Positions 1 to 64,000 of a stretch of DNA of 64,000 nucleotides are shown one piece after another. The DNA lies in NCBI GenBank assembly GCA_002753565.1, contig PEAM01000007.1:7389-71388 (forward strand), given 5' to 3'. Both the position numbers and the translations under genes were made by a program. Numbering within the stretch: the stretch's first letter is position 1; the number at the start of each line of letters is the position of its first letter. Under the pieces are notes generated by a model. It had not been told where the DNA came from. It searched no databases and saw nothing but the letters and a program-made list of their open reading frames with translations. This DNA is from Magnetococcales bacterium (GTDB lineage Bacteria; Pseudomonadota; Magnetococcia; Magnetococcales; JADFYX01).

Positions 1-327
1 GGTTTCAAACTCCTTGCGAAGGTGACGACAGAGTCGACGAACATCCCGATAGGGGAAGAGACTCCGGTGGGATTGAAACCGGTGGCAGGTACAGGTCTGC
101 TGATAGACATTCACTCGATAGATGGTGGCATCATCCTTCTGGCTGGGCACCTCGACAACCAGGTCCAGGGTTTCTGATAGCTTGGGTAGAAACAGGGAGG
201 GGCAATAGGGTGTTGCCCGAAGGACCTTTTTCTTTTTCCAGCGTGGAACAAGAAAAAATCGTAAAACAGCAATGGACACCCCTACAACAACGATAAGAGA
301 GAGTAAAAGGGTGGTCAACTGTTGCAT
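1..327 (-). CDS. Partial CDS (first 109 codons; runs off the left edge): N-terminally membrane-anchored protein with a SWIM-type zinc-finger signature
   Basis: Absent from the supplied ORF track because it is open at the window edge. Manual reverse-complement translation from ATG (325-327) gives MQQLTTLLLSLIVVVGVSIAVLRFFLVPRWKKKK (hydrophobic helix plus basic patch) ... IYRVNVYQQTCTCHRFQSHRSLFPYRDVRRLCRHLRKEFET. CxC-x18-CxH matches the SWIM pattern. There is no stop in 109 codons. Confidence 0.5.
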   Translation of the reverse strand, partial: MQQLTTLLLSLIVVVGVSIAVLRFFLVPRWKKKKVLRATPYCPSLFLPKLSETLDLVVEVPSQKDDATIYRVNVYQQTCTCHRFQSHRSLFPYRDVRRLCRHLRKEFET

Positions 328-545
328 GTTTTTATAGCCCAAGATAAGTTTTCAGGGAGTTAATCTCTTGCAAAAACAAGGATTAACTCAGACAATACAA
401 GCACAAAACTCTTTTATGCTAACCGGTTTTTTTCCTCTTTACCAGGATTTGACCGCACACACAGACAACCTGACCTCGGAGACCGATCTGTTTGGCGGAT
501 CTCGGGGTAAGATAGAAAGCTTTTTTGCTACGAATTGAGGGTAAG

Positions 546-1301
546 ATGAACAGACGATTTTCACTCATTATGACAGGCCTGCTGGCAACCATGCTCTTAC
601 TTTTCAGTACGGTCAGCCAAGCGGAAAATCAAGCAGAAGCCCTTCTCGAACAGATTGACAAAAAAAGAACCCCTGCTTCCTATGAAAGTTATTTCAATAT
701 CATCAACCAGCAGCCAGATGGCCGGGAAAAAAAGATCACCGCTTTTGCTGCCAAACGTTCCGATGGTCAGGCGGCGGTGCTGATTGTCTCCCCCCCCGCT
801 TTGCGTGGACGTGCGGCACTGCGCATGGGCAATGAAATTTGGACCCACTTTCCGGGGGAGACCCAATTGAGAAAAAGCACCCTGCGCCATGCCCTTGTCG
901 GAGGGGTCTTCAATAACGGAGATTTTTTAGCCACCTCCTTTCAAGCCGACCATGATGCCGTAAAAGTAAGAGAGGTGAAGGGGCGGTATATCCTGACCCT
1001 TCTTCCCAAACAACCTCTACTACCCTATCAAAGCATCGAGTTAACCGTTAACAAACGAACCCTTCGTCCTCTTTCCCTGGTTCAATTCGCCTCTCCTGGA
1101 GTGATCATCAAGACCATTCAATTCGACTATAGCCGGCGGAGTGACGATGGAAAAACAACCCTGACAACCCTGACGACCCGGGCAGAAGCCAACAAGCTCT
1201 ACCGCAGTGAAATCCGTATCGGCCGCATCAACAAGCGAGATTTTCCCGATACAACCTTCACAAAAGAGCTTCTTCCTCGACTGGGATCTATTCTCAAATA
1301 G
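546..1301 (+). CDS. LolA-like outer-membrane lipoprotein-sorting family protein (secreted)
   Basis: ORF track gives 525..1301. I prefer the ATG at 546, preceded by GAGGGTAAG; it gives MNRRFSLIMTGLLATMLLLFSTVSQA, a signal peptide. Size and pattern resemble the second LolA-like gene at 10225..11013. The family call is by recalled pattern only. Confidence 0.6.
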   Translation: MNRRFSLIMTGLLATMLLLFSTVSQAENQAEALLEQIDKKRTPASYESYFNIINQQPDGREKKITAFAAKRSDGQAAVLIVSPPALRGRAALRMGNEIWTHFPGETQLRKSTLRHALVGGVFNNGDFLATSFQADHDAVKVREVKGRYILTLLPKQPLLPYQSIELTVNKRTLRPLSLVQFASPGVIIKTIQFDYSRRSDDGKTTLTTLTTRAEANKLYRSEIRIGRINKRDFPDTTFTKELLPRLGSILK

Positions 1302-1448
1302 GCGGTTTCAGCAGTTTGCCATTGATTTTTATTGCAAAAGGGTTTAGTTCTATTGGGCTGATGTACCCAGGTATTAATCGCTAAAAAAATTGGCCTGCTC
1401 TCTTCCCAAAAAAAGAGCACCGGGCCTTATTCGTTAAGGAAGAGACCC

Positions 1449-1667
1449 TTGAGTAAAGAAGATGTCATCGAAATGGAAGGAACAGTCATGGAAAACCTTC
1501 CCAACGCCATGTTCCGGGTTGAACTGGAGAACAACCACAAGCTGCTCTGTCACATATCGGGCCGCATGCGCAAGCACTACATCCGCATCCTGCCAGGGGA
1601 CAAAGTAACCGTTCAGCTCACTCCCTACGATCTGACCAAGGGTCGCATCTCCTACCGGCACAAATAA
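1449..1667 (+). CDS. infA: Translation initiation factor IF-1
   Basis: 72 aa. [70 protein letters not shown] is the canonical IF-1 S1/OB sequence. TTG start with AAGGAAGAG upstream. Confidence 0.95.
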
Positions 1668-1678
1668 CAATTTGTTCC

Positions 1679-1710
1679 AGCCTCTTTACTCAGAGAGAGG
1701 CTTCTCTTTT
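1679..1710 (+). terminator. Putative intrinsic terminator/attenuator after infA
   Basis: AGCCTCT (1679-1685) pairs with AGAGGCT (1696-1702) across a 10-nt loop, followed by TCTCTTTT (1703-1710). It lies 12 nt after the infA stop and 29 nt before parE. Confidence 0.5.
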
Positions 1711-1738
1711 CCAGCGTCAGATTTGTGATGAACTTCCC

Positions 1739-3655
1739 ATGACATACAATGCATCCGACATTGAGGTACTGGAAGGTCTGGAGGGTGTTCGTCGACGTCC
1801 TGGCATGTATATCGGCGGGACCGACAAACGGGCTTTGCATCATCTGGTCACCGAACTGCTCGACAATGCCACCGACGAGGTGGTTGCCGGTCATGCTGAC
1901 CGAATCACCCTGATTTTAGAACGTGGCGGCTCTGTCTCTGTTCAGGACAATGGCCGAGGCATCCCGGTGGACCCCCTCCCCCGCTACCCGGACAAATCTG
2001 CGCTGGAGGTGATCCTGACCAAGCTCCATGCCGGAGGAAAATTTCACAACAAAGCCTACGCTACCGCTGGCGGCCTGAATGGTGTCGGCATCTCCGTGGT
2101 CAACGCCCTCTCTCTCTGGACCGAGGTTCAGGTGGACCGAGACGGTTTCAGTTGGCAGCAGCGTTTTTCCAGGGGCAAACCCGAAGGGGGTCTGCGTCAG
2201 CTGGAGCCAACCCGCAAACGGGGCACCAAAGTCACTTTTATGCCCGATGCGGAGATCTTTCCTGAAATCCGTTTTCAGATCGAAAACCTGGTGGAGATGT
2301 GCCGCTCCAAGGCCTACCTGAACAAAGGGGTGAAAATCAGGCTCAAGGCTGAAGATACCGATGTCTCTCACGAGTTTCACTATCCAAACGGCCTGGAAGA
2401 TTTTGTTGCCAGTTGGGTAGAAAAGCAGGAGAAAATCATCCCGGAATTTTTTGTCGGTCAGGCAGAGGGTGTTGGTGCCGATGAAAATATCCGCCTTGAA
2501 TGGGCTATCTCCTGGACCTTCGATGATAAAGGCCGACAACTCTCCTATTGCAATACCATCCCCACCGGACAGGGCGGCACCCACGAAACCGGCATGAAGA
2601 GTGCCCTTTTAAAGGGGGTTCGGGAGTTTGCCGAGGCACGCAACCTGCTCCCCAAGGGGATTACCATCGTCTCCGACGATGTTCTGGATGGGATGTTTGG
2701 CGTCTTATCCATTTTCATCCCCTCCCCCAGTTTTTCTGGGCAGACCAAAGAAAAAATAACCAACACCGGCATCGCCCGCCCCATTGAAGGGGCCATCAAA
2801 GATCAACTCGACCACTGGCTTCACGGACAGCCCGAGCAGGCCAGCAAACTGGTGGAAACCATTGTCGAACGGGCCAAGGAGCGACAGAACAGGCGGAAAA
2901 CCGCCTCCTCCATCAAAAGAAAATCTGTCACCAACCGACTGACCCTGCCGGGCAAGCTGACCGACTGCATCACCTCAGACCCGGACCTTTCCGAACTTTT
3001 CATTGTTGAGGGGGACTCTGCCGGCGGCTCTGCCAAGCAGGCCCGTGACCGTCATACCCAGGCGGTTTTACCGTTGCGGGGTAAGATCCTCAATGTCGAA
3101 CAGGCCAATATGGATAAGTTTGAAAAAAATACCGAGGTTCAAAACCTGGTGACAGCCATTGGGGCGGGTTGTGGCAAGCAGTTTGATCTGAGTGGTCTGC
3201 GCTATGGCAGTGTTATCATCATGACCGACGCGGATGTGGACGGCGCCCATATCGCCAGCCTGTTATTGACTTTTTTTTACCGTTTCATGCCCGATCTGAT
3301 TCGCAACGGTCACCTCTATCTCGCCCAACCCCCTCTTTTTCGAGTCAACTCTGGCTCCAGCAGCTCCTATGCCTTGGATGAGGAGGAAAAACAGAAGATT
3401 ATCAAAAAAATCCGAAGCAAACGCCCCAATGCAAAGATTGATATTTCCCGATTCAAAGGGCTGGGAGAGATGGTCCCATCTCAACTTCGCGAGACCACCA
3501 TGAACACCCAGACCCGTCGTCTGCTCAAGGTTTTTGTCGATGATGAGGAGATAACACACGACACCTTTGACCGTTTGATGGGAAAACGTCCCATAGAGCG
3601 TTTCAAATTTATTCAAGAGAAAGCCTCATTTGCTCAGGACAACCTGGATATCTGA
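1739..3655 (+). CDS. parE: DNA topoisomerase IV subunit B (type IIA topoisomerase ATPase subunit)
   Basis: 638 aa. GHKL ATPase N-terminus (VLEGLEGVRRRPGMYIGGT, LHHLVTELLDNATDE) and Toprim motifs (ELFIVEGDSAGGSAKQARDR, IIMTDADVDGAHI). The length fits the ParE class (~630 aa) rather than ~800-aa GyrB. Confidence 0.85.
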   Translation: MTYNASDIEVLEGLEGVRRRPGMYIGGTDKRALHHLVTELLDNATDEVVAGHADRITLILERGGSVSVQDNGRGIPVDPLPRYPDKSALEVILTKLHAGGKFHNKAYATAGGLNGVGISVVNALSLWTEVQVDRDGFSWQQRFSRGKPEGGLRQLEPTRKRGTKVTFMPDAEIFPEIRFQIENLVEMCRSKAYLNKGVKIRLKAEDTDVSHEFHYPNGLEDFVASWVEKQEKIIPEFFVGQAEGVGADENIRLEWAISWTFDDKGRQLSYCNTIPTGQGGTHETGMKSALLKGVREFAEARNLLPKGITIVSDDVLDGMFGVLSIFIPSPSFSGQTKEKITNTGIARPIEGAIKDQLDHWLHGQPEQASKLVETIVERAKERQNRRKTASSIKRKSVTNRLTLPGKLTDCITSDPDLSELFIVEGDSAGGSAKQARDRHTQAVLPLRGKILNVEQANMDKFEKNTEVQNLVTAIGAGCGKQFDLSGLRYGSVIIMTDADVDGAHIASLLLTFFYRFMPDLIRNGHLYLAQPPLFRVNSGSSSSYALDEEEKQKIIKKIRSKRPNAKIDISRFKGLGEMVPSQLRETTMNTQTRRLLKVFVDDEEITHDTFDRLMGKRPIERFKFIQEKASFAQDNLDI

Positions 3656-3676
3656 CCGGCGTATGCTCTGTTTATT

Positions 3677-5023
3677 TTGCCTTATCAGGAACCTTCCCAT
3701 CCATTGAAAAAAATACCGACACCCCCTGTTCTACAGGATATCACACACTGTTTTGACTGGTTGGACAGACAAAACCTGATCCCCGACGAGCCTCTTATCG
3801 ACTCGCCTCCCGCACCAGAATTTGTGTTGAATGACAGGACAGTCATCTCCTTCTCTTCCAACAACTATTTGGGCTTAAGCAGACGTCCAGAGGTGATTGA
3901 GGCGGCAAGCCAGGCCCTGCACCGCTTTACCATGGGCACCTGTGAATCCAGACGGCTGGGGGGCAATATTGCCCTTCTCGAAGCCTTGGAAGAGCGCCTG
4001 GCCCGTTTTAAGGGGGTGGAGTCTGCCATGATTTTTGCGACCGGTCTGTTGGCCAATGTTGCGGTTATTCCCGGCTTGATGGATGCACAGTGGTACTGTA
4101 ACCGCTTTTATGGCCGCCCTTGGAGTGAGGAGGTGGGTACCCTTTTTTCCGATACCCTCAACCACCGCAGCATTCAAATGGGTATCCGTCTCTCTCACGC
4201 CTCCTGCCTTAAATATCGTCACGGCGATATGGCCCACCTGGAAATGCTCCTGGCTGGCTGTCAGACAGACAGAAAAATGATTGTCACCGATGGTATTTTC
4301 AGTATGGATGGAGACCTGGCCCCCCTGCCTGAAATTACCGCTCTGGCTAAAACCTATCAGGCGGCCGTTATGGTGGATGATGCCCATGGCACCGGCATTT
4401 TTGGCCAACACGGTCGAGGGGTAGCTGATCACTTTGGGGTTGAAGATCAAATCGATATCCACATGGGCACCCTAAGTAAAGCGGTCGGGGCCATGGGTGG
4501 TTTTATTGCCACCGACAGTAAAACAGTCGCCTTTTTAAAGTCCACCGCCTCCGGTTACCGTTTTACCTCCAGTTTACCGGCCGAGCAAGCGGCTGGCATC
4601 CTCTGTGCCATCGATATTATGGAGCAAGAACCACAACTTAGACAACAACTGTGGGACAATGTCGCCTATCTTCTCAAGGGCCTTCACGAACGCCAGATCC
4701 CCTATCCCAACCGTTGGTCCCCCATTATTCCCCTTTTTCTAGGCAGTGCAGAGAAAGCCTTTCGGGCTGAGCAACTTTTATTAAAACGTGGTCTCTCCTG
4801 TATCGCCATCATTCCGCCGCTGGTCCAGAACAACCGTTCCCGGCTAAGAATCACCCTTAATGCAACCCACACCTCCAACCATATCGACAGATTGCTGGAG
4901 GGGCTGGAAGAGATTGAGAAAACAATGGGCTTTCAACCAAACGGAGAGCCTCCACACACCTGGCAACAGGTTCAGTCCATGGCCCCTGCCTACATTTCGA
5001 TAATGCAGTCAAAGGTTACATAA
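3677..5023 (+). CDS. Alpha-oxoamine synthase family PLP enzyme (BioF/Kbl/SPT/CqsA-like)
   Basis: FSSNNYLGLSRRPEV, VMVDDAHGTGIFGQHGRG and the PLP-lysine motif GTLSKAVGAMGGF. TTG start is tentative (no clear RBS). There is an ~18-aa insertion relative to BioF as I recall it. Confidence 0.8.
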   Translation: MPYQEPSHPLKKIPTPPVLQDITHCFDWLDRQNLIPDEPLIDSPPAPEFVLNDRTVISFSSNNYLGLSRRPEVIEAASQALHRFTMGTCESRRLGGNIALLEALEERLARFKGVESAMIFATGLLANVAVIPGLMDAQWYCNRFYGRPWSEEVGTLFSDTLNHRSIQMGIRLSHASCLKYRHGDMAHLEMLLAGCQTDRKMIVTDGIFSMDGDLAPLPEITALAKTYQAAVMVDDAHGTGIFGQHGRGVADHFGVEDQIDIHMGTLSKAVGAMGGFIATDSKTVAFLKSTASGYRFTSSLPAEQAAGILCAIDIMEQEPQLRQQLWDNVAYLLKGLHERQIPYPNRWSPIIPLFLGSAEKAFRAEQLLLKRGLSCIAIIPPLVQNNRSRLRITLNATHTSNHIDRLLEGLEEIEKTMGFQPNGEPPHTWQQVQSMAPAYISIMQSKVT

Positions 5024-5284
5024 CACCACTCAACCCCTTTTATCATGGCAGATACCCTTGGAAAACAAAAAACAGTATACACAAATAAGTTATTGTTATT
5101 GCAGACTATCTAAGAATTCTAAAATCTATTCTTGCCTGACTCTTCCAATGCTGATACTGTTCGATTCAAACCGTGAGTAAACAGGTTTATTGGATAACGG
5201 AAACAGGACTCTTCCGTTAATATTTTCTTAAGAAACAGCCTTCATAGCTTTGAAGGGCTGTTACGACACACGTCAGTTGGTGGT

Positions 5285-5806
5285 ATGGCAAAACAATTAC
5301 TGATCATGCGACATGCAAAATCGGCCTGGGATACAGAAGCGGCAACCGATTTTGAACGTCCCCTGGCAAAACGCGGCAAAACCGATGCCCCACGTATGGG
5401 TAAATGGTTGGAAGAACAGGGTCTTATCCCCGACCATGTGGTCAGCTCCCCTGCCCAACGTGCCAAACAGACGACCATGAAAGTGTGTAAAGTCATGGAC
5501 GTCAAAAAATCCAAGGTCAACTGGGACCCTCGGGTCTATGGGGCCGGAACAGAAGATCTTCTGGAAACCCTGGCTGAAGTCCCTTCCAAAGCCTCTCGGG
5601 TGCTGCTGGTGGGCCATAACCCCGGCTTGGAGTTTCTCTTATCCTACCTGGCCAGCGAAGATGGTGAGGGGATCAGCCCGGAACACTATCTGATCAAAAC
5701 CGCCACGGTTGTTGTTCTTGACATGCCGGATGATTGGAAACACATCAAGCCTGGATCGGCCAAAGCCTTGAAGATTCAACACCCCAAGGAACTTGATTCC
5801 AACTAA
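5285..5806 (+). CDS. sixA: SixA-type phosphohistidine phosphatase (histidine phosphatase superfamily)
   Basis: 173 aa. LLIMRHAKSAW (RHG-type catalytic motif), SSPAQRAKQT, LLVGHNPGLEF; typical SixA length. Confidence 0.7.
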   Translation: MAKQLLIMRHAKSAWDTEAATDFERPLAKRGKTDAPRMGKWLEEQGLIPDHVVSSPAQRAKQTTMKVCKVMDVKKSKVNWDPRVYGAGTEDLLETLAEVPSKASRVLLVGHNPGLEFLLSYLASEDGEGISPEHYLIKTATVVVLDMPDDWKHIKPGSAKALKIQHPKELDSN

Positions 5807-5843
5807 AAAAGACTTGCTTTTAAACGGTTGAAGAAGATCTGTT

Positions 5844-7205
5844 ATGGATGATATTTTCCGCTTTCTCCAATCCGACCGTTCTCGTTGTCTGGACGATTTG
5901 ACCCGCTATTTAACCTTTGCCTCCATCTCCAGTGACCCCAACCGACAACCGGATATGGTGGCATGTGCCGACTTTACCGCTCTGCTGCTGGAGCAGGCCG
6001 GTCTGGATGCGGTCCAGGTTCACCCGACCAAGGGACACCCCATTGTTACCGCAAGTTGGAGAAAAGCCAAAGATCGGCCTACGGTTCTCATTTATGGACA
6101 CTATGATGTCCAGCCGGTAGACCCCCTCGCCCTTTGGGAACAGCCCCCCTTTTCACCCCATATTAAAAACGAACGGATTTTTGCCCGAGGTTCGGCAGAT
6201 GATAAAGGGCAGATCCTGATGCATATTCAGGCGGTCCGATCCATCTTGGCGACCCGTGGCGCTCTACCGGTTAATGTCTGTTTTATCATTGAGGGAGAGG
6301 AGGAGTTTGGTAGCGCCAATCTTCCCAACTTTCTTAAAAACCATCAAGACATGTTGCAGGCCGATGTCGCCCTGATTTCTGACTCCTCCATGTGGGATGA
6401 GGGGGTTCCTGCCATTACCACCTCCTTACGGGGTCTGCTCTTTCTGGAAATGACCCTGACCGGCCCCAATCGAGACCTCCATTCGGGCACCTTTGGCGGT
6501 GCCATCGCCAACCCACTGGAGGTGCTTGCCAAGATGCTGGCCTCGGTCAAAGATGACCAGGGAAGAGTAACCATACCCGGCTTCTATGATCGGGTTTTGC
6601 CCCCCTCTGAAGCGCTGAAAAAACAGCACAGAGACCTCCCTTTCAACCAAACCGCCTATCTGGACTCTCTGGGGCTCAAGGCCGGTTGGGGAGAGGCAGG
6701 CTATACCCTGCTGGAACAGCTTTGGCTGCGACCCACCTTTGAAATCAATGGGATGTGGGGAGGTTTTACGGAACCGGGAGCCAAAACCGTCCTCCCCTCT
6801 AAGGCCCATGCCAAGCTCTCTTTACGACTGGTTGGCGATCAAGAACCGGACGAAATGGAAGAGCTGGTCAGAGACTATTTTTATGCCCGTTTACCCGAGA
6901 CCGTCACCCTGACAATGGGTCGGGTAACAGGGGGAGGCCGCAGTGTCTCGGTTCCGGCGGACTTTCCAGCCCTTGCGGCAGCAAAAAAAGCGTTGACCGA
7001 AGCGTTCAACCAACCTCCTCTGCTGGTTGGCGAGGGGGCAACCATTCCGGTTGTGGCCGACTTGGAAAAACATCTCCACTTAACCACCCTGCTCATCGGC
7101 TTTGCACTGCCCGATGCCTGCCCCCACTCCCCCAACGAGAACCTGCACCTGCCCACTTTTCACACAGGAACCGAGAGTTTAGTCCGCTTACTCTTCCATC
7201 TGTAG
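5844..7205 (+). CDS. M20-family dipeptidase/acylase
   Basis: IYGHYDVQPVDP, ARGSADDKGQ, FIIEGEEEFGS (metal-binding H/D/E-E motifs of peptidase M20), 453 aa. Confidence 0.8.
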   Translation: MDDIFRFLQSDRSRCLDDLTRYLTFASISSDPNRQPDMVACADFTALLLEQAGLDAVQVHPTKGHPIVTASWRKAKDRPTVLIYGHYDVQPVDPLALWEQPPFSPHIKNERIFARGSADDKGQILMHIQAVRSILATRGALPVNVCFIIEGEEEFGSANLPNFLKNHQDMLQADVALISDSSMWDEGVPAITTSLRGLLFLEMTLTGPNRDLHSGTFGGAIANPLEVLAKMLASVKDDQGRVTIPGFYDRVLPPSEALKKQHRDLPFNQTAYLDSLGLKAGWGEAGYTLLEQLWLRPTFEINGMWGGFTEPGAKTVLPSKAHAKLSLRLVGDQEPDEMEELVRDYFYARLPETVTLTMGRVTGGGRSVSVPADFPALAAAKKALTEAFNQPPLLVGEGATIPVVADLEKHLHLTTLLIGFALPDACPHSPNENLHLPTFHTGTESLVRLLFHL

Positions 7206-7217
7206 TTTTTTCTCTTG

Positions 7218-7273
7218 CATCCATACCGGTCGGTATGTTCTATTAAGGGTACACATACCGACCGGTATGGATG
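7218..7273. promoter_or_regulatory. Perfect 20-bp inverted repeat (two candidate TetR operators) upstream of the TetR-MMPL operon
   Basis: CATCCATACCGGTCGGTATG (7218-7237) and its exact reverse complement CATACCGACCGGTATGGATG (7254-7273), with a 16-nt spacer. Each arm holds a 6-2-6 palindrome, ATACCG-NN-CGGTAT. TTGCAT (7215-7220) abuts the left arm. Confidence 0.6.
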
Positions 7274-7317
7274 TTCAACAACGCCTCATCTCTGTCACAC
7301 CCTGAGACCACAAGGTA

Positions 7318-7932
7318 ATGAAGATAAAACGCACCCCGGATGAGACCAGAGAGCTGCTGTTAGATGCCGCCTTTCATGAGATCTATTTCAATGGATTTCA
7401 AGGGGCCAGCCTGACCACTATTCTCGCCAAGACCAATCTGACCAAGGGGGCGTTATACCACCATTTTAAAAACAAAAAAGCTCTGGGTTATGCCGTTATC
7501 GATGAGTGCTTTCCCAAAAAGTTGGATCAAATATTCTTTCGACCCCTACGGGACGAAGACGATTTTTTTGCCGGGTATGAACGGGCTTTGTTGGAGTGCG
7601 ACCCAGAGTGGAAGAGAATGCTGGTACGGTACGGAAGTCCCGGTTTTAAACTGGCCCAGGAGATGTCTCACCTGGATGAAGGCTTTCAGAACCGTTTAGA
7701 CAGAATTTTCAAATGGTGGCGGGATGGCATTGCAGAGACCATCCGCTCGGCTCAGAAAAAAGGACAGATTAAAGCCGACATCATCCCCCAAGAACAAGCC
7801 TTTGTACTGCAATCTTTTTTGCTGGGGGGTTTAAGCCTTGCCAAAGTGGCCCAAGATCAAACCATGCTGACCCATACCACACAACTTTTTTTGAACTATC
7901 TAGAGACGTTACGAGCAACAGACGGAGTATGA
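7318..7932 (+). CDS. TetR/AcrR-family transcriptional regulator
   Basis: N-terminal HTH: RELLLDAAFHEIYFNGFQGASLTTILAKTNLTKGALYHHFKNKKAL. 204 aa. Its stop lies 2 nt before the exporter gene. Confidence 0.9.
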   Translation: MKIKRTPDETRELLLDAAFHEIYFNGFQGASLTTILAKTNLTKGALYHHFKNKKALGYAVIDECFPKKLDQIFFRPLRDEDDFFAGYERALLECDPEWKRMLVRYGSPGFKLAQEMSHLDEGFQNRLDRIFKWWRDGIAETIRSAQKKGQIKADIIPQEQAFVLQSFLLGGLSLAKVAQDQTMLTHTTQLFLNYLETLRATDGV

Positions 7933-7936
7933 CAGA

Positions 7937-10222
7937 ATGAGAGAGCGCTTTTTTCACAATATCCTACGCTGGCGATGGCTGGTGGTGCTGCTTCTACTTC
8001 CCCTGGTTGGTACCCTTGCCAGTGGCGCCAAACAGCTGCGGTTTGAGACCGACTACCGAATCTTCTTTTCCGATGATAATCCGCAGATGCTGGCTTTCGA
8101 TAATCTACAAAACACCTATACAAAAAATGATAACGTTCTCTTTGTCTTGGCTCCCAAGGATGGGAAAATTTTCACCTCCAAGATGTTGCGGATCGTAAAA
8201 GATCTGACCAAGGCCTCCTGGCAGATTCCCTACTCTATTCGGGTGGACTCGGTAACCAACTTTCAACATACCCAGGCTGAAGGGGATGATCTGTTGGTCG
8301 CTGATCTGGTGGAAAACCCGGAAAAGCTCACCCCTGCTGAGTTGGAAGCCATCCAAGCCATTGCGCTGGCAGAACCCATGCTGATCAACCGGATCATCTC
8401 TCCGAAAGTCGACGTCACGGGTGTCAACGTAACCATTCAGTTGGCGGGGAAGGATCAGGCAAAAGAGGTTCCTGAAATTGCCGCATTTGTTGAAAAAATG
8501 GCAGAAGAGTTAAGAGCGGCCCACCCCGATCTGGAGGTCTATCTAACCGGCGTAACGATGATGAACAACGCCTTCCCGACGGCAGCCAAACATGATATGA
8601 GCACCCTGGTTCCCATCATGTTTTTGGTGGTGATCATCACATTGGGGTTGATGCTTCGCTCCTTTTCGGCCACCTTTGCGACGGTATTGGTCATCCTTTT
8701 TACCGTAGCAACCACCATGGGGCTTACCGGTTGGTTGGGTATTCCTCTTACTGGCCCCTCCTCATCAGCCCCGACCATTATTCTAACCATGGCGGTCGCC
8801 GACTGTGTTCATATTCTCATCACCTTTCTCTACTATTACCGTCTGAATGGTGGAGAGGATAAGGCGAAAGCCATGATGGAGAGTTTGCGGGTCAACCTCC
8901 ATCCGGTTTTTCTCACCACTCTGACAACGGCTATCGGCTTTTTAAGCATGAACTTTGGCGAAGTCCCCCCCTTCCGGGATCTGGGCAATATGGTGGCCAT
9001 GGGGGTGGGAATCGCCTTTATACTCTCTACCACCCTGCTACCGGCCTTGATGATGATTTTGCCGGTCCACGTCAAAAAAGAGGCCACCCGCACGGGTCAG
9101 AGGATGGAAAAGTTTGGCGAGTTTGTCATCCAAAAAAGAAACATTCTATCCTGGTGCATGGTCTCAGTGGTGGTTATCCTCGCTCTCTTTATTCCGAAGA
9201 ATGAGTTGAATGATGAGTTTGTCAAATATTTCAGCCACAACATTCCGTTCCGGGTGGCCTCGGACTTCTCCAACGAAAGATTGACCGGCATCTATAACAT
9301 CGACTACTCACTGGAGTCTGGAGAGGAGAACGGCGTGGCCTCCCCTGTATTTCTCCAGCATGTTGAAAACTTTGCCCAATGGTATCGAAGCCAGCCGGAG
9401 GTAACTCACGTTAACTCTATTACCGATACCTTCAAACGGCTCAACCGAAATATGCACGGCGATGATAAGGCCTGGTATAAGCTTCCAGAAGCCCAAGATC
9501 TGGCTGCCCAATATCTGCTTCTGTACGAGATGTCCCTCCCGTATGGGCTGGACCTCAACAATCAGATCAACCTGGATAAATCCGCCACCCGGTTTGTGGT
9601 GACCATGGAGAACCTCTCTTCCAATCAGGTTATTGATGTGGCCTCTCGGGCCAGGGCCTGGCAAAAAGCCAATCTACCGGCCTCCATGCAGGTGGAAGGT
9701 TCCAGCCCAACGGTGATGTTTGCCCATATCGGCCAGCGAAACATTCGCAGTATGATTCTGGGCACATCCGGGGCACTGGTTCTCATCTCCCTGATTATGG
9801 TCATCTCCCTTCGCTCCATCAAAATTGGCCTGATCAGTCTGGTTCCCAATCTGGTTCCCATGATCATGGCCTTTGGTTTGTGGGGCATGTTTGTCGGAGA
9901 GGTCGGTCTGGCCCTCTCCATTGTTACCGGCATGACCTTGGGTATTGTTGTGGATGATTCGGTCCACTTTCTGAGCAAATATCTTCGAGCCCGCCGAGAG
10001 AAAGGTTACTCTTCCCAAGATGCGGTCCGCTATGCCTTTTCTACGGTTGGAACCGCCTTATGGGTTACATCGGCTGTTTTGGTCTGTGGCTTTTTTGTGC
10101 TGACCTTCTCCGACTTCCGCCTCAACTCCGGTATGGGCCTGCTCACGGCTATCACCATCTCGTTTGCCTTGATTGCCGACTTTTTACTGTTACCCCCTCT
10201 TCTGATGAAACTGGAGAAATAA
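7937..10222 (+). CDS. RND-superfamily exporter of the MMPL/HpnN-like type
   Basis: 761 aa. Two repeats of a large loop plus a TM bundle, with conserved charged TM motifs MAVADCVHIL and GIVVDDSVHFLSKY. Confidence 0.85.
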   Translation: MRERFFHNILRWRWLVVLLLLPLVGTLASGAKQLRFETDYRIFFSDDNPQMLAFDNLQNTYTKNDNVLFVLAPKDGKIFTSKMLRIVKDLTKASWQIPYSIRVDSVTNFQHTQAEGDDLLVADLVENPEKLTPAELEAIQAIALAEPMLINRIISPKVDVTGVNVTIQLAGKDQAKEVPEIAAFVEKMAEELRAAHPDLEVYLTGVTMMNNAFPTAAKHDMSTLVPIMFLVVIITLGLMLRSFSATFATVLVILFTVATTMGLTGWLGIPLTGPSSSAPTIILTMAVADCVHILITFLYYYRLNGGEDKAKAMMESLRVNLHPVFLTTLTTAIGFLSMNFGEVPPFRDLGNMVAMGVGIAFILSTTLLPALMMILPVHVKKEATRTGQRMEKFGEFVIQKRNILSWCMVSVVVILALFIPKNELNDEFVKYFSHNIPFRVASDFSNERLTGIYNIDYSLESGEENGVASPVFLQHVENFAQWYRSQPEVTHVNSITDTFKRLNRNMHGDDKAWYKLPEAQDLAAQYLLLYEMSLPYGLDLNNQINLDKSATRFVVTMENLSSNQVIDVASRARAWQKANLPASMQVEGSSPTVMFAHIGQRNIRSMILGTSGALVLISLIMVISLRSIKIGLISLVPNLVPMIMAFGLWGMFVGEVGLALSIVTGMTLGIVVDDSVHFLSKYLRARREKGYSSQDAVRYAFSTVGTALWVTSAVLVCGFFVLTFSDFRLNSGMGLLTAITISFALIADFLLLPPLLMKLEK

Positions 10223-10224
10223 TC

Positions 10225-11013
10225 ATGACTCGCTTAAAACAGATTATTCTAACCCTGCCCCTACTGCTTCTGCCTTTAACAGCCATGGCGCAAACCCCAG
10301 AAGAGAAGGGGTTGGCGATTGCTCGTGAGGTGGACCAGCGCGATAACGGCTTTCAAGATTCTACTGCCAAGATGACCATGACCTTGAAAAACAGAGCCGG
10401 GCAGGAGAGCTTTCGCTACATTCGCTTCAAAACATTGGAGGTGGAAGGGGACGGCGACAAGAGTCTCTCCATCTTTGACAAACCACGGGATATCAAAGGA
10501 ACAGCCATGCTGACTTTTTCCCACGCCACCAAACCGGATGATCAATGGATGTATCTACCGGCCTTGAAGCGGGTAAAAAGAATCTCCTCTCGCAACAAGT
10601 CCGGCCCGTTTATGGGCAGTGAGTTTGCCTTTGAAGATTTAGGCTCCCAGGAGGTGGAAAAATATCACTACAAGTGGCTGCGGGATGAACCCTGCAACGG
10701 GCTGGACTGTTTTGTGGTGGAACGCCGCCCCGCCTATGAACACTCCGGCTATACCCGTCAAGAGGTCTGGATTGACAAAGAGGCGTATCGGGTTCAAAAA
10801 GCGGTCTATTATGATCGGAAAAACAGCCTGCTCAAAAGCCAGACTTTTTCTGGTTACAAACAGTATCTGAATAAGTTTTGGCGTACCACCACCATGGAGA
10901 TGGTCAACCATCAGACTGGAAAAAGCACCCAACTTCTCTGGGAGGATTACCAATTTCGGGTTGGTCTGGATAGTAACGACTTTAACCGCAACAGTCTGAA
11001 GAGAGCCAGATGA
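10225..11013 (+). CDS. LolA-like outer-membrane lipoprotein-sorting protein
   Basis: The track ORF 10060..11013 overlaps the exporter. The ATG at 10225, 2 nt after the exporter stop, gives MTRLKQIILTLPLLLLPLTAMAQ (signal peptide). WMYLPALKRVKRISS...GSEFAFEDL is the family pattern. Confidence 0.8.
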   Translation: MTRLKQIILTLPLLLLPLTAMAQTPEEKGLAIAREVDQRDNGFQDSTAKMTMTLKNRAGQESFRYIRFKTLEVEGDGDKSLSIFDKPRDIKGTAMLTFSHATKPDDQWMYLPALKRVKRISSRNKSGPFMGSEFAFEDLGSQEVEKYHYKWLRDEPCNGLDCFVVERRPAYEHSGYTRQEVWIDKEAYRVQKAVYYDRKNSLLKSQTFSGYKQYLNKFWRTTTMEMVNHQTGKSTQLLWEDYQFRVGLDSNDFNRNSLKRAR

Positions 11014-12215
11014 AAACCGCCTTTTTCATCCTCTTAACTTCTCTCTCTCTTCTTCTGCCAACCGCCGGACCTCTCCAGGCCGGAGAGGGAGAGTGGTCGG
11101 GCCATATGGCAACCCAGCTACGCCTTTTTCCCGAGTCTCCCCTCTCCTCCCAACAGGGGGATCTGCAACTTTCTGTCAGCTTTCAGCCGGAGTATTATCA
11201 ATCCTGGGATGAGGGCAACCAATCTTTTGCCTTTGTCCCCTTTATCCGTCTGGATAGCATGGATTCTGAGCGCAGCCACTGGGACATTCGTGAACTTACC
11301 TGGATGATGGTGGGGGACAACTGGGAGCTAAGAACCGGTATTCGAAAGCTTTATTGGGGGGTTACCGAATCTCAACATCTGGTAGACATCATCAATCAAA
11401 CCGATGGCATTGAGAGTATTGATGGGGAAAAAAAGCTCGGGCAACCTATGATTAATCTTTCGTTAACCTATGATATCGGAACTTTGGATTTTTTCCTGCT
11501 GCCCTATTTCCGAGAGAGAACCTATCCAGGACAAAAAGGCCGGCTGCGGTCAACTCCCTGGGTGGATACCGATCAGGCCCGGTATGAGTCCAGCGCCAAG
11601 GCCTACCACCTGGATTGGGCAGCACGGTGGTTTAAGAGCTTAGGCGATTGGGATGTGGGTCTCTCGCATTTTTCGGGCACCAGTCGCAGCCCCACGTTTG
11701 TGGCAGGCAACAACTCATCCGGAAACTCGGTTCTTCTCCCCTACTACCCCCTCATGGAGCAGACCGGGCTGGATTTGCAGGTAACCAAAGAGGCCTGGTT
11801 GTGGAAGCTGGAGGCGATCTCCAGCCGCAGCCAGGGATCACGATACAGCGCCATGACTGGCGGGTTTGAGTACACCTTTGTTGGGGTGATGAACTCCGAC
11901 TCGGATGTGGGTTTGATTGCGGAATATCTGTTTGACGACCGGGGAGAGAGAGCCCCCACCCCCATGGAGAGCGACATCATGATTGGTCTTCGTCTGGCTA
12001 TGAATGACGTCAACAGTACCGATTTTTTGATCGGCACCATTGTCGACATCAACCAACACCATTTGATGGTCAGCATGGAAGGGTCCCGGCGGGTAATGAG
12101 TAATTGGAAACTCTCTGTCGAGGGGCGGTTTTTTGTCAACACCCCTGCAGAGGATACGCTCTATTCCCTGCGCCGAGACAGTTTTTTTCAGGTGGAACTA
12201 GCCCGCTATTTTTAG
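11010..12215 (+). CDS. Putative outer-membrane beta-barrel protein
   Basis: ATGA overlap with the upstream gene. Signal peptide MKTAFFILLTSLSLLLPTAGPLQA, an alternating hydrophobic pattern, and a C-terminus ...FFQVELARYF ending in Phe as in OM barrels. No named family recognised. Confidence 0.6.
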   Translation: MKTAFFILLTSLSLLLPTAGPLQAGEGEWSGHMATQLRLFPESPLSSQQGDLQLSVSFQPEYYQSWDEGNQSFAFVPFIRLDSMDSERSHWDIRELTWMMVGDNWELRTGIRKLYWGVTESQHLVDIINQTDGIESIDGEKKLGQPMINLSLTYDIGTLDFFLLPYFRERTYPGQKGRLRSTPWVDTDQARYESSAKAYHLDWAARWFKSLGDWDVGLSHFSGTSRSPTFVAGNNSSGNSVLLPYYPLMEQTGLDLQVTKEAWLWKLEAISSRSQGSRYSAMTGGFEYTFVGVMNSDSDVGLIAEYLFDDRGERAPTPMESDIMIGLRLAMNDVNSTDFLIGTIVDINQHHLMVSMEGSRRVMSNWKLSVEGRFFVNTPAEDTLYSLRRDSFFQVELARYF

Positions 12216-12245
12216 CTTGGCCCCTGGATAAGCAAGCCATGAGAA

Positions 12246-12281
12246 GGGGGGGGACAGGCTCCAGCCCTTTTACCCCCCCCC
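12246..12281 (+). terminator. G8/C9 homopolymer hairpin, possible terminator of the four-gene module
   Basis: GGGGGGGG (12246-12253) ... CCCCCCCCC (12273-12281) with a 19-nt loop, followed by TTCTTCCCCCCTTTTG. It begins 31 nt after the stop at 12215. Confidence 0.4.
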
Positions 12282-12353
12282 TTCTTCCCCCCTTTTGAAT
12301 CGCCCCAACACCCTCCTCTCTGCTACAATATATCCCTTTTTTCGGATGATTTG

Positions 12354-12383
12354 TTGACAGATGAATCTTAAATTATTGATAAT
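12354..12383 (+). promoter_or_regulatory. Candidate sigma70-type promoter
   Basis: TTGACA (12354-12359), 18 nt, then GATAAT (12378-12383), in an AT-rich island ~120 nt upstream of the 12505 ORF. Confidence 0.35.
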
Positions 12384-12504
12384 GAAGTAATGTAGACAAC
12401 AGAGAAGGTTTTAGTTTTTTTATTAATTAAGAATCACTTCAGCAAGGCAAGCCTGTTGATTTGACGAACCTTTTCTTTAATAAACCAATACCTGAATAAT
12501 AGCG

Positions 12505-14367
12505 ATGCCAATGGATTACCCACAAGATTCTCTCGATGCAAACGCAATTCCACAGGAAAAAGAGGTGGCAACGCGGCAAACATCCCAGCTACAGAACTTG
12601 AACCCATGGGTCAAACCCGCCTCCTCTCAACCTGAGCCTGAGCCAGAACCCTCGCCCAGGGAAGAGCCCCCCACCCCGTCTCAATCTGCCCCTGGTGCCA
12701 ACCCTTTTCGGCATGAGCAAACCAGCTTTCAACAGGCCACCAGCTCTTTGGACCACGAAAGTGATCTTTTACAGCGTCGTATTGAAGAGATTCAGGCACG
12801 AGAGTTGGAGACCGAGCAGTATTTAAAATCCCAAGAAAACTTTATCCAGCAGGCCAAAGCCGCTCTGGATCAGGAGATTGACGAACTGCAACGGCGAATC
12901 GACGAGGTGCAGGCACGAGAGAGCGAAATAGATCGCGCTATCCTGAATCAAGCGGGCTTGGAGCAAAAGGAGCTGCAATACCAACAGCGTGAAGCCCAAA
13001 TGCTGGCCCGTGAGGCCGAGTTGAACAATCGAATCTTGGCTCTTGAGGCCTCCCTTCAACAGAATGGGAAGAGTCTGGAGCAAGAAAAACAGGCCCTCGC
13101 AACCCAAGAAGCAGCCCTGCTAAGCCGTCAAGCGGAGTGGGAAAAAGCCAAAGAGGATCAAGACAAGAACCTGTTGGAGGCTCAGAATAGCTTGCAGGCC
13201 AAAGAGGCTCAGCTGAGAAGCAGAGAGGAAGAGTTGGCCAAACAAGAGAGGGAAAGCAGCTCACGCACCTCGCAGCAGCCTCTCTCATCAGCAACCGCTA
13301 CAGAACCTCTTAACGACCTTCAACGCCGTGAAGAGGCCCTCCAACTTCGGGAAGTGGCAAGCGAAAAAGCCTTTAATGAGCGGCAGTCGGCCTTAAACGA
13401 GGCTCAAAAGGGGCTGGACCGGCAACAAGAAGAGCTGGAAGACAAGAAAAAACAACTCAAAGAACAAGAAGACAGGGCGAAAAAGGCCTCCTTGGGAGAG
13501 GTCAACCTCATCCAAGAGGAGCTGGAAAAACACCCCTTGTCAGCCCCCACGCCACCAAGCTCCCCTTCAGCCAATCAGGCAGAGGGTTTTGAGGATTGGG
13601 GCAGCTCTCAGGCAACACAGCCACCCCCCAAAGAGCACGCCCGGCAACAAGAGACACCACACATCCAATCTCAGGATGCCGACTCTTTTGCCACCCAGCC
13701 AACCGATCCCAAGAGCCGGAAAAAACGGCTTATCACCCTTACCCTGGTCGCCTTACTGGGCACTCTGGCCCTGGCGCTCCTCTTTGGCCCCATCCAGAAG
13801 TGGTATGGCAGTGGCAACCCTTCTGCTTCCCAACCCGAGCAGGCTGCTCCACCGTCAGAGACGACTCCCCCCTCTCAAGGGGGTAAACAGGCCCAAGCTA
13901 TCCTACTGCAACCCATCGAAGAGGAGATGAATGCCGAGGAGCTTCTGGCCATTCAAGAGTCGTTAGCCAAACAGGCCTCTGCTGTCAATACGGCAGAGAG
14001 CCGACAGGCCACCCAGGAAGAACAGCAAAAAGCCGAAGCCCTTAAACAGGCCCAAGCGGAGCAGGCCAGAGCATTCCAGGCTATTTTATCGACAGTGGAT
14101 GGAGACATCCAATCCAACAGACTCAGCCGTCCTGCTGGCAATAATGCGTTGGAAAAGCTCCAATCCATTCTGGATATCGACCCTGAATTCGAAGCTGCCA
14201 AACAGGGGATGATCCGGGTGGCGGAAAAATATGTCATCCTGGCAGAAGGAGCTGTTCTCAAAAAACAGTGGGCCAGGGCCGAGCTACTGCTGTCTAAAGC
14301 CCGATCCATTCACCCTCCCCTGGCCTCCATCAATCGGGTCCAAACCCTGCTGGAAAACGCTCGATAG
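12505..14367 (+). CDS. Bitopic coiled-coil protein (Gln/Glu-rich cytoplasmic coiled coil, one TM helix, TPR-like C-terminal domain)
   Basis: 620 aa. Pro-rich N-terminus and a long heptad region with the internal repeat LLQRRIEEIQARELE / ELQRRIDEVQARESE. TM helix LITLTLVALLGTLALALLFGPI. C-terminal helical repeats (NNALEKLQSILDIDPEFEAAKQGM...). Confidence 0.7.
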   Translation: MPMDYPQDSLDANAIPQEKEVATRQTSQLQNLNPWVKPASSQPEPEPEPSPREEPPTPSQSAPGANPFRHEQTSFQQATSSLDHESDLLQRRIEEIQARELETEQYLKSQENFIQQAKAALDQEIDELQRRIDEVQARESEIDRAILNQAGLEQKELQYQQREAQMLAREAELNNRILALEASLQQNGKSLEQEKQALATQEAALLSRQAEWEKAKEDQDKNLLEAQNSLQAKEAQLRSREEELAKQERESSSRTSQQPLSSATATEPLNDLQRREEALQLREVASEKAFNERQSALNEAQKGLDRQQEELEDKKKQLKEQEDRAKKASLGEVNLIQEELEKHPLSAPTPPSSPSANQAEGFEDWGSSQATQPPPKEHARQQETPHIQSQDADSFATQPTDPKSRKKRLITLTLVALLGTLALALLFGPIQKWYGSGNPSASQPEQAAPPSETTPPSQGGKQAQAILLQPIEEEMNAEELLAIQESLAKQASAVNTAESRQATQEEQQKAEALKQAQAEQARAFQAILSTVDGDIQSNRLSRPAGNNALEKLQSILDIDPEFEAAKQGMIRVAEKYVILAEGAVLKKQWARAELLLSKARSIHPPLASINRVQTLLENAR

Positions 14368-14410
14368 CCTTACCCTTCAACCCGTCCAGCCGCCCCTCTC
14401 TCTTTATCTT

Positions 14411-15562
14411 TTAAAAATGAGAGAGGGAGGCTGGGGTAGAGTGGAACTCCCCTCTTTCGTAGAGGGCTTCAATTGTATGGTTGGTAATAACCCGGTTGAC
14501 TACCTCAAGCAGTGCCGGGTTCTCTACGGCCACCACATACTTGTCGTTATGGGTCAGTAATCTTTTTTCATCCAGATAGACCAGTCGGCTGTTTGGCCAG
14601 CGGCGGGCAATCAACTCATCGGTGACAAAAAACACCTCCCCCCGTGACTGATCTGTCATCAACTCTTGAGCAACCCCGGGAATTTCGGAGCTGGTTACGG
14701 TGGTCACCAGGTTGATTTTTGGCAGATGAGCATGAATAGCGTGGAGGCTGCTCCCCCCCTGCACCGCCACGACACTCTTTTGCTTGGAGTTTAACGAAGC
14801 AGAGGTACGTTTCATATCCCCCTCTCCAGGTAGAAATGTCCCCAAAACCAAACCGGTGGTGTAATAGGGCTTGGAAAGATAGGCAACTCTCTCCCGTTTA
14901 GCCGAGTGTGAAATAAGGCTGATATTGAGATCGGTAACCGCGTATCGCAGAGAGAAAAAACGGGAATCCAGGCTCCTCAACCGGGTAAAAACCGCTTTTT
15001 TTCCCAACTCTTCAGCAATTAGAAGGCCAAAATCGATAGCAGCCCCCTTCCACTCTTTGGTGTCATTGTCAAAATAGCTGATAAACCCCTGCTTATCCCG
15101 AACCCCAATACGAAGCAGCTTCTGGTCTTGAAAAAGCAGGGCGATGGGGTCTGAGTTGGGAGGTGGGCTCTCCTCCAGCCCTCTTTTATTGCTAAGAAGA
15201 AGGGAAATATCCCGACACCGCCCATCAGCTTGGTACTCTTCCTTAAACATCACCTCCGAATCCAGTGTCATCTTTTCCACCCGCCAAACGGGAGGAGCGG
15301 TCTCATCGGTAAAGGGTTGCTCCTGAAGATGGTGGTAGAGGGTCGTGCGAAAGAGGGTTTTCAACCCCTTGTTCTCTCGACTGTTATCGTCCAACCAAAA
15401 AGCGGGACAGACCCTCATCTTGATGTGCAGACTCTCTCCCACCCTCTTCTGGCTTGTGATGGTTGCTTTGGGTTGGATAAAGGAGGGGGAGATGGAGTAG
15501 ATATAGATGAACAGGATGGCAACGAGAAAAATGACCAGATGACTGGAATATCGCCCCTTCAT
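14411..15562 (-). CDS. Membrane-anchored periplasmic solute-binding-fold protein (SBP family 3-like)
   Basis: N-terminal TM helix (HLVIFLVAILFIYIYSI), ~130 aa of unknown sequence, then an SBP_bac_3-like pattern (LRIGVRDKQGFISYFDNDTKEWKGAAIDFGLLIAEELG ... SKPYYTTGLVL ... VAVQGGSSL). Confidence 0.7.
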   Translation of the reverse strand: MKGRYSSHLVIFLVAILFIYIYSISPSFIQPKATITSQKRVGESLHIKMRVCPAFWLDDNSRENKGLKTLFRTTLYHHLQEQPFTDETAPPVWRVEKMTLDSEVMFKEEYQADGRCRDISLLLSNKRGLEESPPPNSDPIALLFQDQKLLRIGVRDKQGFISYFDNDTKEWKGAAIDFGLLIAEELGKKAVFTRLRSLDSRFFSLRYAVTDLNISLISHSAKRERVAYLSKPYYTTGLVLGTFLPGEGDMKRTSASLNSKQKSVVAVQGGSSLHAIHAHLPKINLVTTVTSSEIPGVAQELMTDQSRGEVFFVTDELIARRWPNSRLVYLDEKRLLTHNDKYVVAVENPALLEVVNRVITNHTIEALYERGEFHSTPASLSHF

Positions 15563-15602
15563 GGATGACCACGCTCCCTCTCAAGAAACAGCTTCCCCAT
15601 GG

Positions 15603-18269
15603 TTAAAAAATCTCTCTGGCATTTAAAAACAGCCCCATCCGATGGTCGTCGGTGAGGAAATGTTTAACCAGTCTATTTTGGAAATAACGTGAAAACTGGC
15701 CGGAGACCGAGCTGGGCTGGCTGTCATCAATCAAGGTTAACAACGCTTGGGTGGTCTCAATCAGCATCTGATGCTTTTTGACATGGTTAGCCAGCTCCGG
15801 CCCCCCATGTTGATCAAAAAGCTTCTCCTCTGCGGCAAAGCAGTTTTCCATTTTTTCCAGGAAGGCCTGACAGGAGCTTTTTTGGTCACTTTTTTTGGCT
15901 TTTTTTTCTGTCATGACAGCGATAAAGTGACTCGCCATTTCAAACAGTCCTTGATGGTGATCATCAATGCTCTTTACACCAATTCGATAGGTATCCCGCC
16001 ACTGAAAAGCGATGGCGGAGTTAACATCGTGATTAATAATGGAGCGGCGACGTTTCTCTGTTTTTTCAAAAAGTTTCCAGAGAACAATAGGAATATCCCG
16101 CACCAATCTGGTGGGGATTTGATAAATTTCGATATCTCCCTTGGCCTCAACATCATAGGTTTGGGAGCGATCAAACAGAGCCGACTCCTCACCAAAATAG
16201 TCTCTTGGTCCCAATGTCTCGAAGATATTAGTACCCACTTTGCAGATTACCTGACCCGATTTAATCAGGCAGAGGGCGTGCTGATCCTTACCGGCGATGA
16301 TCTCTCCACTACCGAAGCTGGACACTTGAATGGCTTGCGCAATTTCATTCTGTTTCGGATAGGGAATCGCCTCACCAAACAGCTCGGTCTCCTGCAAAAA
16401 GCTGCGTAGTTCGTGGAGAACCTTGATCTGGGTATAGTAGTTGTTCTTTTGGACAAACCCCAGATAGAGCCGTCCAGGAAGCCGAACGGCTCGAACAAAA
16501 CTAGAGGCCCGGAAGGTGACCTGAGAGGCGGTATGATAAAGGCAGGAGATCTCCCCCAGCAAACTACCCGCAGAGAGGATACCGGAGATTCCCCAGTCCC
16601 CCTGAAGAACTTCAACCGTACCGGTTAGCACCAGATAGATATCGGCACTGACCTCCTTCTCCTTGCAGATGATGGTACCGGGATTGAAGGTCACGACCTC
16701 ATTGTTCAACAGACAGCGAAGCTGATTTTGGGAGGACTCCGGAAAATAGGTGCGCATATACTCATAGGCAATAGCAATGGCGGAGTCGCAGTAGTCTGGA
16801 ATCAAGACATCGGTGGTTCCAAAGGAGGCACTGGAGCCGATCTCCCGCTGCTCGGAGCTTAACGCAAACGAGGTGTGGGAGAGGATGATCTTATCGGATT
16901 GGTCGTTGATGAAGTCGACGGTTTCGCCGTGAATCATTCCACCTCCGACATCAATTTTTTTCAGATTGGCGGGCCGATCATATTTTTTTTGGATCTCATC
17001 AAAAAAACGTTGTGAAATACCCTGATCGCTCTCATCCGGAGAGACCATCCCTTTTAAAACCTTGAGGGCGACAATATCGGCATAGTGGGCATACGAGCGA
17101 TAGCCATCCTCTGCCAGAGTGCGAAAGATAAGAATGTTGGTTTCTACCGGATGGGGGGAATAATAGGGCTTAACCTCCAACCCATCGATATCATTCCAAC
17201 TATCCACCTTAAGATCGCGAATATCGAAATAGTGATAGAAATCTTCCTCCTCGATACTCAGAAGAGCAGACAACTTTTTAGCCACCGAGGCCCTCACCAG
17301 AGGGGTTGCAAAATATTTTATCCGATGCCCCGCACGGATCAAGGCGGTAATTCCGGCAAAATGGTCATCGTGGGCATGGGTGTGAAAAATACCTTCAATC
17401 TCACTGATACCAATTCCCAAAGCCTCTAAACTATAGATAAGATTAGGACCGGCATCGATAAGATAGAGGGAGCCCTGATACATGAGAATGCTCGACATAC
17501 AGGGGCGATTTATATCCCATCCATCCCCCTCGCCAGAGTGGATGACACCAAAATATTCACGTTTGATCTGGTACCGACCCAGTGGGTAGGGGGCATCGTA
17601 ACTCTCACCCAGAGCCAGATTAAGGTTGACGGAGACCGTCTCGCCGTCATAACTGATTTCAAAAATATTGAGTCGTATTCGACGGATAGTCACACCTTCT
17701 CGAATCTCTACTACCTCATTTTCCAGGGCAATCGACTCAAGCAGGCTGTCTGAAGGGTGGATGTTACCAAAAGCAAACTTAAGTTTAAGACGCATCATCT
17801 CTACAGCTTCAGGCTCCGACAGACCGGCCTCCATCAACTCCTCCTTGGAGATCAAGCCGTAATTGCCCCGATAGATGTAACGCATCTGGGCCTGAACCTG
17901 TTCTGAAGTACCGATCAGCAGAGGTTTGGCTCCGGTATTGTTGGGGTGGTTGGGGATAATCATCCCCTGGCGATAGAGCATTTGCAGGACGGGAAATTCA
18001 GCCAGGTTGGAAAAATGGCCGTTTTGCAAAAGAACATCAGAGAGTAAAATGGTGTTGGGGCCGGTTTCGAAGGTTGCCCCGTTTTGTTCGGTGCTGATAA
18101 TAAGGCCACGTTTCATCAGGTGTTTAACCGAGTCCGCCGGGCATCCACACAACATATAGAGACCTGCATCGGGGACCTCAATCCAAAAAACACCGTCTAT
18201 AATCTTAATCTTTCTTATTTTTTTCATGCCAGCGACCCCATTTTCTCTTCCCAAACCGCTCCTCATCAA
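15603..18269 (-). CDS. Multidomain protein: unknown N-domain + metallo-beta-lactamase-fold hydrolase + 2x cyclic-nucleotide-binding + hemerythrin-like domain
   Basis: MBL motif FHTHAHDDHFAG (HxHxDH). cNMP beta-roll motifs (GSLLGEISCL...FRASS; DYFGEESALFDRS). Hemerythrin-like tail (FQWRDTYRIGVKSIDDHHQGLFEM, HVKKHQ, VKHFLTDDH). Alternative starts are ATG 18266 or ATG 18227 (MKKIRKIKII...). Confidence 0.85.
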   Translation of the reverse strand: MMRSGLGRENGVAGMKKIRKIKIIDGVFWIEVPDAGLYMLCGCPADSVKHLMKRGLIISTEQNGATFETGPNTILLSDVLLQNGHFSNLAEFPVLQMLYRQGMIIPNHPNNTGAKPLLIGTSEQVQAQMRYIYRGNYGLISKEELMEAGLSEPEAVEMMRLKLKFAFGNIHPSDSLLESIALENEVVEIREGVTIRRIRLNIFEISYDGETVSVNLNLALGESYDAPYPLGRYQIKREYFGVIHSGEGDGWDINRPCMSSILMYQGSLYLIDAGPNLIYSLEALGIGISEIEGIFHTHAHDDHFAGITALIRAGHRIKYFATPLVRASVAKKLSALLSIEEEDFYHYFDIRDLKVDSWNDIDGLEVKPYYSPHPVETNILIFRTLAEDGYRSYAHYADIVALKVLKGMVSPDESDQGISQRFFDEIQKKYDRPANLKKIDVGGGMIHGETVDFINDQSDKIILSHTSFALSSEQREIGSSASFGTTDVLIPDYCDSAIAIAYEYMRTYFPESSQNQLRCLLNNEVVTFNPGTIICKEKEVSADIYLVLTGTVEVLQGDWGISGILSAGSLLGEISCLYHTASQVTFRASSFVRAVRLPGRLYLGFVQKNNYYTQIKVLHELRSFLQETELFGEAIPYPKQNEIAQAIQVSSFGSGEIIAGKDQHALCLIKSGQVICKVGTNIFETLGPRDYFGEESALFDRSQTYDVEAKGDIEIYQIPTRLVRDIPIVLWKLFEKTEKRRRSIINHDVNSAIAFQWRDTYRIGVKSIDDHHQGLFEMASHFIAVMTEKKAKKSDQKSSCQAFLEKMENCFAAEEKLFDQHGGPELANHVKKHQMLIETTQALLTLIDDSQPSSVSGQFSRYFQNRLVKHFLTDDHRMGLFLNAREIF

Positions 18270-18515
18270 GCGCCATCCACTTTTGCCAAGTAACTTACTG
18301 TAACGAAATAGATTAGGCTAACCATCACCACGCTCTCTATTCAATCATGGCACAATAAGCCTGCTTTTGCAGAGATGCAACCAACAAGTCATAACCATAT
18401 GAAAAAAATGATAAATATAAAGACATACCGACGAATGGTGATAGCCGGTGCCAATAAAGAACTCTATTCCCGTTTTTTCAGAGTTGTCGGTCCGACAAAA
18501 AAGCCTACGAATTGG

Positions 18516-18550
18516 CCTGAAAATATTTGACAGGCTCTCCTGTTTTCAGG
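18516..18550 (-). terminator. Weak candidate terminator after cobC
   Basis: CCTGAAAA (18516-18523) / TTTTCAGG (18543-18550), with a nested ACAGG-AGAG-CCTGT hairpin on the minus strand followed by CAAATATTTT. It starts 7 nt after the cobC stop. Confidence 0.3.
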
Positions 18551-18556
18551 CTACCT

Positions 18557-19189
18557 TCAGGGGTCCAGACCATCCGCATGGAAAAAAATCAATCGTGGAA
18601 TGGGGGTATCACCAATCTGTTCTATACGAACCCGTGATAGCGCAGCATAGGGAACCAACAGCCGGGAAAGGTTGGTTAGTGGAATACCCAACAGCATGCC
18701 CAAAGCCACACGAATCACACCGCTGTGGGCGATAAAAAGCAGGTGTTCACCTCGATACTGTTCCAACATGATCTGCCAGGCCACCGCCACTCTGTCATGA
18801 ACCGCCTGGATAGACTCCCCCCCTGGAGGGGTATTGGCCAGGGGGTTTTTCCAAAAATTCTGCACAGGGATGCGATAGCGCTTATCTTCCAGAAGCTCTT
18901 TTTTGCTCTTTCCCTCCCACAATCCAAAGCCCATCTCTCGAAAGCCCGGCTCAAGCTCAAAGGGAATAGACCGCTCCTCCGCGGTTTTAGCGGCAAATTG
19001 GGCACAGCGTATCAGAGGAGAGGAGATGATTCTCTGCCAGGGGGCTGGATGGTCATCAAGGGTTTTTTGCATCTGCTTCCAACCCAGGGGGCTGAGAGGG
19101 TCATCCAGGGTGCCCCGATATTTCTGCCCACCCAGCGGCTCACCATGGCGGAGAAAGTCAATGGTTGTGGTTGGGTGGGTTGTCATCAC
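18557..19189 (-). CDS. cobC: Alpha-ribazole phosphatase-type histidine phosphatase
   Basis: IDFLRHGEP (RHG motif) and LLFIAHSGVIR. 210 aa. ATGA overlap with cobT upstream supports the CobC assignment. Confidence 0.7.
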   Translation of the reverse strand: MMTTHPTTTIDFLRHGEPLGGQKYRGTLDDPLSPLGWKQMQKTLDDHPAPWQRIISSPLIRCAQFAAKTAEERSIPFELEPGFREMGFGLWEGKSKKELLEDKRYRIPVQNFWKNPLANTPPGGESIQAVHDRVAVAWQIMLEQYRGEHLLFIAHSGVIRVALGMLLGIPLTNLSRLLVPYAALSRVRIEQIGDTPIPRLIFFHADGLDP

Positions 19190-20244
19190 GACTCCAGTTC
19201 ATCAATAAGAATCATCTCTTTATGAATAACACAAGCCATGCGGAGCAGTGACAACGCAGCCGTAGCCCCGGTCCCCTCCCCCAGATGCATATCGAGATGA
19301 AGAATCGGTTGACCGGAGATTGCCCGCAGCAACGACAATTGACCCGGCTCGGCTGAACGGTGGCCAAACAGCAGCCACTCCCGCAGGGGTGGGTGAATGG
19401 AGACCGCAACCAGAGCGGCGGTTGCGGCGACAAACCCATCGACAATAGCTGGTATACCCCGCTGACCGCAGGCTATAAAGGCGCCACAGAGGGCGGCCGC
19501 CTCAAACCCCCCTAACGCGCGCAGAGCCTGAAGAGGCTGTTTGATGGTGGGTAGATGGAGCGCAAGAGCTGTTTCGATAATCTTGGCTTTTTGGGCCATC
19601 CCTTCCGGAGACCCACCTGAACCCGGCCCAGAGATGGTATCCGGCGAGATACCCAACAGGGCGCTGGTAATGGCAGCGGCAGAAATACTCTTGCCGATCG
19701 CAATCTCCCCTCCGACAAAAATTTGCACCCCACCCTGACTGGCCCGTTCCACCGCCTCCTGACCGGCCAGCAGCGCCATAACCAACTGCTCTTCTGTCAT
19801 GGCCGGCCCCACCTGAAAATTTCGGGTGCCCCTTCCGGCGCTACAGTTGATCAAACCGGGGAGTTCGGCAATCTTCTCCGCCATGCCCGCATTGACCACC
19901 TCCATTTCGAAACCCAGATGCCGGGCCATGATGGAGACGGCTCCTCGACCACTCAGTACCGTCTTGACCCGTTGCAGGGTTGAGACCTGGCTGTAGGGAG
20001 AGGCCCCTTGATAGCTGGCCGCCTCGACCACACCGTGGTCGGCGGCAAAGACGACAATTCTTGCAATATCCACCGAGGGGGTCGGGCTGTTCTGCATACC
20101 GGCCAGACGGATTAGAGCATCCTCTAAAACACCTAGAGAACCAAGGGGTTTAGCCATCTTGGAAAGCCGTTTCCGCGCCTGATTTTTTGCGGCTTCTGAA
20201 ACAGGTAAGATGGGTTGCTTGATCCAGGCAGTTGACACGGACAT
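19186..20244 (-). CDS. cobT: Nicotinate-nucleotide--dimethylbenzimidazole phosphoribosyltransferase
   Basis: Hallmark AKPLGSLGVLEDALIRLAGMQ and a Gly-rich C-terminal half. The track ORF extends to a TTG at 20289. ATG 20244 (MSVSTAW...) gives the usual ~30 aa before the KPxGSLG motif. Confidence 0.9.
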   Translation of the reverse strand: MSVSTAWIKQPILPVSEAAKNQARKRLSKMAKPLGSLGVLEDALIRLAGMQNSPTPSVDIARIVVFAADHGVVEAASYQGASPYSQVSTLQRVKTVLSGRGAVSIMARHLGFEMEVVNAGMAEKIAELPGLINCSAGRGTRNFQVGPAMTEEQLVMALLAGQEAVERASQGGVQIFVGGEIAIGKSISAAAITSALLGISPDTISGPGSGGSPEGMAQKAKIIETALALHLPTIKQPLQALRALGGFEAAALCGAFIACGQRGIPAIVDGFVAATAALVAVSIHPPLREWLLFGHRSAEPGQLSLLRAISGQPILHLDMHLGEGTGATAALSLLRMACVIHKEMILIDELES

Positions 20245-20393
20245 ACTCCAATCTTGAGTAACAGGAACCCCCGACTCCGTTGATACCAATCTAGAAGATA
20301 TCCCATATTACGCCCCAAAGACCAGGAGATGCTTCGTCAGGGCACTGCCCTGTGTTGAGGGTGGAAGGGCAACACCCTAAAAATCCCCAGCTT

Positions 20394-22055
20394 TTATTGC
20401 TCTGGAATCAGTGTCGTCACAAATCCCTCTCTGGCAAAGCGCTTCTTGAAAGCCCGCTGGGCCTCTTGAGCGTCGGCTTTATCCTTAAAACGTCCCAGAC
20501 GAAGCAGATACCAGGTTTGGTTCTCTTTATCCACACGGGTTTGTGTAAACAGTTCAGCCCCTTTTTCTGCCCACTTGGCCCGAAATTTTTCTGCCCCCTC
20601 CTCACCCCGAAAAGCGGCAACCTGCACTGTCCAACGCGGTTTGACAAAAGAGACCACCGGATGCACAATCCCTGTATCGGTCACTATCGAGGGGGTGGTC
20701 GACTCTTCATGAGAGAGAGGTATGGGCAGCGCGTCAGAGGGGGATATTGGGGAGACCAGTTGAAACCCCTCCCCTTCGGGTGTCAGCTTACCGACCACCT
20801 TCAGGAGTTCAAACAGAGCCAGATTAACGGCAAACTGACTTTTAACCTGCTCGGTCTGAGTAGAAAACAGCTCATTTTGGGCATCGAGAAGATCCAGAGA
20901 GGTGCGTGAACCCACCTCGTACTCCTGGTCAACCCCCTCTTTAGCCTCTTTGGCGGCAGCAACCGCCGTTTTCAAGGCCTCATCAGAGGCTTTGGCACTC
21001 TGATATTTGGAAAGTACCTGCTTCAACTCCCGAACTGCCTTCTCTTGGAGTAGGTCCAGACCCGCCCGGCTGGCACTCTCATCCGACTGCGCCTGTTGAG
21101 TCTGTGCCGTTGTCAAACCACCGGAATAGAGAGGAAGGGAGGCCGAAACCGAAAGAGAGAAGCTATCCACCGGCCCCACCACAGAAGAGGAGGCCGGGTC
21201 CCAGGTTCGTGAACCGCTGGAGCTAAGAGAGAGGGTGGGATAGTGTCCGGCTTTTTTGGCCTGGACCCGAAAGGAGTCTGCCTCCAATCGATAGCGGGCC
21301 GCCTGGATATCGGGTCGGTTCTGGGCCAGAGGGGTCAGGATTGCCAGAGAGGCGTTGGGCAGCTGGCTTTGGACCAGAGGAACCTGCAGCCCTTCCGGCA
21401 CAGCTATTCCGGCTATCTCTTGAAATTGCGCCTCATTCACCTTGCCCTCTCCCACACGACGAATCCAATCGGCCTCGGCGGTTGCCACCCGTGCTCTGGC
21501 CTGGCTGACATCGGTTTTTGTCACCTCTCCAACAGAAAAACGGGCTTTGGTTGCCTCCAGATGGCGTTTGGTCACATCCAGATTGTTCTTGGCCAGAAGA
21601 GCCACTTCTCGCGCCTCCAACAAGGCTGTAGAAATCTGAATCAAGGAGAAATAGACCCCCTGACGAGCCGCTTCCAGATCCTGCTCAAAGGCCATGACCA
21701 ACGGCTCAACCCGTCTCATCTCCTCGAAGGCCTGCTGGTTGAATAGGGGCTGGCTTAAAGAGAGGCTCATGGTGGTGGGGTCATAATCTGAATTCCCCCC
21801 CTTCCATCGGCTCTCCTCGTAGGAGGAGCTCCAACCTAGAGAGAGGGTAGGCAGTATGGCGGATCGAGCTTGAGGGTAGAGGGTCAGAGCGGAGTCCAGG
21901 CGAGCCTGGGCCTGCTTGATCTGACCATTGGAAGCCAGGGCCTCTTGAACCGAACGAAAAAACGGCGATAAGGGTTTCTCAACCGCCCCCCCCTCTCCTG
22001 ATAGGGCAAACAGTCCCACCACCCCCGCAATTGTCAATAAGCCAGATCTATTCAT
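20394..22055 (-). CDS. TolC-family outer-membrane efflux factor with a C-terminal SPOR (peptidoglycan-binding) domain
   Basis: Signal peptide MNRSGLLTIAGVVGLFALS (ATG 22055; the track ORF starts at 22115). Two OEP-type repeats. The last ~75 aa, WTVQVAAFRGEEGAEKFRAKW...WYLLRLGRFKDKADAQEAQRAFKKRF, match the SPOR pattern. Confidence 0.85.
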   Translation of the reverse strand: MNRSGLLTIAGVVGLFALSGEGGAVEKPLSPFFRSVQEALASNGQIKQAQARLDSALTLYPQARSAILPTLSLGWSSSYEESRWKGGNSDYDPTTMSLSLSQPLFNQQAFEEMRRVEPLVMAFEQDLEAARQGVYFSLIQISTALLEAREVALLAKNNLDVTKRHLEATKARFSVGEVTKTDVSQARARVATAEADWIRRVGEGKVNEAQFQEIAGIAVPEGLQVPLVQSQLPNASLAILTPLAQNRPDIQAARYRLEADSFRVQAKKAGHYPTLSLSSSGSRTWDPASSSVVGPVDSFSLSVSASLPLYSGGLTTAQTQQAQSDESASRAGLDLLQEKAVRELKQVLSKYQSAKASDEALKTAVAAAKEAKEGVDQEYEVGSRTSLDLLDAQNELFSTQTEQVKSQFAVNLALFELLKVVGKLTPEGEGFQLVSPISPSDALPIPLSHEESTTPSIVTDTGIVHPVVSFVKPRWTVQVAAFRGEEGAEKFRAKWAEKGAELFTQTRVDKENQTWYLLRLGRFKDKADAQEAQRAFKKRFAREGFVTTLIPEQ

Positions 22056-22183
22056 GAAAGTCAGTCCACACCCATTTATAAGTTTCGTTAAGTTATTAAA
22101 CGTAGCACATCCCATTGCTGATAGGAATCCAACTCAACCCAAGCAAGCTAAAAAAATCCATCCCCTGGGTTAGAAGAGAGAGA

Positions 22184-25100
22184 TCACCCTTTGCTTGGGT
22201 TCAGCAGGCTTTTTTTCCACAGGAAAAAGGCTGGAGGAATGACCAGCAGAACAAAAAGAGCCGTGGAGACCAAACCACCCAACAGAGGTGTAACCAGACC
22301 ATGCAAAATTCGGACCTCTCCACCACCATTAATCAAAACAGGCAGCAGACTAACCAGCAGGGCAGACAGTACACTCAGGATGGGACGCAGGGAGAGCAGC
22401 GCCCCTTCAACCACCCCATGCCGTAAATCACCGAGGGTGATGGTCCGATCTTCACGCAGAGCCAGAGCTTGACTCTTAGCCAGATTATCTTCAAGGAGCG
22501 TCATCATCAGCCCCCCCATCCCTACCGCCATGGCAGAGAGGATAATCAGACCTACCCCAACGGCAACCGACAGGGGCATCGTCAAAAAATAGAGCAGCCA
22601 AACCGCTCCCACCAAAGCTACCGGCAGGGTAGACACAATAATGAGAAATGATTGAAAAGGGCGAAAACCAAGAGAGACAAAAAGCAAGATAATCACCAGG
22701 GCAACAGGAGCAATCAGGGTAAAACGCTCTTTGGCCCGCTGCAAATACTCCGAGTGGCCCGACCAGGACAGGGTGTATCCATCGGGCAGAATCACCCCTC
22801 GACTCACTGCCTGTTGAGCCTCTGCCACAAAAGAGCCGATATCCCGCCCTTTAACATCAATGGTGATCCAACCGTTCATGCGGGCATTTTCGCTCTTGAT
22901 CATGGGTGGCCCATCCGTCACCCGGATGGTGGTCACATCCTGCAGACTGATCTGAGAACCGCCGGGGGTCACGATGGAGAGGTTTTTCAACTGTTCAACA
23001 GAGTCGTGGACATTTTTGGGATAGCGGATGTTGATGGGGTATCGCTCCATCCCCTCCAACGTGTACGCAACCGTCATACCGCCGATTGCCGTACGAACAA
23101 TTTCGTGGACACCGGCAATATTCAGACCAAATCCCGCTGCTGCCAACCGGTCAACATCAACCGTAATATAGCGTCCGCCCACCACCCGCTCAGCAAAGAT
23201 GGAGCCTGTTCCCGGCAGGGTTCGAATGATCTTTTCAATTTCGGCACCAATCAGTTGAATAACCTCCAGATCGACCCCGGAAATTTTAATCCCTACCGGT
23301 GTCCTGATACCAGTAGCCACCTGATCAACCCGAGTTTGGATGGGCATGACCCAGCCATTGGCAATACCCGGCAGTTTGACGGTTTGATCCAACGCTGCCC
23401 GAATCTCCTCCATCCCCATACCGGCCCGCCATTCATGACGGGGTTTAAGCTGAATAATCGACTCCATCAACGCAAGGGAAGAGGAGTCGGTAGCCGATGC
23501 CGTTCTTCCAACCTTGCCAAACACCTGTTTGACCTCCGGCACCGAACGAATCATCTCATTGGTCTGTTGCAAAATCTGCTGGGCTTTTCCCATGGAGATG
23601 CCCGGAAAAGTGGTCGGGACATACATCAAATCCCCTTCATCGGTCTCGGGCATAAACTGAGAACCAAGATGATGGAGCGGAAAAAAAGCCAGTCCAACAC
23701 TTACCAGAGATAGAATCAACACAACCTGGGGAGAGCGGGTCAGAAAGGTGAGCGTTGGTCGAAAAAACCGCTTCAGGGTCCCGTTGATCGGGTGGCTCTC
23801 CTCCGACAACACCGATCCTTTGACCAGATAGCCGGTCAAAACAGGCACCAACGTGAGGGTAAACAGCACAGCCAGCCCCAGAACCGTGGTTTGGGTAAGG
23901 ATGAACGGGGTAAAATATTTCCCTTCCTGGGCCTCCAAAAGCAGAAGCGGAAGCGAGGCGACCAGTACAAGAAGCAGGATAAACAACAGGATTGGCGCTA
24001 CCTTACCCAGGGTCTGCTCCAACATCAGCCAGTGAGCCTGAGCATCCATTCTCTCTGGGTCTCTGTTGGTGTGGGACTCCAAATGGCGATGAAAAGAGGC
24101 GGTCATCACCAGGGACGAAAGCCCTGCCATGCCAACAGAGAGCAACAGGCCACCCACCGATAGAGTATCGGCGGTGATTCCGGTCAATCTCATGAGCAAA
24201 AAGGTGGCTAGAAAGGTGGTCAGCAGCGTCATGGCAACCACCAGGGCCGAGGAAAAATGGAGCAACAAAAGAAAACTGATCACCGCCACCAACAGAGCCG
24301 ACTCCAGCAGGTCCAACTTTAAGGTAGAGAGCACCCGCCCGATCAAGTCGGAACGATCATAGGTTGTCACCACCTCTACCCCTTCCGGCAGCCCCTTTTG
24401 CAACGACTGCAACTTTTGCTTCACCCCTTCGATGGTGTTCAAGCTGTTCTCGCCATGGCGCATGACGATGAGTCCTCCCACCACCTCACCCAAACCGTCC
24501 AGCTCAGCCACACCCCGGCGCATCTGTGGACCAATACGCAACTCGGCAATATCGCTCAGCAGAATAGGAATTCCCTTATCGCTCAACCCCAAAGGGATAT
24601 GGCTGATATCATCCAGGTTTTTCAAATTGCCCGTGGCCCGCACCATATATTCCGCTTCGGCCATATCCACCACAGAGCCACCAATCTCCTGGTTGGCGTT
24701 GCGGATGGCCTCTTTAACTTTTGCCAACGGCATGTTGTAGGCCCGCATTTTAACCGGGTCCAAGATCACCTGATACTGCCGGACCATCCCCCCCACTGTC
24801 ACCACCTCTGAAACACCTGGAACAGTCTGCAACTCAAACTTTAAAAACCAATCCTGCATGGAGCGTAACTGGGAGAGATCATACTGACCGCTGCGGTCCA
24901 CCAAGGCATACTGAAACACCCAACCAACCCCGGTCGCATCGGGTCCCAACGTCGGATGAACCTCTGCTGGAAGACGGCTGGAGAGCTGGCTCAGGTATTC
25001 CAACACACGGGATCGTGCCCAATAGGGGTCTGTTCCATCGGCGAAGGTAATATAAACATAGGAGCTGCCAAAAAAGGAGTACCCTCGGACCGTCAAGGCA

Positions 25101-25333
25101 GATGGGACCGACAGCATCACCGTCGTCAGGGGATAGGTAACCTGATCCTCCACAACCTGGGGAGCCTGACCGGGGTAGTCGGTTTTAATGATAACCTGTA
25201 CGTCGGAAAGATCGGGAAGGGCCTCGACAGGCAGGGATCTGACGGCATAAAACCCGGCAAGTACCACAACAGCCGCCAGCAGAAGAATGGTCAGCCGATT
25301 AAGGATAGACCAACGAATAACAGCTTGAATCAT
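22184..25333 (-). CDS. CusA/CzcA-like (HME-type) RND inner-membrane transporter, atypical TM residues
   Basis: 1049 aa. Near-colinear with E. coli CusA as recalled (ALPDLSDVQVIIKTDYPGQAPQ, GPDATGVGW, EAEYMVRATG, RYPINIRYP). 4-nt overlap with the adaptor gene. Confidence 0.9.
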   Translation of the reverse strand: MIQAVIRWSILNRLTILLLAAVVVLAGFYAVRSLPVEALPDLSDVQVIIKTDYPGQAPQVVEDQVTYPLTTVMLSVPSALTVRGYSFFGSSYVYITFADGTDPYWARSRVLEYLSQLSSRLPAEVHPTLGPDATGVGWVFQYALVDRSGQYDLSQLRSMQDWFLKFELQTVPGVSEVVTVGGMVRQYQVILDPVKMRAYNMPLAKVKEAIRNANQEIGGSVVDMAEAEYMVRATGNLKNLDDISHIPLGLSDKGIPILLSDIAELRIGPQMRRGVAELDGLGEVVGGLIVMRHGENSLNTIEGVKQKLQSLQKGLPEGVEVVTTYDRSDLIGRVLSTLKLDLLESALLVAVISFLLLLHFSSALVVAMTLLTTFLATFLLMRLTGITADTLSVGGLLLSVGMAGLSSLVMTASFHRHLESHTNRDPERMDAQAHWLMLEQTLGKVAPILLFILLLVLVASLPLLLLEAQEGKYFTPFILTQTTVLGLAVLFTLTLVPVLTGYLVKGSVLSEESHPINGTLKRFFRPTLTFLTRSPQVVLILSLVSVGLAFFPLHHLGSQFMPETDEGDLMYVPTTFPGISMGKAQQILQQTNEMIRSVPEVKQVFGKVGRTASATDSSSLALMESIIQLKPRHEWRAGMGMEEIRAALDQTVKLPGIANGWVMPIQTRVDQVATGIRTPVGIKISGVDLEVIQLIGAEIEKIIRTLPGTGSIFAERVVGGRYITVDVDRLAAAGFGLNIAGVHEIVRTAIGGMTVAYTLEGMERYPINIRYPKNVHDSVEQLKNLSIVTPGGSQISLQDVTTIRVTDGPPMIKSENARMNGWITIDVKGRDIGSFVAEAQQAVSRGVILPDGYTLSWSGHSEYLQRAKERFTLIAPVALVIILLFVSLGFRPFQSFLIIVSTLPVALVGAVWLLYFLTMPLSVAVGVGLIILSAMAVGMGGLMMTLLEDNLAKSQALALREDRTITLGDLRHGVVEGALLSLRPILSVLSALLVSLLPVLINGGGEVRILHGLVTPLLGGLVSTALFVLLVIPPAFFLWKKSLLNPSKG

Positions 25334-26607
25334 GGCTCATCTCTATGGGAAACCGCTTTGGCCTTGGTCACATGGTAGTTAGAATAGTCACCACGGATCT
25401 CTGCTGCATGCAGGCCACCGCTTAAACTGGCTTGGGAGTCGATGAGAAACTGGGCAGAGGTGACCACTTTTTCACCCTTTTCCAGCCCAGAAAGCACCTC
25501 AACCAAGCCATCGCTCTCCATACCGACACGAATGGTTCTGGCTTTAAAGCGCCCCTCTCCCAAGGCCAAAATCGTTCGTTCCCCTTTTCCGCTGCGGATA
25601 ACCGCCTCTCTTGGAATAGCCAGTACACCCTCTTTTGGCTCGCCAAAAATGGAGACTTTGGCATACATGTTGGGCTTCATCCGCTCATCAGGGTTTTCAA
25701 AACGAAGCCGCACCTTGAGGGTGCGGGTTTTGGGGGTAAGAGAGGGGTAGATATAGTCCACCCGGCCCTGCCAGGTGGTACCGGGAAGGTAGGAGAGATG
25801 GGCCTGGGCATCGGCACCCGGAACCACCCAGTCGGCTTGGCGTTCAAACACCTCTGTCTGAAGCCAGACATGGGAGAGATCGGCCAGACTCATTATGGTC
25901 ATGTTAGCCGAGACACGAATACCCTGCCGGACCAACAGCTCACTGACTATACCGTCTTGAGGGGCATAAAAAGCGACCCGGAGATAGACCCGGTTCATCT
26001 TCCGCACCCGCTCTATCTGATGTCGGTTCAGCCCCAACGATTGCAACCGAAGCTCTGCAGCACGGATCAACTGCTTGTTGCGGGTGGAGATGGCTTGCAA
26101 AAACTCCTCCTGGGCCTTGACCAGGGCGGGAGAGTAGAACTCGAACAGCAACTGTCCTTTTTTAACCCGCTCCCCCTCTGCTTGAACAGCCAGCCGCTCA
26201 ATCCAACCATCGGCCTTCAGTTGAATGTGGCTGATCTGGGTTTCGTCGAAGGAGATATATCCCACCGTATCGATACGTCTTTTCAGGTCATGGGCTTTAA
26301 CTGTGGCGGTACGAACCCCCAAATGGTTGACCATCGATGCCGAGATGGTCACATCGGCCTCAGCCAATTTTTCGTCTGGTTGCTTGTCAGACCGGCTAGA
26401 GGCCAGCAAAAGATTGGGATCTTGAGGATCGACTCGCTGAGAACCCTCCATGCCCGGTTCAGCTGACCCCATACCAGGGGTTGAGAGCGGTTGAAGTGCG
26501 TGATCCATTGTCGGTAGAAGGGATTCTGGAATGACACCCTGTCCAACCAACCAACCTCCCACTACAATTCCACCAATCAGCACTATGGTTCCTGAAACAA
26601 TCTTCAT
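25330..26607 (-). CDS. RND efflux periplasmic adaptor (CusB/CzcB-like membrane fusion protein)
   Basis: ATG at 26607 preceded by GGGGAGAGG; the track ORF extends to 26664. N-terminal anchor IVLIGGIVVGGWLVG and an MFP-type lipoyl/hairpin/barrel pattern. Confidence 0.85.
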   Translation of the reverse strand: MKIVSGTIVLIGGIVVGGWLVGQGVIPESLLPTMDHALQPLSTPGMGSAEPGMEGSQRVDPQDPNLLLASSRSDKQPDEKLAEADVTISASMVNHLGVRTATVKAHDLKRRIDTVGYISFDETQISHIQLKADGWIERLAVQAEGERVKKGQLLFEFYSPALVKAQEEFLQAISTRNKQLIRAAELRLQSLGLNRHQIERVRKMNRVYLRVAFYAPQDGIVSELLVRQGIRVSANMTIMSLADLSHVWLQTEVFERQADWVVPGADAQAHLSYLPGTTWQGRVDYIYPSLTPKTRTLKVRLRFENPDERMKPNMYAKVSIFGEPKEGVLAIPREAVIRSGKGERTILALGEGRFKARTIRVGMESDGLVEVLSGLEKGEKVVTSAQFLIDSQASLSGGLHAAEIRGDYSNYHVTKAKAVSHRDEP

Positions 26608-27090
26608 CACCTCTCCCCAGTCAACCCGACACCCCCCGGCTTGGATGACTGCCACACACAGCATAGCGCCAGGACAGGCCCCAGCCCCTCATTTCAGTTG
26701 AAGCCCCGGTAACATCTTGGTTTTTGTCGCAAACAACCCATTACATGCAATAACCATTCCAGCAATATCGAAAGTTGGAGCATCTCTCACAACCCCTATT
26801 GAAAGGGTGGTAAGAGAGGTCGATAGTGATGTTGGTGAGTGGTTGCACAGATTGCTTGTGAAAGGTACCGCAATCACCACCAATACTCAAAGGGCAACCG
26901 GTAATTTTCTTTATTTTTTTAGCTTTTTACCCTCTTTATCTCCTAGGATCAACCCAGCAATCACAAGAGCAGAGAAGATTATCGGCAGGATACCTTGCAT
27001 TGAAAAATTGAAAAGAGGTAAAACCAACGGGGTGGGAGCAGACTCTCTTTTGCTTCGTTCTGTCCACTTACCTAACTGGTATCGAATAAC

Positions 27091-28062
27091 ATGTCAGCCA
27101 AACAATCCATACGTCAACTTTTTGAAAAGGTCAGTCAGCGAATCATCGGTCAGGAGATTCTGGTCAAACGATTGATAACCGCCCTGCTTGCCGATGGGCA
27201 TCTTTTAGTGGAAGGGGCGCCCGGTCTGGCCAAAACACGGGCTATCAAGGTGTTGAGCAGCGGAATTTCGGGCGACTTTCACCGCATTCAATTCACCCCG
27301 GATCTGCTGCCAGCCGACCTGACCGGAACCGATGTCTTCCGCCCTCAAGAGGGGACCTTCCATTTTCAACCCGGCCCCCTTTTCCACCATCTTGTTCTCG
27401 CAGACGAGATCAACCGGGCGCCAGCCAAGGTACAGTCAGCCCTCCTGGAGGCCATGGGAGAGCGACAGATTACCGTGGGTTCCAAAACCTACCCCCTCCC
27501 CGATCTTTTTCTTGTCATGGCAACCCAGAACCCCATCGAGCAAGAGGGAACCCACCCCCTGCCTGAAGCACAACTGGACCGCTTCCTGATGCTGGTTCGT
27601 ATCGACTATCCCAACTTTGCCGCCGAGCAGAAGATACTCAGGCTGGTGCGAGAGGAGGCCAAACAGGGGCACCAGGATGAGAGCATCTCCTCGGGGGAGG
27701 TGGTCGATAAAGCGGTGCTTTTTACCGCCCGACAAGAGGTGCTGGCCCTGCACATGGCCGATAACCTGGAAAACTATCTGCTGCGCCTTATCATGGCCAC
27801 CCGTGATCCCAGTTGCCTGGGAAAGGAGTTTGCCCACGTTCTTCAGTACGGAGCCAGCCCTCGGGCCACCCTCGCCTTGGATCGCTGCGCCCGTGCCAAT
27901 GCCTGGCTGTCGGATCGGGATTTTGTCACCCCGGACGATATCCAGAGTCTGGCCTATGATGTGCTTCGTCACCGTATCATGCTCACCTTTGAAGCCGAAG
28001 CCGACGGTATGACGACTGACCATTTTATCAGCCAACTGCTCGAACGTATTCCGGTTCCATGA
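27091..28062 (+). CDS. MoxR-family AAA+ ATPase
   Basis: Walker A GAPGLAKT, Walker B/sensor LVLADEINRAPAKVQSALLEAM, ATQNPIEQEGTHPLPEAQLDRF. 323 aa. Confidence 0.9.
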   Translation: MSAKQSIRQLFEKVSQRIIGQEILVKRLITALLADGHLLVEGAPGLAKTRAIKVLSSGISGDFHRIQFTPDLLPADLTGTDVFRPQEGTFHFQPGPLFHHLVLADEINRAPAKVQSALLEAMGERQITVGSKTYPLPDLFLVMATQNPIEQEGTHPLPEAQLDRFLMLVRIDYPNFAAEQKILRLVREEAKQGHQDESISSGEVVDKAVLFTARQEVLALHMADNLENYLLRLIMATRDPSCLGKEFAHVLQYGASPRATLALDRCARANAWLSDRDFVTPDDIQSLAYDVLRHRIMLTFEAEADGMTTDHFISQLLERIPVP

Positions 28063-29018
28063 GCATCTCTGGTCGACTGGCACGCTCTCAACGCCGGAAC
28101 AGCTCGCCTGCCGACAGCCCCGTCGAGGTGGATCTCCAGGGGCTGATCGCCCTCCGCCGAGAGGCCAGGGGGTTTTTACTGAAACCAAACCGCATCCGCT
28201 CCTCTCAGGCCGGTCGATATATCTCTCCCTATATTGGACGAGGCATGACCTTTGCCGAAAGCCGACCCTACCAACCGGGAGATGACGTCAGACATATGGA
28301 TTGGCGGATCATGGCGCGGACCGGCAAGCCCCACTCCAAGCTGTTTCAGGAGGAACGGGAGCGGTCTATTCTGGTCTGGGTAGATTTTCGTGCCACCATG
28401 TTTTTTGCCACCCGAGGCCGGTTTAAATCGGTCCAGGCCGCCCGAGGAGCCGCCTGGATAGCCTGGGCAGCCAGACTGAACAACGACCGTATCGGCGGGC
28501 TGCTCTTCTCTGAAAACAACCACTGGGAGCTGCGGCCCCGTACCGGCGACAAAGCGGTACTGCGCTTAATCCATGCTCTGTGCGAAGGGGCGACACTCAA
28601 CCCAGGCACCCCCCCCGCCCAATCAGAGAGCAACCCCATGACCCAGGCCTTGGTCCGTCTGCGTCGTGTGACCAAACCCGGCAGCCAGATTTTTTTGCTC
28701 AGCGACTTTCGCAACCTGGACAAAACCGGAGAGGCCCATCTGCAACAGCTCTCCAAACACAATGAGATAATCCTCCTCTCCCTTTACGACCCTCTGGAAA
28801 AAGCGCTGCCGGTTGCGGGTCTCTACCCGGTGGATTTAGGTAACGGCAACCAGATACTCAACACAGCCAACCCCAACAGCCGCCGTCACTATGCCAGCCA
28901 GTTTGATCAGCGTCAGACCCACCTGGAAAACCTGAGCCGACGGCTGGCAGCAACCCAGCTCACCCTCTCCACCCAGGATGAGATTGTCTCCACCCTGCAA
29001 ACCACCTTTCAAACCTAA
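28059..29018 (+). CDS. DUF58-family protein (MoxR partner)
   Basis: 4-nt overlap with moxR. Signature YQPGDDVRHMDWRIMARTGKPHSKLFQEERE. Confidence 0.8.
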   Translation: MSISGRLARSQRRNSSPADSPVEVDLQGLIALRREARGFLLKPNRIRSSQAGRYISPYIGRGMTFAESRPYQPGDDVRHMDWRIMARTGKPHSKLFQEERERSILVWVDFRATMFFATRGRFKSVQAARGAAWIAWAARLNNDRIGGLLFSENNHWELRPRTGDKAVLRLIHALCEGATLNPGTPPAQSESNPMTQALVRLRRVTKPGSQIFLLSDFRNLDKTGEAHLQQLSKHNEIILLSLYDPLEKALPVAGLYPVDLGNGNQILNTANPNSRRHYASQFDQRQTHLENLSRRLAATQLTLSTQDEIVSTLQTTFQT

Positions 29019-29028
29019 ACCCATCATC

Positions 29029-29520
29029 ATGAATCCCACACCCAACCCACCTCTCCCCCTACACGACATCCATCTCCCCCCTCCCCTATCCTGGTGGCCT
29101 CCTGCTCCTGGCTGGTGGATGGCTGCGGCACTGGTTATCTTACTGGCATTACTGGCTCATCTGTTGGTTCGTCGCTACAAAAAGGGGGCGTTGCGGCGGG
29201 AGACTCTGGCCCACCTGGAGCAACTGCGAGAAAACTATCGGCAACAGGGGGATGGCGTAGCTCTGAGCCAACACCTTTCCATCCTCCTAAGACGGGTCGC
29301 CCTCTCTGCCCTGCCCAAAGAGCAGGTTGCCGGTCTGACCGGTGAAAAGTGGCTGCAGTTTTTGGACAACTTCAACCAACCAGATAAAAAGCAGCCCTTT
29401 CAAAAAGGGCCGGGCCGAACTCTTCTCACCGCCCCCTACCAACAACAGGTTGACCCTCAAGAGGCAGAGGCTCTACTCCTGTTGTGTCAAGAGTGGATTG
29501 AAAAACATCTGTCTAAATAG
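29029..29520 (+). CDS. DUF4381-like single-pass membrane protein
   Basis: ATG 29029; the track ORF starts at 28978, overlapping DUF58. Pro-rich N-terminus, TM helix WWMAAALVILLALLAHLLV followed by RRYKK. It occupies the usual third gene position of Bat-like MoxR operons. Confidence 0.6.
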   Translation: MNPTPNPPLPLHDIHLPPPLSWWPPAPGWWMAAALVILLALLAHLLVRRYKKGALRRETLAHLEQLRENYRQQGDGVALSQHLSILLRRVALSALPKEQVAGLTGEKWLQFLDNFNQPDKKQPFQKGPGRTLLTAPYQQQVDPQEAEALLLLCQEWIEKHLSK

Positions 29521-30085
29521 CAAGCAGCAGATCAAAACGGCTGTTGGTGTAGGATGAGGGGGGTGGAAGAAAACGGGCATTGAGAGCGGTTAAGGTCTGC
29601 AGATAGGGCTCGGCCTCCTCTGGCAGGGATGAGAGGGGTTCCGCGTGAAAAAGGGTAACCTGATGGCCACACCCCGCCAGACCCGTTGCAACCCGCAACC
29701 CTTCCACATTCTGCCTCAGCAGTAGAGCTATTTTTTTTGAACGTCGATCAGAAACATAATGGAGCGGTAAAAGAGTGTGGGGTAGAGAGAGGGTTGCATG
29801 GCTTTTGGCCACCATTCTGCCAAGATCCAACAGCCCACCCGACACCATCCCCGCCAAGGGTGCAGGCCCCTGATGCAGCCGGTGGCTATGGGCGCAATAG
29901 AACCCTTTGAGGGGTAGATGGCCTGCCACCTGTTCACCAATCAAGGCCACTCCGGTGTCGACAAAAAAAAAGTGCCGCTCCACCTGGGCTGGTAAGATCG
30001 TGTGCAGATGATCCAACCAACGCTTCAAGGGTCCATTCTGGCTGATCACCAAGGTGGCGACAGGGGAGCTTATACCCTTTGGCAT
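29513..30085 (-). CDS. DsrE/DsrF(TusD/TusC)-like sulfur-relay-fold protein (tentative)
   Basis: 190 aa. The N-half resembles DsrE (HFFFVDTGV, YCAHSHRLHQG, VSGGLLDLGRMV) and the C-half is a second DsrE/F-like unit (KKIALLLRQNVEGLRVATGLAGCGHQVTLF). The start codon overlaps the msrA stop (TGATG). Confidence 0.45.
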   Translation of the reverse strand: MPKGISSPVATLVISQNGPLKRWLDHLHTILPAQVERHFFFVDTGVALIGEQVAGHLPLKGFYCAHSHRLHQGPAPLAGMVSGGLLDLGRMVAKSHATLSLPHTLLPLHYVSDRRSKKIALLLRQNVEGLRVATGLAGCGHQVTLFHAEPLSSLPEEAEPYLQTLTALNARFLPPPSSYTNSRFDLLLAI

Positions 30086-30852
30086 CAGGAATCTTTATCG
30101 ACAATCAAGTTGGGGTTGGCCGGGTCCATGATCACCTCATCCAACGGCTTGCCAGAAAAAAGACGAACCATATCCGGCACCTGGTAATCAACCCCTCGTC
30201 CCGCTGCCACTTTTTTTTCCATGGTTGGCAGGGTCACGCCCACCCCACCAATAGAACAATAGCCCCCCGGATTTTTCGCCAGATATTGCTGATGGTAGGG
30301 TTCGGCATAGTAAAAAGGTCCCGCCGAGCAGATCTCTGTGGTAATGGTTGCCAGCCCCTTTTGCTGCAACAGCTTTTGAAAGAGCCCCTTGGTCAACTCG
30401 GCCTTAACCTGCTGGTCGGATGAGTGGGTGTAGATACCGGAGCGGTACTGGGTGCCCTGATCATTACCCTGACGCATCCCCTGGGTGGGGTCATGCTGCT
30501 CCCAAAACTGCTTCAGTAGTTGCTCATAGCTGATTTTTTGTGGATCAAAAACAACCTGCACCACTTCGTTGTGACCGGTTTTTCCCGAGCAGACCTCTTC
30601 ATAGGTTGGGTTGGGGGTGTATCCACCCATGTAGCCAACGGCGGTTGAATAGACCCCAGGCAGCATCCAAAACAGCCGTTCTGCCCCCCAAAAACAGCCC
30701 AGACCAAAATGGGCCAACTGAAGATGCGCCAAAAAAGGGGGGACAATCGGATTGCCATTGACACCATGTTCCCCCGAAACCGTCATGGGCTGCCGACGAC
30801 CAGGGAGCGCCTTGGATTTTTCTACCATTTTGTTTTTTTGAATACCAAACAT
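30085..30852 (-). CDS. msrA: Peptide-methionine (S)-S-oxide reductase MsrA with ~40-aa C-terminal extension
   Basis: [85 protein letters not shown]; almost colinear with E. coli MsrA. Confidence 0.95.
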
Positions 30853-30902
30853 CGTTCCATACCACCCAAAATATCCAACATCTACTTTAACAATTAAAGA
30901 GC

Positions 30903-32570
30903 CTATTTAAACCCCTGCACCATATGAGAAAACTCCGCGATCAACACATCCAACACGGGTGGCTCAACCTGTTCCGACGCCTGCTCGGCATCCCCCTTGG
31001 CGGCGGCCGCCTTTTTGCCCTCCTGCCGGGTTTTTTCCATCCAGGCGACATACTGCTTGGCCCAATCCTTCTCTTGGGGGGTCAGCCCCCACATTCCCTG
31101 AAGATATTCCGACGTCTTTCGGTGCAGGGTTGAGACCGGGTTACGGTGGGCATGCAGCTTGGCCTCCATGGCCTGCGCCTCTTTAAGACGCCCCAACTTT
31201 TTAAGCAACCCCCCCAAAAAATCAGACTCTGAACCTGGTGGATGAATAAGCCAACGGGGAAGAGTCGGCTTGGAGAGCCCTTTTTCCAGACGGTTGATGG
31301 TATCTTGGACCACACATTTCCCAAAAAAAACAGCGGCACTTCCCGCCCCCGTCTCTGCCCACAATAGAGCAAGAGCATACTGTACATTGGGGAGAAACAG
31401 CTCTTCATCAGAAAAACAGAAGAGAGTTATGGCTCTAAAAAGGTCCGCCTCAGCCCGTTGATACTCCCCATTCAGACAGGCTAGAACAGACCGGTTATAA
31501 AGCGTAACACCCAGATCCACCCGGTTTTTATCGGCTACGTTTTCGACAATAGCGACCGAACGCTCCACCCACTCCCGAGCCTGCTTCATCTCCCCTCTTT
31601 TAACGGCGACCCAAGCGAGTTGGTTGAGAAACACCCCAGAAAAGTGGTGGTCTGGGCCGAAGTTCTCCTCTAAAATCGACAGACACTGGCTAAAAATTGT
31701 CTCGGCCTTCTGGTAGTCTTCCGTATCTGAATAGAAGTTTCCCAAAGCAAACAGGGCGGACAGAACCGAGATATGCCCCTCCCCTTTCATCTCTTTGCGG
31801 TATTTAACCACCTGCAGAAAAAGAGACTCGGCCCGCTGGTAATGTTGCAGATGAAACGCTACGATGGCTAACAGCTCCAGGGTGGTGACCACCTCGGGAG
31901 ATTCACTCACCATCATTTTACTCTCAATCTCGGTGGCTCGAAGGAGAATTTTTTCCGACTCTTCGTATTTTTCCAGCCGAATGTAGGCTCTGGCCATATT
32001 ATTCAGCACATAGGCCAGCAGGGGAGAGTTGGTCCCGACATTTTTCTCCAAAATTGTCAGGGAGTCCCGAATCATTCTCTCCGCACGAAGACCCTCCCCC
32101 ATCTCCAGCAACAGCAGGGCATAGTTGTTCAGGGTGTAGGCTGTATTGGCATCTTTGACAACACTATGTTTTCGATAGGTAGCCAACGCCTTTTCATAAA
32201 ACGCCTTGGAGGCGGGATAGTTTCGGTTGCGATAGTTGCAATAGCCGATCTCGTTGTAGATATGGGCCAGGGAGTCCAGGCGAGGAGAGCTGCTGTCGGA
32301 CTCAAATTTGGCGGAATCGGCCCATTTTTCCATGGCTTTGGTAAACTGCCCGGCATTTTGAAACTCAACGGCCTCCTTCCAGAGTGTCTCGGCCCGGCGT
32401 CGTTTCCAATCCTGAGCATCTTCCGCTTTTTCCCGGATAACAAACTTGGCGACCAACTTATTAAAGGCCGACAGCCCCATCCGAAAGAGCGTTTGGATAA
32501 ACCCAGAAAAATGATTAAGATAACCTGCCAAGAAAAGAGGCCTCCATCTGACTGAAAAAGAGGTTGTCAC
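30903..32570 (-). CDS. TPR-repeat protein
   Basis: 555 aa. Repeated ~42-aa TPR_10/12-like units ([30 protein letters not shown]; [27 protein letters not shown]; [27 protein letters not shown]). Confidence 0.8.
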
Positions 32571-32604
32571 CCCCGCCTACTATTCACCAAAACAGGGTGA
32601 AAGT

Positions 32605-34182
32605 CTACATATCCAGATAGTGGGGCCCATCCCCCCCCTCAGGAGCAGACCACCTCAACTGAGGATCGGCATCTTTGATATCACACCCTTTACACTGAAG
32701 ACAGTTGCCGGGGACCATAACCGAGGAGAAAACCCCCGCCGGGCAGTAGTGGCGAAGCTGGTTATCGGCTGGGGTTGTTCTAGTGGTTTGAATATGACAG
32801 GGCTGATCCTCCTCGTAGGAGAGTGCAGCCAGATAGAGTGAGGAGGCTCTATCGAAAGTGACCAGGTCATCCACCTGAAGAGACGGTGTTGCCGGCCTGC
32901 AGGGGTGGGGGCCGGGGTCAATTCTCAGCCCTTTTTCCCGATGACTCAACGTCCACGGGGCTCTCCCCCGCAACACCCCTTGATCCACCGCCCCATGAAT
33001 CCCCCCCCCTGCCACCCCCCAACGAAAACCGGGGCGCAGATTGCGAGAACGCCAAAGGTCCCTCCAGAGCCAACTCCGCTTCAACGCGCTCGCATACTCC
33101 GAGCCTCGCTCCTCCTGCCCCTCTGTTATCAGGCCGAAGGCCGCCTCTGCTGCCAACTGCCCGGAATAGAGGGCTGTGTGGCACCCTTTCATCCGTCCCA
33201 CATCCATGGTACCCCCTGCATCACCCAGCAGCATGCCCCCCGGAAAAGTGAGCTTGGGCAGAGACTGCACCCCCCCCTCTACCAAAGTTCGAGCGCCAAA
33301 ACCGATACGCCGGCCCGATTGCAGCAGGGTACGGTGCAGAGGGTGGGTTTTAAAACGTTGAAAAAGGGCAAACAGATCCAGATTGGCTTGCTCATACTCC
33401 AGCCCCATGACCAGACCTATGGCCAACCTGTTTTGCTCTTGATGGTAGACAAAGCCCCCACCATAATGGTTGGTCGCCAAGGGCCATCCCAACGTATGCA
33501 CCACCAGCCCCGGTCTGTGCTGGGCAGAATCCACCTCCCACAACTCTTTGATACCCAAGCTGTAGCTCTGAGGCTGGCTCGCACCATCCAAGCCAAAACG
33601 GGCGATAACCTGACCGCTCAACTCCCCACGACACCCTTCAGCCAGCAGGGTCTGCCTGGCTCTGATTTTCAATCCTGGTTGGTAGTTTTTTCGCCGTTTC
33701 CCCTGTTTGTCCACCCCTTTGTCTCCACTAACCACCCCCTCTACCCCCCCCTGTTGGGAGAACAGGAGAGAGGTAGCCGCAAAACCGGGATAAATTTCAA
33801 CCCCCACCCTCTCCGCCTCACCAGCCAACCAGCGGGTCAACGCCCCCAGGCTGATCACATAACAGCCTCGGTGAAGAGACGATGGAGCGGGAAGCGGGAA
33901 GCGGCTTTTTTCTGATAACCAGAAAAACCGCTCAGAGGAGACCGGCAAACTAACCGGTGCGCCCCGGTCGGCCCAGTCGGGAATCAGCTTGTTTAAGGAT
34001 TTTGGGTCAAAAACAGCCCCAGAGAGTGTATGGGCACCAATGGTCGCCCCTTTTTCCAGCAGACAGACCGAAAGATCCTCTCCCCGCTGCCGAGCCAGTT
34101 GGCGAAGACGAATAGAGGCGGCAAGCCCAGCTGGTCCCCCCCCCACCACCACCACATCGTAGTCGACACTCTCTTCAGACAT
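32605..34182 (-). CDS. Electron-transfer flavoprotein-ubiquinone oxidoreductase
   Basis: ATG 34182 (MSEESVDYDVVVVGGGPAGLAASIRL, FAD fold); the track ORF starts at 34227. C-terminal 4Fe-4S region YCPAGVF...NCLQCKGCDIKD...WSAPEGGDGPHY. Confidence 0.9.
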   Translation of the reverse strand: MSEESVDYDVVVVGGGPAGLAASIRLRQLARQRGEDLSVCLLEKGATIGAHTLSGAVFDPKSLNKLIPDWADRGAPVSLPVSSERFFWLSEKSRFPLPAPSSLHRGCYVISLGALTRWLAGEAERVGVEIYPGFAATSLLFSQQGGVEGVVSGDKGVDKQGKRRKNYQPGLKIRARQTLLAEGCRGELSGQVIARFGLDGASQPQSYSLGIKELWEVDSAQHRPGLVVHTLGWPLATNHYGGGFVYHQEQNRLAIGLVMGLEYEQANLDLFALFQRFKTHPLHRTLLQSGRRIGFGARTLVEGGVQSLPKLTFPGGMLLGDAGGTMDVGRMKGCHTALYSGQLAAEAAFGLITEGQEERGSEYASALKRSWLWRDLWRSRNLRPGFRWGVAGGGIHGAVDQGVLRGRAPWTLSHREKGLRIDPGPHPCRPATPSLQVDDLVTFDRASSLYLAALSYEEDQPCHIQTTRTTPADNQLRHYCPAGVFSSVMVPGNCLQCKGCDIKDADPQLRWSAPEGGDGPHYLDM

Positions 34183-35377
34183 CCTGGCTCTTCTTCCCTG
34201 CGCCATACCCTTGGGCTGCTTGAGCATAAAGGTGTTGATAGTTTCTGGCCATTGATTCGGCCGAATAGTCGCGGTGAATCACCTTGGCCAGCTCCCGACC
34301 CGCCTGGACCAGTTTTTCAGGTTCGGCACTCTTCTCCACCACCAGCCGAGCAAGCTCCGTTTCACTCTCCCGAGGAAAAAGAAAACAGCCCGGCACCTCA
34401 GAAAACAGATCGGAAAAGGGAGGAATATCGGATGCGATCAGCGGTTTACCCAAGGCGCCCGCCTCTAACAGAACATAGGGCAGCCCTTCAGAGCGTGAAG
34501 GAACAAGCAGGGCCATGGCTCTGTGCAGGATGGGCAGCATACGGGATGGGGGTTGTACCCCCAAAAAATGGATATGATCCACCACCTCTTTCTGGCTGGC
34601 ACGCTCGCGAACCTGCTCGGCAAAGGCCTCTTCGCCCACCATGCTGGGGTGACCGACAATCACCAGGTGCAACTCTGGCTGCTCCCGGACCACCCTCTCC
34701 CAGGCCGCCACCGCCACATCCTGTCCTTTCACCGGCAAAAGATGACCCACCAACAAAAAATAGCGCTCCGGCAGAGAGAGAGAACAGGAAGATTGGGCCA
34801 GCTTGGCAACGCTCTTGCCATCAATACCATTGCCAATAACCGAGCCGCTCACCTCAGGAACATGCTGTTTCAAGGCAGAGAGAAGCGGCGCAGAGACACA
34901 ACTGATAGCGTCTACACGACGGAGAACAAAGCGGTTAATCCAACGCTGCACAGGCCTGCGCTGGGCAAACTTAAGCATTTCGGAGCCATGGAGAGTAAGC
35001 ACACAGGGCAGGGAGAGATACCGCGCCAACAGGAGAAAAAAGAGCTGATGATCATAGAGACCGTTGAGATGGATCACCTCTATTTTCTCTTCTCTAACCA
35101 GACGCAACAGCTCTCGCCAGCTTTGAGGAAACGCCCACAACCAAGCCAAAAACCCTCGAATCGGACGCCGCCTGTCCCAGGGCATTCGCACCCGCTTACA
35201 ACAGTGAACAACCCCCTCTTCCACCCGAGAGTGCCACTGGGCATCCTCCCACAACCCCACCCGAAACAGCACCACCCCGCCACTGTTTGCCAAGCTGTTG
35301 GATAAGGTCGAAACCATGGTATGAATACCCCCCTTCACATGGTTAAACAGCAGGTGGTAGACAATTAACGGTTTCAT
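34175..35377 (-). CDS. GT-B glycosyltransferase (GT4-like)
   Basis: E-x7-E motif SEGLPYVLLEAGALGKPLIASD. ATG 35377 (MKPLIVYHLL...) preferred over the TTG at 35416. The 3' end overlaps the ETF-QO start by 8 nt. Confidence 0.85.
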   Translation of the reverse strand: MKPLIVYHLLFNHVKGGIHTMVSTLSNSLANSGGVVLFRVGLWEDAQWHSRVEEGVVHCCKRVRMPWDRRRPIRGFLAWLWAFPQSWRELLRLVREEKIEVIHLNGLYDHQLFFLLLARYLSLPCVLTLHGSEMLKFAQRRPVQRWINRFVLRRVDAISCVSAPLLSALKQHVPEVSGSVIGNGIDGKSVAKLAQSSCSLSLPERYFLLVGHLLPVKGQDVAVAAWERVVREQPELHLVIVGHPSMVGEEAFAEQVRERASQKEVVDHIHFLGVQPPSRMLPILHRAMALLVPSRSEGLPYVLLEAGALGKPLIASDIPPFSDLFSEVPGCFLFPRESETELARLVVEKSAEPEKLVQAGRELAKVIHRDYSAESMARNYQHLYAQAAQGYGAGKKSQDV

Positions 35378-35516
35378 GGACTTTTTTATCTCTTTTGTAT
35401 AAAACTTTGTTGGCAATAATTCTTATCTGCATGGAACCATTCCCTCACAACCCTGTCTTACCTTATAACGGACCGGGTTTACTTGTTGCCTCTCCTCAAC
35501 CCGGCTTCGTTCGACT

Positions 35517-35551
35517 GGGCTTCCACCCCCTCCCCCCCCCATCGGAAGCCC
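35517..35551 (-). terminator. GC-clamped hairpin with homopolymeric loop downstream of the aminotransferase gene
   Basis: GGGCTTCC (35517-35524) / GGAAGCCC (35544-35551), loop ACCCCCTCCCCCCCCCATC. There is no U-tract on the minus strand, so its function is uncertain. Confidence 0.3.
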
Positions 35552-35573
35552 GGCCGTGTTTCAACCTGCTTCT

Positions 35574-36770
35574 CTATACCTCCAAAGGTAGAGGAGCAGG
35601 TTTTTTTTGGCCCAAAAACTGCCCGATTCGAGAGACCCCCTCCTCAATGGCTGAAAAGTTCGTGGCATAGGAAAAACGCACATGAACATCGGCCCGAAAC
35701 TGTCCAAAATCCAGACCTGGGGTTACGGCAACTCCGGCCTCCTCCAAAAGAAGCCGACAAAAGGTCTGAGCATCGGCCAGACCGGTCTCTGCCAAAATCC
35801 GGGTCACATCCGCATAGATATAAAAGGCCCCCAGGGGCTCTACAGGAATGATAAAACCCAGTTCTTTAAGGGCAGCCATCAGATAGCACCGGTTTTTATC
35901 ATAGATTGTCAGCTGATCTTGGAAAGCATCCCCACACTCAAACGCCGCCAGAGCAGCCTGTTGAGACAGGGTGGAGGCGCTGATAAAGAGGTTCTGCTGC
36001 AGCATCTCCACCGAACGCATGGCCTCCTCAGGAACCACCATCCACCCCAACCGCCAACCGGTCATGGCAAAATATTTTGAAAAACCGTGGATGACTATGG
36101 CTTGGTCGGAAAAATTCAGCGCACTCTTTGCCGGCTCTCCATAGGTGATACCGTGGTAGATCTCATCGGAAATCACCACCCCCTTTTCAGACTCCAACAG
36201 AGCGATCACCTCGGCAAAAGAGCGGTTGGGGATCAAGGTTCCGGTGGGGTTGGACGGGCTGGTGATCAACCCCCCTCGCAAACCCGAAGAGAGATGCGGC
36301 AACAGAAGGGGGGCGCTGAGTTGGTAGTGGTGTTCCGGCCCAACCGGAATACGCACCGGCACCCCGCCCAGCAGTTGAATCATATTCGGGTAACAGGGAT
36401 AACCAGGGTCGGAGATAGCCAATCGATCACCAGGATTCAGCACAATGCCAAAGGCCAGAAGAAAAGCCCCGGAGGTTCCCGGTGTGATGATGATCCGTTG
36501 AGGTGAGATATCCACCCCATATTGAGTCCCATACCAACGGGCGATGCGTTGACGAAGGACCAGGCTCCCCTTGGCCTCGGTATAGCGGGTCTGATCCCGA
36601 TCCAAAGCTCGGTGAGCCGCCTCTAACACCGGTGCTGGCGTTGGAAAGTCAGGCTCCCCCACCTCCAGACGAACAATATCCCGCCCCTGGGCCACCAACA
36701 CCTTGGCCCTCTGCAGCACCTCCATGACATAAAAGGGCTGGATATCCGCCAGTTTTTCTGCCCACTCCAT
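35574..36770 (-). CDS. Class I/II PLP-dependent aminotransferase (AspC-like)
   Basis: 398 aa. SPSNPTGT, and SKYFAMTGWRLGWMVVP (PLP-lysine motif). Confidence 0.9.
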   Translation of the reverse strand: MEWAEKLADIQPFYVMEVLQRAKVLVAQGRDIVRLEVGEPDFPTPAPVLEAAHRALDRDQTRYTEAKGSLVLRQRIARWYGTQYGVDISPQRIIITPGTSGAFLLAFGIVLNPGDRLAISDPGYPCYPNMIQLLGGVPVRIPVGPEHHYQLSAPLLLPHLSSGLRGGLITSPSNPTGTLIPNRSFAEVIALLESEKGVVISDEIYHGITYGEPAKSALNFSDQAIVIHGFSKYFAMTGWRLGWMVVPEEAMRSVEMLQQNLFISASTLSQQAALAAFECGDAFQDQLTIYDKNRCYLMAALKELGFIIPVEPLGAFYIYADVTRILAETGLADAQTFCRLLLEEAGVAVTPGLDFGQFRADVHVRFSYATNFSAIEEGVSRIGQFLGQKKPAPLPLEV

Positions 36771-36807
36771 CGTAACGATTCACCCTCCGACATAATTGCT
36801 ACATTGG

Positions 36808-37203
36808 CTACATCAGCCGACACTCTCGCAGTTTTCCAAAGAGGGTCTCCTTGGAAAAAGGCTTTTCGATGTAGTCCGTACACCCCCCTTTGAAAAAAGC
36901 ATCCAGAACATCTCGAGGAGAGCTGGCCGCCGTCACCATGATGATCACTGCCTCATTCTCACCAGAGAGATCATAAGAGGCCTCCCTGGTCCGGATCTCC
37001 TTCAAAACCTCCTGACCGTCCATACCCGGCATCATGATATCGAGCAGAACCAGATCATAGGGGCTATCTTCAAAAATAGCCGCCTCAAACAGCTCCAAGG
37101 CGTCTGTTCCGTTAGAGACCATATCGCACGCCTCTTCATGGGCCAGCAGATCTCTCAACAGTTTTCTATTTTCAAACAGATCATCAACAATCAAGATTTT
37201 CAT
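36808..37203 (-). CDS. Single-domain CheY-like response regulator
   Basis: MKILIVDDLFENRKLL...DLVLLDIMMPGMDG...MVTA...KP. 131 aa. ATGA overlap with the kinase gene. Confidence 0.9.
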   Translation of the reverse strand: MKILIVDDLFENRKLLRDLLAHEEACDMVSNGTDALELFEAAIFEDSPYDLVLLDIMMPGMDGQEVLKEIRTREASYDLSGENEAVIIMVTAASSPRDVLDAFFKGGCTDYIEKPFSKETLFGKLRECRLM

Positions 37204-40200
37204 AGTCCACTTTCCCGTTGGGCTAAAGCACGAACCACTTTTTCGAACTCGATATCCAAATCATCAATCAGGGACGAGGCATCATCCCAGTTTTTCATCT
37301 CTACCTTCCCGTACAGGCGAATCGCCTTCACGTTCAACCGTGCAGCCCCCACATTCGACCCAGCCACCTTGAACCAACCGGCCTCTTTCAACATTTTTCC
37401 CGATTGACGTTCCACCAACGCCTGCCGCAACCCCTTCAGCCGTTTGGGCCCCTCTTGCAAAAGGGTTTCCCGATAGCTTTGCAGACGCACCGCCTCCCCC
37501 TCTGTCGGTATCAGAATGGGCATTTTTGCCTTTTTGCCGCCTGTTTTTCTTTTGGGCTTATCTCTCTTTATATAAGGTTCTATGGCTCGAAGCAATTCTG
37601 CCCCTCGATAAGGTTTGCGCAAATAGCCATTCATGCCAACCGCCAGACACTTTTTCTCCTCCGTAGGCATAATACGCGCGGTGACGGCAATAATGGGAAT
37701 CTGCGGGTCCCACCCCCCAACACCCGCCCCCCGACGAATCTGCTCCGTCGCCTGATAACCATCCATTATCGGCATCTGCAGGTCCATCAATACCAGATCG
37801 TAGCGACCCAAAGCCAACTTTTCCAAAGCCTCCTGACCATCCTGGGCCAGAGCAACCACATGGCCTCTCTTCTCCAATAGTCCGGCAGCCAGCTTTTGGT
37901 TATTGACCAGATCATCCACCAACAGGATATGAAGAGGCTTCCCATCCCGAGAGATCACAGAGAAAGCGTCATCCCCCCTGTCGGGCTCTACCACAGCCCG
38001 CCCCAACAGTTGATCAATTCCCTTCAAAAGGCTGGATAGCTTGACCGGTTTTTTCACCAAACCAACCTTTGCCATCCGGGTACTGGATGTCAGCTCAGCC
38101 ACCTGGATATGGGTAGGGATCATCAGCAAAATCTTACTTCTCCCCAAGGGGGATTGTTCCCAGGAGCCCTTTTCAGAAAACTCAGAAACAGAGAAGGCCT
38201 GGTCTAAAACAACCAGATCGAAGGGTCTCTTCTCTTCCGAAGCCTGGGTCAGAGACGACAGCAGTGAGAGACGACTATCGGCCTGCACCACCTCTCCACC
38301 ATGGTCAGTGACCATCCGGCCCACAACCCTGCGACCACACTTGTTACGGTCGCCAATCAGCAAGCGTACCCCTTGCAGGTGAGAGGAAGAGGGTGGCACG
38401 GGGTGGGGCGGCGGCAGGCCGGTCTGTTTACCACGTCCAAATCGGGCCGTAAAATGGACGGTACTCCCCGCTCCCTCCTCACTCTCCAACCAGATCTCCC
38501 CCTCCATCATCTCTACCAGACGCTTGGAGATGGTCAAACCGAGGCCGGTTCCACCATACTTTCTGGTGGTGGAGCCATCCCCTTGGGTAAACTGCTCAAA
38601 AATAACCGCTGTCCGATCAACCGGAATACCCACACCGGTATCCACCACCCGAAAATGGAGCAGAACCGTCTCCTCCCCCGCCCCAGCCTCCTCCACCCTG
38701 TCTACACAAACCATCACCTCCCCTTCCAAGGTAAATTTGATGGCATTATTGACCAGATTGGTGACAATCTGGTTGAGGCGAAGAGCGTCTCCAATCAGGG
38801 GGGGGATATCCGGGGCTATGTCACAAAAAAGTTCCAACTCCTTTTGGTGAGCCTGAACGGCCAAGCCTTCACAACTGCTCTCTACCCGACCACGCAGATC
38901 GAAAGGGTGTTGTTCCAAACAGAGTTGCCCCGCCTCTATTTTAGAAAAATCCAGCACATCGTTGATCAACCCGAGTAGCTGGTTGGCAGAGTTGTGGACA
39001 ATCTCCAGGTTTTCCTGCTGATCAGCAGTCAGATCGGACATCAGAACCAACTCGGTCATCCCCATGATGGCATTCATGGGGCTGCGAATTTCATGGCTCA
39101 TGTTGGCAAGAAACTCATCTTTGGAGCGGTTGGCCGACTCGGCCACCTCCAGGGTATCCTGGAGAGACATCAACAACTGCTTACGGTCGGTAATATCCCT
39201 TAAAAATCCGGTATAATTCAGTTTGCCACCCCGATACATGGCGGTCAAACCAATCTCCAGATCCACCATTTTTCCATCCGCCCGCTTACCGGAGACCTCT
39301 ACCCGACGTTTGACCACGGGGGGGATATCGGTTTCGGCAGCATGACGGCTCAAAGCCGACAGATGGGCTTGGCGGTACTCATCCGGAATAATCAAATCTG
39401 CCACATCTTTGCCGACCGCCTCTTGGGCCGAAAAACCAAACAGCTTCTCCGCAGCCGGATTGAACTCTCGAATCAGCCCATTTTTCTCAATGGTAATAAT
39501 GGCATCCAAAGCATTATCCAAAATAGCCCGTATATGAGACTCCCGATCTTTGAGTTGGGCATAGGCAACCGCCAGTTTTTGTTCGTAGGAGCGGCGTTCG
39601 GTAATATCCTGTACGGTTCCAACCATTCGAACCGGCTCACCGCCATCATCCCAAAACACCTCTCCCATCTCATGAACCGTTCTCTCCACACCACTTGGAC
39701 GGCAGACACGGTGTTCCAGATTATAGTTAACGGAGGGGTCCTCCAAGGCTTGGGAGATGGCTTGCTGCACCGTCATTCGATCATCGGGATGAACAGCCTG
39801 AAGAAAGCCTTCATAGGTTGCCGGGAACCCCTCATCAGTATACCCGAAAATGGTGTAGATCTCATCCGACCAGCTCACGGTATTGTTGACAATATCCCAA
39901 TCCCAATTTCCCAACCGGGCTATCTGCTGGGATTTAACCAGACTATCCCGGTTTCTTTTCAGCTCGGAAAAGGCCTCCAGGGTTTTGTTTTCGGCCTCCT
40001 GGCGTTTGGCTACCTCTTGCTCCAGTGGAATAACCGCCGTCTGTCGCAACAACCCCCACAAGGCGAGGCCGAACAGCGTGGTAATAAAGGTGGAAATCGC
40101 CCACATGGTGGTCGTAAGGCCACGAATGGAGTCTGAAACAAAGTCCAGATCATGCTTGATGTGAAGGGTTAAAATCTTTTTCTGCTGAGAATAGAGGGTC

Positions 40201-40541
40201 TCTTTGTGAACAAGAAAGGCCTCTGCCGGTTGCAGACGTTGATACGCCATCAAGAGGGTACCGTTGGCCATCACGACGCGCATCTCAACAATCTCGTGTT
40301 GGCTTTTTCCCCACTGCAGCAAAAATTTTTCGATGTTGGTCAGGTCATCCTGCAGAATCGACTCATTAAGCACCTCCTTGATAAGCTTCATCTCTTGGTG
40401 AAAATGGTCGTGATACTCCTCATCCAGATACTTCTGATGGCTGAGCAGAATAAAATAGGCATTGGTGGCCAGAAAGAGCGCCATTAAAGCAATAAAGGGG
40501 ATTAATCCCGGATAGTTGGCAAGAAAAGCGAGCCGCTTCAT
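37200..40541 (-). CDS. Hybrid sensor histidine kinase (TM sensor, PAS x2, HisKA, HATPase, receiver(s), Hpt-like tail)
   Basis: ATG 40541 preceded by GAAGGAG; the track ORF starts at 40619. H-box LANMSHEIRSPMNAIMG. N/G boxes NLVNNAIKFT, DTGVGI, GGTGLGL. Receiver ILLVDDLVNNQ...DLVLMDLQMPIMDG. Confidence 0.9.
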   Translation of the reverse strand: MKRLAFLANYPGLIPFIALMALFLATNAYFILLSHQKYLDEEYHDHFHQEMKLIKEVLNESILQDDLTNIEKFLLQWGKSQHEIVEMRVVMANGTLLMAYQRLQPAEAFLVHKETLYSQQKKILTLHIKHDLDFVSDSIRGLTTTMWAISTFITTLFGLALWGLLRQTAVIPLEQEVAKRQEAENKTLEAFSELKRNRDSLVKSQQIARLGNWDWDIVNNTVSWSDEIYTIFGYTDEGFPATYEGFLQAVHPDDRMTVQQAISQALEDPSVNYNLEHRVCRPSGVERTVHEMGEVFWDDGGEPVRMVGTVQDITERRSYEQKLAVAYAQLKDRESHIRAILDNALDAIITIEKNGLIREFNPAAEKLFGFSAQEAVGKDVADLIIPDEYRQAHLSALSRHAAETDIPPVVKRRVEVSGKRADGKMVDLEIGLTAMYRGGKLNYTGFLRDITDRKQLLMSLQDTLEVAESANRSKDEFLANMSHEIRSPMNAIMGMTELVLMSDLTADQQENLEIVHNSANQLLGLINDVLDFSKIEAGQLCLEQHPFDLRGRVESSCEGLAVQAHQKELELFCDIAPDIPPLIGDALRLNQIVTNLVNNAIKFTLEGEVMVCVDRVEEAGAGEETVLLHFRVVDTGVGIPVDRTAVIFEQFTQGDGSTTRKYGGTGLGLTISKRLVEMMEGEIWLESEEGAGSTVHFTARFGRGKQTGLPPPHPVPPSSSHLQGVRLLIGDRNKCGRRVVGRMVTDHGGEVVQADSRLSLLSSLTQASEEKRPFDLVVLDQAFSVSEFSEKGSWEQSPLGRSKILLMIPTHIQVAELTSSTRMAKVGLVKKPVKLSSLLKGIDQLLGRAVVEPDRGDDAFSVISRDGKPLHILLVDDLVNNQKLAAGLLEKRGHVVALAQDGQEALEKLALGRYDLVLMDLQMPIMDGYQATEQIRRGAGVGGWDPQIPIIAVTARIMPTEEKKCLAVGMNGYLRKPYRGAELLRAIEPYIKRDKPKRKTGGKKAKMPILIPTEGEAVRLQSYRETLLQEGPKRLKGLRQALVERQSGKMLKEAGWFKVAGSNVGAARLNVKAIRLYGKVEMKNWDDASSLIDDLDIEFEKVVRALAQRESGL

Positions 40542-40694
40542 AGAACTCCTTCTCGATGGGTTACTCAGAAGAAATATCCCCCATCCAACCTGATACCCCT
40601 TCCTGGATGGCGGTCTCATAGAGCTACCAGAAAGCCCATATTACCACTTTCTCACCCATGACGTTAGAGAAGAATTGTCTGGGGAGAGGCAGCG

Positions 40695-42737
40695 TTAGAG
40701 AAGTAACAGCTCTTTTTCCAACGACAGCAGTCGGTCTCGATAGGTGGCAGCCAGTTCAAACTCCATCTCTTTGGCTGCCTGACGCATCCTTTTTTCCAAC
40801 GCCTTGATCTCCTTCTCCAACACCTCCTTAGAGCGAGAAACCCGGTAGCCACCTCCCTCTTCCGCCACACGAGAGACAGAGAGGGGTTGCGTTTGAAAAC
40901 CACCCCCCCCCGGCTCCTGGCTCTGCTCCGCCATTCCGGGAAAGCTGGGGAGTGCTGTGGTAACCGAACTGGGTTGAATACCATGCTCCTGGTTATAGGC
41001 CTTCTGTATGACACGGCGACGATCGGTCTCTGCCAGCGCTCTGCTCATGGAGCCGGTCATCTTGTCCGCATACAGAATAACAAACCCTTCTACATTCCTG
41101 GCTGCCCGACCAATGGTCTGGATCAAGGCTGTCTGAGAACGAAGAAAGCCCTCTTTATCCGCATCCAAAATCGCCACCAACCCCACCTCGGGAATATCCA
41201 ACCCCTCCCGCAACAGGTTGATCCCCACCAAGACATGAAAAACACCCAGACGGAGATCTCGGACAATTTCCAGCCGCTCCAGGGTATCCACATCCGAATG
41301 GAGGTAGCGAACCTTAACCCCCAAATTGTCCAAATAGTCGGTCAGATCCTCCGCCATTCGCTTGGTCAGAGTGGTCACCAAAACCCGAAACCCCCTGGCA
41401 ACGACCAGACGGATCTCGTTGAGCAGATCGTCCACCTGATTCTCTACCGGCCGAACCACCACCTCAGGCTCTAAAAGCCCGGTAGGCCGCACAATCTGCT
41501 CGACAACATGGCCCTCACTCCGTGCCACCTCTAACGGGGCCGGGGTAGCAGAAACGTAGATGGTATCAGGGCGCAACCCATCAAACTCTTCCATTTTCAG
41601 CGGTCGATTATCCATGGCTGAAGGGAGTCGAAAACCATACTCTACCAAGGTGTTTTTTCGGGATCGATCCCCTTTGTACATGCCACCAATCTGGGGGGTG
41701 GTTACATGGCTCTCATCAATAAACAACAGGGTGTTTTCAGGCAGATATTCAATCAGGGTTGGTGGAGGCTCTCCGGCATTTCGATTGCTGAGATAGCGAC
41801 TGTAGTTTTCAATGCCTGTACAGTAGCCCACCTCCTGCATCATCTCCAGATCAAACAGGGTCCGCCCCTCAACACGTTGTGCCTCCAGATGTTTACCCTC
41901 ATCCCGAAACCAATCAACCCGCTGCGCCAGCTCAACTTTGATCTGATCCATGGCGCGTAACAGCGTCGCCCGTTTGGTGGCGTAGTGGCTGGCGGGAAAA
42001 AAAACCATCCTCTCCAGCTTATCCCCACTCCGACCGGTCAGGGGATCCACATATCCCATCCGATCGATCACATCACCAAACATCTCAATCCGAACCGCCT
42101 TTTCCTCTTCATGGGGGGGGAATATTTCAATGGTGTCGCCACGCACCCGAAAGGTCCCTCGTTGAAAATCGATATCGTTACGTCGAAATTGAATCTCCAC
42201 CAATTTTTTCAACAACAGCCGCTGGTCAATCTCCTGACCGACAAACAGCATCAGAGACATCTCCTGATAGGAGTCAGGAGAGCCAATACCATAGATACAG
42301 GAGACAGAAGAGACAATAATCACATCCTCTCGGGAGAGGAGAGAACGGGTAGCGGAGTGGCGCATGCGGTCGATCTGCTCGTTGATCGATGAATCTTTTT
42401 CTATAAAGGTATCGGTCCGGGGAACATAGGCTTCCGGCTGGTAATAATCGTAGTAGGAGACAAAATATTCTACGGCGTTCTCGGGGAAAAAACCCTGCAT
42501 CTCGCTATAAAGCTGCCCGGCCAGGGTCTTGTTGTGGGCCAGGATAAGGGCCGGTCGCCCGGTATCCCGGATAATGTTGGCCATGGTAAAGGTTTTGCCA
42601 GAGCCGGTCACACCCAACAACACCTGATCCCGCCTCGATTGGTTCAACCCCTCAATCAGTTGCGCGATGGCTTTGGGTTGATCCCCCTGTGGTTGGTAGT
42701 CTGAATAGAGTTTAAACAGGCTGTTCTTACGGCTCAT
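40695..42737 (-). CDS. uvrB: Excinuclease ABC subunit B
   Basis: ATG 42737 ([24 protein letters not shown]...). Walker [16 protein letters not shown], helicase motifs, and a C-terminal UVR domain ([18 protein letters not shown]). The track ORF N-extension to 42818 overlaps the upstream gene. Confidence 0.95.
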
Positions 42738-43701
42738 ATCTTGTCTGAAGAGAGTCTGGGGGTGGATCACTCTGCAGGGATTCCAGGGGAGGCTCCAGAG
42801 AAACCGGTGGCTGTTCAACCGCTGGATTCAAATCTTTTTTTCTGGTTCCCAACAGCTTGCGGAGGCTTTTCCGGTAGCTCTTTTCGCCCCCGGCCCAATA
42901 CATCTCACGAGGATTGATAAAGCGAACCCAATCGTTCTCCTTAATCAGGGTGGCTCCCAACTTGGAGAGTCTGGCCTTGTTGTCGTTATTGATAAAGCGA
43001 ATACCGGGTACATCCAGCTTAAACTCAAAATCCTGCTGCACCAACATGTTGGGACGATGACCGTGGATAACGGTATCAATACCCAATTTTTTCAACATTT
43101 GACTGATCACCCTGCCATGGCTTTTGCCGTTGGACCCCTTGGAGCGATAGTAGGCCTGGGCCTGACGGATATCCCCCAAAATAGCCATCCCTTCTCGCTC
43201 CCTGAACAGGGCATACTTTCCCTCGTAATAGGCTTTGCGAAATCGATCGTTAAACGCATTCAGATCCACCGACTCCTCTTGAAGCTGGATAAGCAGGCGA
43301 AGAAGTTCAAAGGTAGGGTAGCCATGGATGAACAGATTGTTGGCATGGACATACATGATATCCTGATTGCGGATAAACTCAAGCTGGGCTTTGGAAAGCC
43401 CCATGGTGTTGCCATTGTCGGATTTTTGCAGGATGGCCAACTCATGGTTGCCATTCAGGATGACCATCTTGGCACTTTCGGGCAGCGTATCGCGCATGGT
43501 CTCAAACAGGGTAATGACCTCCTGCTTGGGGTGAGACTTGTTCAACCAATCCCCGGTGTGGACCAGTCGGAAATTATCCAGCCCCTTTTTCCATTTTCCA
43601 CTCTTACCGACCAACCCCAACATCCAGAGCGAATAATGGATGGATTTGATGTCATTATCGGTGTCAGAAAGAACCACGGTAAACCAAGAACCCATTGCCA
43701 A
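42727..43701 (-). CDS. Calcineurin-like metallophosphoesterase
   Basis: [28 protein letters not shown] motifs. 324 aa. The 3' end overlaps the uvrB start by 11 nt. Confidence 0.75.
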
Positions 43702-44124
43702 CCTTACATTCCTGTAAACAGGCTGAAAACACCCGCCTGTCCAATTAGTAAAACATCTTTTTTTTCAACAACCAACAGAGGCACAACCCTTGCCCAACTT
43801 GAAAAAGATTAACGTCCGCATCTCTGCAGGAAGATATATTAACAAAACTAAAGAAGAGAATCTAATTTTCTTGATCCAGGTTAACTGTCAATCGGCACAT
43901 CAATGGATTAACCTTCTGTTTTTATTGCAAGTTATATTTTCTCCTTTTAATAAAGAAGTGAGAAACAGGCCCCCCTGAGCCCTGACAGAGGGGGTTGTCA
44001 TCAACAAGGCTGAGGCTTAGACTGGACCACTCTATTCAGAAAAGGGGGCTAGAAAGGGATGGAGACAGTAACGATAACGGGATTACTGACATCTAAAAAC
44101 AGCCCCAAGCAGCAATATGGTTTA

Positions 44125-44141
44125 CGATAATTAAATTAACG
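44125..44141 (+). promoter_or_regulatory. 17-nt quasi-palindrome CGATAATTAAATTAACG, 18 nt upstream of the Rieske ATG
   Basis: Matches 16/17 the reverse complement of 46700-46716, which sits at the equivalent position upstream of the convergent aas-like gene. Pattern CGWTAA-N5-TTAWCG. Confidence 0.55.
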
Positions 44142-44159
44142 CAATACAAAGCAGCCTAA

Positions 44160-44561
44160 ATGAAGCCTACCCCAATGAAACCTTCTCCCCTCTCCTGGTC
44201 CGACCATCCCGCATCCCCAAGCACGGGAGAGGTTATCTGCGCTGTCTCCGGCCTGAAAGAACAGGGAGGGCAGGAGTTTACCTTCCATAAGGGTGAAGAG
44301 AGCTTCAGCCTGTTTGTTCTCAAGCACCAAGGCCATTTTTTTGCTTATGTTAACGGCTGCAAGCATTTTGTCGGCACCCCTCTCAACCCCAATAAAACAG
44401 GCGATTTTCTCCATCCCAACAATCCAGAACTCATTCGCTGCGGCGTCCATGGCGCTCTTTTTAAAATTGAGAGCGGAGAGTGTGTTTTGGGAGATTGCGA
44501 AGGGGAGTTTTTAGATCCGATCCCCCTCTCCATCGTGGCGGGAAATCTTGTCGTGGGCTAA
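44160..44561 (+). CDS. Rieske [2Fe-2S] domain protein
   Basis: 133 aa. CxH (NGCKHFVG) and CxxH (RCGVHGALF) cluster-binding boxes. Confidence 0.8.
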   Translation: MKPTPMKPSPLSWSDHPASPSTGEVICAVSGLKEQGGQEFTFHKGEESFSLFVLKHQGHFFAYVNGCKHFVGTPLNPNKTGDFLHPNNPELIRCGVHGALFKIESGECVLGDCEGEFLDPIPLSIVAGNLVVG

Positions 44562-46684
44562 GAGAGCTCAGCCAGCAGTTCCCGAACCTTTGGATAATCC
44601 ACCTTGCCACTCCCTTGAAGGGGAATCTCCTTCACAAAGAGTATCTGATCGGGGAGATGCAGTGGACTCAACCCAGCGGCTTTAATCTCTTCCAACAACC
44701 GAGGCCGGGTCGCCCCCCTCTCTTCACTGACCATACAGAGCCTCTCTCCTTTCTTGGGATGGGGGATTGCCTCGACAACATGGAGGGTGTCGGGCCATAC
44801 CGTTGCCGCACATCGCTCAACCGTTGCCAGAGAGATCATCTCTCCCCCCACCTTGGCAAAGCGTTTGATCCGACCGATTATCCGCAAAAAGCCCAGGGCA
44901 TCCACCCCCACTACATCCCCCGTATCATACCACGCCAGCCCCAAGGGGGTTTCGGGGCGTTGTACTTGACCACAACCATCAGGCTGCAGATAGCCTTTCA
45001 TGATGTTGGCCCCTCGCACCAACAGAACCCCCCCCGCCTCAACCCCCGGAACCGGCATCAGGTGATGATCGATTCCCGGCAGCAGACGACCAACCGTACC
45101 GGCTTGATAATGCAGAGCCGTATTGACAGCCAGAACCGGACTGCCTTCGGTGGTGCCGTAGCCTTCAAAAATACGAATGCCAAATTTTTCCATCCAGAGC
45201 GCTCTCGTCTCTGCCCTCAACGCCTCAGCCCCCGCCACAACCAGCCGAATGGAATGAAAATCCACCGGTGAGGCCATTCGTCCATAACCGGCCAGAAAGG
45301 TGTTGGTGCCAGCCAGCACCGTCGCTTTGATTCGATAAGCCAGTTCAGGAATGTTTCGATACTCCAACGGAGAGGGGTGGTAATGGCAACGAACCCCCGC
45401 CAAAAGAGGCGCCAGGGTTCCTACGGTTAAACCAAAGGCATGGAACATCGGCAGAACATTTAAAAAATGATCGTCAGCATGCAGGGTTATCCTGGTTCTT
45501 ATCTGGTGAATATTACAGAGAATATTATCATGAGAAAGCACAACTCCCTTAGGCTCCCCCTCCGACCCGGAGGTAAACAGGATAACCGCCTCCTGATCAG
45601 GTTGGGCAGCCACTGTTTTCAACCTCCGTTCTGGCCACAGCGCAGAGACCAGGCCGACCACCTTTTGCACAGGGCCAATTTCAGGCCGCAGATCCTCCAG
45701 ATAAAGAACCGTAACCTCCTTGGCCAACGACGCCACTTTATCGACAAACCCCCCTTTTTTGACAAACAGCCGAGAGGTTAAAACGGTCTGAATTCCAGCC
45801 GTCCGGCACGCACTGATCAACGTGCGAGAACTGCTGGTAAAGTTGAGTAAGGCGGGAGTTCTGCCAATGGCGTGCAGAGCCAAAAAGGTGACAACACCAC
45901 CGGCAGAGGTCGGCAAAAAAACTCCGACTCTCTCCTTGGGTTTGCTGCGCCTGACAAGAGCCTCCCCAAGCAGGATGGCGCGCAAAACAGCCCCTCGATA
46001 GCTCAACGTGACACCGGTAGAATCGGTGATGATCTCGGTAGCAAAGCCGTGAATACGTGCCACTCGACACACCGCCCCCCACAGGGTTCCCTGCCCTTGG
46101 AAATGGGCCACCAAAGCCCGCCCCAACAGATCGGGCAACAGCACCCCCGTCACATCCGGCGGCAAGAGCGAGAGCGTAACTTTGGGGAAAAGATGGCGGG
46201 GAAGAGAGGCTTCCCGGCTGGAGCTGGGGTGATATTGGGTACCATTAAGGTGGGCAGCGATCACCGGAATACCCGCCTCTCTGGCAGCCCGGCAGGACCC
46301 TTCATCCATTTTGGCAAAAGAGCCGTTTTCCGTCGGTACACTTTCTGGTAAATGCAGCGCCACCCCGCCCCGCTTCCAGTGATTCAGGAGGGAGCTCCAC
46401 CCTTCCTGCTGCAAGGATTCCGCCTCCATAAAGTGAATACTGGGAAAAAACCACCGCTGCAGCGGAGCAGGAAGCCGCTCTTTGGACACAATCAGCCAAC
46501 TTTTTTCTGTCAACAAACTGGCTAAAATCATCCCATCGATGGCTGCCTGATGGTTGCAAACCACCAAACAGCCGCCCTGATCCCCTGTCAAAGGGGCTCC
46601 ACCTCGGCAAACCAGACGAAAAACCTGCCTGATTATCCACCGAACCGCTTTTTCCCTGAGAGCCATGTTACTCCTGAAAGTCAT
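44558..46684 (-). CDS. Bifunctional acyltransferase / acyl-AMP ligase (Aas-like: lysophospholipid acyltransferase + acyl-ACP synthetase)
   Basis: 708 aa. N-terminal HX4D motif NHQAAIDG (PlsC-type). C-terminal AMP-binding signature FTSGSEGEPKGVV, YGTTEG, WYDTGD. Architecture and length resemble E. coli Aas. Confidence 0.85.
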   Translation of the reverse strand: MTFRSNMALREKAVRWIIRQVFRLVCRGGAPLTGDQGGCLVVCNHQAAIDGMILASLLTEKSWLIVSKERLPAPLQRWFFPSIHFMEAESLQQEGWSSLLNHWKRGGVALHLPESVPTENGSFAKMDEGSCRAAREAGIPVIAAHLNGTQYHPSSSREASLPRHLFPKVTLSLLPPDVTGVLLPDLLGRALVAHFQGQGTLWGAVCRVARIHGFATEIITDSTGVTLSYRGAVLRAILLGEALVRRSKPKERVGVFLPTSAGGVVTFLALHAIGRTPALLNFTSSSRTLISACRTAGIQTVLTSRLFVKKGGFVDKVASLAKEVTVLYLEDLRPEIGPVQKVVGLVSALWPERRLKTVAAQPDQEAVILFTSGSEGEPKGVVLSHDNILCNIHQIRTRITLHADDHFLNVLPMFHAFGLTVGTLAPLLAGVRCHYHPSPLEYRNIPELAYRIKATVLAGTNTFLAGYGRMASPVDFHSIRLVVAGAEALRAETRALWMEKFGIRIFEGYGTTEGSPVLAVNTALHYQAGTVGRLLPGIDHHLMPVPGVEAGGVLLVRGANIMKGYLQPDGCGQVQRPETPLGLAWYDTGDVVGVDALGFLRIIGRIKRFAKVGGEMISLATVERCAATVWPDTLHVVEAIPHPKKGERLCMVSEERGATRPRLLEEIKAAGLSPLHLPDQILFVKEIPLQGSGKVDYPKVRELLAELS

Positions 46685-46699
46685 CTGGTTTATAAGTTA

Positions 46700-46716
46700 C
46701 GTTAATTTAGTTATCG
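46700..46716 (-). promoter_or_regulatory. 17-nt quasi-palindrome (minus-strand reading CGATAACTAAATTAACG), 15 nt upstream of the aas-like ATG
   Basis: Plus-strand sequence CGTTAATTTAGTTATCG. See the partner at 44125-44141. Confidence 0.55.
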
Positions 46717-46990
46717 TTAATTAACAACTGTCTATTATCAATCAGTTAAGCTTAACTAACAATAAGGAGATCCATTCAGATAAATCTGACAATTTTCCGC
46801 TCTTTTCCTCACACAAAACAGGCTGTCATAATATTTTTTAACTCACTTTACAAATAAAGCACGATTATTGCTTTCGATAATAATGAGGCCGTTAATGAAT
46901 CCAACGAATCTTTTGCTTATGAGCCTGTTTACTCTCTTTTTGAACCATTTTTATTGAATTAAAGCAACCATTAAACGGGGGAGATTAAGA

Positions 46991-47248
46991 ATGAATGCAA
47001 CGGAAGAATCCTGGAGCAACATCCATGCGGCACCCGAACAGATGCTCTGGTCTGCCGTACTGGAGACAGCGCTGTCGAACGCCCTTACCCACCGTGACCC
47101 AGAGGAGAAACGACGGGCCATCAAATGGTTTGAAGAGGGTGGACAACATTTTAAAATGGTTTGCGATCTGGCTAACTATGAGCCAAGCTTTGTGCAAAAA
47201 AGGGTGCTGGATCTTATCGAAACCACCCACGCCAACAGTCTGAACTAA
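46991..47248 (+). CDS. Small hypothetical protein (85 aa)
   Basis: Strong RBS (GGGGGAG 7 nt upstream of the ATG), helical-looking sequence, 30 nt upstream of the oxoprolinase gene. No family recognised. Confidence 0.5.
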   Translation: MNATEESWSNIHAAPEQMLWSAVLETALSNALTHRDPEEKRRAIKWFEEGGQHFKMVCDLANYEPSFVQKRVLDLIETTHANSLN

Positions 47249-47277
47249 ACCAACCGTTACAGCAAACCGGCCTTTCA

Positions 47278-50200
47278 ATGTGCACAGAGCCCAAGCCAAC
47301 TCATTCTGCATCCCACCGTGGTGGTTGGCGGTTTGCTGTTGATCGGGGGGGAACCTTTACCGATGTGGTCGCCATCGACCCGACGGGAGCCTACCATGGT
47401 GCCAAACTACTCTCTCAGTCTCAGCAGTATGATGATGCTGCCATTGAGGGTATCCGCCGCTTTTTAGGCAGCCCGACCAACCGGCCCCTCCCCCACGAAC
47501 AGGTTGCCTGGATTCGCCTGGGAACAACCGTCGCAACCAACGCGCTATTAGAACGCAAAGGGGCGCCGGTAGGGCTCTTTATCACTCAAGGTTTTCAGGA
47601 TCTTCTGGATATTGGCAGTCAACACAGGCCAGACCTTTTTGCGTTGGCTGTTCGCCGTCCCGAGAAACTCTATCAGGCGGTGGCAGAGTGTGAAGAGCGT
47701 ATGGGGGTGGACGGTCTGCCGCTGCGCTCCCCCACCCACGCCCAAACCAGAGCCGCACTCATCGAGCTTAAACAGTCTGGCGTCGAGTCGTTAGCCATTG
47801 TTTTTCTCCATGCCTGGAAAAATCCCCGCCATGAACTCTACGCAGCCGAAATAGCCAAAGAGTTTGGCTTTAAACAGATCTCTCTCTCCCATCAAACCCT
47901 CCCCCTCATCCAAATGGTCGGACGAGGCAGGACCACCTTGCTGGACGCCTATCTGACTCCCGTTTTACGGCACTATAGTCAGCAGGTAAGGCGCTGGACG
48001 GGGCAGATCCCTCTGCATTTCATGAGCAGCACCGGAGGGTTGATGGTCCCGGAGGGGTTTACCGGCAAGGATGCCATTCTATCCGGGCCTGCGGGGGGCG
48101 TGACCGGTGTGGCGGCTGTTGCCAACCAGTGTGGCGCAGCACAGGTGATCGGCTTTGATATGGGCGGCACCTCAACGGATGTCTGTCGTTATGATGGCAC
48201 CTTTGAACGGGTCATGGAGGCGGAGACAGCCGGTATTCACTATCAGGCTCCCATGCTGAATGTGGAGACGGTTGCGGCGGGCGGCGGGTCTATTCTCTAC
48301 TTTGACGGCCAAAAACTCTCTGTCGGACCCGACTCAGCCGGGTCCGATCCCGGTCCAGCCTGTTATGGGCTTGGGGGTCCGGCCACCATCACCGATGCCA
48401 ATCTGATTTTGGGGCGGATAGTGGCCGACTATTTCCCCAAACTCTTTGGTGCCGACCGCCATCAACCGTTAGACATCCAGGCCGCCAGATTGAGAATGGC
48501 TGAACTGCTCACTCGCGTCAACAGCCAGACCAAACAACACCTCAGCCTGGAGTCCCTGGCTTTGGGGTTTGTTCGCATTGCCAATGAAGCCATGGGACGC
48601 CCCATTAAAAACCTCTCTGTAGCGCGGGGTTTCGACTTGCGAAACCACGCGCTGATCTGCTTTGGCGGGGCCGGAGGACAACATGGGTGTGGTATCGCCA
48701 GCGGATTGGCCATTAATACACTCCACCTCCACCCTTTATCAGGGCTGCTTTCAGCTTTTGGCATCGCCCAGGCCACCCACAGCCTGACCCATGTCGAGAC
48801 ACTTCTAACCCCCCTGAACTCGACCACCCTGGCCCAGACAAACCGTCAGGGCAGAGCCGTCGCTAGGGGACTGACCTCTCGTCTTCGAGAGGAGTCAGCA
48901 GCGCCGGATGATACTGTTTTCAGCCAACACCTCTCTCTGGATATCCGCCTGGCTGGTACGGATAGCTCCTTAACCATAGACTATGATTCCAACCTGGGTC
49001 GGCTTACAGAACGTTTTAATCAACAACACCGCCAACACTATGGGTTTTCACCCTCCTCCTCTTCTCTGGAGATTCTGAATCTTCGGGTGGAGGTGACCCA
49101 ACAACCAGAGGATCATCTCCCCGTCAATTTATCTCTTAAAAAAGCGCTGAAGGGAGAGCATAAAGCGGAGAGAATGACCCCGGTCTGGTTTACCAGCAGT
49201 GGGGCCACCCAAACACCGCTCTATCTCAGAGAGAGGTTGATCCCAGGCCGAGAACTAACAGGCCCCGCCCTGATTGCCGAACCCCACGCCATCACCGTTG
49301 TCGAACCGGGGTTTGTGGCTCATCGCTCTGACGATGGCCTTTTGACCCTGGAGCGAAAAGAGAGCCACACCGAGCAGGTGGACTCACAACGGGATCCTGT
49401 TTTGCTGGAGCTGTTCAACCACCGTTTTTCTGGCCTTGCCGCCCGAATGGGAGAGACGCTGGCTCGTACCTCCCACTCCGTCAACATGAAAGAAAGGCTG
49501 GACTTCTCTTGCGCTCTCTTCGATGCCAAAGGTCGTCTGGTTGCCAATGCTCCCCATGTTCCGGTCCATCTGGGGGCCATGGGGGCCACTGTCTGCGCCC
49601 TGATAAACAGCCGGGCAGAGAGTATGGAGCCAGGGGATGTCTATCTCTCCAACGATCCCAACCAGGGAGGATCCCACCTTCCTGATTTAACCGTCATCAC
49701 ACCGGTTTTCAGAAAAAACAGACTGGCTTTTTTTGTCGCTGCCCGAGGTCACCATGCCGATATTGGCGGTATTGTCCCTGGCTCCATGCCCCCTTTCGCC
49801 CGACTCTTGGCAGAAGAAGGGGTTGTTTTATCCAATGAATTATTGGTTAAAAAAGGGCTTTTTCTAGAAGAGGCCATTGTCCACACCCTGAGCCGCCCCC
49901 CCTACCCAGCCCGCAATATTCCTGAACGCCTCTCCGATCTCAAAGCCATGGTAGCAGCTGGAGCGCGGGGTGTTCGGGAGTTGGATGGTCTGTGCAACCT
50001 CTATGGAGATGAGGTGATCTCAAGCTATATGGGCTACATGCGAGACAATGCCACCCATGCCATGGAGGGGGTATTGAGCGATCTGCTCAGAGGAAGAGAA
50101 GTATGGTCCTGCCATTTTGAAGACCATATGGATGAGGGAGAAACCCTGGCTGTCACCATCACCATTAGCCAAAAAAAAGGCGGGCGACCTAAGGCCCTCC

Positions 50201-50961
50201 TCGACTTTAGCGGCACCTCTCCCCCCCACCAAGGCAACCTGAATGCGCCAACTGCCATCACCCGCGCTGCCGTCTTATATGTTTTTAGAACCCTGATTAA
50301 AAAAGAGATCCCTCTTAATGATGGCTGCCTGACCCCGCTCTCCATCCATATTCCCCCCAACTGCCTGCTCAACCCTCCCAAGCAGAGTGCTGTATCGGGC
50401 GGAAATGTCGAAACATCCCAAAGAATTGTCGATGTTCTCTATGGTGCCCTGGGGGTAGCGGCGGCCTCTCAGGGAACCATGAACAACTTTTTGTTTGGCA
50501 ACCCAGACGGCACCGGCAGCCAATATTATGAGACCATTGCAGGGGGGGCCGGGGCGACCCATGGCTTTGATGGGGCCTCTGGCGTTCAGGTCCACATGAC
50601 CAACACCCGGATTACCGACCCCGAACTGCTGGAACATCGCTTTCCTCAAATCAGGCTGGAACAGTTCTCCCTAAGGAGAGGCTCGGGGGGAGATGGAAAG
50701 TGGCGAGGGGGGGATGGGGTCATACGGCGGTTTCTTTTTTTAGCCCCTCTCACCCTTACCCTGCTTTCACAAAGACGGACCATTCCACCCTACGGTTGCC
50801 AGGGTGGAGAGCCGGGAGCCAAAGGAGAAAACCTCTTTTGGCCCTCGGGAACCACACAGCCCCAACCTCTTCCTGGTCGTTTTCAACAGACCGTCCAGGC
50901 TGGAGACAGGCTGGAGATCCGAACACCGGGGGGGGGAGGGTTTGGAGTCAAAGAGAGCTAA
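47278..50961 (+). CDS. 5-oxoprolinase (ATP-hydrolysing), fused hydantoinase A/B type
   Basis: 1227 aa. FAVDRGGTFTDVVAI and IGFDMGGTSTDV (hydantoinase A/actin-like ATPase), followed by a hydantoinase B-type C-terminal half (DPNQGGSHLPD, GGFG). Confidence 0.9.
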   Translation: MCTEPKPTHSASHRGGWRFAVDRGGTFTDVVAIDPTGAYHGAKLLSQSQQYDDAAIEGIRRFLGSPTNRPLPHEQVAWIRLGTTVATNALLERKGAPVGLFITQGFQDLLDIGSQHRPDLFALAVRRPEKLYQAVAECEERMGVDGLPLRSPTHAQTRAALIELKQSGVESLAIVFLHAWKNPRHELYAAEIAKEFGFKQISLSHQTLPLIQMVGRGRTTLLDAYLTPVLRHYSQQVRRWTGQIPLHFMSSTGGLMVPEGFTGKDAILSGPAGGVTGVAAVANQCGAAQVIGFDMGGTSTDVCRYDGTFERVMEAETAGIHYQAPMLNVETVAAGGGSILYFDGQKLSVGPDSAGSDPGPACYGLGGPATITDANLILGRIVADYFPKLFGADRHQPLDIQAARLRMAELLTRVNSQTKQHLSLESLALGFVRIANEAMGRPIKNLSVARGFDLRNHALICFGGAGGQHGCGIASGLAINTLHLHPLSGLLSAFGIAQATHSLTHVETLLTPLNSTTLAQTNRQGRAVARGLTSRLREESAAPDDTVFSQHLSLDIRLAGTDSSLTIDYDSNLGRLTERFNQQHRQHYGFSPSSSSLEILNLRVEVTQQPEDHLPVNLSLKKALKGEHKAERMTPVWFTSSGATQTPLYLRERLIPGRELTGPALIAEPHAITVVEPGFVAHRSDDGLLTLERKESHTEQVDSQRDPVLLELFNHRFSGLAARMGETLARTSHSVNMKERLDFSCALFDAKGRLVANAPHVPVHLGAMGATVCALINSRAESMEPGDVYLSNDPNQGGSHLPDLTVITPVFRKNRLAFFVAARGHHADIGGIVPGSMPPFARLLAEEGVVLSNELLVKKGLFLEEAIVHTLSRPPYPARNIPERLSDLKAMVAAGARGVRELDGLCNLYGDEVISSYMGYMRDNATHAMEGVLSDLLRGREVWSCHFEDHMDEGETLAVTITISQKKGGRPKALLDFSGTSPPHQGNLNAPTAITRAAVLYVFRTLIKKEIPLNDGCLTPLSIHIPPNCLLNPPKQSAVSGGNVETSQRIVDVLYGALGVAAASQGTMNNFLFGNPDGTGSQYYETIAGGAGATHGFDGASGVQVHMTNTRITDPELLEHRFPQIRLEQFSLRRGSGGDGKWRGGDGVIRRFLFLAPLTLTLLSQRRTIPPYGCQGGEPGAKGENLFWPSGTTQPQPLPGRFQQTVQAGDRLEIRTPGGGGFGVKES

Positions 50962-53294
50962 GCCGATGAAGGGATGTCAACCAGGGAGCTCTTCTCGAAA
51001 CGCTTTTGAAAAAGGGGCAGCAGTTCGTCAGAAGGCAAGGGTTTGCTAAAAAAGAACCCCTGGACAGAGTGACAGTTGTTACCCTCTAAGAAACCAAGCT
51101 GTTTTTTAGTCTCTACACCTTCTGCAACCACATTGAGTTTTAGGCTTTTTGCCATGGAAATAACCGCCTCAACAATGGCATCATCTTCTGGATCACACGT
51201 GAGATCTTGAACAAAAGAGCGGTCAATTTTCAGGGTGGTCACCGGAAAGCGTTTAAGATGGTTGAGAGAGGAGAAGCCGGTACCAAAATCATCAATGGCC
51301 AAGGTCACACCCAAAGCACGCAGTTTATTCATGATATCGATGGCCTCTTCCACGTCGCCCATCACCATGCTTTCTGTAATTTCCAACTCCAGAAAGGCCG
51401 GTTGAATCTGGCTCTCCTCAACAATTTTTTTCACCATCTCAACAAAGTTAGGCTCCATAAACTGCCGAGCCGAAAGATTGACCGCAATCTGAACAGGGGT
51501 CGCCAACACTTTGGCCCAACGCACACCCTGTTCACAAGCCTCCGTTAAAACCCACTCCCCCATGGGTACAATCAGCCCTGTCTCTTCCGCAAGGGGGATA
51601 AACTCTGCCGGCCCCATTACCCCCTCCCCGTTTCGGTTCCACCGAACCAACGCCTCCACACCAAACACAGCCCCACTTCCTACATCCACTTTGGGCTGAT
51701 AGTAAAGGCTCAACCTATTGGCCTCGATGGCCTGTTTCAGATCTTGCTCCAGAGCGACCCGGTTGGAGATTAAAGTCTGCAACTCTTTGGAAAATGAGCG
51801 GAAAGTATTCCGTCCCGCCTCTTTGGCCTGATACATGGCAATATCAGCATGTTTACAGAGCACCTCCTGGTCCTGTCCATCATCCGGGTAGAGGGTAATA
51901 CCGATACTTGCCCCTACCTGGGCCTCACCAGCTTTCAAGAAAACCGGCTCTCCTACCCGTTTAATCAAGGTTTGAGCCAGATGGCCCACCTCTTCCGAGT
52001 TGCTGATTTCGGTTAAGATGATGGCAAACTCATCCCCACCCAAACGGGCAACCGTATCCGTACCACGAACACTGGCCTGCATTCTCTGGGCAATAACACA
52101 GAGCAGCTCATCCCCTGCCGCGTGACCAAAGGTGTCGTTGACCTGTTTAAACCGGTCCAGATCGATGAACATAATAGAAAACTTGCTGCCTCTTCGAGAG
52201 GCTGTGGCGATGGCGGCCAAAATGTGTTCGTTAAAAAGGGCACGGTTGGCAAGCTGGGTGAGCTGATCATAGAATGCCAAGGATTTCAGTTTGCTGTTGA
52301 TCGCCTTCTGTTCACTGATGTCGGTAAAAACCCCCACATAGTTTTCATGCTTACCCTGGGCATTTTTGATGACGCTGATGGTGAGCCATTTAGGAAAAAC
52401 CGTTCCATCTTTCTTTCGGTCCCAAATCTCCCCCTCCCAACAACCATGAAGGGATAGCTCCTGCCACATGGCCTCGTAGAACTTTTTATCATGTCGACCG
52501 GATTGTGCTATGTTTGGGTTTTTTCCCAGCACCTCCGCCCGACTGAATCCGGTTAGCTGCTCATACGCCGGGTTGATATCCAGGATTTTTGCCTCGGTGT
52601 TGGTAATAACAATGGCCTCACTGACACTCTCCATCGCCTTTTGGGTCAACTCCAATCGATGGAGCAGCGGTTTGGTAATCCGAAGAAAGAGAAAAACCCC
52701 CAGCCCAATGGCAACCATGCCGACAAGAAAAACAATAGCCGCCGCCCGGATAAAAGGGGCACGAATTTCTTGGATATCGATCTTTGCCACCACACCCAGA
52801 TCGAGAATAGCTACCGGCTCATAAGCCGCCAATACCGTAGCCCCTCGATAGTCCAACCCCACCACCGTACCGGACCGACCCGACAAGGCCCGGCGCATCG
52901 GCTCGGCCAGTTTGGCAGAAAAAGGCACCGGATTGGGCTCAGCCATTTTGGAATGCCGATGGCTTAAGACAAAGTCGATCAGCTCCCCCCTACGTTTGGC
53001 CAGTGTATACTCACCGGTCTTACCGAACCCCTCAAAATATTGATGGGCATCCTTGATTTGTGCGATAGACGCGCCCAAAAAACCCTCTTTATGAGTGGTT
53101 TGGTTATGAATTGAATTGAATCGTGCAACCGCTTCCATCAGCCTGGCTCGGCTCTTGACGGTATCAACCAAGCGGGCTTTTTCCTCTTGAAAGGCGGTTT
53201 GGTAGAGGATGGCCACAGCGATGCCACCAACAAGAACAACCAGTAGCGCCATAATGATCACAAGGAGCCAAGGTTGGTATCTATTTTTGTCCAT
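50958..53294 (-). CDS. Membrane sensor diguanylate cyclase/phosphodiesterase (Cache-like periplasmic domain, PAS, GGDEF, EAL)
   Basis: Two TM helices flank a ~170-aa loop. RLGGDEFAIIL (GGDEF), EALVRW, DDFGTGFSSL (EAL). Confidence 0.9.
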   Translation of the reverse strand: MDKNRYQPWLLVIIMALLVVLVGGIAVAILYQTAFQEEKARLVDTVKSRARLMEAVARFNSIHNQTTHKEGFLGASIAQIKDAHQYFEGFGKTGEYTLAKRRGELIDFVLSHRHSKMAEPNPVPFSAKLAEPMRRALSGRSGTVVGLDYRGATVLAAYEPVAILDLGVVAKIDIQEIRAPFIRAAAIVFLVGMVAIGLGVFLFLRITKPLLHRLELTQKAMESVSEAIVITNTEAKILDINPAYEQLTGFSRAEVLGKNPNIAQSGRHDKKFYEAMWQELSLHGCWEGEIWDRKKDGTVFPKWLTISVIKNAQGKHENYVGVFTDISEQKAINSKLKSLAFYDQLTQLANRALFNEHILAAIATASRRGSKFSIMFIDLDRFKQVNDTFGHAAGDELLCVIAQRMQASVRGTDTVARLGGDEFAIILTEISNSEEVGHLAQTLIKRVGEPVFLKAGEAQVGASIGITLYPDDGQDQEVLCKHADIAMYQAKEAGRNTFRSFSKELQTLISNRVALEQDLKQAIEANRLSLYYQPKVDVGSGAVFGVEALVRWNRNGEGVMGPAEFIPLAEETGLIVPMGEWVLTEACEQGVRWAKVLATPVQIAVNLSARQFMEPNFVEMVKKIVEESQIQPAFLELEITESMVMGDVEEAIDIMNKLRALGVTLAIDDFGTGFSSLNHLKRFPVTTLKIDRSFVQDLTCDPEDDAIVEAVISMAKSLKLNVVAEGVETKKQLGFLEGNNCHSVQGFFFSKPLPSDELLPLFQKRFEKSSLVDIPSSA

Positions 53295-53427
53295 AAAAAC
53301 GATCCACTATACTGACTATCCATTGTGTAACAAAAACAGATGAGTCCCTCCGCAAATGAAATAAATCGATTGCCTGTACAATCGCAACTATTTGATAAAT
53401 TACTGGAAGACTTTACTCGGACGGTGA

Positions 53428-53442
53428 TTAATACGGTATTAA
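53428..53442. promoter_or_regulatory. Perfect 7-1-7 palindrome TTAATACGGTATTAA
   Basis: Lies in the 160-bp gap between the M23 peptidase stop (53455) and the GGDEF-EAL start (53294). Confidence 0.3.
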
Positions 53443-53454
53443 CACGTCAACAAA

Positions 53455-54471
53455 CTATCGAGTTCTCTTGTTGAGACTACTCCTTCCTTCCACCAATTGG
53501 TAGGATGGATGGTGTTGATTTTGTTGTACACTCGCTTTAATACGATCAACCAGGTGGGACCATTGAATCTCTTGCTCTGACTGGAAGATCCCCTTAAAAT
53601 TTTTCACACTTAACGTCATAAAAGGGGCTGGATTTTTTGCCTTGAGAAGATAACGGACACCGTAATGGAGGTGGGGACCATCCACTACCCCACTCTGACC
53701 GGATAGACCGATCGTATCGCCCTTTTTAACAAAGTCACCCTTTTTAACCAAGATTTTTTTCAGATGCCCAAAACTGGTTTTGAAACCATGGTTGTGATGG
53801 ATAATAATCAGGCGACCGGATGGATCGTTTTTTCTTCGAACCCCCGCAAACTCCACCACCCCATCCGCCGTACTGACCACAGGTGTACCCAGCGGTGCCC
53901 TCAGGTCAACACCATTATGAGGAAGTCTGGAGCCGTGGACGGGATGCACACGCACCCCAAAAGGGCTGGTCACCCCTTTAAAAGGAACCGGATAACCACT
54001 TGGAATATCTTGCAAAAATTTAGCAACAAACAACCTCTCATCCTCTTCCTTAGGAATCACATAGCTCATGATAAGAGAGTCGATGGCCTGCCGAAAACTG
54101 GGATCTGCAGCTGAGTATGTCGGGGTTTTGACAGAAAAAAGGCGAAACAGCTCATCTACGGCGTCAAGATTAGGGGATAGATCAGATAAAGTCTTCAAAC
54201 CAGCTGAACCGCTCATCCTCTCTTTCTGCTCTGACAAAATAGTGACACCCGGGCCCATTGCAACGGTTCTCAACGGTTCAAAAAGCAACTCTTTCTCATT
54301 TTCAACATTGATATCAACAAGTTGTGCAGAAACAGAAAAAATCCCCAAAACAAGAAGTGTGATGAGGGAACTTAGCACCCTTACCCCAAAAACCCCGGAA
54401 AACAACCCGGTGTGAGCATCTGTTCGCTTTGAAAAATGGTTATTGCACCCTTTGTCTCTGGCTTCTATCAT
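53455..54471 (-). CDS. M23-family metallopeptidase
   Basis: HNGVDLRAPLGTPVVSTADGVV and GPHLHYGVRY (HxxxD / HxH motifs). N-terminal TM/signal anchor. Confidence 0.85.
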   Translation of the reverse strand: MIEARDKGCNNHFSKRTDAHTGLFSGVFGVRVLSSLITLLVLGIFSVSAQLVDINVENEKELLFEPLRTVAMGPGVTILSEQKERMSGSAGLKTLSDLSPNLDAVDELFRLFSVKTPTYSAADPSFRQAIDSLIMSYVIPKEEDERLFVAKFLQDIPSGYPVPFKGVTSPFGVRVHPVHGSRLPHNGVDLRAPLGTPVVSTADGVVEFAGVRRKNDPSGRLIIIHHNHGFKTSFGHLKKILVKKGDFVKKGDTIGLSGQSGVVDGPHLHYGVRYLLKAKNPAPFMTLSVKNFKGIFQSEQEIQWSHLVDRIKASVQQNQHHPSYQLVEGRSSLNKRTR

Positions 54472-54654
54472 GTCAGTTTAAACCCTTGGCCCCTCATTGG
54501 GTGATCAAATCAGATCAACCTATCTATTAACAATATATTAACAAATAGAGCAGACCCTGAAACATTTCAACAAAAAAACGCCTTGCCCTACCACTCCATT
54601 TGACTGGTACAAGCAGGTCACTCCTTACTTCTATCGGTTGTACAAGGGAAAATC

Positions 54655-55074
54655 ATGAAAAGTTTTCGTAAAGAGCTTTGGTTTCAAACCTCCTCCAGGA
54701 GAGCGTTCATCAATATTACCTCTCAGGTAGAGAAGGCCATCCGGGAGAGTGGCATCAAGGAGGGGTTGGTACTGGTCAACGCCATGCATATCACCGCCTC
54801 GGTCTTTATCAATGATCAAGAGACCGGGCTGCACCAGGACTATGAAAAATGGTTGGAACAGTTGGCTCCCCATGCCCCCATCAGCCAATATCGACACAAC
54901 GATACCGGAGAAGACAATGCCGACGCCCATATGAAGCGTCAAATTATGGGACGGGAAGTGGTGGTAGCTCTTACCAAAGGGCGTCTGGATTTTGGAACTT
55001 GGGAACAGATTTTTTATGGAGAATTTGACGGAAAAAGAAAAAAAAGGGTACTCATCAAAATTATCGGGGAGTAA
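54655..55074 (+). CDS. YjbQ/UPF0047 family (secondary thiamine-phosphate synthase)
   Basis: 139 aa. Family pattern [36 protein letters not shown]...DNADAHMK...[13 protein letters not shown]. Confidence 0.85.
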
Positions 55075-55091
55075 TCAACCCAAGCCAAGAA

Positions 55092-55126
55092 GGTTGGGAA
55101 AGGGGAGGCTCCTCCCTTTCCCAACC
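55092..55126. terminator. Long hairpin between convergent yjbQ-like and small zinc-finger ORFs
   Basis: GGTTGGGAAAGGGGAGG-CT-CCTCCCTTTCCCAACC (16 bp with one bulge). There is no clear U-tract. Confidence 0.45.
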
Positions 55127-55140
55127 CTCTTGTCAGCAAC

Positions 55141-55305
55141 TCATCCCCCCTCCAAACTTCGCGCATCCCCACTACCCTGACACCACTCACAAGGGACAAG
55201 TTCCGTATCTAAATCAAGAGATAGACGTGTCCCGGTACCATTACACTCTTCACACTCCCCTTCCTGCAGACCGAGGAGATCCTGGGTTGAAAGTCCCTGT
55301 TCCAT
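55141..55305 (-). CDS. Small protein with two DnaJ-type CxxCxGxG zinc-finger motifs
   Basis: MEQGLSTQDLLGLQEGECEECNGTGTRLSLDLDTELVPCEWCQGSGDARSLEGG. ATG 55305 has GGAG 6 nt upstream; the track ORF extends to a TTG at 55335. Confidence 0.45.
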   Translation of the reverse strand: MEQGLSTQDLLGLQEGECEECNGTGTRLSLDLDTELVPCEWCQGSGDARSLEGG

Positions 55306-55683
55306 TTCATACTCCATCCTAACATTGACGGGCAACGCCCGAGGGGCAACTCTTTTGGTTTTTGTTGGGGAACCCTATCACCTTTTCCTTTTGGCCTCAA
55401 CATTGCAATCCACTCACTTCGTTGGTCGGGTTTTCTGGAAGCTGAACGAAACTATACAGAAATAAATCTAACAGAGAACGGCATTCTCAGAAAACCTGAC
55501 CAATGACTTTTTTTCATTTTTTAATGAACAGATCAGATCGCATCAAGGATTTCAACCAGTTTGATGCTTTTGTATATTAAGAAAACAATGGGATGGAAGA
55601 CTAATTTTAGTACAGGGCTTCCGATAGAGTAATGAGTAGAACATCTCTACTATATTACGTTATTTATATTAATAATAGTAAAA

Positions 55684-56535
55684 ATGGAGTATTTCATGGG
55701 TGCTTTTCCCTCCCCCCCTTCCGAGATCAACGATCTGCCACCACAAGTCCAAGCCTATGCTCAGGCTGCCGCCCTGGCGGATAATACACGGGCTGCCTAC
55801 TGGGGGGATCTACGGCGTTTTGTCGAGTGGGGTGGAGAGGTTCCTGCTTCCTCGAAAATGGTCGCGTCCTATCTGGTTGCCCATGCCAACTCCCACAAAT
55901 ATGCCACACTGGCTCGCTGGAAGGTCTCCATCGGAAAATCCCACACAGCCCAGGGACTGCCCGACCCCACCAAAACCGAGTTGGTTCATGCGGTGCTTAA
56001 AGGGATTAAGCAAAAACATGGACAAGATCAACGTCAGGTTGCCCCCCTGACCAAAGAGAAAATTATCGCCATGGTCTCCAACATGGGAGAGCGCCTGAAG
56101 GATAAGCGGGACAAAGCACTGATTTTAGTGGGATTTGCAGGAGGACTGCGCCGCTCTGATTTAATCTCTCTAGAGCGTGAAAACCTCTCTGAACGGGAAG
56201 AGGGCTGGGAGATTGTTCTGCCTAAAAGCCAAGTCGCCATCCCCACTGCCAGCGGTTCTGTTTGTGCCGTCAAGGCACTGAAAGAGTGGTTGGATGTGTC
56301 TGAAATCAATGAAGGGGCCGTGTTTCAAGGGATCAATCGCCACGGAAAACGTTCCGGCAAACCCCTCACCGGTCATGGCGTGGCGCTGATCGTCAAGGAG
56401 CGGGTGCAATCTATTGGCCTGGACCCAGCCCATTACAGTGGATTCAGCTTAAGAGCAGGGTTGATCTCCAGCGCGGCCGATCAGGGAATCTCTCTTCGAC
56501 ACGCCACCTCACTCAATGGACATGGTGTCCTTTAA
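55684..56535 (+). CDS. Tyrosine recombinase/phage-integrase family protein, C-terminally truncated (probably non-catalytic remnant)
   Basis: N-terminal SAM-like core-binding region (TRAAYWGDLRRFVEW). Catalytic Arg box LVGFAGGLRRSDL. The HxxR box reads GFSLRAG. The ORF ends ...SLNGHGVL* before the expected Tyr. The likely start is ATG 55696 (GGAG 6 nt upstream). Confidence 0.7.
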   Translation: MEYFMGAFPSPPSEINDLPPQVQAYAQAAALADNTRAAYWGDLRRFVEWGGEVPASSKMVASYLVAHANSHKYATLARWKVSIGKSHTAQGLPDPTKTELVHAVLKGIKQKHGQDQRQVAPLTKEKIIAMVSNMGERLKDKRDKALILVGFAGGLRRSDLISLERENLSEREEGWEIVLPKSQVAIPTASGSVCAVKALKEWLDVSEINEGAVFQGINRHGKRSGKPLTGHGVALIVKERVQSIGLDPAHYSGFSLRAGLISSAADQGISLRHATSLNGHGVL

Positions 56536-56539
56536 TTTT

Positions 56540-56556
56540 CGTTAAGTAAGTTAACG
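56540..56556. promoter_or_regulatory. Perfect-armed 6-5-6 palindrome CGTTAAGTAAGTTAACG (third copy of the CGWTAA-N5-TTAWCG motif)
   Basis: 5 nt after the integrase stop and 80 nt upstream of the ampG ATG. 14/17 identical to the motif copies at 44125 and 46700. Confidence 0.45.
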
Positions 56557-56587
56557 TCAGGTATTACCGTTACCTGACGTTAACTTA
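56547..56587 (+). terminator. 17-bp perfect-stem hairpin, probable intrinsic terminator
   Basis: TAAGTTAACGTCAGGTA (56547-56563), loop TTACCGT, TACCTGACGTTAACTTA (56571-56587), followed by TCCCCCCTTTTAT. Confidence 0.55.
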
Positions 56588-56635
56588 TCCCCCCTTTTAT
56601 CCGCAAGCCAACACCTCCCCCTCCGACAGGTCATT

Positions 56636-57985
56636 ATGGATCAAACGGGCATCAACCGTTGGCTAGGCTCCCTGTCCCTCTACAGAGAACCTCGTCTGAT
56701 CGCTATTCTGTTTCTGGGATTTTCCAGCGGCCTCCCCCTGGCCCTGACCTTTGGCACCTTGACACTCTGGCTGGCTGAATCGGGTATCAGCAAAACCTCC
56801 ATCGGCCTCTTTGCCTTGGCTGGGGCACCCTACACCTTTAAGTTTCTCTGGGCGCCACTGATAGACCGCCTCCCCCTGCCTTTTCTCACGGGGCGGTTTG
56901 GACGTCGTCGAGGTTGGATGCTGCTGACCCAGGTCGCCTTGATGATCTCTATTCTTGGCTTGGGGTGGTCCAACCCACAACAGGCCCCCTTCACCACCGC
57001 CCTCTTCGCCCTGCTGACCGCTTTTTGGTCGGCAAGCCAAGATATTGTCATCGATGCCTACCGGGTTGAAATTCTCGAGGAACACCAGTATGGGGCTGGA
57101 GCCGCCATGGTGGTTTTGGGCTATCGGCTGGGTATGCTGGTCTCTGGTGCGGGTGCGCTCTACCTGGCCACCTTCCTGGGGTGGCACTGGACCTATGCGA
57201 TCATGTCGGCCACACTGGGTATTGGGGTTATCACGGTACTGCTCAACCCAGAACCGGCACAACAAGAGAGCGCAGCCTCTCAACAGCAAGAGGCCAGACT
57301 GCAAACCTATCTGCAAAATCGCCCTTGGTTGAGGGGATGGCGTGGAAAAGGGGTCGCTTGGTTTTCAGGAGCGGTTATCGCCCCCTTTTCTGAGTTTATG
57401 ACCCGGCGTGGCTGGCTGCTTATTCTGTTGTTTATCCTGCTCTATAAGTTTGGCGATGCCCTGGCGGGGGTGATGAGCAACCCTTTTTATGTGGAGTTGG
57501 GGTTTTCTAAAATCGAGATTGCCAACGTCAGCAAGCTCTTTGGTCTGGCTACCCTGATTATTGGCAGTTTTATGGGGGGCGCACTGGTCAGCCGGGTGGG
57601 GATCATGAAGGGGTTGTTGTGGTGTGGCCTGCTGCAGATGGTATCCAACCTGATGTTTGTCTGGCTGGCCCACACCGGTTATGACATGACAGCGCTGACA
57701 CTGACCATTGCCATAGAAAACCTCAGTAGTGGTATGGGCATGGCGGCGTTTGTCTCCTATCTTTCGGCTTTGTGTAATGTCGCCTACACCGCCACACAAT
57801 ATGCCCTGCTCTCTTCCCTGATGGCCTTTGGTCGCACCCTGCTCTCCTCGTCAGGTGGCTGGTTTGCCGACCAGATGAGTTGGGGGGCTTTTTTCTTGTT
57901 GACCACGGCAGCCGCCCTGCCGGGCCTGCTGTTGCTGCTCTGGATGATCCGTCGTTTTCCCCTTCAAAAAGAGCCTCTGCGCTAG
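56636..57985 (+). CDS. ampG: AmpG-family MFS muropeptide permease
   Basis: 449 aa, ~12 TM. N-terminal family pattern FLGFSSGLPLALTFGTLTLWLAESGISKTSIGLFALAGAPYTFKFLWAPLIDR. Confidence 0.85.
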   Translation: MDQTGINRWLGSLSLYREPRLIAILFLGFSSGLPLALTFGTLTLWLAESGISKTSIGLFALAGAPYTFKFLWAPLIDRLPLPFLTGRFGRRRGWMLLTQVALMISILGLGWSNPQQAPFTTALFALLTAFWSASQDIVIDAYRVEILEEHQYGAGAAMVVLGYRLGMLVSGAGALYLATFLGWHWTYAIMSATLGIGVITVLLNPEPAQQESAASQQQEARLQTYLQNRPWLRGWRGKGVAWFSGAVIAPFSEFMTRRGWLLILLFILLYKFGDALAGVMSNPFYVELGFSKIEIANVSKLFGLATLIIGSFMGGALVSRVGIMKGLLWCGLLQMVSNLMFVWLAHTGYDMTALTLTIAIENLSSGMGMAAFVSYLSALCNVAYTATQYALLSSLMAFGRTLLSSSGGWFADQMSWGAFFLLTTAAALPGLLLLLWMIRRFPLQKEPLR

Positions 57986-58073
57986 GAAAAGGTGACTTAT
58001 TCCTGGGCAGATCCGTTAAATTTGCTATCATGGTCAGGCTTAAATTATTTAACCAATCAGCCAGGAGTCTGCC

Positions 58074-58385
58074 ATGAGTGTTCTGTTAGAGTTTTCCATG
58101 ACCCCCCTCGATAAGGGAGAGAGTGTCAGCCCTTACGTCTCCCGCTCTCTGGATATCATCGACAAAAGTGGCGTCTCCTATCGTCTGGGTCCGATGGGAA
58201 CCTGCCTGGAGGGTGAGTGGGACGAGGTGATGGGGGTGGTTAAATCCTGTCTGGATACCATGCGGAGCGACTGCAACCGGGTCTCGGTGACCATCAAGAT
58301 GGATATACGCCAAGGGGCTACGGAGCGGCTGACGGGCAAGATTGAAAGTGTGGAAAAAAAACTGGGCCGCCCCGTCAATAAATAG
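58074..58385 (+). CDS. MTH1187/YkoF-type (UPF0045) thiamine-binding-fold protein
   Basis: 103 aa. LLEFSMTPLDKGESVSPYVSRSLDIIDKSGVSYRLGPMGTCLEGEWDEVM is the family pattern. Confidence 0.8.
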   Translation: MSVLLEFSMTPLDKGESVSPYVSRSLDIIDKSGVSYRLGPMGTCLEGEWDEVMGVVKSCLDTMRSDCNRVSVTIKMDIRQGATERLTGKIESVEKKLGRPVNK

Positions 58386-58507
58386 CCTTGGACTCTGGCT
58401 GACTAACCGGTTAGAATCAGTTAATGAGAGTTTAAACGGTTCAACTCGTCATCAGGAGCGCTTTATCTCCCCTTTGGGTCATCACCCCTTTTCAACAACC
58501 ATTCACC

Positions 58508-59140
58508 ATGCGTATTGGCCTCGACTTCGACAACACTTTGGCAAACTATGAGACCCTTTTTTCCGACGTCGCCCAGGAGATGGGGTGGTTGACGAACAGA
58601 GCAGACAGCTCTGGACCCTGGACAAAAAACAGGGTCCGAGAGCATATTCGTGCCCTGTCTGATGGTGAGATCAAGTGGCAGACCCTGCAGGCCAGTGTCT
58701 ACGGTCCCAGAATGAACGAGGCCCGATTGATGGACGGGGTCTCGGACTTTTTAACAACCGCGGCCAGTCGACAGGCCGAACTGTTCATCGTCAGCCATAA
58801 AACCCAATTTGCCCGTCAAGATACCTCACACCACCATAATCTGCACAAAGCAGCACAATCCTGGATGGAGCAGCAGGGGTTTTTCTCTGTGGAGGGGTTT
58901 GGACTTTTGCCTGAACAGCTTTTTTTCACCGCAACCCGGTCAGAAAAAGTGGCCCGGATTGCACAACTGAAATGTGACGTTTTTATCGACGATCTCCCCG
59001 AGGTTTTTAACGAACCGGGATTTCCCGCCGCCACCCATAAAATACTCTTTTCTCCCCACACCCCCCCCGACAAAAAAGGGGCTTATCCAAGCTTCAACCA
59101 CTGGCGTGCCATTGAAAAGGAGCTTTTTGCTCTTGATTAA
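58508..59140 (+). CDS. HAD-superfamily hydrolase/phosphatase
   Basis: Motif I LDFDNTL (DxDxT), motif II IVSHKT, distal FIDD acidic motif. 210 aa. Confidence 0.75.
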   Translation: MRIGLDFDNTLANYETLFSDVAQEMGWLTNRADSSGPWTKNRVREHIRALSDGEIKWQTLQASVYGPRMNEARLMDGVSDFLTTAASRQAELFIVSHKTQFARQDTSHHHNLHKAAQSWMEQQGFFSVEGFGLLPEQLFFTATRSEKVARIAQLKCDVFIDDLPEVFNEPGFPAATHKILFSPHTPPDKKGAYPSFNHWRAIEKELFALD

Positions 59141-60161
59141 ATCTGATGGGGAGCTGCTATCCATTGCCGAAAAACTGACTCAAGAGCCGGTTCTTGAGCT
59201 TAAAATGGCCCTAAAGGGTGGCAACAACCGACTGTTCAAGATCACCACGCCAAGCCAACACTACGCCTTGAAATTTCATCTCCACCTTTCCGGTGATCCC
59301 CGTGACCGCCAAGGTGTGGAGACCCAGGCCCTGACTTTTTTGCAGGCCCACGGGTCAATCCAGACGCCCAAACTCTATGGGGTGGACAGGGTCAATCGAT
59401 GTTCTCTCATGGAGTGGATTGATGGCGAACCCATTGCCACCCCCAGCCACAAAGAGATTGGGGCAGCACTCCAGCTGGTAGCAACCCTGCACCGCCTGGG
59501 CCAGGCTCCCGAAGCCCGGAATCTACCCCTGGCCTCTGCGGCCAGCCTCTCGGGGAGAGCCGTTGAGAGACAGCTTGAAAATCGTCTGGCACAACTGCAG
59601 CCTTCGTTGGCAGAACACCCCTCGCTGGCCGACTTTATTCGGGCAGATTTTACCCCTTTTCTCCAGCAGGCCATTCAACACGCTCAGGAGAACTACCAGA
59701 AGGCCAACCAGGATTTTGATGCCGATATTGGTGATGAAAAACGCCTGTTAAGCCCTTCAGACTTCGGTTTTCACAACGCTTTACGCCATCGGGATGGTCA
59801 TCTGGTTTTTCTCGATTTTGAATATTTTGGCTGGGATGATCCATGTAAAATGTGCTGCGATTTCCTTCTGCACTCAGGCATGGATATTGCGACTGAACAA
59901 AAAAAAGCCTTTACCTTGGGGGTGGTGGATATTCTGCAATCCGACACCAATCTCTCCTTCAGGATCACACAGCTCTACCCCCTTTTTGGTCTCTGTTGGT
60001 GCCTGATCATTCTGAATGAATTTATTCCACAAAGGTGGCAAAGAAGGGTGCTGGCTGCTGGAGAGACCTTGGACAGACAGAGAATTTTGACTCAACAACT
60101 TGCTAAAGCTCAACAGCTTTTAGACTCTCTACAGCGAGAGCCGTTAGGATGGATATCATGA
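59133..60161 (+). CDS. APH/choline-kinase-like phosphotransferase
   Basis: The track ORF 58974..60161 overlaps the HAD gene. The probable start is TTG 59133 (or 59127) after AAGGAG. Gly-loop LKGGNNRLFKI, then a catalytic loop and metal motif FGFHNALRHRDGHLVFLDFEYFGWDDP. Confidence 0.7.
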   Translation: MIKSDGELLSIAEKLTQEPVLELKMALKGGNNRLFKITTPSQHYALKFHLHLSGDPRDRQGVETQALTFLQAHGSIQTPKLYGVDRVNRCSLMEWIDGEPIATPSHKEIGAALQLVATLHRLGQAPEARNLPLASAASLSGRAVERQLENRLAQLQPSLAEHPSLADFIRADFTPFLQQAIQHAQENYQKANQDFDADIGDEKRLLSPSDFGFHNALRHRDGHLVFLDFEYFGWDDPCKMCCDFLLHSGMDIATEQKKAFTLGVVDILQSDTNLSFRITQLYPLFGLCWCLIILNEFIPQRWQRRVLAAGETLDRQRILTQQLAKAQQLLDSLQREPLGWIS

Positions 60162-61009
60162 TTGACCCCGAACAGACCCTGGAACCCCTTTTCCCCAACT
60201 CCCCGCCTCTCGATAGCCGCTCTGCGGATCTTCGACGTCTGGTATTGCGGGCTATGGAGGGGGGCGGACGGGGCCACCCCGGACCGGCTCTCTCTCTGAT
60301 AGAGATCCTGCGGGTTCTCTATGATGATATCCTGCTTTACAAAGCCAACAAGCCGGATTGGAAAAAGCGGGATCGCTGTATTCTCAGCAAGGGGCATGGC
60401 TGTCTGGCTCTCTATGCTCTTTTAGCAGACAAGGGCTTTTTTCCGGTTGAGGCGTTGGATGAATTTTGCCATTTCAATGCCATTTTGGGCGGGCACCCAG
60501 AGCGGGGAAAAATCCCCGGCGTGGAGGCCTCCACCGGAGCGTTGGGCCACGGCCTCTCCATTGGTGTTGGTCAGGCGCTGGCGGCCAAACTGCAAAAGCA
60601 GGCTTTTCGCTCTGTGGTGGTCATGGGGGATGGTGAGATCAACGAAGGGTCGGTCTGGGAGGCTGCCCTGACGGCGGCCAAGCATCGGCTGGATAATCTG
60701 ATCGCCATCATCGACTACAATAAACTCCAATCCTACGGCACCACCCGCCAGGTTTTGAATATGGAACCCATGACCGATAAATGGGCCGCCTTTGGCTTTA
60801 CGGTTCACCAGGTGGATGGACACGATGTGGAGGCCTTGCGAACCACCCTGAAAACCCCACCTGTTCCTGGCAAACCCACCGCCATCATCTGCCACACCAT
60901 CAAAGGTAAAGGGCTGCCCCCGGCAGAGAACAACCCGGCCTGGCACCATCAATCCCGAATGGCTCCTGAGCAGTTTTCTGAACTGTATCAAGCCCTGGAA
61001 GTAAAATAA
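60149..61009 (+). CDS. Transketolase, N-terminal (TPP-binding) subunit
   Basis: 286 aa. GRGHPGPALSLIEIL, GALGHGLSIGVGQAL, VVMGDGEINEGSVWEA (GDG-x-N TPP motif). Overlaps the kinase gene by 13 nt. Confidence 0.9.
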   Translation: MDIMIDPEQTLEPLFPNSPPLDSRSADLRRLVLRAMEGGGRGHPGPALSLIEILRVLYDDILLYKANKPDWKKRDRCILSKGHGCLALYALLADKGFFPVEALDEFCHFNAILGGHPERGKIPGVEASTGALGHGLSIGVGQALAAKLQKQAFRSVVVMGDGEINEGSVWEAALTAAKHRLDNLIAIIDYNKLQSYGTTRQVLNMEPMTDKWAAFGFTVHQVDGHDVEALRTTLKTPPVPGKPTAIICHTIKGKGLPPAENNPAWHHQSRMAPEQFSELYQALEVK

Positions 61010-61938
61010 TGCGAAAAACCTGTTTGAACTCTATCTTTGAACTGGCCAAAAAAGATGACCGTGTTCTCTTTCTCGGCTCGGACCTGGGGTCTAAAACCGG
61101 GGATGATTTCCTCAAGGCCTTTCCCGAACGTTTTTTTATGGAGGGCATTGCCGAACAGAACCTCATCGGCATGGCAGCCGGATTGGCGATGGAGGGGTAC
61201 ATCCCTTACGTTAACACCATTGCCAGTTTTCTGACCCGGCGCTGTCTGGAGCAGATCACCGTCGATCTTTGTCTTCACGACCTTCCCGTCCGCCTGATCG
61301 GCAACGGAGGTGGTCTGGTCTACGCCCCCCTCGGCCCGACCCACCTGGCCCCGGACGATTTTGCCCTGATGCGGGCCTTGCCCAACATGACCATTCTGGC
61401 CCCCTCCGATGCGGTACAAATGCGTGCCATCATGAAACAGACCCTGGAGTGGCCCCACCCCATCTACATCCGCCTGGCGAAAGGGGGAGACCCGGTGGTT
61501 TTCCCCAAAAAAACCAAGGTGGAGATCGGTAAAGCCTTCTCTCTACGGGAGGGACGCCACGCCATGATCATCACCACGGGCGCCATGGCTCATCGGGCAT
61601 TGGAAGCGGCTGAAACCATGGGAAAAAAAGGGTTGGATTGTGCCGTTCTCCACCTGCATACGGTCAAACCCCTGGATGAGGCCGCCCTGCTGGAGGCTGC
61701 TTCGAGTTTTCCACTCCTGGTCACCATAGAGGAGCACTCCCGCATCGGCGGGTTTGGGAGTGCGGTGGCAGAACTGCTTGCCGACAGAGGCCCCTACCCC
61801 GGCCCTCGCCTGTTACGTCTGGCTCTACCCGATACCTTTGCCAACCATTATGGCTCTCAAGATGAGCAACTGGAAGTCGCGGGATTGCAACCCAGATCCA
61901 TTGCCAAGGCCGTGATTAAAAGTTTGTTCGGAGCCTAG
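61009..61938 (+). CDS. Transketolase, C-terminal (pyrimidine-binding) subunit
   Basis: 309 aa. RFFMEGIAEQNLIGMAAGLAMEG, GPTHLAPDDFALMRALPNM. Shares 1 nt (61009) with the N-subunit stop codon. Confidence 0.9.
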   Translation: MRKTCLNSIFELAKKDDRVLFLGSDLGSKTGDDFLKAFPERFFMEGIAEQNLIGMAAGLAMEGYIPYVNTIASFLTRRCLEQITVDLCLHDLPVRLIGNGGGLVYAPLGPTHLAPDDFALMRALPNMTILAPSDAVQMRAIMKQTLEWPHPIYIRLAKGGDPVVFPKKTKVEIGKAFSLREGRHAMIITTGAMAHRALEAAETMGKKGLDCAVLHLHTVKPLDEAALLEAASSFPLLVTIEEHSRIGGFGSAVAELLADRGPYPGPRLLRLALPDTFANHYGSQDEQLEVAGLQPRSIAKAVIKSLFGA

Positions 61939-61943
61939 ATTTT

Positions 61944-63008
61944 ATGTCAACTCTCTATAGCAACTTCAAGTTTCTTCGCTTTCAAGACCATCTGAAGGCT
62001 TACCAGAATCGACAGGTGTTGGCCCCTGTCCATATCCGCATCAAGCCCACCAACCACTGTAACCATGACTGCTGGTACTGTGCCTATAAGGTGAGCAACC
62101 TGCAACTGGGAGAGGATATGGTGGAGGCAGATGCCATTTCGGAAGAGAAGATGGCGGAGATTGTCGAGGATTGTATCGCCATGGGGGTTAAGGCGGTCAC
62201 CTTTTCCGGTGGCGGGGAGCCGCTGCTCTATAAAACCCTGCCCCAAACTGTCAGCCGTCTTGCCCAGGGTGGGGTGCGGGTGGCCACCCTGACCAACGGC
62301 AGCAATCTGAAAGGAAAAATGGCTGAAGCCTTCGCCCAATACGGCACCTGGGTTCGCATTTCGGTGGATGGCTGGGATGATGCCAGCTATAACCGGGCAA
62401 GGGGCATCAAGGGGGACGCCTTCTCTCAGTTGATCCGCAACATGAAAGACTTCTCTCAGATGGCATCCCAGTGTGTGCTTGGCGTCAGCTTTATTGTCAC
62501 GCCAGAGAATGTCTCCCATCTGGTTGAAGCCTGCACCACCTTCAAGGAGGCTGGCGCCAATCATGTCAAACTCTCGGGGGTGGTGGTGGCCAACGAAGGG
62601 CATGAGAACAACCGCTATCATGCTCGCATCCAACAACAGGTCGCAGCAGAGATAGCCAAAGCGTCTCAACTGAACGACGATCATTTTTCTCTCATCAACC
62701 ACTACCACGAACTGGAAGAGCGCTTCGACAAAGCCTACACCACCTGCCCCTTTCTACAGTTTTTAACCGTTATCGGCGCCGACTGTTCGGTCTACTCCTG
62801 TCAGGACAAAGCCTATACTCAGAGCGGTCTGCTCGGCTCGTGTCGGGATCGCTCTTTTAAAGCGTTTTGGTTTTCCGAAGAGAACAGAAAGCGGCTGTTC
62901 TCTCTAGATCCCTCCCAAGCGTGTCACCACCACTGTGTCTCCCACAACAAAAACCTGGCCATTGAAGAATTTATCCGCATGGACCCCGACCATGGGCAAT
63001 TTGTCTAG
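61944..63008 (+). CDS. Radical SAM enzyme
   Basis: CNHDCWYC (CxxxCxxC) at residues ~39-46, a GGGEPLL SAM-binding motif, and extra C-terminal Cys residues (CPFLQF...CSVYSCQD...C..HHC). Confidence 0.9.
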   Translation: MSTLYSNFKFLRFQDHLKAYQNRQVLAPVHIRIKPTNHCNHDCWYCAYKVSNLQLGEDMVEADAISEEKMAEIVEDCIAMGVKAVTFSGGGEPLLYKTLPQTVSRLAQGGVRVATLTNGSNLKGKMAEAFAQYGTWVRISVDGWDDASYNRARGIKGDAFSQLIRNMKDFSQMASQCVLGVSFIVTPENVSHLVEACTTFKEAGANHVKLSGVVVANEGHENNRYHARIQQQVAAEIAKASQLNDDHFSLINHYHELEERFDKAYTTCPFLQFLTVIGADCSVYSCQDKAYTQSGLLGSCRDRSFKAFWFSEENRKRLFSLDPSQACHHHCVSHNKNLAIEEFIRMDPDHGQFV

Positions 63009-63026
63009 CCTGAGAGTGAGAAAAAC

Positions 63027-63689
63027 ATGAAACGAGTCGATTTTATCTCCGAGCTTCACACCCGCACCCAACGGGACTATGTCCAACGGGTGGTGGAGCA
63101 CGATAAAGCCGAGTGTGCCACCAAAGCCAAACAGTGGGGTTTTGACTATTGGGATGGGGAACGCCAGTATGGCTATGGCGGCTATCGCTACGATGGGCGC
63201 TGGCTGAGTGTGGCCCAAAAGATGGCCCGTCATTATGGGCTGAAAGCGGGAGATAAAATTTTAGATGTCGGGTGTGGTAAAGCTTTTTTGCTCTATGAGT
63301 TTACCCAGGCGGTACCCGGCTGTGAGGTGGCGGGGCTGGACATCTCCTCCTATGCCATCCAAAACGCCAAAGAAGAGGTTCGGCCTTTTTTGATAGAGGG
63401 TAACGCTACCGAGCTTCCCTTTGAGGATAACAGCTTCGATTTTGTCTACTCCATCACCACCCTGCACAATCTACGCTGTTACGATCTGGAAAAAGCCATC
63501 CGTGAGATAGAACGGGTGGGCCGGGGACATAAACTGATTGTTCCTGAAGCCTACCGAAACGAAAAAGAGAAGGCCAACCTACTCTATTGGCAGCTAACCT
63601 GTGAGGCCTTTTGCACCCCGGAAGAGTGGCAGTGGTGGTCCCGGCACTGCGGCTATTCCGGTGATTGGGATTTTATCTTTTTTGAGTAG
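63027..63689 (+). CDS. Class I SAM-dependent methyltransferase
   Basis: Motif I ILDVGCGKAFLLYEF and an acidic post-I loop. N-terminal YWDGERQYGYGGYRYDGRW segment. 220 aa. Confidence 0.85.
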   Translation: MKRVDFISELHTRTQRDYVQRVVEHDKAECATKAKQWGFDYWDGERQYGYGGYRYDGRWLSVAQKMARHYGLKAGDKILDVGCGKAFLLYEFTQAVPGCEVAGLDISSYAIQNAKEEVRPFLIEGNATELPFEDNSFDFVYSITTLHNLRCYDLEKAIREIERVGRGHKLIVPEAYRNEKEKANLLYWQLTCEAFCTPEEWQWWSRHCGYSGDWDFIFFE

Positions 63690-63739
63690 AACACCCCGCT
63701 ACCAGAGTCCATTTAACGCAAGAAGAGCCAGGAGTTGTT

Positions 63740-64000
63740 ATGGGTAAAGAGTTTGGTAAAGAGTCTGGGAACCAATCCAACAAGGAGATAAACACACCCG
63801 ACGACCACGGTAATCAAACAGCCGCACTTATTTCTCAAGGAATAACACACCATCAAGAGGGAGAGCTGGCCCAAGCTCGCCGTTGTTATGAGTCAGCTCT
63901 GCAATTGGCCCCCAACAACCCTCAACTTATTTATCTACGTGGCATTCTTGCCAGCCAATTAAAAGAGCACCAACTGGCTGTGGATCTGTTAAGCCAAACC
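63740..64000 (+). CDS. Partial CDS (runs off the right edge): TPR-repeat protein N-terminus
   Basis: ATG 63740 after GGAG. ...GITHHQEGELAQARRCYESALQLAPNNPQLIYLRGILASQLKEHQLAVDLLSQT is TPR-like. The frame is open to the window end and is absent from the ORF track. Confidence 0.6.
   Translation, partial: MGKEFGKESGNQSNKEINTPDDHGNQTAALISQGITHHQEGELAQARRCYESALQLAPNNPQLIYLRGILASQLKEHQLAVDLLSQT

What the first reader, a model, noticed from the sequence alone, without database searches (positions are those of the whole stretch)
14411..18269. 888-aa fusion of an unknown N-domain, an MBL hydrolase, two cNMP-binding domains and a hemerythrin, co-oriented with a membrane-anchored SBP-fold protein
Seen in sequence: one uninterrupted minus-strand ORF contains four parts in order. 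First come ~270 aa with no motif I recognise (IIDGVFWIEVPDAGLYMLCGCPADSVKHLMKRGLI...). Next is an MBL core (LIDAGPN ... FHTHAHDDHFAG = HxHxDH). Then come two beta-roll cNMP-binding-like modules (AGSLLGEISCLYHTASQVTFRASS and LGPRDYFGEESALFDRSQTYDVEA). Last is a hemerythrin-like helical tail (FQWRDTYRIGVKSIDDHHQGLFEM ... CFAAEEKLF ... HVKKHQML ... VKHFLTDDHRM). One usual His-ligand position (HFxxEE) reads CFAAEE. Forty nt downstream on the same strand lies a 383-aa protein with a TM anchor, ~130 unknown residues and a family-3 solute-binding fold. Established knowledge: MBL folds include class-II cyclic-nucleotide phosphodiesterases and nucleases; CAP-type domains bind cAMP/cGMP; bacteriohemerythrins bind O2 or sense Fe/NO through a diiron site. 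Inference: this is a hydrolase gated jointly by a cyclic nucleotide and by O2 or redox state, for example an O2-tuned, ligand-activated cNMP phosphodiesterase, possibly coupled to a periplasmic ligand through the SBP partner. I know of no characterised enzyme with this domain order. No nucleotide cyclase is encoded nearby.
Basis: partly seen in the sequence, partly recalled or inferred. Interest (0 to 1): 0.7.

Follow-up and report, generated by a model that had tools for sequence, protein, structure and literature searches.

The report
Sensor-regulated metallo-hydrolase with hemerythrin tail
This gene belongs to a widespread but unstudied bacterial family in which a highly conserved two-part metallo-hydrolase core, probably a phosphodiesterase, is wired to interchangeable sensor domains, here two atypical cyclic-nucleotide-like domains and an oxygen/redox-sensing hemerythrin.

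Summary
One minus-strand ORF encodes N-domain, MBL hydrolase, two CNB-fold domains and a hemerythrin, with an SBP_bac_3 gene 40 nt downstream. The start is better placed at the ATG at 18227 (874 aa). The interpretation needs revising.

1. The architecture is common: more than 3000 proteins and at least 479 species genomes across many phyla, about 50% identical. I found no bacterial characterisation.
2. The "unknown" N-domain is family-specific (286 clusters in 1.84 billion). It is as conserved as the catalytic domain (62-66% between phyla, against 23-28% for hemerythrin) and always directly precedes the MBL. This N+MBL core also occurs alone, or fused to REC, GAF, CHASE2 or SBP_bac_3 sensors, which marks it as a signalling output module.
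3. Both CNB domains lack the canonical phosphate-binding Arg (present in 2 and 5 of 193 sequences). Classical cAMP/cGMP gating is therefore doubtful.
4. A characterised enzyme with MBL followed by two CNB domains does exist: the Dictyostelium GbpA/GbpB cNMP phosphodiesterases.
5. The SBP neighbour is kept only in three close relatives.
6. The His-to-Cys hemerythrin ligand change is fixed in this clade.

Best reading: an O2/redox- and ligand-regulated phosphodiesterase, substrate unknown. It is a new variant of a known kind, of moderate interest.

The parts
15603..18227 (-). Gene for the 874-aa multidomain enzyme. The ORF is open up to the TTG at 18269, but the ATG at 18227 is the likely start.
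   Evidence: All homologs start at MxK[IL]RKI, and the identical NCBI protein is 874 aa.
17583..18227 (-). N-domain (aa 1-215). It is family-specific and has no Pfam, NCBIfam or PDB sequence match. Invariant residues include C27, P30, D32, K35, E54, G56, P57, S63, D64, Q68, E77, F78 and R120-G-N-Y-G-L125. It may be a degenerate MBL-like fold.
   Evidence: no hits. (286 clusters only, always N-terminal to the MBL). (62-64% identity between phyla). (weak Foldseek hits to RNase J, PNGM-1, CPSF-73, RNase Z). (hhalign against the MBL not significant).
16782..17582 (-). Catalytic MBL-fold domain (aa 216-482) with a complete metal-ligand set: D258, H284-x-H286-x-D288-H289, H359, D384 (and H381), H451 (and H433).
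16392..16781 (-). CNB-fold domain A (aa ~483-612). The PBC reads GEISCLYHTASQVTFRA, with Ser568 at the position of the canonical phosphate-binding Arg.
   Evidence: alignment to PfPKG; Arg in 2 of 193.
16023..16391 (-). CNB-fold domain B (aa ~613-735). The PBC reads GEESALFDRSQTYDVEA, with Gln689 at the canonical Arg position. A long helix follows, leading to the hemerythrin.
   Evidence: Arg in 5 of 193.
15606..16010 (-). Bacteriohemerythrin-type four-helix domain (aa ~740-874). The ligand pattern is H758, C796, E800, H815, H819, H856, D861. The family consensus has His at 796.
   Evidence: TIGR02481, 72.6 bits; McHr, DcrH-Hr.
14411..15562 (-). Downstream co-oriented gene encoding a 383-aa membrane-anchored periplasmic SBP_bac_3-fold protein. 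It has its own RBS (GAGGGAG) and lies 40 nt after the enzyme's stop with no terminator-like hairpin between. It is probably co-transcribed.
   Evidence: Conserved only in L002 and L003.
15482..15538 (-). N-terminal TM anchor of the SBP-like protein (aa 9-27).
   Evidence: Kyte-Doolittle 2.27. K and R precede it, so the N-terminus is expected to be cytoplasmic (inference from the positive-inside rule).
14483..15115 (-). SBP_bac_3 domain of the partner protein (aa 150-360).
   Evidence: E 1.7e-8, 34.7 bits against cutoff 26.4.
18228..18556 (-). Upstream intergenic region. Two terminator-like hairpins (18501-18543) follow the preceding His_Phos gene, so the enzyme gene probably has its own promoter.
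   Evidence: These are consensus scans only.

Best explanation
The gene encodes a cytoplasmic member of a widespread, so far uncharacterised bacterial family of signal-regulated MBL-fold hydrolases.

Core: the constant unit is the N-domain (aa 1-215) fused directly to a dinuclear-metal MBL catalytic domain (aa 216-482). This core behaves as a signalling output module.

Most likely chemistry (inferred): phosphodiester hydrolysis of a small nucleotide messenger of the cNMP type. This would parallel Dictyostelium GbpA/GbpB and the Apyc1 and class II PDE enzymes.

Regulation (inferred): the core is probably a dimer controlled by modules on both flanks.
- The tandem CNB-fold domains at the C-terminus form a built-in allosteric module. 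They lack the phosphate-clamping Arg, so they probably bind something other than cAMP/cGMP in the classical mode. A nucleoside or reaction product is one option, as in trypanosome PKA-R. Another is that they act as a ligand-free autoinhibitory or dimerisation element.
- The C-terminal hemerythrin reports O2 or redox state through a diiron site and modulates activity, as in Bhr-DGC and DcrH. In this clade one His ligand is a fixed Cys, which should change the site's reactivity.

Shown: the domains, the intact MBL ligands, the missing Arg, the His-to-Cys change, the distribution, the modular architectures and the lack of a conserved neighbourhood.

Inferred: the substrate class, the direction of regulation and the dimeric state.
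For: Domain calls. Invariant MBL ligands.

Best MBL relatives, all partial matches: RNase Z (NCBIfam, 38 bits) and Apyc1 (PDB profile E 2.5e-6).

The family is large and phylogenetically broad.

The N-domain is restricted to this family and always adjoins the MBL. N and MBL are the most conserved parts, at 62-66% identity between phyla.

Alternative architectures:
- REC-, GAF-, CHASE2-TM- and SBP_bac_3-TM-core fusions, all joined through a conserved 'AMxNLxT' helix.
- Core alone, about 480 aa.
- Core-CNB2 with and without hemerythrin.
- Core-CNB2 plus a third, canonical CNB (PRSAT).

Such sensor repertoires are typical of second-messenger enzymes (established knowledge for GGDEF, EAL, HD-GYP and cyclases).

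The canonical PBC Arg is absent. The tandem CNB fold resembles PKA-R, and the hits include the nucleoside-binding trypanosome PKA-R.

The hemerythrin profile matches McHr and DcrH-Hr at E ~1e-21. The HCEHHHD ligand pattern is fixed over a clade at 70-100% identity.

The protein has no TM segment.

Dictyostelium precedent for MBL followed by two cNB domains (PMC11988041).
Against: - No biochemical data exist for any bacterial member that I could find.
- Similarity of the MBL domain to any characterised enzyme is confined to the generic motif I-III region, so the substrate class is not established.
- No consistent genomic link to cyclases: 5 of 76 loci.
- Identity of 62-66% across phyla in the core is unusually high for a small-molecule PDE. 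It could point to a macromolecular substrate or partner, or to recent horizontal transfer.
- Homology to GbpA/GbpB could not be tested.
- The Cys substitution might abolish diiron binding in this particular protein.
Confidence: 0.5

Rival explanations
1. A GbpA-like enzyme: a cAMP/cGMP phosphodiesterase allosterically activated by its own substrate binding to the two CNB domains, and additionally tuned by O2 through the hemerythrin.
For: Same MBL-CNB-CNB order as Dictyostelium GbpA/GbpB, which are cNMP-activated cNMP PDEs (PMC11988041, PMC8684759). The cNMP_binding Pfam score is well above threshold. The Gly-Glu of the PBC is retained. The close relative L002 has a GAF-GAF-PAS class III cyclase two genes upstream.
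Against: The phosphate-binding Arg is replaced in both CNB domains in nearly all 193 family members. One family member (P0223) adds a third CNB with a canonical PRSAT cassette, which suggests the resident pair does not do that job. No cyclase was found in this window, and there is no general cyclase linkage.
Confidence: 0.2
2. A signal-regulated ribonuclease or nuclease. The N-domain is a degenerate MBL-like half that pairs with the catalytic MBL, like the pseudo-dimer of long-form tRNase Z (ELAC2), and provides an RNA-binding surface. The sensors gate RNA cleavage.
For: The best, though weak, structural matches of the N-domain model are RNase J, CPSF-73, RNase Z/ZipD, ELAC1 and PNGM-1 (E 6e-3 to 0.1, probability up to 0.95). 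The top NCBIfam hits for the MBL are RNase Z models. The core's very high conservation would fit a conserved macromolecular substrate. The N-domain's secondary-structure order resembles the first two-thirds of an MBL fold.
Against: TM-scores are only 0.3-0.42 with rmsd 6-10 Å. Profile-profile comparison of the N-domain against the MBL is not significant. RNase Z model scores are far below cutoff (38 against 293 bits). CHASE2, REC, GAF and CNB inputs are far more typical of second-messenger enzymes than of RNases (established knowledge). No beta-CASP domain or RNase Z exosite was detected.
Confidence: 0.15
3. An MBL enzyme with non-phosphodiesterase chemistry under sensor control. Candidates are a lactonase, glyoxalase-II-like thioesterase, sulfatase, persulfide dioxygenase or a redox-active diiron site.
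For: The HxHxDH set is shared by all these classes. The best single-sequence PDB hit is an arylsulfatase (8gyg, E 5.9e-5), with lactonase and beta-lactamase hits further down the list. Hemerythrin, and the microaerophilic or anaerobic hosts, would suit redox chemistry.
Against: All such hits cover only motifs I-II. With the family profile, Apyc1 outranks them, and in NCBIfam the RNase Z models do. The motif is HxHxDH, not the HxExDH of flavodiiron proteins. There is no flavodoxin or rhodanese partner domain.
Confidence: 0.1
4. Add-on hypothesis. The downstream membrane-anchored SBP_bac_3 protein delivers a periplasmic ligand signal to the enzyme.
For: The two genes are probably co-transcribed, with a 40-nt gap and no terminator. 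The pair is kept in L002 and L003. In other Magnetococcales an SBP_bac_3 domain is fused through one TM helix to the same core (P0138).
Against: The pair is present in only 3 of 82 loci, all close relatives that also share CobT, His_Phos and the OEP gene, so the synteny may simply be inherited. The SBP protein has about 8 cytoplasmic residues and the enzyme has no TM segment. There is no BLAST similarity between this SBP and the fused one.
Confidence: 0.1

Closest known systems
Dictyostelium discoideum GbpA (PdeD/PDE5) and GbpB (PdeE/PDE6), 'class IIb' cNMP phosphodiesterases
   Same: An MBL-type catalytic domain followed by two cyclic-nucleotide-binding-fold domains in the same order. Both are cytosolic, and the CNB tandem regulates the hydrolase (PMC11988041, PMC8684759).
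   Different: In GbpA/B the cNB domains bind cGMP/cAMP and activate the enzyme. Here both lack the canonical Arg. GbpA/B have no hemerythrin. Whether they share the N-domain, or are homologous at all and not just convergent, could not be tested because the sequences were not retrievable with these tools.
Apyc1 (anti-Pycsar MBL cyclic-mononucleotide phosphodiesterase; PDB 7u2s, 7u2r; PF23023)
   Same: The best solved MBL relative of the family profile: E 2.5e-6 over motifs I-III. It has HxHxDH-type dinuclear phosphodiesterase chemistry and is a homodimeric RNase Z-like MBL (established knowledge).
   Different: The score is 21.8 bits against a Pfam cutoff of 50, so this is not a member. Apyc1 is a ~250-aa single-domain phage protein with no N-domain or sensors. 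There is no defence-system context here.
RNase Z / long-form tRNase Z (ELAC1/ELAC2)
   Same: The top NCBIfam partial hits for the MBL domain. RNase Z, ELAC1, RNase J and CPSF-73 are the best weak structural matches of the N-domain. The idea of a degenerate MBL half preceding a catalytic half parallels ELAC2.
   Different: Far below the family cutoffs (38 against 293 bits). Internal duplication is not supported by profile comparison. No exosite or beta-CASP insertions were detected.
Hemerythrin-coupled signalling proteins (Vibrio cholerae Bhr-DGC, Desulfovibrio DcrH, Bhr-HD-GYP proteins)
   Same: A bacteriohemerythrin domain appended to a signalling enzyme or receptor as an O2/redox input. The family profile matches DcrH-Hr and Methylococcus McHr at E ~1e-21.
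   Different: The output here is an MBL hydrolase, not GGDEF, HD-GYP or MCP. In this clade the first His ligand of helix 2 is Cys, a ligand set I do not know from characterised hemerythrins (my own knowledge).
Trypanosoma PKA regulatory subunit (cAMP-independent, nucleoside-binding; PDB 6flo, 6hyi)
   Same: A tandem CNB fold in which the canonical PBC Arg is replaced and cAMP is not the ligand. It appears among the structural matches.
   Different: It regulates a kinase, not a hydrolase. The ligand-contact residues were not compared in detail. This is a functional analogy only.

Membership tests
Metallo-beta-lactamase superfamily (PF00753 / PF12706) | HMM score above the curated cutoff | tested here: met
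   Lactamase_B 35.4 against 22.7. Lactamase_B_2 28.6 against 27.
Metallo-beta-lactamase superfamily (PF00753 / PF12706) | Five metal-binding motifs: D, HxHxDH, H, D/C, H | tested here: met
   D258, H284/H286/D288/H289, H359, D384 and H451 are invariant in 73 of 73 sequences.
Class IIb cNMP phosphodiesterase (Dictyostelium GbpA/GbpB type) | MBL catalytic domain followed by two CNB domains | tested here: met
   Architecture as described in PMC11988041.
Class IIb cNMP phosphodiesterase (Dictyostelium GbpA/GbpB type) | CNB domains competent for cAMP/cGMP binding (canonical PBC Arg) | tested here: not met
   S568 and Q689 in the window protein. Arg is present in 2 of 193 and 5 of 193 family members.
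Class IIb cNMP phosphodiesterase (Dictyostelium GbpA/GbpB type) | Sequence homology of the catalytic region to GbpA/GbpB | not testable with these tools
   The primary papers are not held. The sequences cannot be reached through the protein searches, which list only the best 120-150 hits.
Class IIb cNMP phosphodiesterase (Dictyostelium GbpA/GbpB type) | cNMP hydrolysis stimulated by cNMP | not testable with these tools
   Needs an enzyme assay.
Class IIa cNMP phosphodiesterase (PF02112, yeast PDE1 / Vibrio CpdP type) | Match to the PDEase_II profile | tested here: not met
   No PF02112 hit at E <= 1.
Apyc1 (PF23023) | HMM score above the gathering cutoff (50 bits) | tested here: not met
   21.8 bits, covering residues 265-319 only.
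RNase Z (TIGR02651 / NF000801) | Equivalog score above cutoff | tested here: not met
   37.9 against 292.95, and 38.2 against 252.
Cyclic nucleotide-binding domain (PF00027) | HMM score above cutoff, two copies | tested here: met
   73.3 against 27.5 bits, two stretches. PKA-R-like tandem fold.
Bacteriohemerythrin | Domain HMM above cutoff | tested here: inconclusive
   TIGR02481 72.6 against 51.75, met. NF033749 65.7 against 84, not met. PF01814 24.2 against 25.3, just under.
Bacteriohemerythrin | Seven diiron ligands (H, H, E, H, H, H, D) | tested here: not met
   Six of seven are present, with C796 replacing His. The family consensus has all seven.
Bacteriohemerythrin | Bound diiron centre with O2/redox reactivity | not testable with these tools
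   Needs metal analysis and UV-vis spectroscopy.
SBP_bac_3 (partner protein) | HMM score above cutoff | tested here: met
   34.7 against 26.4. No NCBIfam equivalog reached its cutoff.

The most novel reading that the evidence does not exclude
The N-domain+MBL core is a previously unrecognised output module of bacterial signal transduction: a sensor-controlled phosphodiesterase for a nucleotide messenger, possibly a non-canonical one. Its invariant N-domain forms a second, non-catalytic or differently catalytic, MBL-like site. Its Arg-less CNB tandem senses a non-cyclic ligand such as a nucleoside or reaction product. In this clade a Cys-ligated hemerythrin variant provides a new type of redox input. 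This would add a new enzyme class to second-messenger turnover in microaerophiles and anaerobes such as magnetotactic bacteria, anammox bacteria, sulfate reducers and iron oxidisers.
Probability: 0.3. Interest if true: 0.75.

Novelty: new variant of a known kind. Interest (0 to 1): 0.55.

Why it matters
If the core is a messenger phosphodiesterase, bacteria would have a fourth, unrecognised class of sensor-regulated second-messenger hydrolase alongside EAL, HD-GYP and CpdA-type enzymes. It is present in hundreds of species living at oxic-anoxic interfaces and is wired to REC, GAF, CHASE2, SBP, CNB and hemerythrin inputs.

The family also offers three things:
- A natural test case for what CNB folds do when the phosphate-binding Arg is lost.
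- A hemerythrin with a Cys ligand.
- A 215-residue domain, about 63% identical between phyla, with no known relative.

It may also be the bacterial counterpart, or the source, of the unusual Dictyostelium GbpA/GbpB phosphodiesterases. Cultured hosts that encode it, such as Paramagnetospirillum magneticum, are genetically tractable (established knowledge), so the question can be tested directly.

Tried and rejected
- **Conserved operon or partner.** I called ORFs and clustered 1153 of them from 82 loci. No neighbour family recurs beyond generic ABC ATPases, histidine kinases and response regulators. A conserved SBP partnership is rejected.
- **Cyclase linkage.** An iterative (jackhmmer) search with a class III cyclase domain found a cyclase near only 5 of 76 loci, and none in the window.
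- **Internal duplication (N-domain as degenerate MBL) by sequence.** hhalign on full and partial sub-profiles gave probability <1% and P ~0.1. Sequence does not support it; only weak fold evidence remains.
- **N-domain against PDB sequences.** Zero hits at E <= 10.
- **BFVD search with the full model.** Uninformative.
- **Anti-phage defence role, suggested by the Apyc1 and Pycsar resemblance.** PADLOC gives only sub-threshold hits caused by the CNB fold.
- **Riboswitch or other RNA upstream.** No credible Rfam match.
- **Literature on the bacterial family.** Nine searches found nothing. MGMSRv2_1306 in PMC5459824 is only an unrelated 'cNMP-binding' mention.
- **Dictyostelium primary papers** (PMC133599, PMC133600, PMC124474). 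Not held.
- **Exact-sequence look-up of the AMB-1 homolog.** Not on record.

Full report
**1. The observation**

The window carries an uninterrupted minus-strand ORF at 15603..18269 (888 aa from a TTG). A second ORF, 14411..15562 (383 aa), lies 40 nt downstream on the same strand. A 100%-identical NCBI protein from a Magnetococcales MAG is 874 aa. Every homolog starts at M-x-K-[IL]-R-K-I. The start is therefore best placed at the ATG at 18227, which has a G-rich ribosome-binding stretch upstream. I number residues from that Met.

- Two cNMP_binding domains: 73.3 bits against cutoff 27.5.
- Lactamase_B and Lactamase_B_2, both above cutoff.
- A hemerythrin domain: TIGR02481 72.6 against 51.75; Pfam PF01814 just under its cutoff.
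- Nothing at all for the first ~215 residues.

The neighbour is an SBP_bac_3 protein (34.7 against 26.4 bits) with one N-terminal TM-like segment.

**2. How common it is**

The protein search returned more than 3000 significant hits. The best 120 are almost all about 870 aa, with the same Pfam set, at about 50% identity. They come from Magnetococcales, Magnetospirillum/Paramagnetospirillum, Phaeospirillum, Candidatus Kuenenia, Candidatus Magnetomorum/Magnetoglobus, Anaerolineae and Actinomycetota. They are annotated only as 'bacteriohemerythrin' or 'cyclic nucleotide-binding protein'.

A scan of one genome per species found at least 479 species with a relative. Additional groups include Desulfobacterales, Campylobacterota, Nitrospinota, Gallionellaceae, Rhodocyclaceae, Acidobacteriota, Lentisphaerota, SAR324 and one Promethearchaeota MAG. 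The hosts are largely microaerophiles and anaerobes of redox gradients. Some genomes hold two copies (L040 and L074; L005 and L062). The architecture is thus common, although I found no paper on any bacterial member in nine full-text searches.

**3. What is conserved**

In a 73-sequence alignment the MBL metal ligands are invariant: D258, H284-x-H286-x-D288-H289, H359, D384 and H451. The catalytic site is intact.

Identity between the window protein and homologs from other phyla, by domain:

| Domain | Identity |
|---|---|
| N-domain | 62-64% |
| MBL | 63-66% |
| CNB-A | 43-49% |
| CNB-B | 33-41% |
| Hemerythrin | 23-28% |

The 'unknown' N-domain is as constrained as the catalytic domain. It has a dense set of invariant polar residues: C27, P30, D32, K35, E54, G56, P57, S63, D64, Q68, E77, F78 and R120-G-N-Y-G-L125. 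Several flanking positions are nearly invariant, including G28, C29, H36 and N58.

**4. The N-domain defines the family, and the core is a modular output**

A profile of residues 1-215 was run against 1.84 billion representative proteins. It found only 286 clusters at E <= 1e-3, of which 230 were at E <= 1e-10. In every hit long enough to show it, the N-domain is directly followed by the MBL. The one exception among hits of 430 aa or more is P0143 (443 aa), where only the N-domain was detected.

Among representatives of at least 430 aa, the architectures are:

| Architecture | Count or examples |
|---|---|
| N-MBL-CNB | 35, plus 7 with a further C-terminal stretch of >100 aa unmatched by the family's domain profiles |
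| N-MBL-CNB-hemerythrin | 17 |
| N-MBL alone, about 480 aa | 11, plus 6 with a further C-terminal stretch of >100 aa |
| REC-N-MBL-CNB | P0121, P0130; P0129 is a 703-aa form in which Pfam detects no CNB |
| GAF-N-MBL-CNB | P0147 |
| CHASE2-TM-N-MBL-CNB | P0133 |
| Signal peptide-SBP_bac_3-TM-N-MBL-CNB | P0138 |
| Core-CNB2 plus a third CNB with canonical 'PRSAT' and a 325-aa tail | P0223 |

These are real genes on long contigs, up to 949 kb. All N-terminal fusions join the N-domain through a short conserved helix ('AMxNLxT'). That is the arrangement expected if upstream sensors transmit through a signalling helix into a dimeric output. A constant catalytic core with interchangeable REC, GAF, CHASE2, SBP, CNB and hemerythrin inputs is the signature of a signalling output domain. 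The same is established for GGDEF, EAL, HD-GYP and class III cyclases.

**5. What fold is the N-domain?**

The full-length AlphaFold model is confident (pLDDT 88.4, pTM 0.84). The isolated N-domain model is less so (78.5).

Foldseek against the PDB gives no hit at E <= 1e-3. The best weak hits are nevertheless all MBL-fold enzymes: RNase J (E 6e-3, probability 0.95), PNGM-1, CPSF-73, E. coli ZipD/RNase Z, an arylsulfatase, human ELAC1 (TM 0.42) and Thermotoga tRNase Z.

The order of secondary-structure elements (three strands, helix, strands, loop, helix, strand, helices, five strands) resembles the first two-thirds of the catalytic MBL in the same chain.

I therefore treat 'degenerate MBL-like half, as in long-form tRNase Z' as a lead and not a result.

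**6. The CNB domains are atypical**

phmmer aligns both cassettes to Plasmodium PKG. The canonical Arg of 'R-[ST]-A-T' falls opposite Ser568 in CNB-A (GEISCLYHTA**S**QVTFRA) and Gln689 in CNB-B (GEESALFDRS**Q**TYDVEA). The downstream T(+3), R(+5) and A(+6) are in register with MlotiK1, HCN2 and CAP (register from my own knowledge of those sequences).

Across 193 family members, Arg occupies these positions in 2 and 5 sequences. The usual residues are Ser/Ala in CNB-A, and Ser, Ala, Pro, Gly or Gln in CNB-B. The Gly-Glu of the cassette is mostly kept.

In PKA, PKG, CAP, Epac and HCN/CNG this Arg clamps the cyclic phosphate and is required for binding (established knowledge). CNB folds without it bind other ligands or none. 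Examples are trypanosome PKA-R (nucleosides), which appears among the structural matches, and KCNH channels, CooA and CprK. P0223 adds a third CNB with a canonical cassette, which also suggests the resident pair has another role. Classical cAMP/cGMP gating is thus not supported, although non-canonical binding cannot be excluded.

**7. The hemerythrin**

The family profile matches Methylococcus bacteriohemerythrin and Desulfovibrio DcrH-Hr at E ~1e-21. The family consensus has all seven ligands. The window protein, its relatives at 70-100% identity (P0001-P0006) and P0135 share the pattern H-C-E-H-H-H-D. The Cys is fixed in a clade while all other ligands are retained. This looks like a maintained functional variant and not decay. 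Its effect on metal binding is unknown. About 15% of the close homologs, and most representative clusters, lack the hemerythrin altogether, so it is one optional input among several.

**8. Genomic context**

ORFs from 82 loci were clustered. No neighbour family is conserved.

The SBP_bac_3 gene follows the enzyme only in the window, L002 and L003. These three Magnetococcales also share the upstream OEP/SPOR, CobT and His_Phos genes, so the synteny can be inherited. The SBP protein is 55% identical among them, like the flanking housekeeping genes, whereas the enzyme is 70-74% identical.

In L002 a PilZ gene, a GAF-GAF-PAS class III cyclase and a 322-aa unknown are inserted upstream. The window lacks them. 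Class III cyclases lie within 10 kb in only 5 of 76 loci.

The enzyme has no TM segment. The SBP protein has only about 8 cytoplasmic residues. Direct signalling between them is therefore hard to picture. The SBP_bac_3-TM-core fusion in other Magnetococcales (P0138) shows that this sensor class can feed the core, but its SBP domain shows no BLAST similarity to the window's.

No terminator-like hairpin separates the two genes. Two lie upstream of the enzyme gene.

**9. Comparison with what is known**

Dictyostelium GbpA (PdeD/PDE5) and GbpB (PdeE/PDE6) are 'class IIb' PDEs. They have an MBL catalytic domain followed by two cNB domains, and cGMP/cAMP binding to those domains activates hydrolysis (PMC11988041; PMC8684759). 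This is the closest functional model. Homology could not be tested, because the sequences and primary papers were out of reach.

By sequence, the MBL part is nearest to Apyc1 (profile E 2.5e-6, motifs I-III) and to RNase Z models. It is far below every family cutoff, and there is no class IIa PDE (PF02112) match. There is no sign of a defence-system role.

**10. Verdict**

Most likely (about 0.5): a cytoplasmic, probably dimeric, sensor-regulated MBL phosphodiesterase acting on a nucleotide messenger. An Arg-less CNB tandem serves as a non-classical allosteric module, and a Cys-variant hemerythrin provides an O2/redox input.

Rivals:
- A regulated RNase with a pseudo-MBL N-half (0.15).
- Other MBL chemistry (0.1).

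It is, however, a widespread family, and its MBL-CNB-CNB arrangement has a characterised eukaryotic precedent. I rate it a new variant of a known kind, with interest 0.55.

Noticed in passing
L002:3921-7672 (between the His_Phos gene and the enzyme homolog): In the 74%-identical relative, three genes are inserted divergently upstream: a PilZ protein, a 767-aa GAF-GAF-PAS class III nucleotide cyclase and a 322-aa protein with no Pfam hit. The window has only a ~330-bp intergenic region here.
   Followed up: partly
P0223 (1167 aa; representative-library hit): This family member has a third CNB domain with a canonical 'GE...PRSAT' cassette after the two Arg-less ones, followed by a ~325-aa C-terminal region with no Pfam match.
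   Followed up: partly
P0121, P0133, P0138, P0147 (residues just before the N-domain): All N-terminal sensor fusions (REC, CHASE2, SBP_bac_3, GAF) join the N-domain through a short conserved helix of the form 'A-[MV]-x-N-L-x-[TK]'. It looks like a signalling helix.
   Followed up: partly
L073 (Promethearchaeota MAG JAIWHJ010000010.1), match at 3670-5850: A short-form family member (no hemerythrin, 56% identical) sits on a 13.6-kb contig assigned to an Asgard archaeon. Horizontal transfer or a binning error was not resolved.
   Followed up: no
window 12505..14367 (+): A 620-aa convergent ORF, rich in Glu, Gln, Pro and Ala. It has long coiled-coil-like repeats ('LQRRIEEIQARE...' occurs twice) and one hydrophobic segment near residue 420. 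Its function is unknown and it ends 44 nt from the SBP gene's stop.
   Followed up: no
L001, L007, L010 (Kuenenia and a Planctomycetota MAG): In these three loci a ~762-aa gene lies divergently upstream of the enzyme gene (PriA helicase in L001). This is lineage-specific synteny that differs from the Magnetococcales arrangement.
   Followed up: no
L040 and L074 (Magnetospirillum sp. UT-4); L005 and L062 (one Magnetococcales MAG): Some genomes carry two paralogs. One has a long (hemerythrin) and a short (no hemerythrin) form together.
   Followed up: no
window 18557..20289 (-) and 20394..22115 (-): Upstream, in the same orientation: a His_Phos_1 (CobC-like) phosphatase overlapping a CobT-like phosphoribosyltransferase by 4 nt, then an outer-membrane-efflux/SPOR-like protein. 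These assignments are carried over from the Pfam calls on the syntenic L002 genes.
   Followed up: partly

Follow-up and report, generated by a model that had tools for sequence, protein, structure and literature searches.

RND pumps are regarded as obligate proton-driven machines, and the aspartate of TM4 is among their most conserved features. In CusA of the Escherichia coli CusCFBA system for Cu(I)/Ag(I) (PDB 3K07 and 3NE5), D405, E939, K984, and the methionine network are required for function (PMC8092243); the roles of M49, M64, M66, and M227 in the CusB adaptor have also been described (PMC6715271). When the proton relay of MtrD is disabled, a stable tripartite complex still forms (PMC3664412). 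The nearest relatives of the pump-adaptor pair described here belong to the cus operons of Magnetococcales (P0003, P0004, P0007, and P0008; loci L003 to L006 and L089), with 57 to 60% identity for the pump and 61 to 73% for the adaptor. These operons differ from the pair in their cusRS/cusF/OMF-adaptor-pump layout and in their adaptors, which carry an HMBD and in many cases are also fused to a CusF domain. Unlike the pair, they retain every relay and methionine residue.

We analyzed a 64,000-nucleotide stretch of a Magnetococcales contig (here called the window), in which a CusA-like pump is encoded next to a CusB-family adaptor (Table 1). By sequence, the pump is an unmistakable CusA homolog and a member of the HME-RND CusA-CzcA family of the RND superfamily. 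It can be aligned with E. coli CusA from one end to the other (1039 bits; phmmer, PDB 3k07/3t51) and matches TIGR00914, the NCBIfam CusA/CzcA model, over its full length (983.8 bits; cutoff, 701). PF00873 is precomputed for an identical protein (P0001) in the NCBI MAG GCA_015232915.1. The AF2 model (pLDDT, 69) has twelve helices, two large periplasmic loops, and a CusA-like fold, and CusA structures were its top Foldseek matches (TM-score, 0.74). The original prediction, made by eye, described a gapless alignment to CusA with long identical runs. The quoted runs are present; the alignment contains two small loop indels, because of which pump numbering is off by 1 past residue ~424.

Table 1. 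Features of the pump-adaptor pair and the adjacent OMF gene (window positions)
Feature	Position	Strand	Remarks
TolC-family OMF with C-terminal SPOR domain, 553 aa	20394..22055	minus	Housekeeping gene; 128-bp spacer after pump stop
CusA-like pump ORF	22184..25333	minus	1049 aa
TM11, aa 975-1001	22331..22411	minus	T987 equivalent is Val988; K984 column is Ile985; Arg983 kept
TM10, aa 923-948	22490..22567	minus	E939 equivalent is Gly938 (22520-22522)
Gln671 codon, CusA M672 position	23321..23323	minus	Three-methionine site
Periplasmic cleft strand/loop, TASATDSSSLALMESI (family AETATDPAPLTMIETT)	23456..23503	minus	M623->L, with a Met displaced by one residue; D617 and E625 intact
Val572 codon, CusA M573 position	23618..23620	minus	Three-methionine site
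TM4, aa 393-414, VGGLLLSVGMAGLSSLVMTASF	24092..24157	minus	D405->L codon 24119-24121; E412->A, N413->S, M403->A
Periplasmic adaptor of the CusB family, 425 aa with start ATG 26607 (longest ORF to 26664)	25330..26607	minus	Stop overlaps pump start (ATGA)
Degenerate N-terminal metal-binding segment of adaptor	26365..26457	minus	Family WVAPMDPNYRRDKPGxSPMGMDLIPVY replaced by RVDPQDPNLLLASS

The residue numbers that the original prediction gave for K-12 CusA (D405, E939, K984, M573, M623, and M672) are correct, and computed alignments bear out the losses of D405 and E939 that it proposed, with Leu405 and Gly938 at these sites. It had also counted K984, where the pump has Ile985, as a loss. Because nearly all CusA proteins from non-enteric bacteria have Ile or Val in this column, no specific loss occurred there; the residue is Ile or Val in 119/119 close homologs and Lys in only 2/80 genomes. 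That claim arose because E. coli, which has the "proton sweeper" K984, is unusual within the CusA family at this position. Unlike E. coli CusA, the pump also lacks K482 (Gln) and T987 (Val), so that the relay of D405 and E939 (and K984), with T987 and K482, reads L, G, (I), V, and Q. The TM4 family signature (GAMVDAAIVMIEN in the CusA type), with its essential Asp and terminal (V/I)EN, is destroyed and reads GMAGLSSLVMTAS.

The three-methionine site is likewise gone, as originally proposed: V572, L622, and Q671 occupy the positions of M573, M623, and M672, and a Met has moved to the 624 position. Among the transmembrane methionine pairs of CusA (M410-M501, M403-M486, and M391-M1009), M410 alone is kept and the others are replaced by T, A, L, L, and L, i.e., five of six are missing. 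In total, eight of nine family-invariant relay methionines have disappeared from the pump. The charged residues of the cleft (R83, E567, D617, E625, and R669) are shared with E. coli CusA, and at K678 the pump has Arg, a conservative change.

These losses are far from chance and stand out against the conservation of the family. The D405, E939, M573, M623, and M672 columns are conserved in 118 to 119 of the 119 closest homologs, the three Met columns in all 119, and D405 and E939 occur in 80/80 and 79/80 species-representative genomes, respectively. When the TM2-TM7 half was searched against 1.84 billion representatives, D405 was conserved in 148 of the 150 best matches; one exception aligned to a gap, and the other (P0390), considered as a second degenerate relative, was rejected as a frameshifted fragment. 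No further degenerate relative was found in the top 120 pump matches, the best 150 representatives, or the 80 genome loci. Two other origins of the divergent helices were ruled out. Compensating frameshifts are excluded by a single reading frame through the whole pump (tblastn with three relatives). As for a foreign donor, the best matches to the TM2-TM7 half (phmmer, same 1.84 billion representatives) are canonical proteins with 31 to 38% identity; since nothing exceeds 38%, there is no donor family.

The adaptor has degenerated along with the pump. It matches PF16576 at 260 bits, has CusB-specific domain families on record, shares 66% identity with P0122, and keeps the membrane-fusion-protein body (barrel-sandwich, three-helix bundle, and beta-barrel). 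Relative to CusB, M49 is replaced by Gln; of the two residues equivalent to M64 and M66, the first has become Leu and the second has gone with a deletion of ~14 residues. The adaptor has no HMBD Pfam match, whereas nearly all 119 homologs have one; both the N-terminal methionine site (M49, M64, and M66) and the HMBD motif are therefore missing. When orthologous systems were sought through the adaptor, its relatives all lay in canonical cus operons.

The pair is derived from cusBA and was inserted between a moxR operon and a housekeeping tolC-SPOR gene in this lineage. The TolC-SPOR locus is conserved in sister genomes without the adaptor and pump, and no pump lies upstream of the OMF orthologs. 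Intergenic DNA from the prospective insertion junctions was not alignable at such divergence. The view of the locus as an intact adaptor-RND-OMF operon is not upheld, given that the adaptor metal site is lost and the OMF is the housekeeping TolC-SPOR protein, which shows no relationship by tblastn to the CusC-type channels found in canonical operons. No cusC, cusF, or cusRS remnants were detected in the window by tblastn, and a dedicated CusCBA operon, with a CusC-type OMF, CusF, and CusRS in the locus, is not what is found here. Since the OMF is of the TolC type and the outer-membrane-contacting hairpin of the adaptor resembles those of CusC-pairing relatives, tripartite assembly with TolC-SPOR is only a candidate arrangement.

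The two domains of the pump have followed different courses. Of the columns that are at least 95% conserved across the family, the pump matches 90% of 333 in the periplasmic part versus 51% of 227 in the membrane domain, while other members match ~99% in each (z = -8.6; Fisher p = 1e-25), in agreement with the initial impression of a highly conserved periplasmic part. Between the pump and P0003, dN was 0.15 in the periplasm and 0.54 in the membrane, compared with 0.10 to 0.12 and 0.14 to 0.22 for canonical gene pairs. Because dS was saturated (>1.5) and omega of the pump branch was not measurable, we used only dN contrasts and simulation, and a recent, complete loss of function is conceivable. 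Identity to the canonical Magnetococcales relative is 83% (N half) and 66% for the periplasmic halves, 75% for the adaptor body, and 39 to 44% for the membrane halves; syntenic housekeeping orthologs in the same two genomes show 54 to 77%, a range that the periplasmic halves and adaptor body match. These rates support the view that the periplasmic parts evolve as ordinary functional orthologs do and that sequence-specific constraint on the membrane domain has been strongly relaxed. Some relaxation has occurred everywhere, since ~10% of the near-invariant positions in the periplasmic domains and the adaptor body have changed (1 to 3% in relatives), with a concentration around the former metal cleft.

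The pattern of change in the helices is not neutral drift. We simulated neutral drift from the P0003 helix codons to the divergence of the pump (1000 runs). Observed hydropathy was 1.98, versus 0.96 +/- 0.14 in the simulation; the helices contain 8 charged residues, versus 36 simulated and 17 at the start, and have kept 25 Gly/Pro residues, versus 15.5. The pump helices contain no stop codon, an outcome reached in 0/1000 runs, despite 57% amino-acid change. Within the conserved columns of the membrane domain, Gly/Pro were retained at 32/40 positions, versus 83/187 positions held by residues of other classes (p = 4e-5). The helices are Leu/Ser/Thr-rich, much as noted at the outset, and also Ile/Met-poor. 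Leu accounts for 28% of helix residues; canonical relatives have 16 to 18%, and a second protein of the RND superfamily encoded in the window has 19.5%. Genome-wide composition was considered as the cause and explains this only in part: Leu and Ile make up 22% and 10.5% of other membrane segments in the window, compared with 28% and 5.4% in the pump helices.

Since the metal and proton-relay residues are gone, Cu/Ag pumping by the pump and adaptor has probably been lost; the residues found necessary by mutagenesis of E. coli CusA and CusB are missing, and neither proton-driven cycling nor Met-mediated Cu/Ag transfer should thus be possible. The pair is probably a naturally de-energized pump and adaptor of an uncultured magnetotactic bacterium, kept intact by selection. 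With moderate confidence, we interpret it as a catalytically dead Cus module (CusA-like pump plus CusB-like adaptor) that is kept because its periplasmic parts serve a role other than pumping. A cusBA pair closest to Magnetococcales cus operons would have come without cusC, cusF, or cusRS. The pump has since lost its relay and metal sites, and the adaptor has lost the HMBD motif together with the methionine site near its N terminus. The pump gene is not drifting freely: its porter and docking domains, like the body of the adaptor, evolve at the rate of functional orthologs, and the twelve helices are maintained hydrophobic and uncharged, their Gly/Pro positions preserved. The membrane domain may be only an anchor or folding platform, and the conserved periplasmic trimer and adaptor may still assemble into a static, non-cycling complex. 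Such a complex could act as an envelope tether, an outer-membrane channel plug or regulator, or a periplasmic binding platform. More tentatively, the de-energized RND-adaptor pair may be an exapted static envelope-spanning or periplasmic structure anchored by its membrane domain; a service as a tether, or as a plug or regulator for a channel such as the adjacent peptidoglycan-binding TolC-SPOR, is conceivable rather than probable.

Of the alternatives, a decaying relic survives best, and we consider it unlikely. The inserted cusBA genes would be redundant or useless, because they have no regulator, chaperone, or cognate channel, and would be in the course of being lost, with periplasmic conservation reflecting time or selection against toxic misfolding. 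All function-specific residue sets are indeed gone from the pump and adaptor, but the genes show no stop, frameshift, or helix indel over 3.1 + 1.3 kb, and the helices have been purged of charges and have risen in hydropathy rather than decayed. Near-invariant periplasmic positions were lost at ~10 times the rate of relatives; against this, periplasmic dN is 4-fold below membrane dN on the same branch, and periplasmic identity is that of housekeeping orthologs. The absence of cusC, cusF, and cusRS nearby fits a relic, as do the status of the gene as a singleton, with no ortholog in the same state, and the duplication of cus operons in a related genome, which means that spare copies exist. The preserved start/stop overlap and a preserved Shine-Dalgarno sequence do not.

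That the pump is still active, transporting a new substrate by unconventional coupling or by a passive mechanism, seems improbable. Examples would be downhill solute exit via the porter and an outer-membrane channel or coupling by Ser/Thr-lined helices or Arg983. Purifying selection on the periplasmic domains is compatible with such activity, and so is a cleft that keeps its charged network while its Met ligands are replaced and its loop is Ser-rich; however, no new metal ligands (His, Cys, Asp, or Glu) have appeared in the cleft. Ser/Thr are enriched in TM3, TM4, and TM11, but the Ser enrichment looks compositional because it is equal in the periplasmic and membrane domains (+20 in both), and the Leu-rich changes resemble generic drift, not a new conserved motif. 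New coupling is further disfavored because no ionizable residue is left in the TM4, TM9, and TM10 cores; the helix cores contain no acidic residue that could replace the nearly universal TM4 Asp. An artifact of assembly, binning, or sequencing, or a chimera with the membrane domain of another RND family, is scarcely credible: the gene is known from a single MAG and a single contig, but that contig spans 139 kb and its synteny is conserved on either flank, GC and GC3 are equal in both pump domains and near the window average, the frame is unbroken, the changes are codon-level, hydrophobicity-preserving substitutions unlike errors, and the donor search was negative.

Taken together, the data support a retained non-pumping protein rather than a simple decaying pseudogene or a pump with new coupling. 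Among the options first raised, a non-pumping scaffold fits, as does relaxed selection in the membrane domain; a new coupling mechanism does not. If expressed, the dead Cus module would indicate that the RND-adaptor periplasmic architecture can be useful without transport, and it would offer a natural locked complex for assembly studies. It also cautions that metal resistance cannot be annotated from family membership alone.

In comparison with E. coli CusA, the pump shows full-length homology, the twelve-helix and porter/docking architecture, and a gene placed straight after that of a CusB-type adaptor with overlapping start and stop. It differs in that its membrane domain is just ~40% identical to close relatives, its partner adaptor has no metal site, and no cusC, cusF, or cusRS lies nearby. 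Engineered relay mutants (CusA D405A/E939A/K984A; MtrD, Janganan et al. 2013), in which transport is abolished while tripartite contacts are kept and the complex is stable, resemble the behavior that we infer for the pair. They are single laboratory substitutions in a native protein, whereas the pump has undergone natural multi-site loss and membrane-domain turnover, has lost its substrate ligands too, and is apparently retained by selection. No RND example of a pseudoenzyme-type dead paralog was described in the literature searched, and the pair, if exapted as a static structure, would be the first RND-class pseudo-transporter with a non-transport function. Its likeness to pseudoenzyme-type dead paralogs lies in the combination of missing catalytic residues with a conserved fold and conserved interaction surfaces.

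The CusA-like pump and its CusB-type adaptor are, in our somewhat favored reading, a catalytically dead Cus module that has been kept for a function of its periplasmic parts. Judged from its sequence, the pump is a full-length homologue of CusA: phmmer gave 1039 bits against PDB chains of E. coli CusA, and the score on TIGR00914, the CusA/CzcA model, was 984 bits (cutoff, 701). Its AlphaFold2 model has twelve membrane helices (pLDDT, 69; pTM, 0.58), and the best structural match of that model was CusA (TM-score, 0.74).

Features in and around the pump locus (window coordinates)
Feature	Position	Strand	Remarks
MMPL/sterol-sensing-type protein	7937-10222	+	761 aa; second RND-superfamily protein
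Large multidomain protein	15603-18269	-	Metallo-beta-lactamase, two cyclic-nucleotide-binding domains, hemerythrin domain
TolC-family OMF with C-terminal SPOR	20394-22055	-	Downstream of pump; SPOR at ~20421-20636
CusA-like pump ORF	22184-25333	-	1049 aa; homology over full length
Pump Ile985 codon	22379-22381		Column of E. coli K984 ("proton sweeper")
CusB-type adaptor	25330-26607	-	Preferred start with Shine-Dalgarno; upstream of pump; stop overlaps pump ATG

The original prediction had listed six relay and metal-site residues of CusA as missing, and its numbering (D405, E939, K984, M573, M623, and M672) agreed with K-12 CusA taken from the genome record. Computed alignments (phmmer and MAFFT) bore out its by-eye reading that the canonical Asp/Glu and the three Met are absent: the pump has Leu and Gly at D405 and E939 and Val, Leu, and Gln at the methionine triad. 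Two small loop indels distinguish it from CusA, and its numbering is shifted by one beyond residue ~424. Further substitutions (K482Q, T987V, E412A, and N413S, as well as M403A, M486L, M501T, M391L, and M1009L) fall at positions that vary little or not at all among 119 close homologues, and M410 is the sole survivor among nine family-invariant relay methionines. Proton-relay and methionine-transport roles have been described for these CusA residues, and single mutations abolish transport (PMC8092243).

For K984, the pump does have Ile, but this is not a specific loss. Every one of the 119 close homologues has Ile or Val in this column, and Lys occurs there in just 2 of 80 species-representative genomes, so the apparent loss is what the family normally shows and E. 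coli is the outlier. Residues D405 and E939 are essentially universal. A relay model based on E. coli may thus fail to generalize at the K984 position.

The periplasmic parts are still highly conserved, as had been proposed. Of the columns with at least 95% conservation across the family, the pump retains 300 of 333 in the periplasm versus 115 of 227 in the membrane domain (Fisher p = 1e-25), whereas the other 120 sequences keep ~99% in both; its membrane/periplasm ratio lies 8.6 SD off the family mean. Because synonymous sites were saturated, omega was not obtainable for the query branch and the dN contrast was used. Against the nearest canonical gene, dN was 0.15 (periplasmic domains) and 0.54 (membrane domain); the corresponding ranges among canonical genes were 0.10-0.12 and 0.14-0.22 (omega of canonical cus genes, ~0.02-0.04 at dS ~1). 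Syntenic housekeeping proteins of the source MAG and GCA_015232405.1 are 54-77% identical. Relative to the canonical proteins of that genome, the periplasmic halves of the pump (83% and 66%) and the adaptor body (75%) fall where ordinary functional orthologues would, which indicates that the periplasmic parts evolved as such; the membrane halves are 39-44% identical.

A relic heading for loss is an unlikely, though not negligible, explanation of the decayed relay; the reading frames are intact, the periplasm is conserved, and charges have been purged from the helices. No ionisable residue is left in the cores of TM4, TM9, and TM10, and hydropathy equals or exceeds the family consensus in all twelve helices. 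Leu reaches 28%, Ile and Met are down by half, and Gly/Pro positions are retained preferentially (32/40 versus 83/187 for other residue classes; p = 4e-5). In a simulation of unconstrained nucleotide substitution, helix codons taken from the nearest relative were evolved until they reached the amino-acid divergence seen in the pump (0.57). Simulated sequences had a mean hydropathy of 0.96 +/- 0.14 (observed, 1.98), 36 charged residues from a start of 17 (observed, 8), and 15.5 of 35 Gly/Pro retained (observed, 25); 0 of 1000 runs were free of stops, and the gene has none. This mismatch argues that selection preserved an intact, uncharged helical anchor while the transport machinery was no longer under it. 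The MMPL-type protein, used as a composition control, has ordinary membrane segments (Leu, 19.5%; Ile, 10.5%). Separately, compared with the family consensus, the periplasmic and the membrane domain of the pump each have ~20 additional Ser residues (A to S, P to S, and T to S), a surplus for which membrane-domain relaxation alone is not a sufficient account.

A transporter that still works, but on another substrate or by another coupling, is less probable still. The 33 near-invariant periplasmic positions that were lost cluster in metal-site segments 570-576, 610-628, and 665-680 (12/34 versus 21/299 elsewhere in the periplasm; p = 1.5e-5), and the cleft loop has changed from TDPAPLTMIETT to TDSSSLALMESI. 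Cleft charges R83, E567, D617, E625, and R669 are kept, and K678 is conservatively replaced by Arg. However, no replacement acidic residue was found, nor any new His, Cys, or acidic ligand in the cleft.

The adaptor, 66% identical to a canonical relative, has lost 32 conserved positions, half of them within the N-terminal motif WVAPMDPNYRRDKPGxSPMGMDLIPVY. In its place stands RVDPQDPN, after which ~14 residues are deleted, so that the equivalents of CusB M49, M64, and M66 are gone; M227 and M398 are also replaced. The functions of these methionines are described in PMC6715271. The adaptor lacks the HMBD domain present in nearly all of the 119 relatives and the fused CusF domain carried by many.

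The proposed search for orthologues sharing the substitutions found none. D405 is kept in 118 of 119 close homologues, in 80 of 80 genome loci (E939 in 79), and in 148 of the 150 best matches to the TM2-TM7 half in a HMMER scan of 1.84 billion representatives, the exceptions being a frameshifted fragment and a sequence aligned to a gap. Nothing in that scan exceeded 38% identity, which leaves no donor family and no sibling with the same state. A compensated frameshift was also considered and excluded. The state is documented in one Magnetococcales MAG and one contig (GCA_015232915.1, contig JADFYR010000008.1, 139 kb), and NCBI lists the identical protein; an artefact or chimera seems very improbable.

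The original description of an intact adaptor-RND-OMF operon is not supported. Canonical relatives sit in cusRS/cusF/OMF-adaptor-pump clusters; at the pump locus, neither genes nor remnants of cusC, cusF, or cusRS were found, and the OMF, 128 bp from the pump, is a housekeeping TolC-SPOR protein. In two sister MAGs, the orthologous OMF gene lies at this same locus, between moxR-DUF58-DUF4381 and cobT/cobC plus an MBL-cNMP gene, with no adaptor or pump upstream. In the query lineage, the insertion of the cusBA-derived pair thus took place upstream of a housekeeping channel gene. An IS66 TnpB fragment just upstream of tolC-SPOR in the sister genome GCA_015232865.1 (L007:9123-9305), at the equivalent junction, suggests an insertion-prone site. 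The large multidomain protein is conserved beside an SBP_bac_3 gene at each of the three syntenic Magnetococcales loci. The related MAG GCA_015232405.1 carries two canonical cus operons, each complete (cusF-OMF-adaptor-pump); the two pumps share 94.6% identity (dS, ~1; dN, ~0.03), reflecting either duplication or strain mixing in the bin.

The TolC-SPOR fusion, whose SPOR domain is of the peptidoglycan-binding type, is conserved at a syntenic locus: six or more other Magnetococcales-type sequences have it (58-61% identity). No account of such a fusion came out of a literature search, and a nonexhaustive one found none of a natural RND protein without a proton relay. In a dead module kept for its periplasmic parts, the pump membrane domain would be a mere anchor, and by analogy the pump and adaptor would still assemble. 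Relay-dead laboratory RND pumps still form stable complexes (PMC3664412), which makes a static complex plausible here.

Follow-up and report, generated by a model that had tools for sequence, protein, structure and literature searches.

A 17-bp dyad recurs upstream of four cell-envelope and redox genes of a Magnetococcales bacterium

A 17-bp dyad is present upstream of four cell-envelope and redox genes in the window, the whole 64,000-nt stretch of DNA analysed here: a real but fairly ordinary find. With moderate confidence, we read the element as a cis-regulatory site embedded in promoters of this Magnetococcales genome, those of four genes or more; judged from the sequence, it is most likely a putative docking site of a dimeric regulator. 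The genes encode a small Rieske protein, an Aas-like enzyme, an AmpG-family transporter and a TolC-like outer-membrane efflux protein (OEP).

Four copies of the dyad

The dyad was noticed at the convergent Rieske and aas genes. The small Rieske [2Fe-2S] protein gene (44160-44561, + strand; 133 aa, or 128 aa from the ATG at 44175) is lineage-specific at this locus. Its stop codon overlaps by 4 nt that of the Aas-like gene (44558-46666, - strand), which encodes a bifunctional acyl-ACP--phospholipid O-acyltransferase / acyl-ACP synthetase of 702 aa. Copy 1, CGATAATTAAATTAACG (44125-44141, + strand; position weight matrix (PWM) score 28.3 bits), ends 18 nt before the Rieske ATG at 44160 and 33 nt before the alternative ATG at 44175, a possible start since Rieske orthologues begin about three residues before the WSD motif. 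Copy 2 reads CGATAACTAAATTAACG on the - strand, as the reverse complement of 46700-46716 (28.2 bits). Direct reading of the sequence confirms that the two 17-mers are as the sequence-only reading described them, 16/17 identical; its distances are right as well, with 18 nt separating copy 1 from ATG 44160 and 15 nt separating copy 2 from the in-frame ATG 46684. That reading took ATG 46684 for the aas start; the deposited annotation and orthologue alignment favour ATG 46666, which is preceded by AGGAG and lies 33 nt from the copy. The two copies sit within a 24-nt inverted repeat with 21/24 positions matching (88% complementary), the longest in the 3.65 kb scanned (43650-47300). Its left arm, TTTACGATAATTAAATTAACGCAA (44121-44144, + strand), contains a -35-like TTTACG, and its right arm, which reads TTAACGATAACTAAATTAACGTAA on the - strand (46697-46720), contains a -35-like TTAACG. 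The arrangement is inverted because the Rieske and aas genes are convergent.

Two further proposals about the flanks fared less well. The heptamer TGGTTTA said to bracket the pair does precede copy 1, but its second occurrence lies at 46686-46692 rather than 46687-46693, and eight occurrences in the window against 6.7 expected put it at background; in the aas orientation the second occurrence is part of the -10-like TATAAACCA and does not make up a common flank. The suggested weaker relatives of the element are insignificant, with 8.8 bits at 46890-46906 and less than 6.8 at 44072-44088, against 25.8-28.3 for the true copies.

Two additional copies make the initial observation stronger than first reported. 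Copy 3, CGTTAAGTAAGTTAACG (56540-56556, + strand; 27.1 bits), starts 4 nt past the stop codon of a recombinase-like ORF and ends 79 nt before the ATG at 56636 of an AmpG-family muropeptide MFS transporter gene (56636-57985, + strand). Its right half forms the base of a terminator-like hairpin with an 18-bp stem that follows the recombinase-like ORF (56546-56588, + strand; -29.3 kcal/mol, z -5.45). The relative L089 has a homologous hairpin that shows compensatory changes and a T-run, and a conserved terminator could thus explain half of copy 3. Copy 4, CGTTTAATAACTTAACG on the - strand (22086-22102; 25.8 bits), lies in the spacer between acrB and the gene for the TolC-like OEP (20394-22055, - strand), which carries a C-terminal SPOR domain and stands downstream of HlyD and AcrB genes. 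The copy is 30 nt from ATG 22055, likely the true OEP start, with the signal peptide MNRSGLLTIAG...

The recombinase-like ORF next to ampG (55684-56535) has features of its own. It ends before the catalytic Tyr, the box II motif HxLRH is replaced by FSLRA, and the protein keeps 95-96% identity between genomes in which other proteins match at 48-88%.

The four-copy consensus is CGWTWA-nTAAn-TTAACG. The pattern CGWTAA-N5-TTAWCG is exact in three of the four copies, the fourth having one half-site mismatch; these three matches in the window compare with 0.00 in 100 shuffles, and the consensus with up to two mismatches finds four sites against 0.03 expected. With a second-order Markov model trained on AT-rich intergenic DNA alone, the expected numbers are 0.001 and 0.012 for the three and four observed. 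Chance in AT-rich DNA is thereby ruled out, both by the whole-window shuffles and by the intergenic-only model. Among spacings from 0 to 30, half-sites pair exclusively at 5, and 12 of the 17 intergenic half-sites fall in three intergenic regions. The PWM gives the four sites 25.8-28.3 bits and nothing else in the window more than 12.9 bits, recovers every site when that site is left out, and reaches at best 14.0 bits in 990 kb of other loci. All four copies are non-coding and upstream of genes in a single gene-relative orientation, with start codons 18-79 nt downstream; in the window the element recurs far above chance and close to promoters. The portion of the genome scanned was 72 kb, the window plus 8 kb past its 5' end, and those 8 kb hold no additional copy. 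Metagenomes searched for the 17-mer gave at least 120 stretches with one match apiece; in the 80 that were read, median GC was 39% and the hexamer described below followed the match in one. These matches are background, not a family.

Promoter context and a possible regulator

A TAYWAM hexamer lies 3' of every copy, after a gap of 5 nt, or 3 nt for Rieske. These -10-like hexamers are TACAAA for Rieske (44145-44150, + strand), with a putative promoter role, TATAAA for aas (46689-46694, - strand), TATTAC for ampG (56562-56567, + strand) and TATAAA for OEP (22075-22080, - strand). The combination TTAACG-N5-TAYWAM is found three times against 0.03 expected. A putative promoter TTWACG-N20-TAYWAM can be read at aas and ampG and weakly at OEP, where the -35 is poor, and the Rieske spacing is N18; the assignments of -35 and -10 are guesses from consensus, and a promoter scanner limited to spacers of 16-18 nt made no call of these hexamers.

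If TAYWAM is the -10 element, the dyad would span about -34 to -18. The centres of the two half-sites, CGWTAA and TTAACG, are separated by 11 bp, which would place both on one helix face and makes a dimeric helix-turn-helix protein a candidate binder. The operator of GraA illustrates that helix-turn-helix dimers can recognise TAAC(G)-type half-sites (AAATTAACGAATAACGTTAAG; PMC6393540). A bound dimer might control the access of RNA polymerase at all four promoters jointly, either as a repressor that occludes the promoter or as a MerR-type switch. The latter would fit because the -35-like TTWACG reaches into the left edge of the dyad and the spacer is over-long at 20 bp in three of the four copies; MerR-type regulators act at a site between the -35 and -10 elements, which are separated by 19 bp (PMC6524683). 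The putative regulon would comprise Aas, which reacylates lysophospholipids, AmpG, which imports muropeptides, an efflux channel and the small Rieske protein. Such a gene set points to maintenance of the envelope or to stress, with repair of membrane lipids, recycling of peptidoglycan and efflux. Recurrence, non-coding position, orientation and the accompanying hexamer make the shared operator of the sequence-only reading the best account of the element. Its restriction to the Rieske/Aas pair has to be given up, since ampG and the TolC-like gene also carry copies.

Pfam and NCBIfam scans of the ORFs found no cognate regulator gene within the window and no MerR-family domain in the ORFs scanned. 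Among transcription factors, the scans returned a single TetR gene (7318-7932), which we rejected as the regulator since no half-sites lie upstream of it. The 85-aa protein encoded divergently from aas, clade-restricted and predicted to be all-helical (pLDDT 82), was likewise rejected, as it shows no DNA-binding fold and no PDB fold match at E<=0.001.

Orthologues in the closest relatives available are distant, at about 59-78% protein identity (aas 58-65%, Rieske 59%). The dyad was not found upstream of aas in L089, L082 and L001, nor at any of the 80 aas loci that include these, nor upstream of the Rieske orthologues in L084 and L086 (59% amino-acid identity). In L082 the spacer before the ampG orthologue holds no more than a degenerate look-alike, and in L089 not even that. 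The leader and terminator hairpin of the recombinase-like gene remain conserved at the same evolutionary distance. Conservation in orthologous intergenic regions, proposed as a check on function, is thus not seen at the distances available, and our confidence in a regulatory function is for this reason only moderate. Synteny is clearer. In four relatives (L001, L082, L089 and a JGI contig) aas occupies the same place, adjoining the 85-aa gene, with metallophosphatase/uvrB genes near aas in the two whose flank is visible (L001 and the JGI contig). Rieske is the sole new gene at the locus and replaces the 399-419-aa metallophosphatase gene of the relatives; no remnant of the displaced gene was found upstream of Rieske.

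Alternative explanations

The foremost alternative, possible but on balance doubtful, is promoter reuse or a relic mini-repeat: a promoter module of about 20-55 nt would have been copied before several genes, the newly arrived Rieske gene included, and the similarity would reflect common descent with no dedicated regulator. Prokaryotic cases of such reuse have been described (PMC3575422). Several observations fit copying: the motif is confined to this lineage and missing from relatives, Rieske is new at its locus yet has a near-identical copy (21/24), and the similarity between the aas and OEP copies continues for about 40 nt on the downstream side of the 17-mer (AACTTATAAA ... TGACTTTCA; p=0.002 relative to shuffles). 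Apart from this aas/OEP pair, however, the flanks are no more alike than shuffles, so that the conserved part is the dyad and hexamer alone, as selection on function predicts. Nor did we observe a larger repeat unit, terminal repeats, a target duplication or a transposase. Copying would also be compatible with an operator inside the copied module.

We assign a small chance to the element being the recognition sequence of an alternative sigma factor, an oriented promoter instead of an operator. The strict gene-relative orientation, the asymmetric centre (TAA), the fixed spacing to the hexamer and the envelope-related target genes are consistent with this, such targets being typical of ECF regulons, but the dyad symmetry and the 5-nt half-site spacing are unlike any -35/-10 pair. 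Known consensuses were compared with the sequence by eye: sigma-28 TAAA-N15-GCCGATAA, SigmaE-type GGAACTT-N16-TCAAA, EcfG GGAAC-N16-17-CGTT and CtrA TTAA-N7-TTAAC. None was retained. There is no TAAA at N15 for sigma-28 with its -10 GCCGATAA, the SigmaE-type spacing fits aas alone and not OEP, Rieske or ampG, the CGTT of EcfG would fall on the wrong strand, and the CtrA spacing is wrong. By eye the Fur, HexR, ModE and SoxR boxes do not fit either, and a dif/Xer site would need a longer spacer.

Inversion of the segment is unlikely. We see only a very slim chance that the 24-nt inverted copies are recombination sites and that the 2.55-kb Rieske-aas segment inverts, which would exchange the outside promoters that face the two genes. 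The 21/24 inverted repeat does bracket exactly the two genes and end just before both starts, and a third copy follows the tyrosine-recombinase-like ORF by 4 nt. Against inversion, the OEP and ampG copies have no partner and are oriented alike relative to their genes, and the half-sites are separated by 5 nt, whereas core sites of tyrosine recombinases have spacers of 6-8 nt. The nearby recombinase-like protein, encoded by the only such ORF within 10 kb, lacks the catalytic Tyr. The -10-like hexamers, if real, are inside the segment, so inversion would move the promoters too. Equally improbable, in our estimate, is that the dyads are targets of this protein as a domesticated, Tyr-less recombinase, which would either regulate by binding DNA sequence-specifically or help to invert the 2.55-kb segment. 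Copy 3, only 4 nt past the recombinase-like stop codon, would suit such a role, but relatives with an almost identical protein have no motif at the orthologous aas and ampG positions. A degenerate relative, CGTTATTTATATTAATA, is present in the conserved leader of the recombinase-like gene.

The sequence-only reading had also offered a cassette-insertion footprint and a 5' leader element, and both have lost ground, to the point of being highly improbable. Terminal inverted repeats of a mobile two-gene cassette would account for a block flanked by inverted repeats. Synteny opposes this, as aas is ancestral at the locus and Rieske alone is new; the flanks TTTA and TTAA make no target duplication, the sequence beyond the arms contains no direct repeat, the block encodes no transposase, and the same element occurs singly at two other genes. 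An RNA leader (5' UTR) would explain the proximity to start codons, but neither copy 1 (-2.4 kcal/mol; z +1.75) nor copy 2 (-9 kcal/mol; z +0.39) gives a more stable fold than shuffled sequence, no Rfam match appears even at E<=1, and with TAYWAM as the -10 the element would be untranscribed. Integron attC sites are imperfect palindromes of 57-141 bp with RYYYAAC...GTTRRRY cores, found 3' of cassettes and next to an IntI integrase; here only copy 3 has a GTTRRRY-like heptamer (GTTAAGT), with no inverse core, the elements are 5' of genes and the neighbouring recombinase-like protein is Tyr-less, and attC was rejected.

Significance and comparison with known systems

Should the dyad be a true operator, it would define a small lineage-specific regulon in an uncultured magnetotactic bacterium, joining Aas, AmpG, the small Rieske protein and an OEP whose SPOR domain is of a peptidoglycan-binding type. 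The Rieske protein would gain a context of envelope maintenance or stress, and the dyad would be a bait sequence for finding the regulator. The locus also illustrates how a newly placed gene, here Rieske, can carry the putative promoter-operator module of resident genes, whether acquired there or brought along. Practical value is modest, as such motifs are common and the organism is uncultured.

Several known systems resemble parts of this arrangement. In invertons (fimS, hin and Bacteroides-type invertible promoters) inverted repeats bracket a segment, and here too a recombinase-family gene lies within about 10 kb; unlike in invertons, the bracketed 2.55 kb hold two complete genes instead of a promoter, the repeat also occurs unpaired elsewhere, and the recombinase-like protein has no nucleophile. 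Reused or mobile promoters (PMC3575422) likewise place near-identical short sequences upstream of unrelated genes, one of which (Rieske) is newly placed here, but the reported cases extend over tens to hundreds of nt at high identity, compared with 17-24 nt here, or about 55 nt, gapped, for aas and OEP. With the LexA, Fur and TetR-type boxes, classical sites of dimeric repressors, the dyad shares a near-palindrome of 15-20 bp over core promoter elements at several unlinked genes. Related species retain both those boxes and the cognate regulators, whereas the dyad was not found in relatives.

The operator of the Xre/HigA-type regulator GraA of Pseudomonas putida (PMC6393540) is also AT-rich, with TTAACG/CGTTAA half-sites 5 nt apart, and AAATTAACG is literally common to it and copies 1 and 2. 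The half-sites of GraA, however, are everted (TTAACG-N5-CGTTAA) around TAACGTTA, while here they are inverted (CGWTAA-N5-TTAACG). GraA's operator autoregulates a toxin-antitoxin operon; the dyad stands before four unrelated genes with no toxin-antitoxin locus nearby.

Targets of some MerR-family members are efflux components, MFS transporters and redox proteins. The dyad differs from MerR-family sites in that its sequence is unrelated to known MerR, SoxR and CueR boxes, its putative hexamers are weak, the Rieske copy has a spacer of 18 bp, and no merR-family gene, usually an adjacent and divergent one in such systems, is adjacent or in the window. It would resemble the MerR-family promoter-operators (merT, soxS, copA, zntA, bmr; PMC6524683) in the position of the dyad between the -35-like and -10-like hexamers, overlapping the 3' end of the -35, and in the over-long putative spacer, 20 bp in three of the four copies.

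A 17-bp dyad ahead of four genes

Four genes in the window are preceded by a 17-bp near-palindrome of the type CGWTAA-N5-TTAWCG; the dyad is real and non-random, and broader than the two genes for which it was first described. Direct reading of the sequence bears out the two original copies, which are 16/17 identical when read, like the others, toward the gene: CGATAATTAAATTAACG (44125-44141, +) precedes the gene for a 133-aa Rieske protein (44160-44561, +), and CGATAACTAAATTAACG (46700-46716, -) precedes aas, an Aas-like acyltransferase/acyl-ACP synthetase gene (44558-46666 as annotated, -). Their inverted repeat reaches 24 nt (21/24), the longest in the 3.65 kb scanned (43650-47300). A third exact match, CGTTAAGTAAGTTAACG (56540-56556, +; 0.00 expected from shuffles), lies 4 nt past the stop of a tyrosine-recombinase-like ORF and 79 nt ahead of ampG. 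The fourth site, CGTTTAATAACTTAACG (22086-22102, -), has at most two mismatches to the three-site consensus (0.03 expected) and belongs to OEP, a TolC-like outer-membrane efflux protein gene. The longest ORF at this place opens at 22115, but in its translation a typical signal peptide begins at ATG 22055. The longest-ORF start is therefore probably wrong and ATG 22055 the likelier one, which would put the copy 30 nt ahead of the OEP start, within the acrB-OEP spacer. The OEP gene itself (20394-22055, -) encodes two OEP repeats and a C-terminal SPOR peptidoglycan-binding domain, an unusual fusion.

A position weight matrix (PWM) from the four copies gives them 25.8-28.3 bits, against 12.9 bits for the next unrelated window position and 14.0 bits for the best site in 990 kb drawn from loci of other genomes; leave-one-out matrices recover each of the four. 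Under a second-order Markov model of intergenic DNA only, three palindromes were observed against 0.001 expected, and four near-consensus sites against 0.012. The window's half-sites (n = 70) pair at spacing 5 only, and three intergenic regions hold 12 of the 17 intergenic ones, equally AT-rich spacers carrying none or one. Public metagenome contigs gave a single 17-mer match per stretch only; the 80 readable stretches have a median GC of 39%, and the downstream hexamer described below occurs in one. The source-genome sequence covered amounts to 72 kb.

The sequence-only reading had put the element at the same position upstream of both genes, and this holds, with a different start for aas. The annotated ATG 46666, six codons downstream of the ATG 46684 used earlier, has a Shine-Dalgarno AGGAG and matches orthologue N-termini; Rieske orthologues begin about three residues ahead of a conserved WSD, making ATG 44175 a possible start. 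With these two starts the dyad lies 33 nt from either gene, so the claim of equal position remains valid. Two smaller claims fell away: the second TGGTTTA heptamer of the supposed shared flank really lies at 46686-46692, and such heptamers are no more frequent than background; and two "weaker relatives" of the dyad score no better on the PWM than random AT-rich sequence.

Promoter-like surroundings of the element

The dyad is asymmetric at its centre (nTAAn), with the same gene-relative polarity in 4/4 copies. A -10-like hexamer (TATAAA, TATAAA, TATTAC, TACAAA) follows 5 nt past it, or 3 nt for Rieske, and TTAACG-N5-TAYWAM was found three times against 0.03 expected. If the hexamer is a -10, the dyad would span about -34 to -18, its left edge overlapped by a -35-like TTWACG (TTTACG, TTAACG, TTTTCG; poor in OEP), and the predicted -35/-10 spacer would be 18 bp in Rieske and 20 bp in the other three copies. 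A consensus promoter scanner limited to 16-18-nt spacers did not call these pairs.

Similarity past the element is significant only between the aas (46667-46699, -) and OEP (22056-22085, -) leaders (local alignment p = 0.002), which have AACTTATAAA and TGACTTTCA in common outside the dyad, and this suggests a common ancestry of the two upstream modules. The main rival to a regulatory reading, mere duplication of a promoter module inside the genome (promoter reuse; PMC3575422), strikes us as unlikely overall; the two do not conflict if an operator is part of the copied module.

An 18-bp hairpin (-29.3 kcal/mol, z -5.45) also has its foot in copy 3, whose right half forms it. L089, one of the closest reachable relatives along with L082 and L001, carries a homologue of this hairpin that shows compensatory changes and includes a T-run, and on this comparison the hairpin reads as the terminator of the recombinase-like gene.

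Gene neighbourhood and conservation

Around the first two copies the order is uvrB (-), a metallophosphatase gene (-), the Rieske gene, aas, an 85-aa ORF (46991-47248, +), a hydantoinase/oxoprolinase gene (+), a GGDEF-EAL protein gene (-), an M23 peptidase gene (-), YjbQ (+), the recombinase-like ORF (55684-56535, +) and ampG (+). The convergent Rieske and aas stop codons overlap by 4 nt (44558-44561) with no terminator between, so that, if both promoters fire, the transcripts would collide and have complementary 3' ends. In relatives a 399-419-aa metallophosphatase gene stands in the place and orientation of the Rieske gene, and Rieske orthologues (59% identity) occur in unrelated contexts; at this locus (43702-44561) the Rieske gene is particular to the lineage, and the 458-nt spacer ahead of it shows no detectable remnant of a displaced metallophosphatase. 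Between the 85-aa and M23 peptidase genes, 47278-53294 is filled by a hydantoinase/oxoprolinase fusion (1227 aa) and the PAS-GGDEF-EAL gene; its counterpart is a small cNMP-binding gene alone in L089 and a JGI contig, and nothing in L082. The segment is a lineage-specific insertion or replacement. About 6-8 kb past the window's 5' end, the contig end (L088, 159-2320) holds part of a DDE_3 transposase together with a phage-type integrase of full length (353 aa), which may mark the edge of a mobile element.

The recombinase-like protein (283/279 aa; also L082 2525-3364, -, and L089 5017-5856, +) always adjoins ampG. It stops about 25 residues early and thus lacks the catalytic Tyr, and its box II HxLRH is FSLRA. 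Even so, it is 95-96% identical across genomes, with third codon positions at 47-50% and neighbour proteins at 48-88%. It has the look of a domesticated recombinase that is catalytically dead and under extreme purifying selection. Its leader/promoter (TTACGTTATTTAWATTAATAAWAGT..AATGGAGT) is conserved (55650-55683; L082 3365-3410, -; L089 4975-5016) and contains a degenerate dyad relative, CGTTATTTATATTAATA, at 55658-55674.

Upstream of aas, neither the closest reachable relatives (L089, L082, L001) nor any of the 80 aas loci has the motif, and it is likewise missing ahead of the Rieske orthologues. Before ampG, L082 has only a degenerate look-alike, CGTTAACTGTAGTTAAAG, whose own spacer is one nt longer. 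These relatives are distant (protein identity 58-65% for aas, 78% for AmpG); the recombinase-like gene's leader and terminator hairpin remain recognisable at the same distance while the motif does not, which marks the motif as lineage-specific. This lowers, and does not abolish, confidence in function. Within codons 3-8 of the L082 aas orthologue (6008-6024), a near-palindrome, TGTTGAATAAATTAACA, scores 13.5 bits, the level of the best background.

A candidate operator and its possible regulator

The shared operator proposed earlier is still the favoured reading, on non-randomness and promoter proximity, although orthologous aas and Rieske upstream regions lack the motif: we lean, by a modest degree, towards a promoter-embedded operator of a putative dimeric DNA-binding regulator. 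A pair of inversion sites is probably not the answer: two further copies, those of OEP and ampG, are unpaired and face their genes in the same way, the half-site spacer measures 5 nt, and the nearby recombinase-like protein has no catalytic tyrosine. An RNA or 5' leader element is rejected, copies 1 and 2 having no stable fold and no Rfam match. The footprint of a two-gene cassette fails as well, aas being ancestral in place beside the 85-aa gene in L082, L089, L001 and the JGI contig, with neither target duplication nor transposase found at the Rieske-aas block.

For the operator, half-site centres 11 bp apart put both on one helix face. A putative regulator occupying -34 to -18 would govern how polymerase reaches all four promoters, and could act either as a simple repressor or in the MerR manner. 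Among the window's genes a TetR gene alone encodes a transcription factor, and its upstream region has no half-sites. The 85-aa neighbour, always divergent from aas, is confined to a small clade of Magnetococcales, with 11 proteins that are 61-69% identical. AlphaFold predicts an all-helical structure for it (pLDDT 82), and neither Pfam, NCBIfam nor PDB gave a match. The target genes point to envelope upkeep (lipid repair, muropeptide recycling, an outer-membrane channel), a setting that would also frame the small Rieske protein.

The likeliest identity of the element is an operator/promoter module of a generally known kind. MerR-type regulators act from a site between -35 and -10 in promoters whose spacer is over-long (PMC6524683), and GraA, a helix-turn-helix dimer, reads TAAC(G) half-sites (PMC6393540) like those of the dyad, a resemblance rather than membership.
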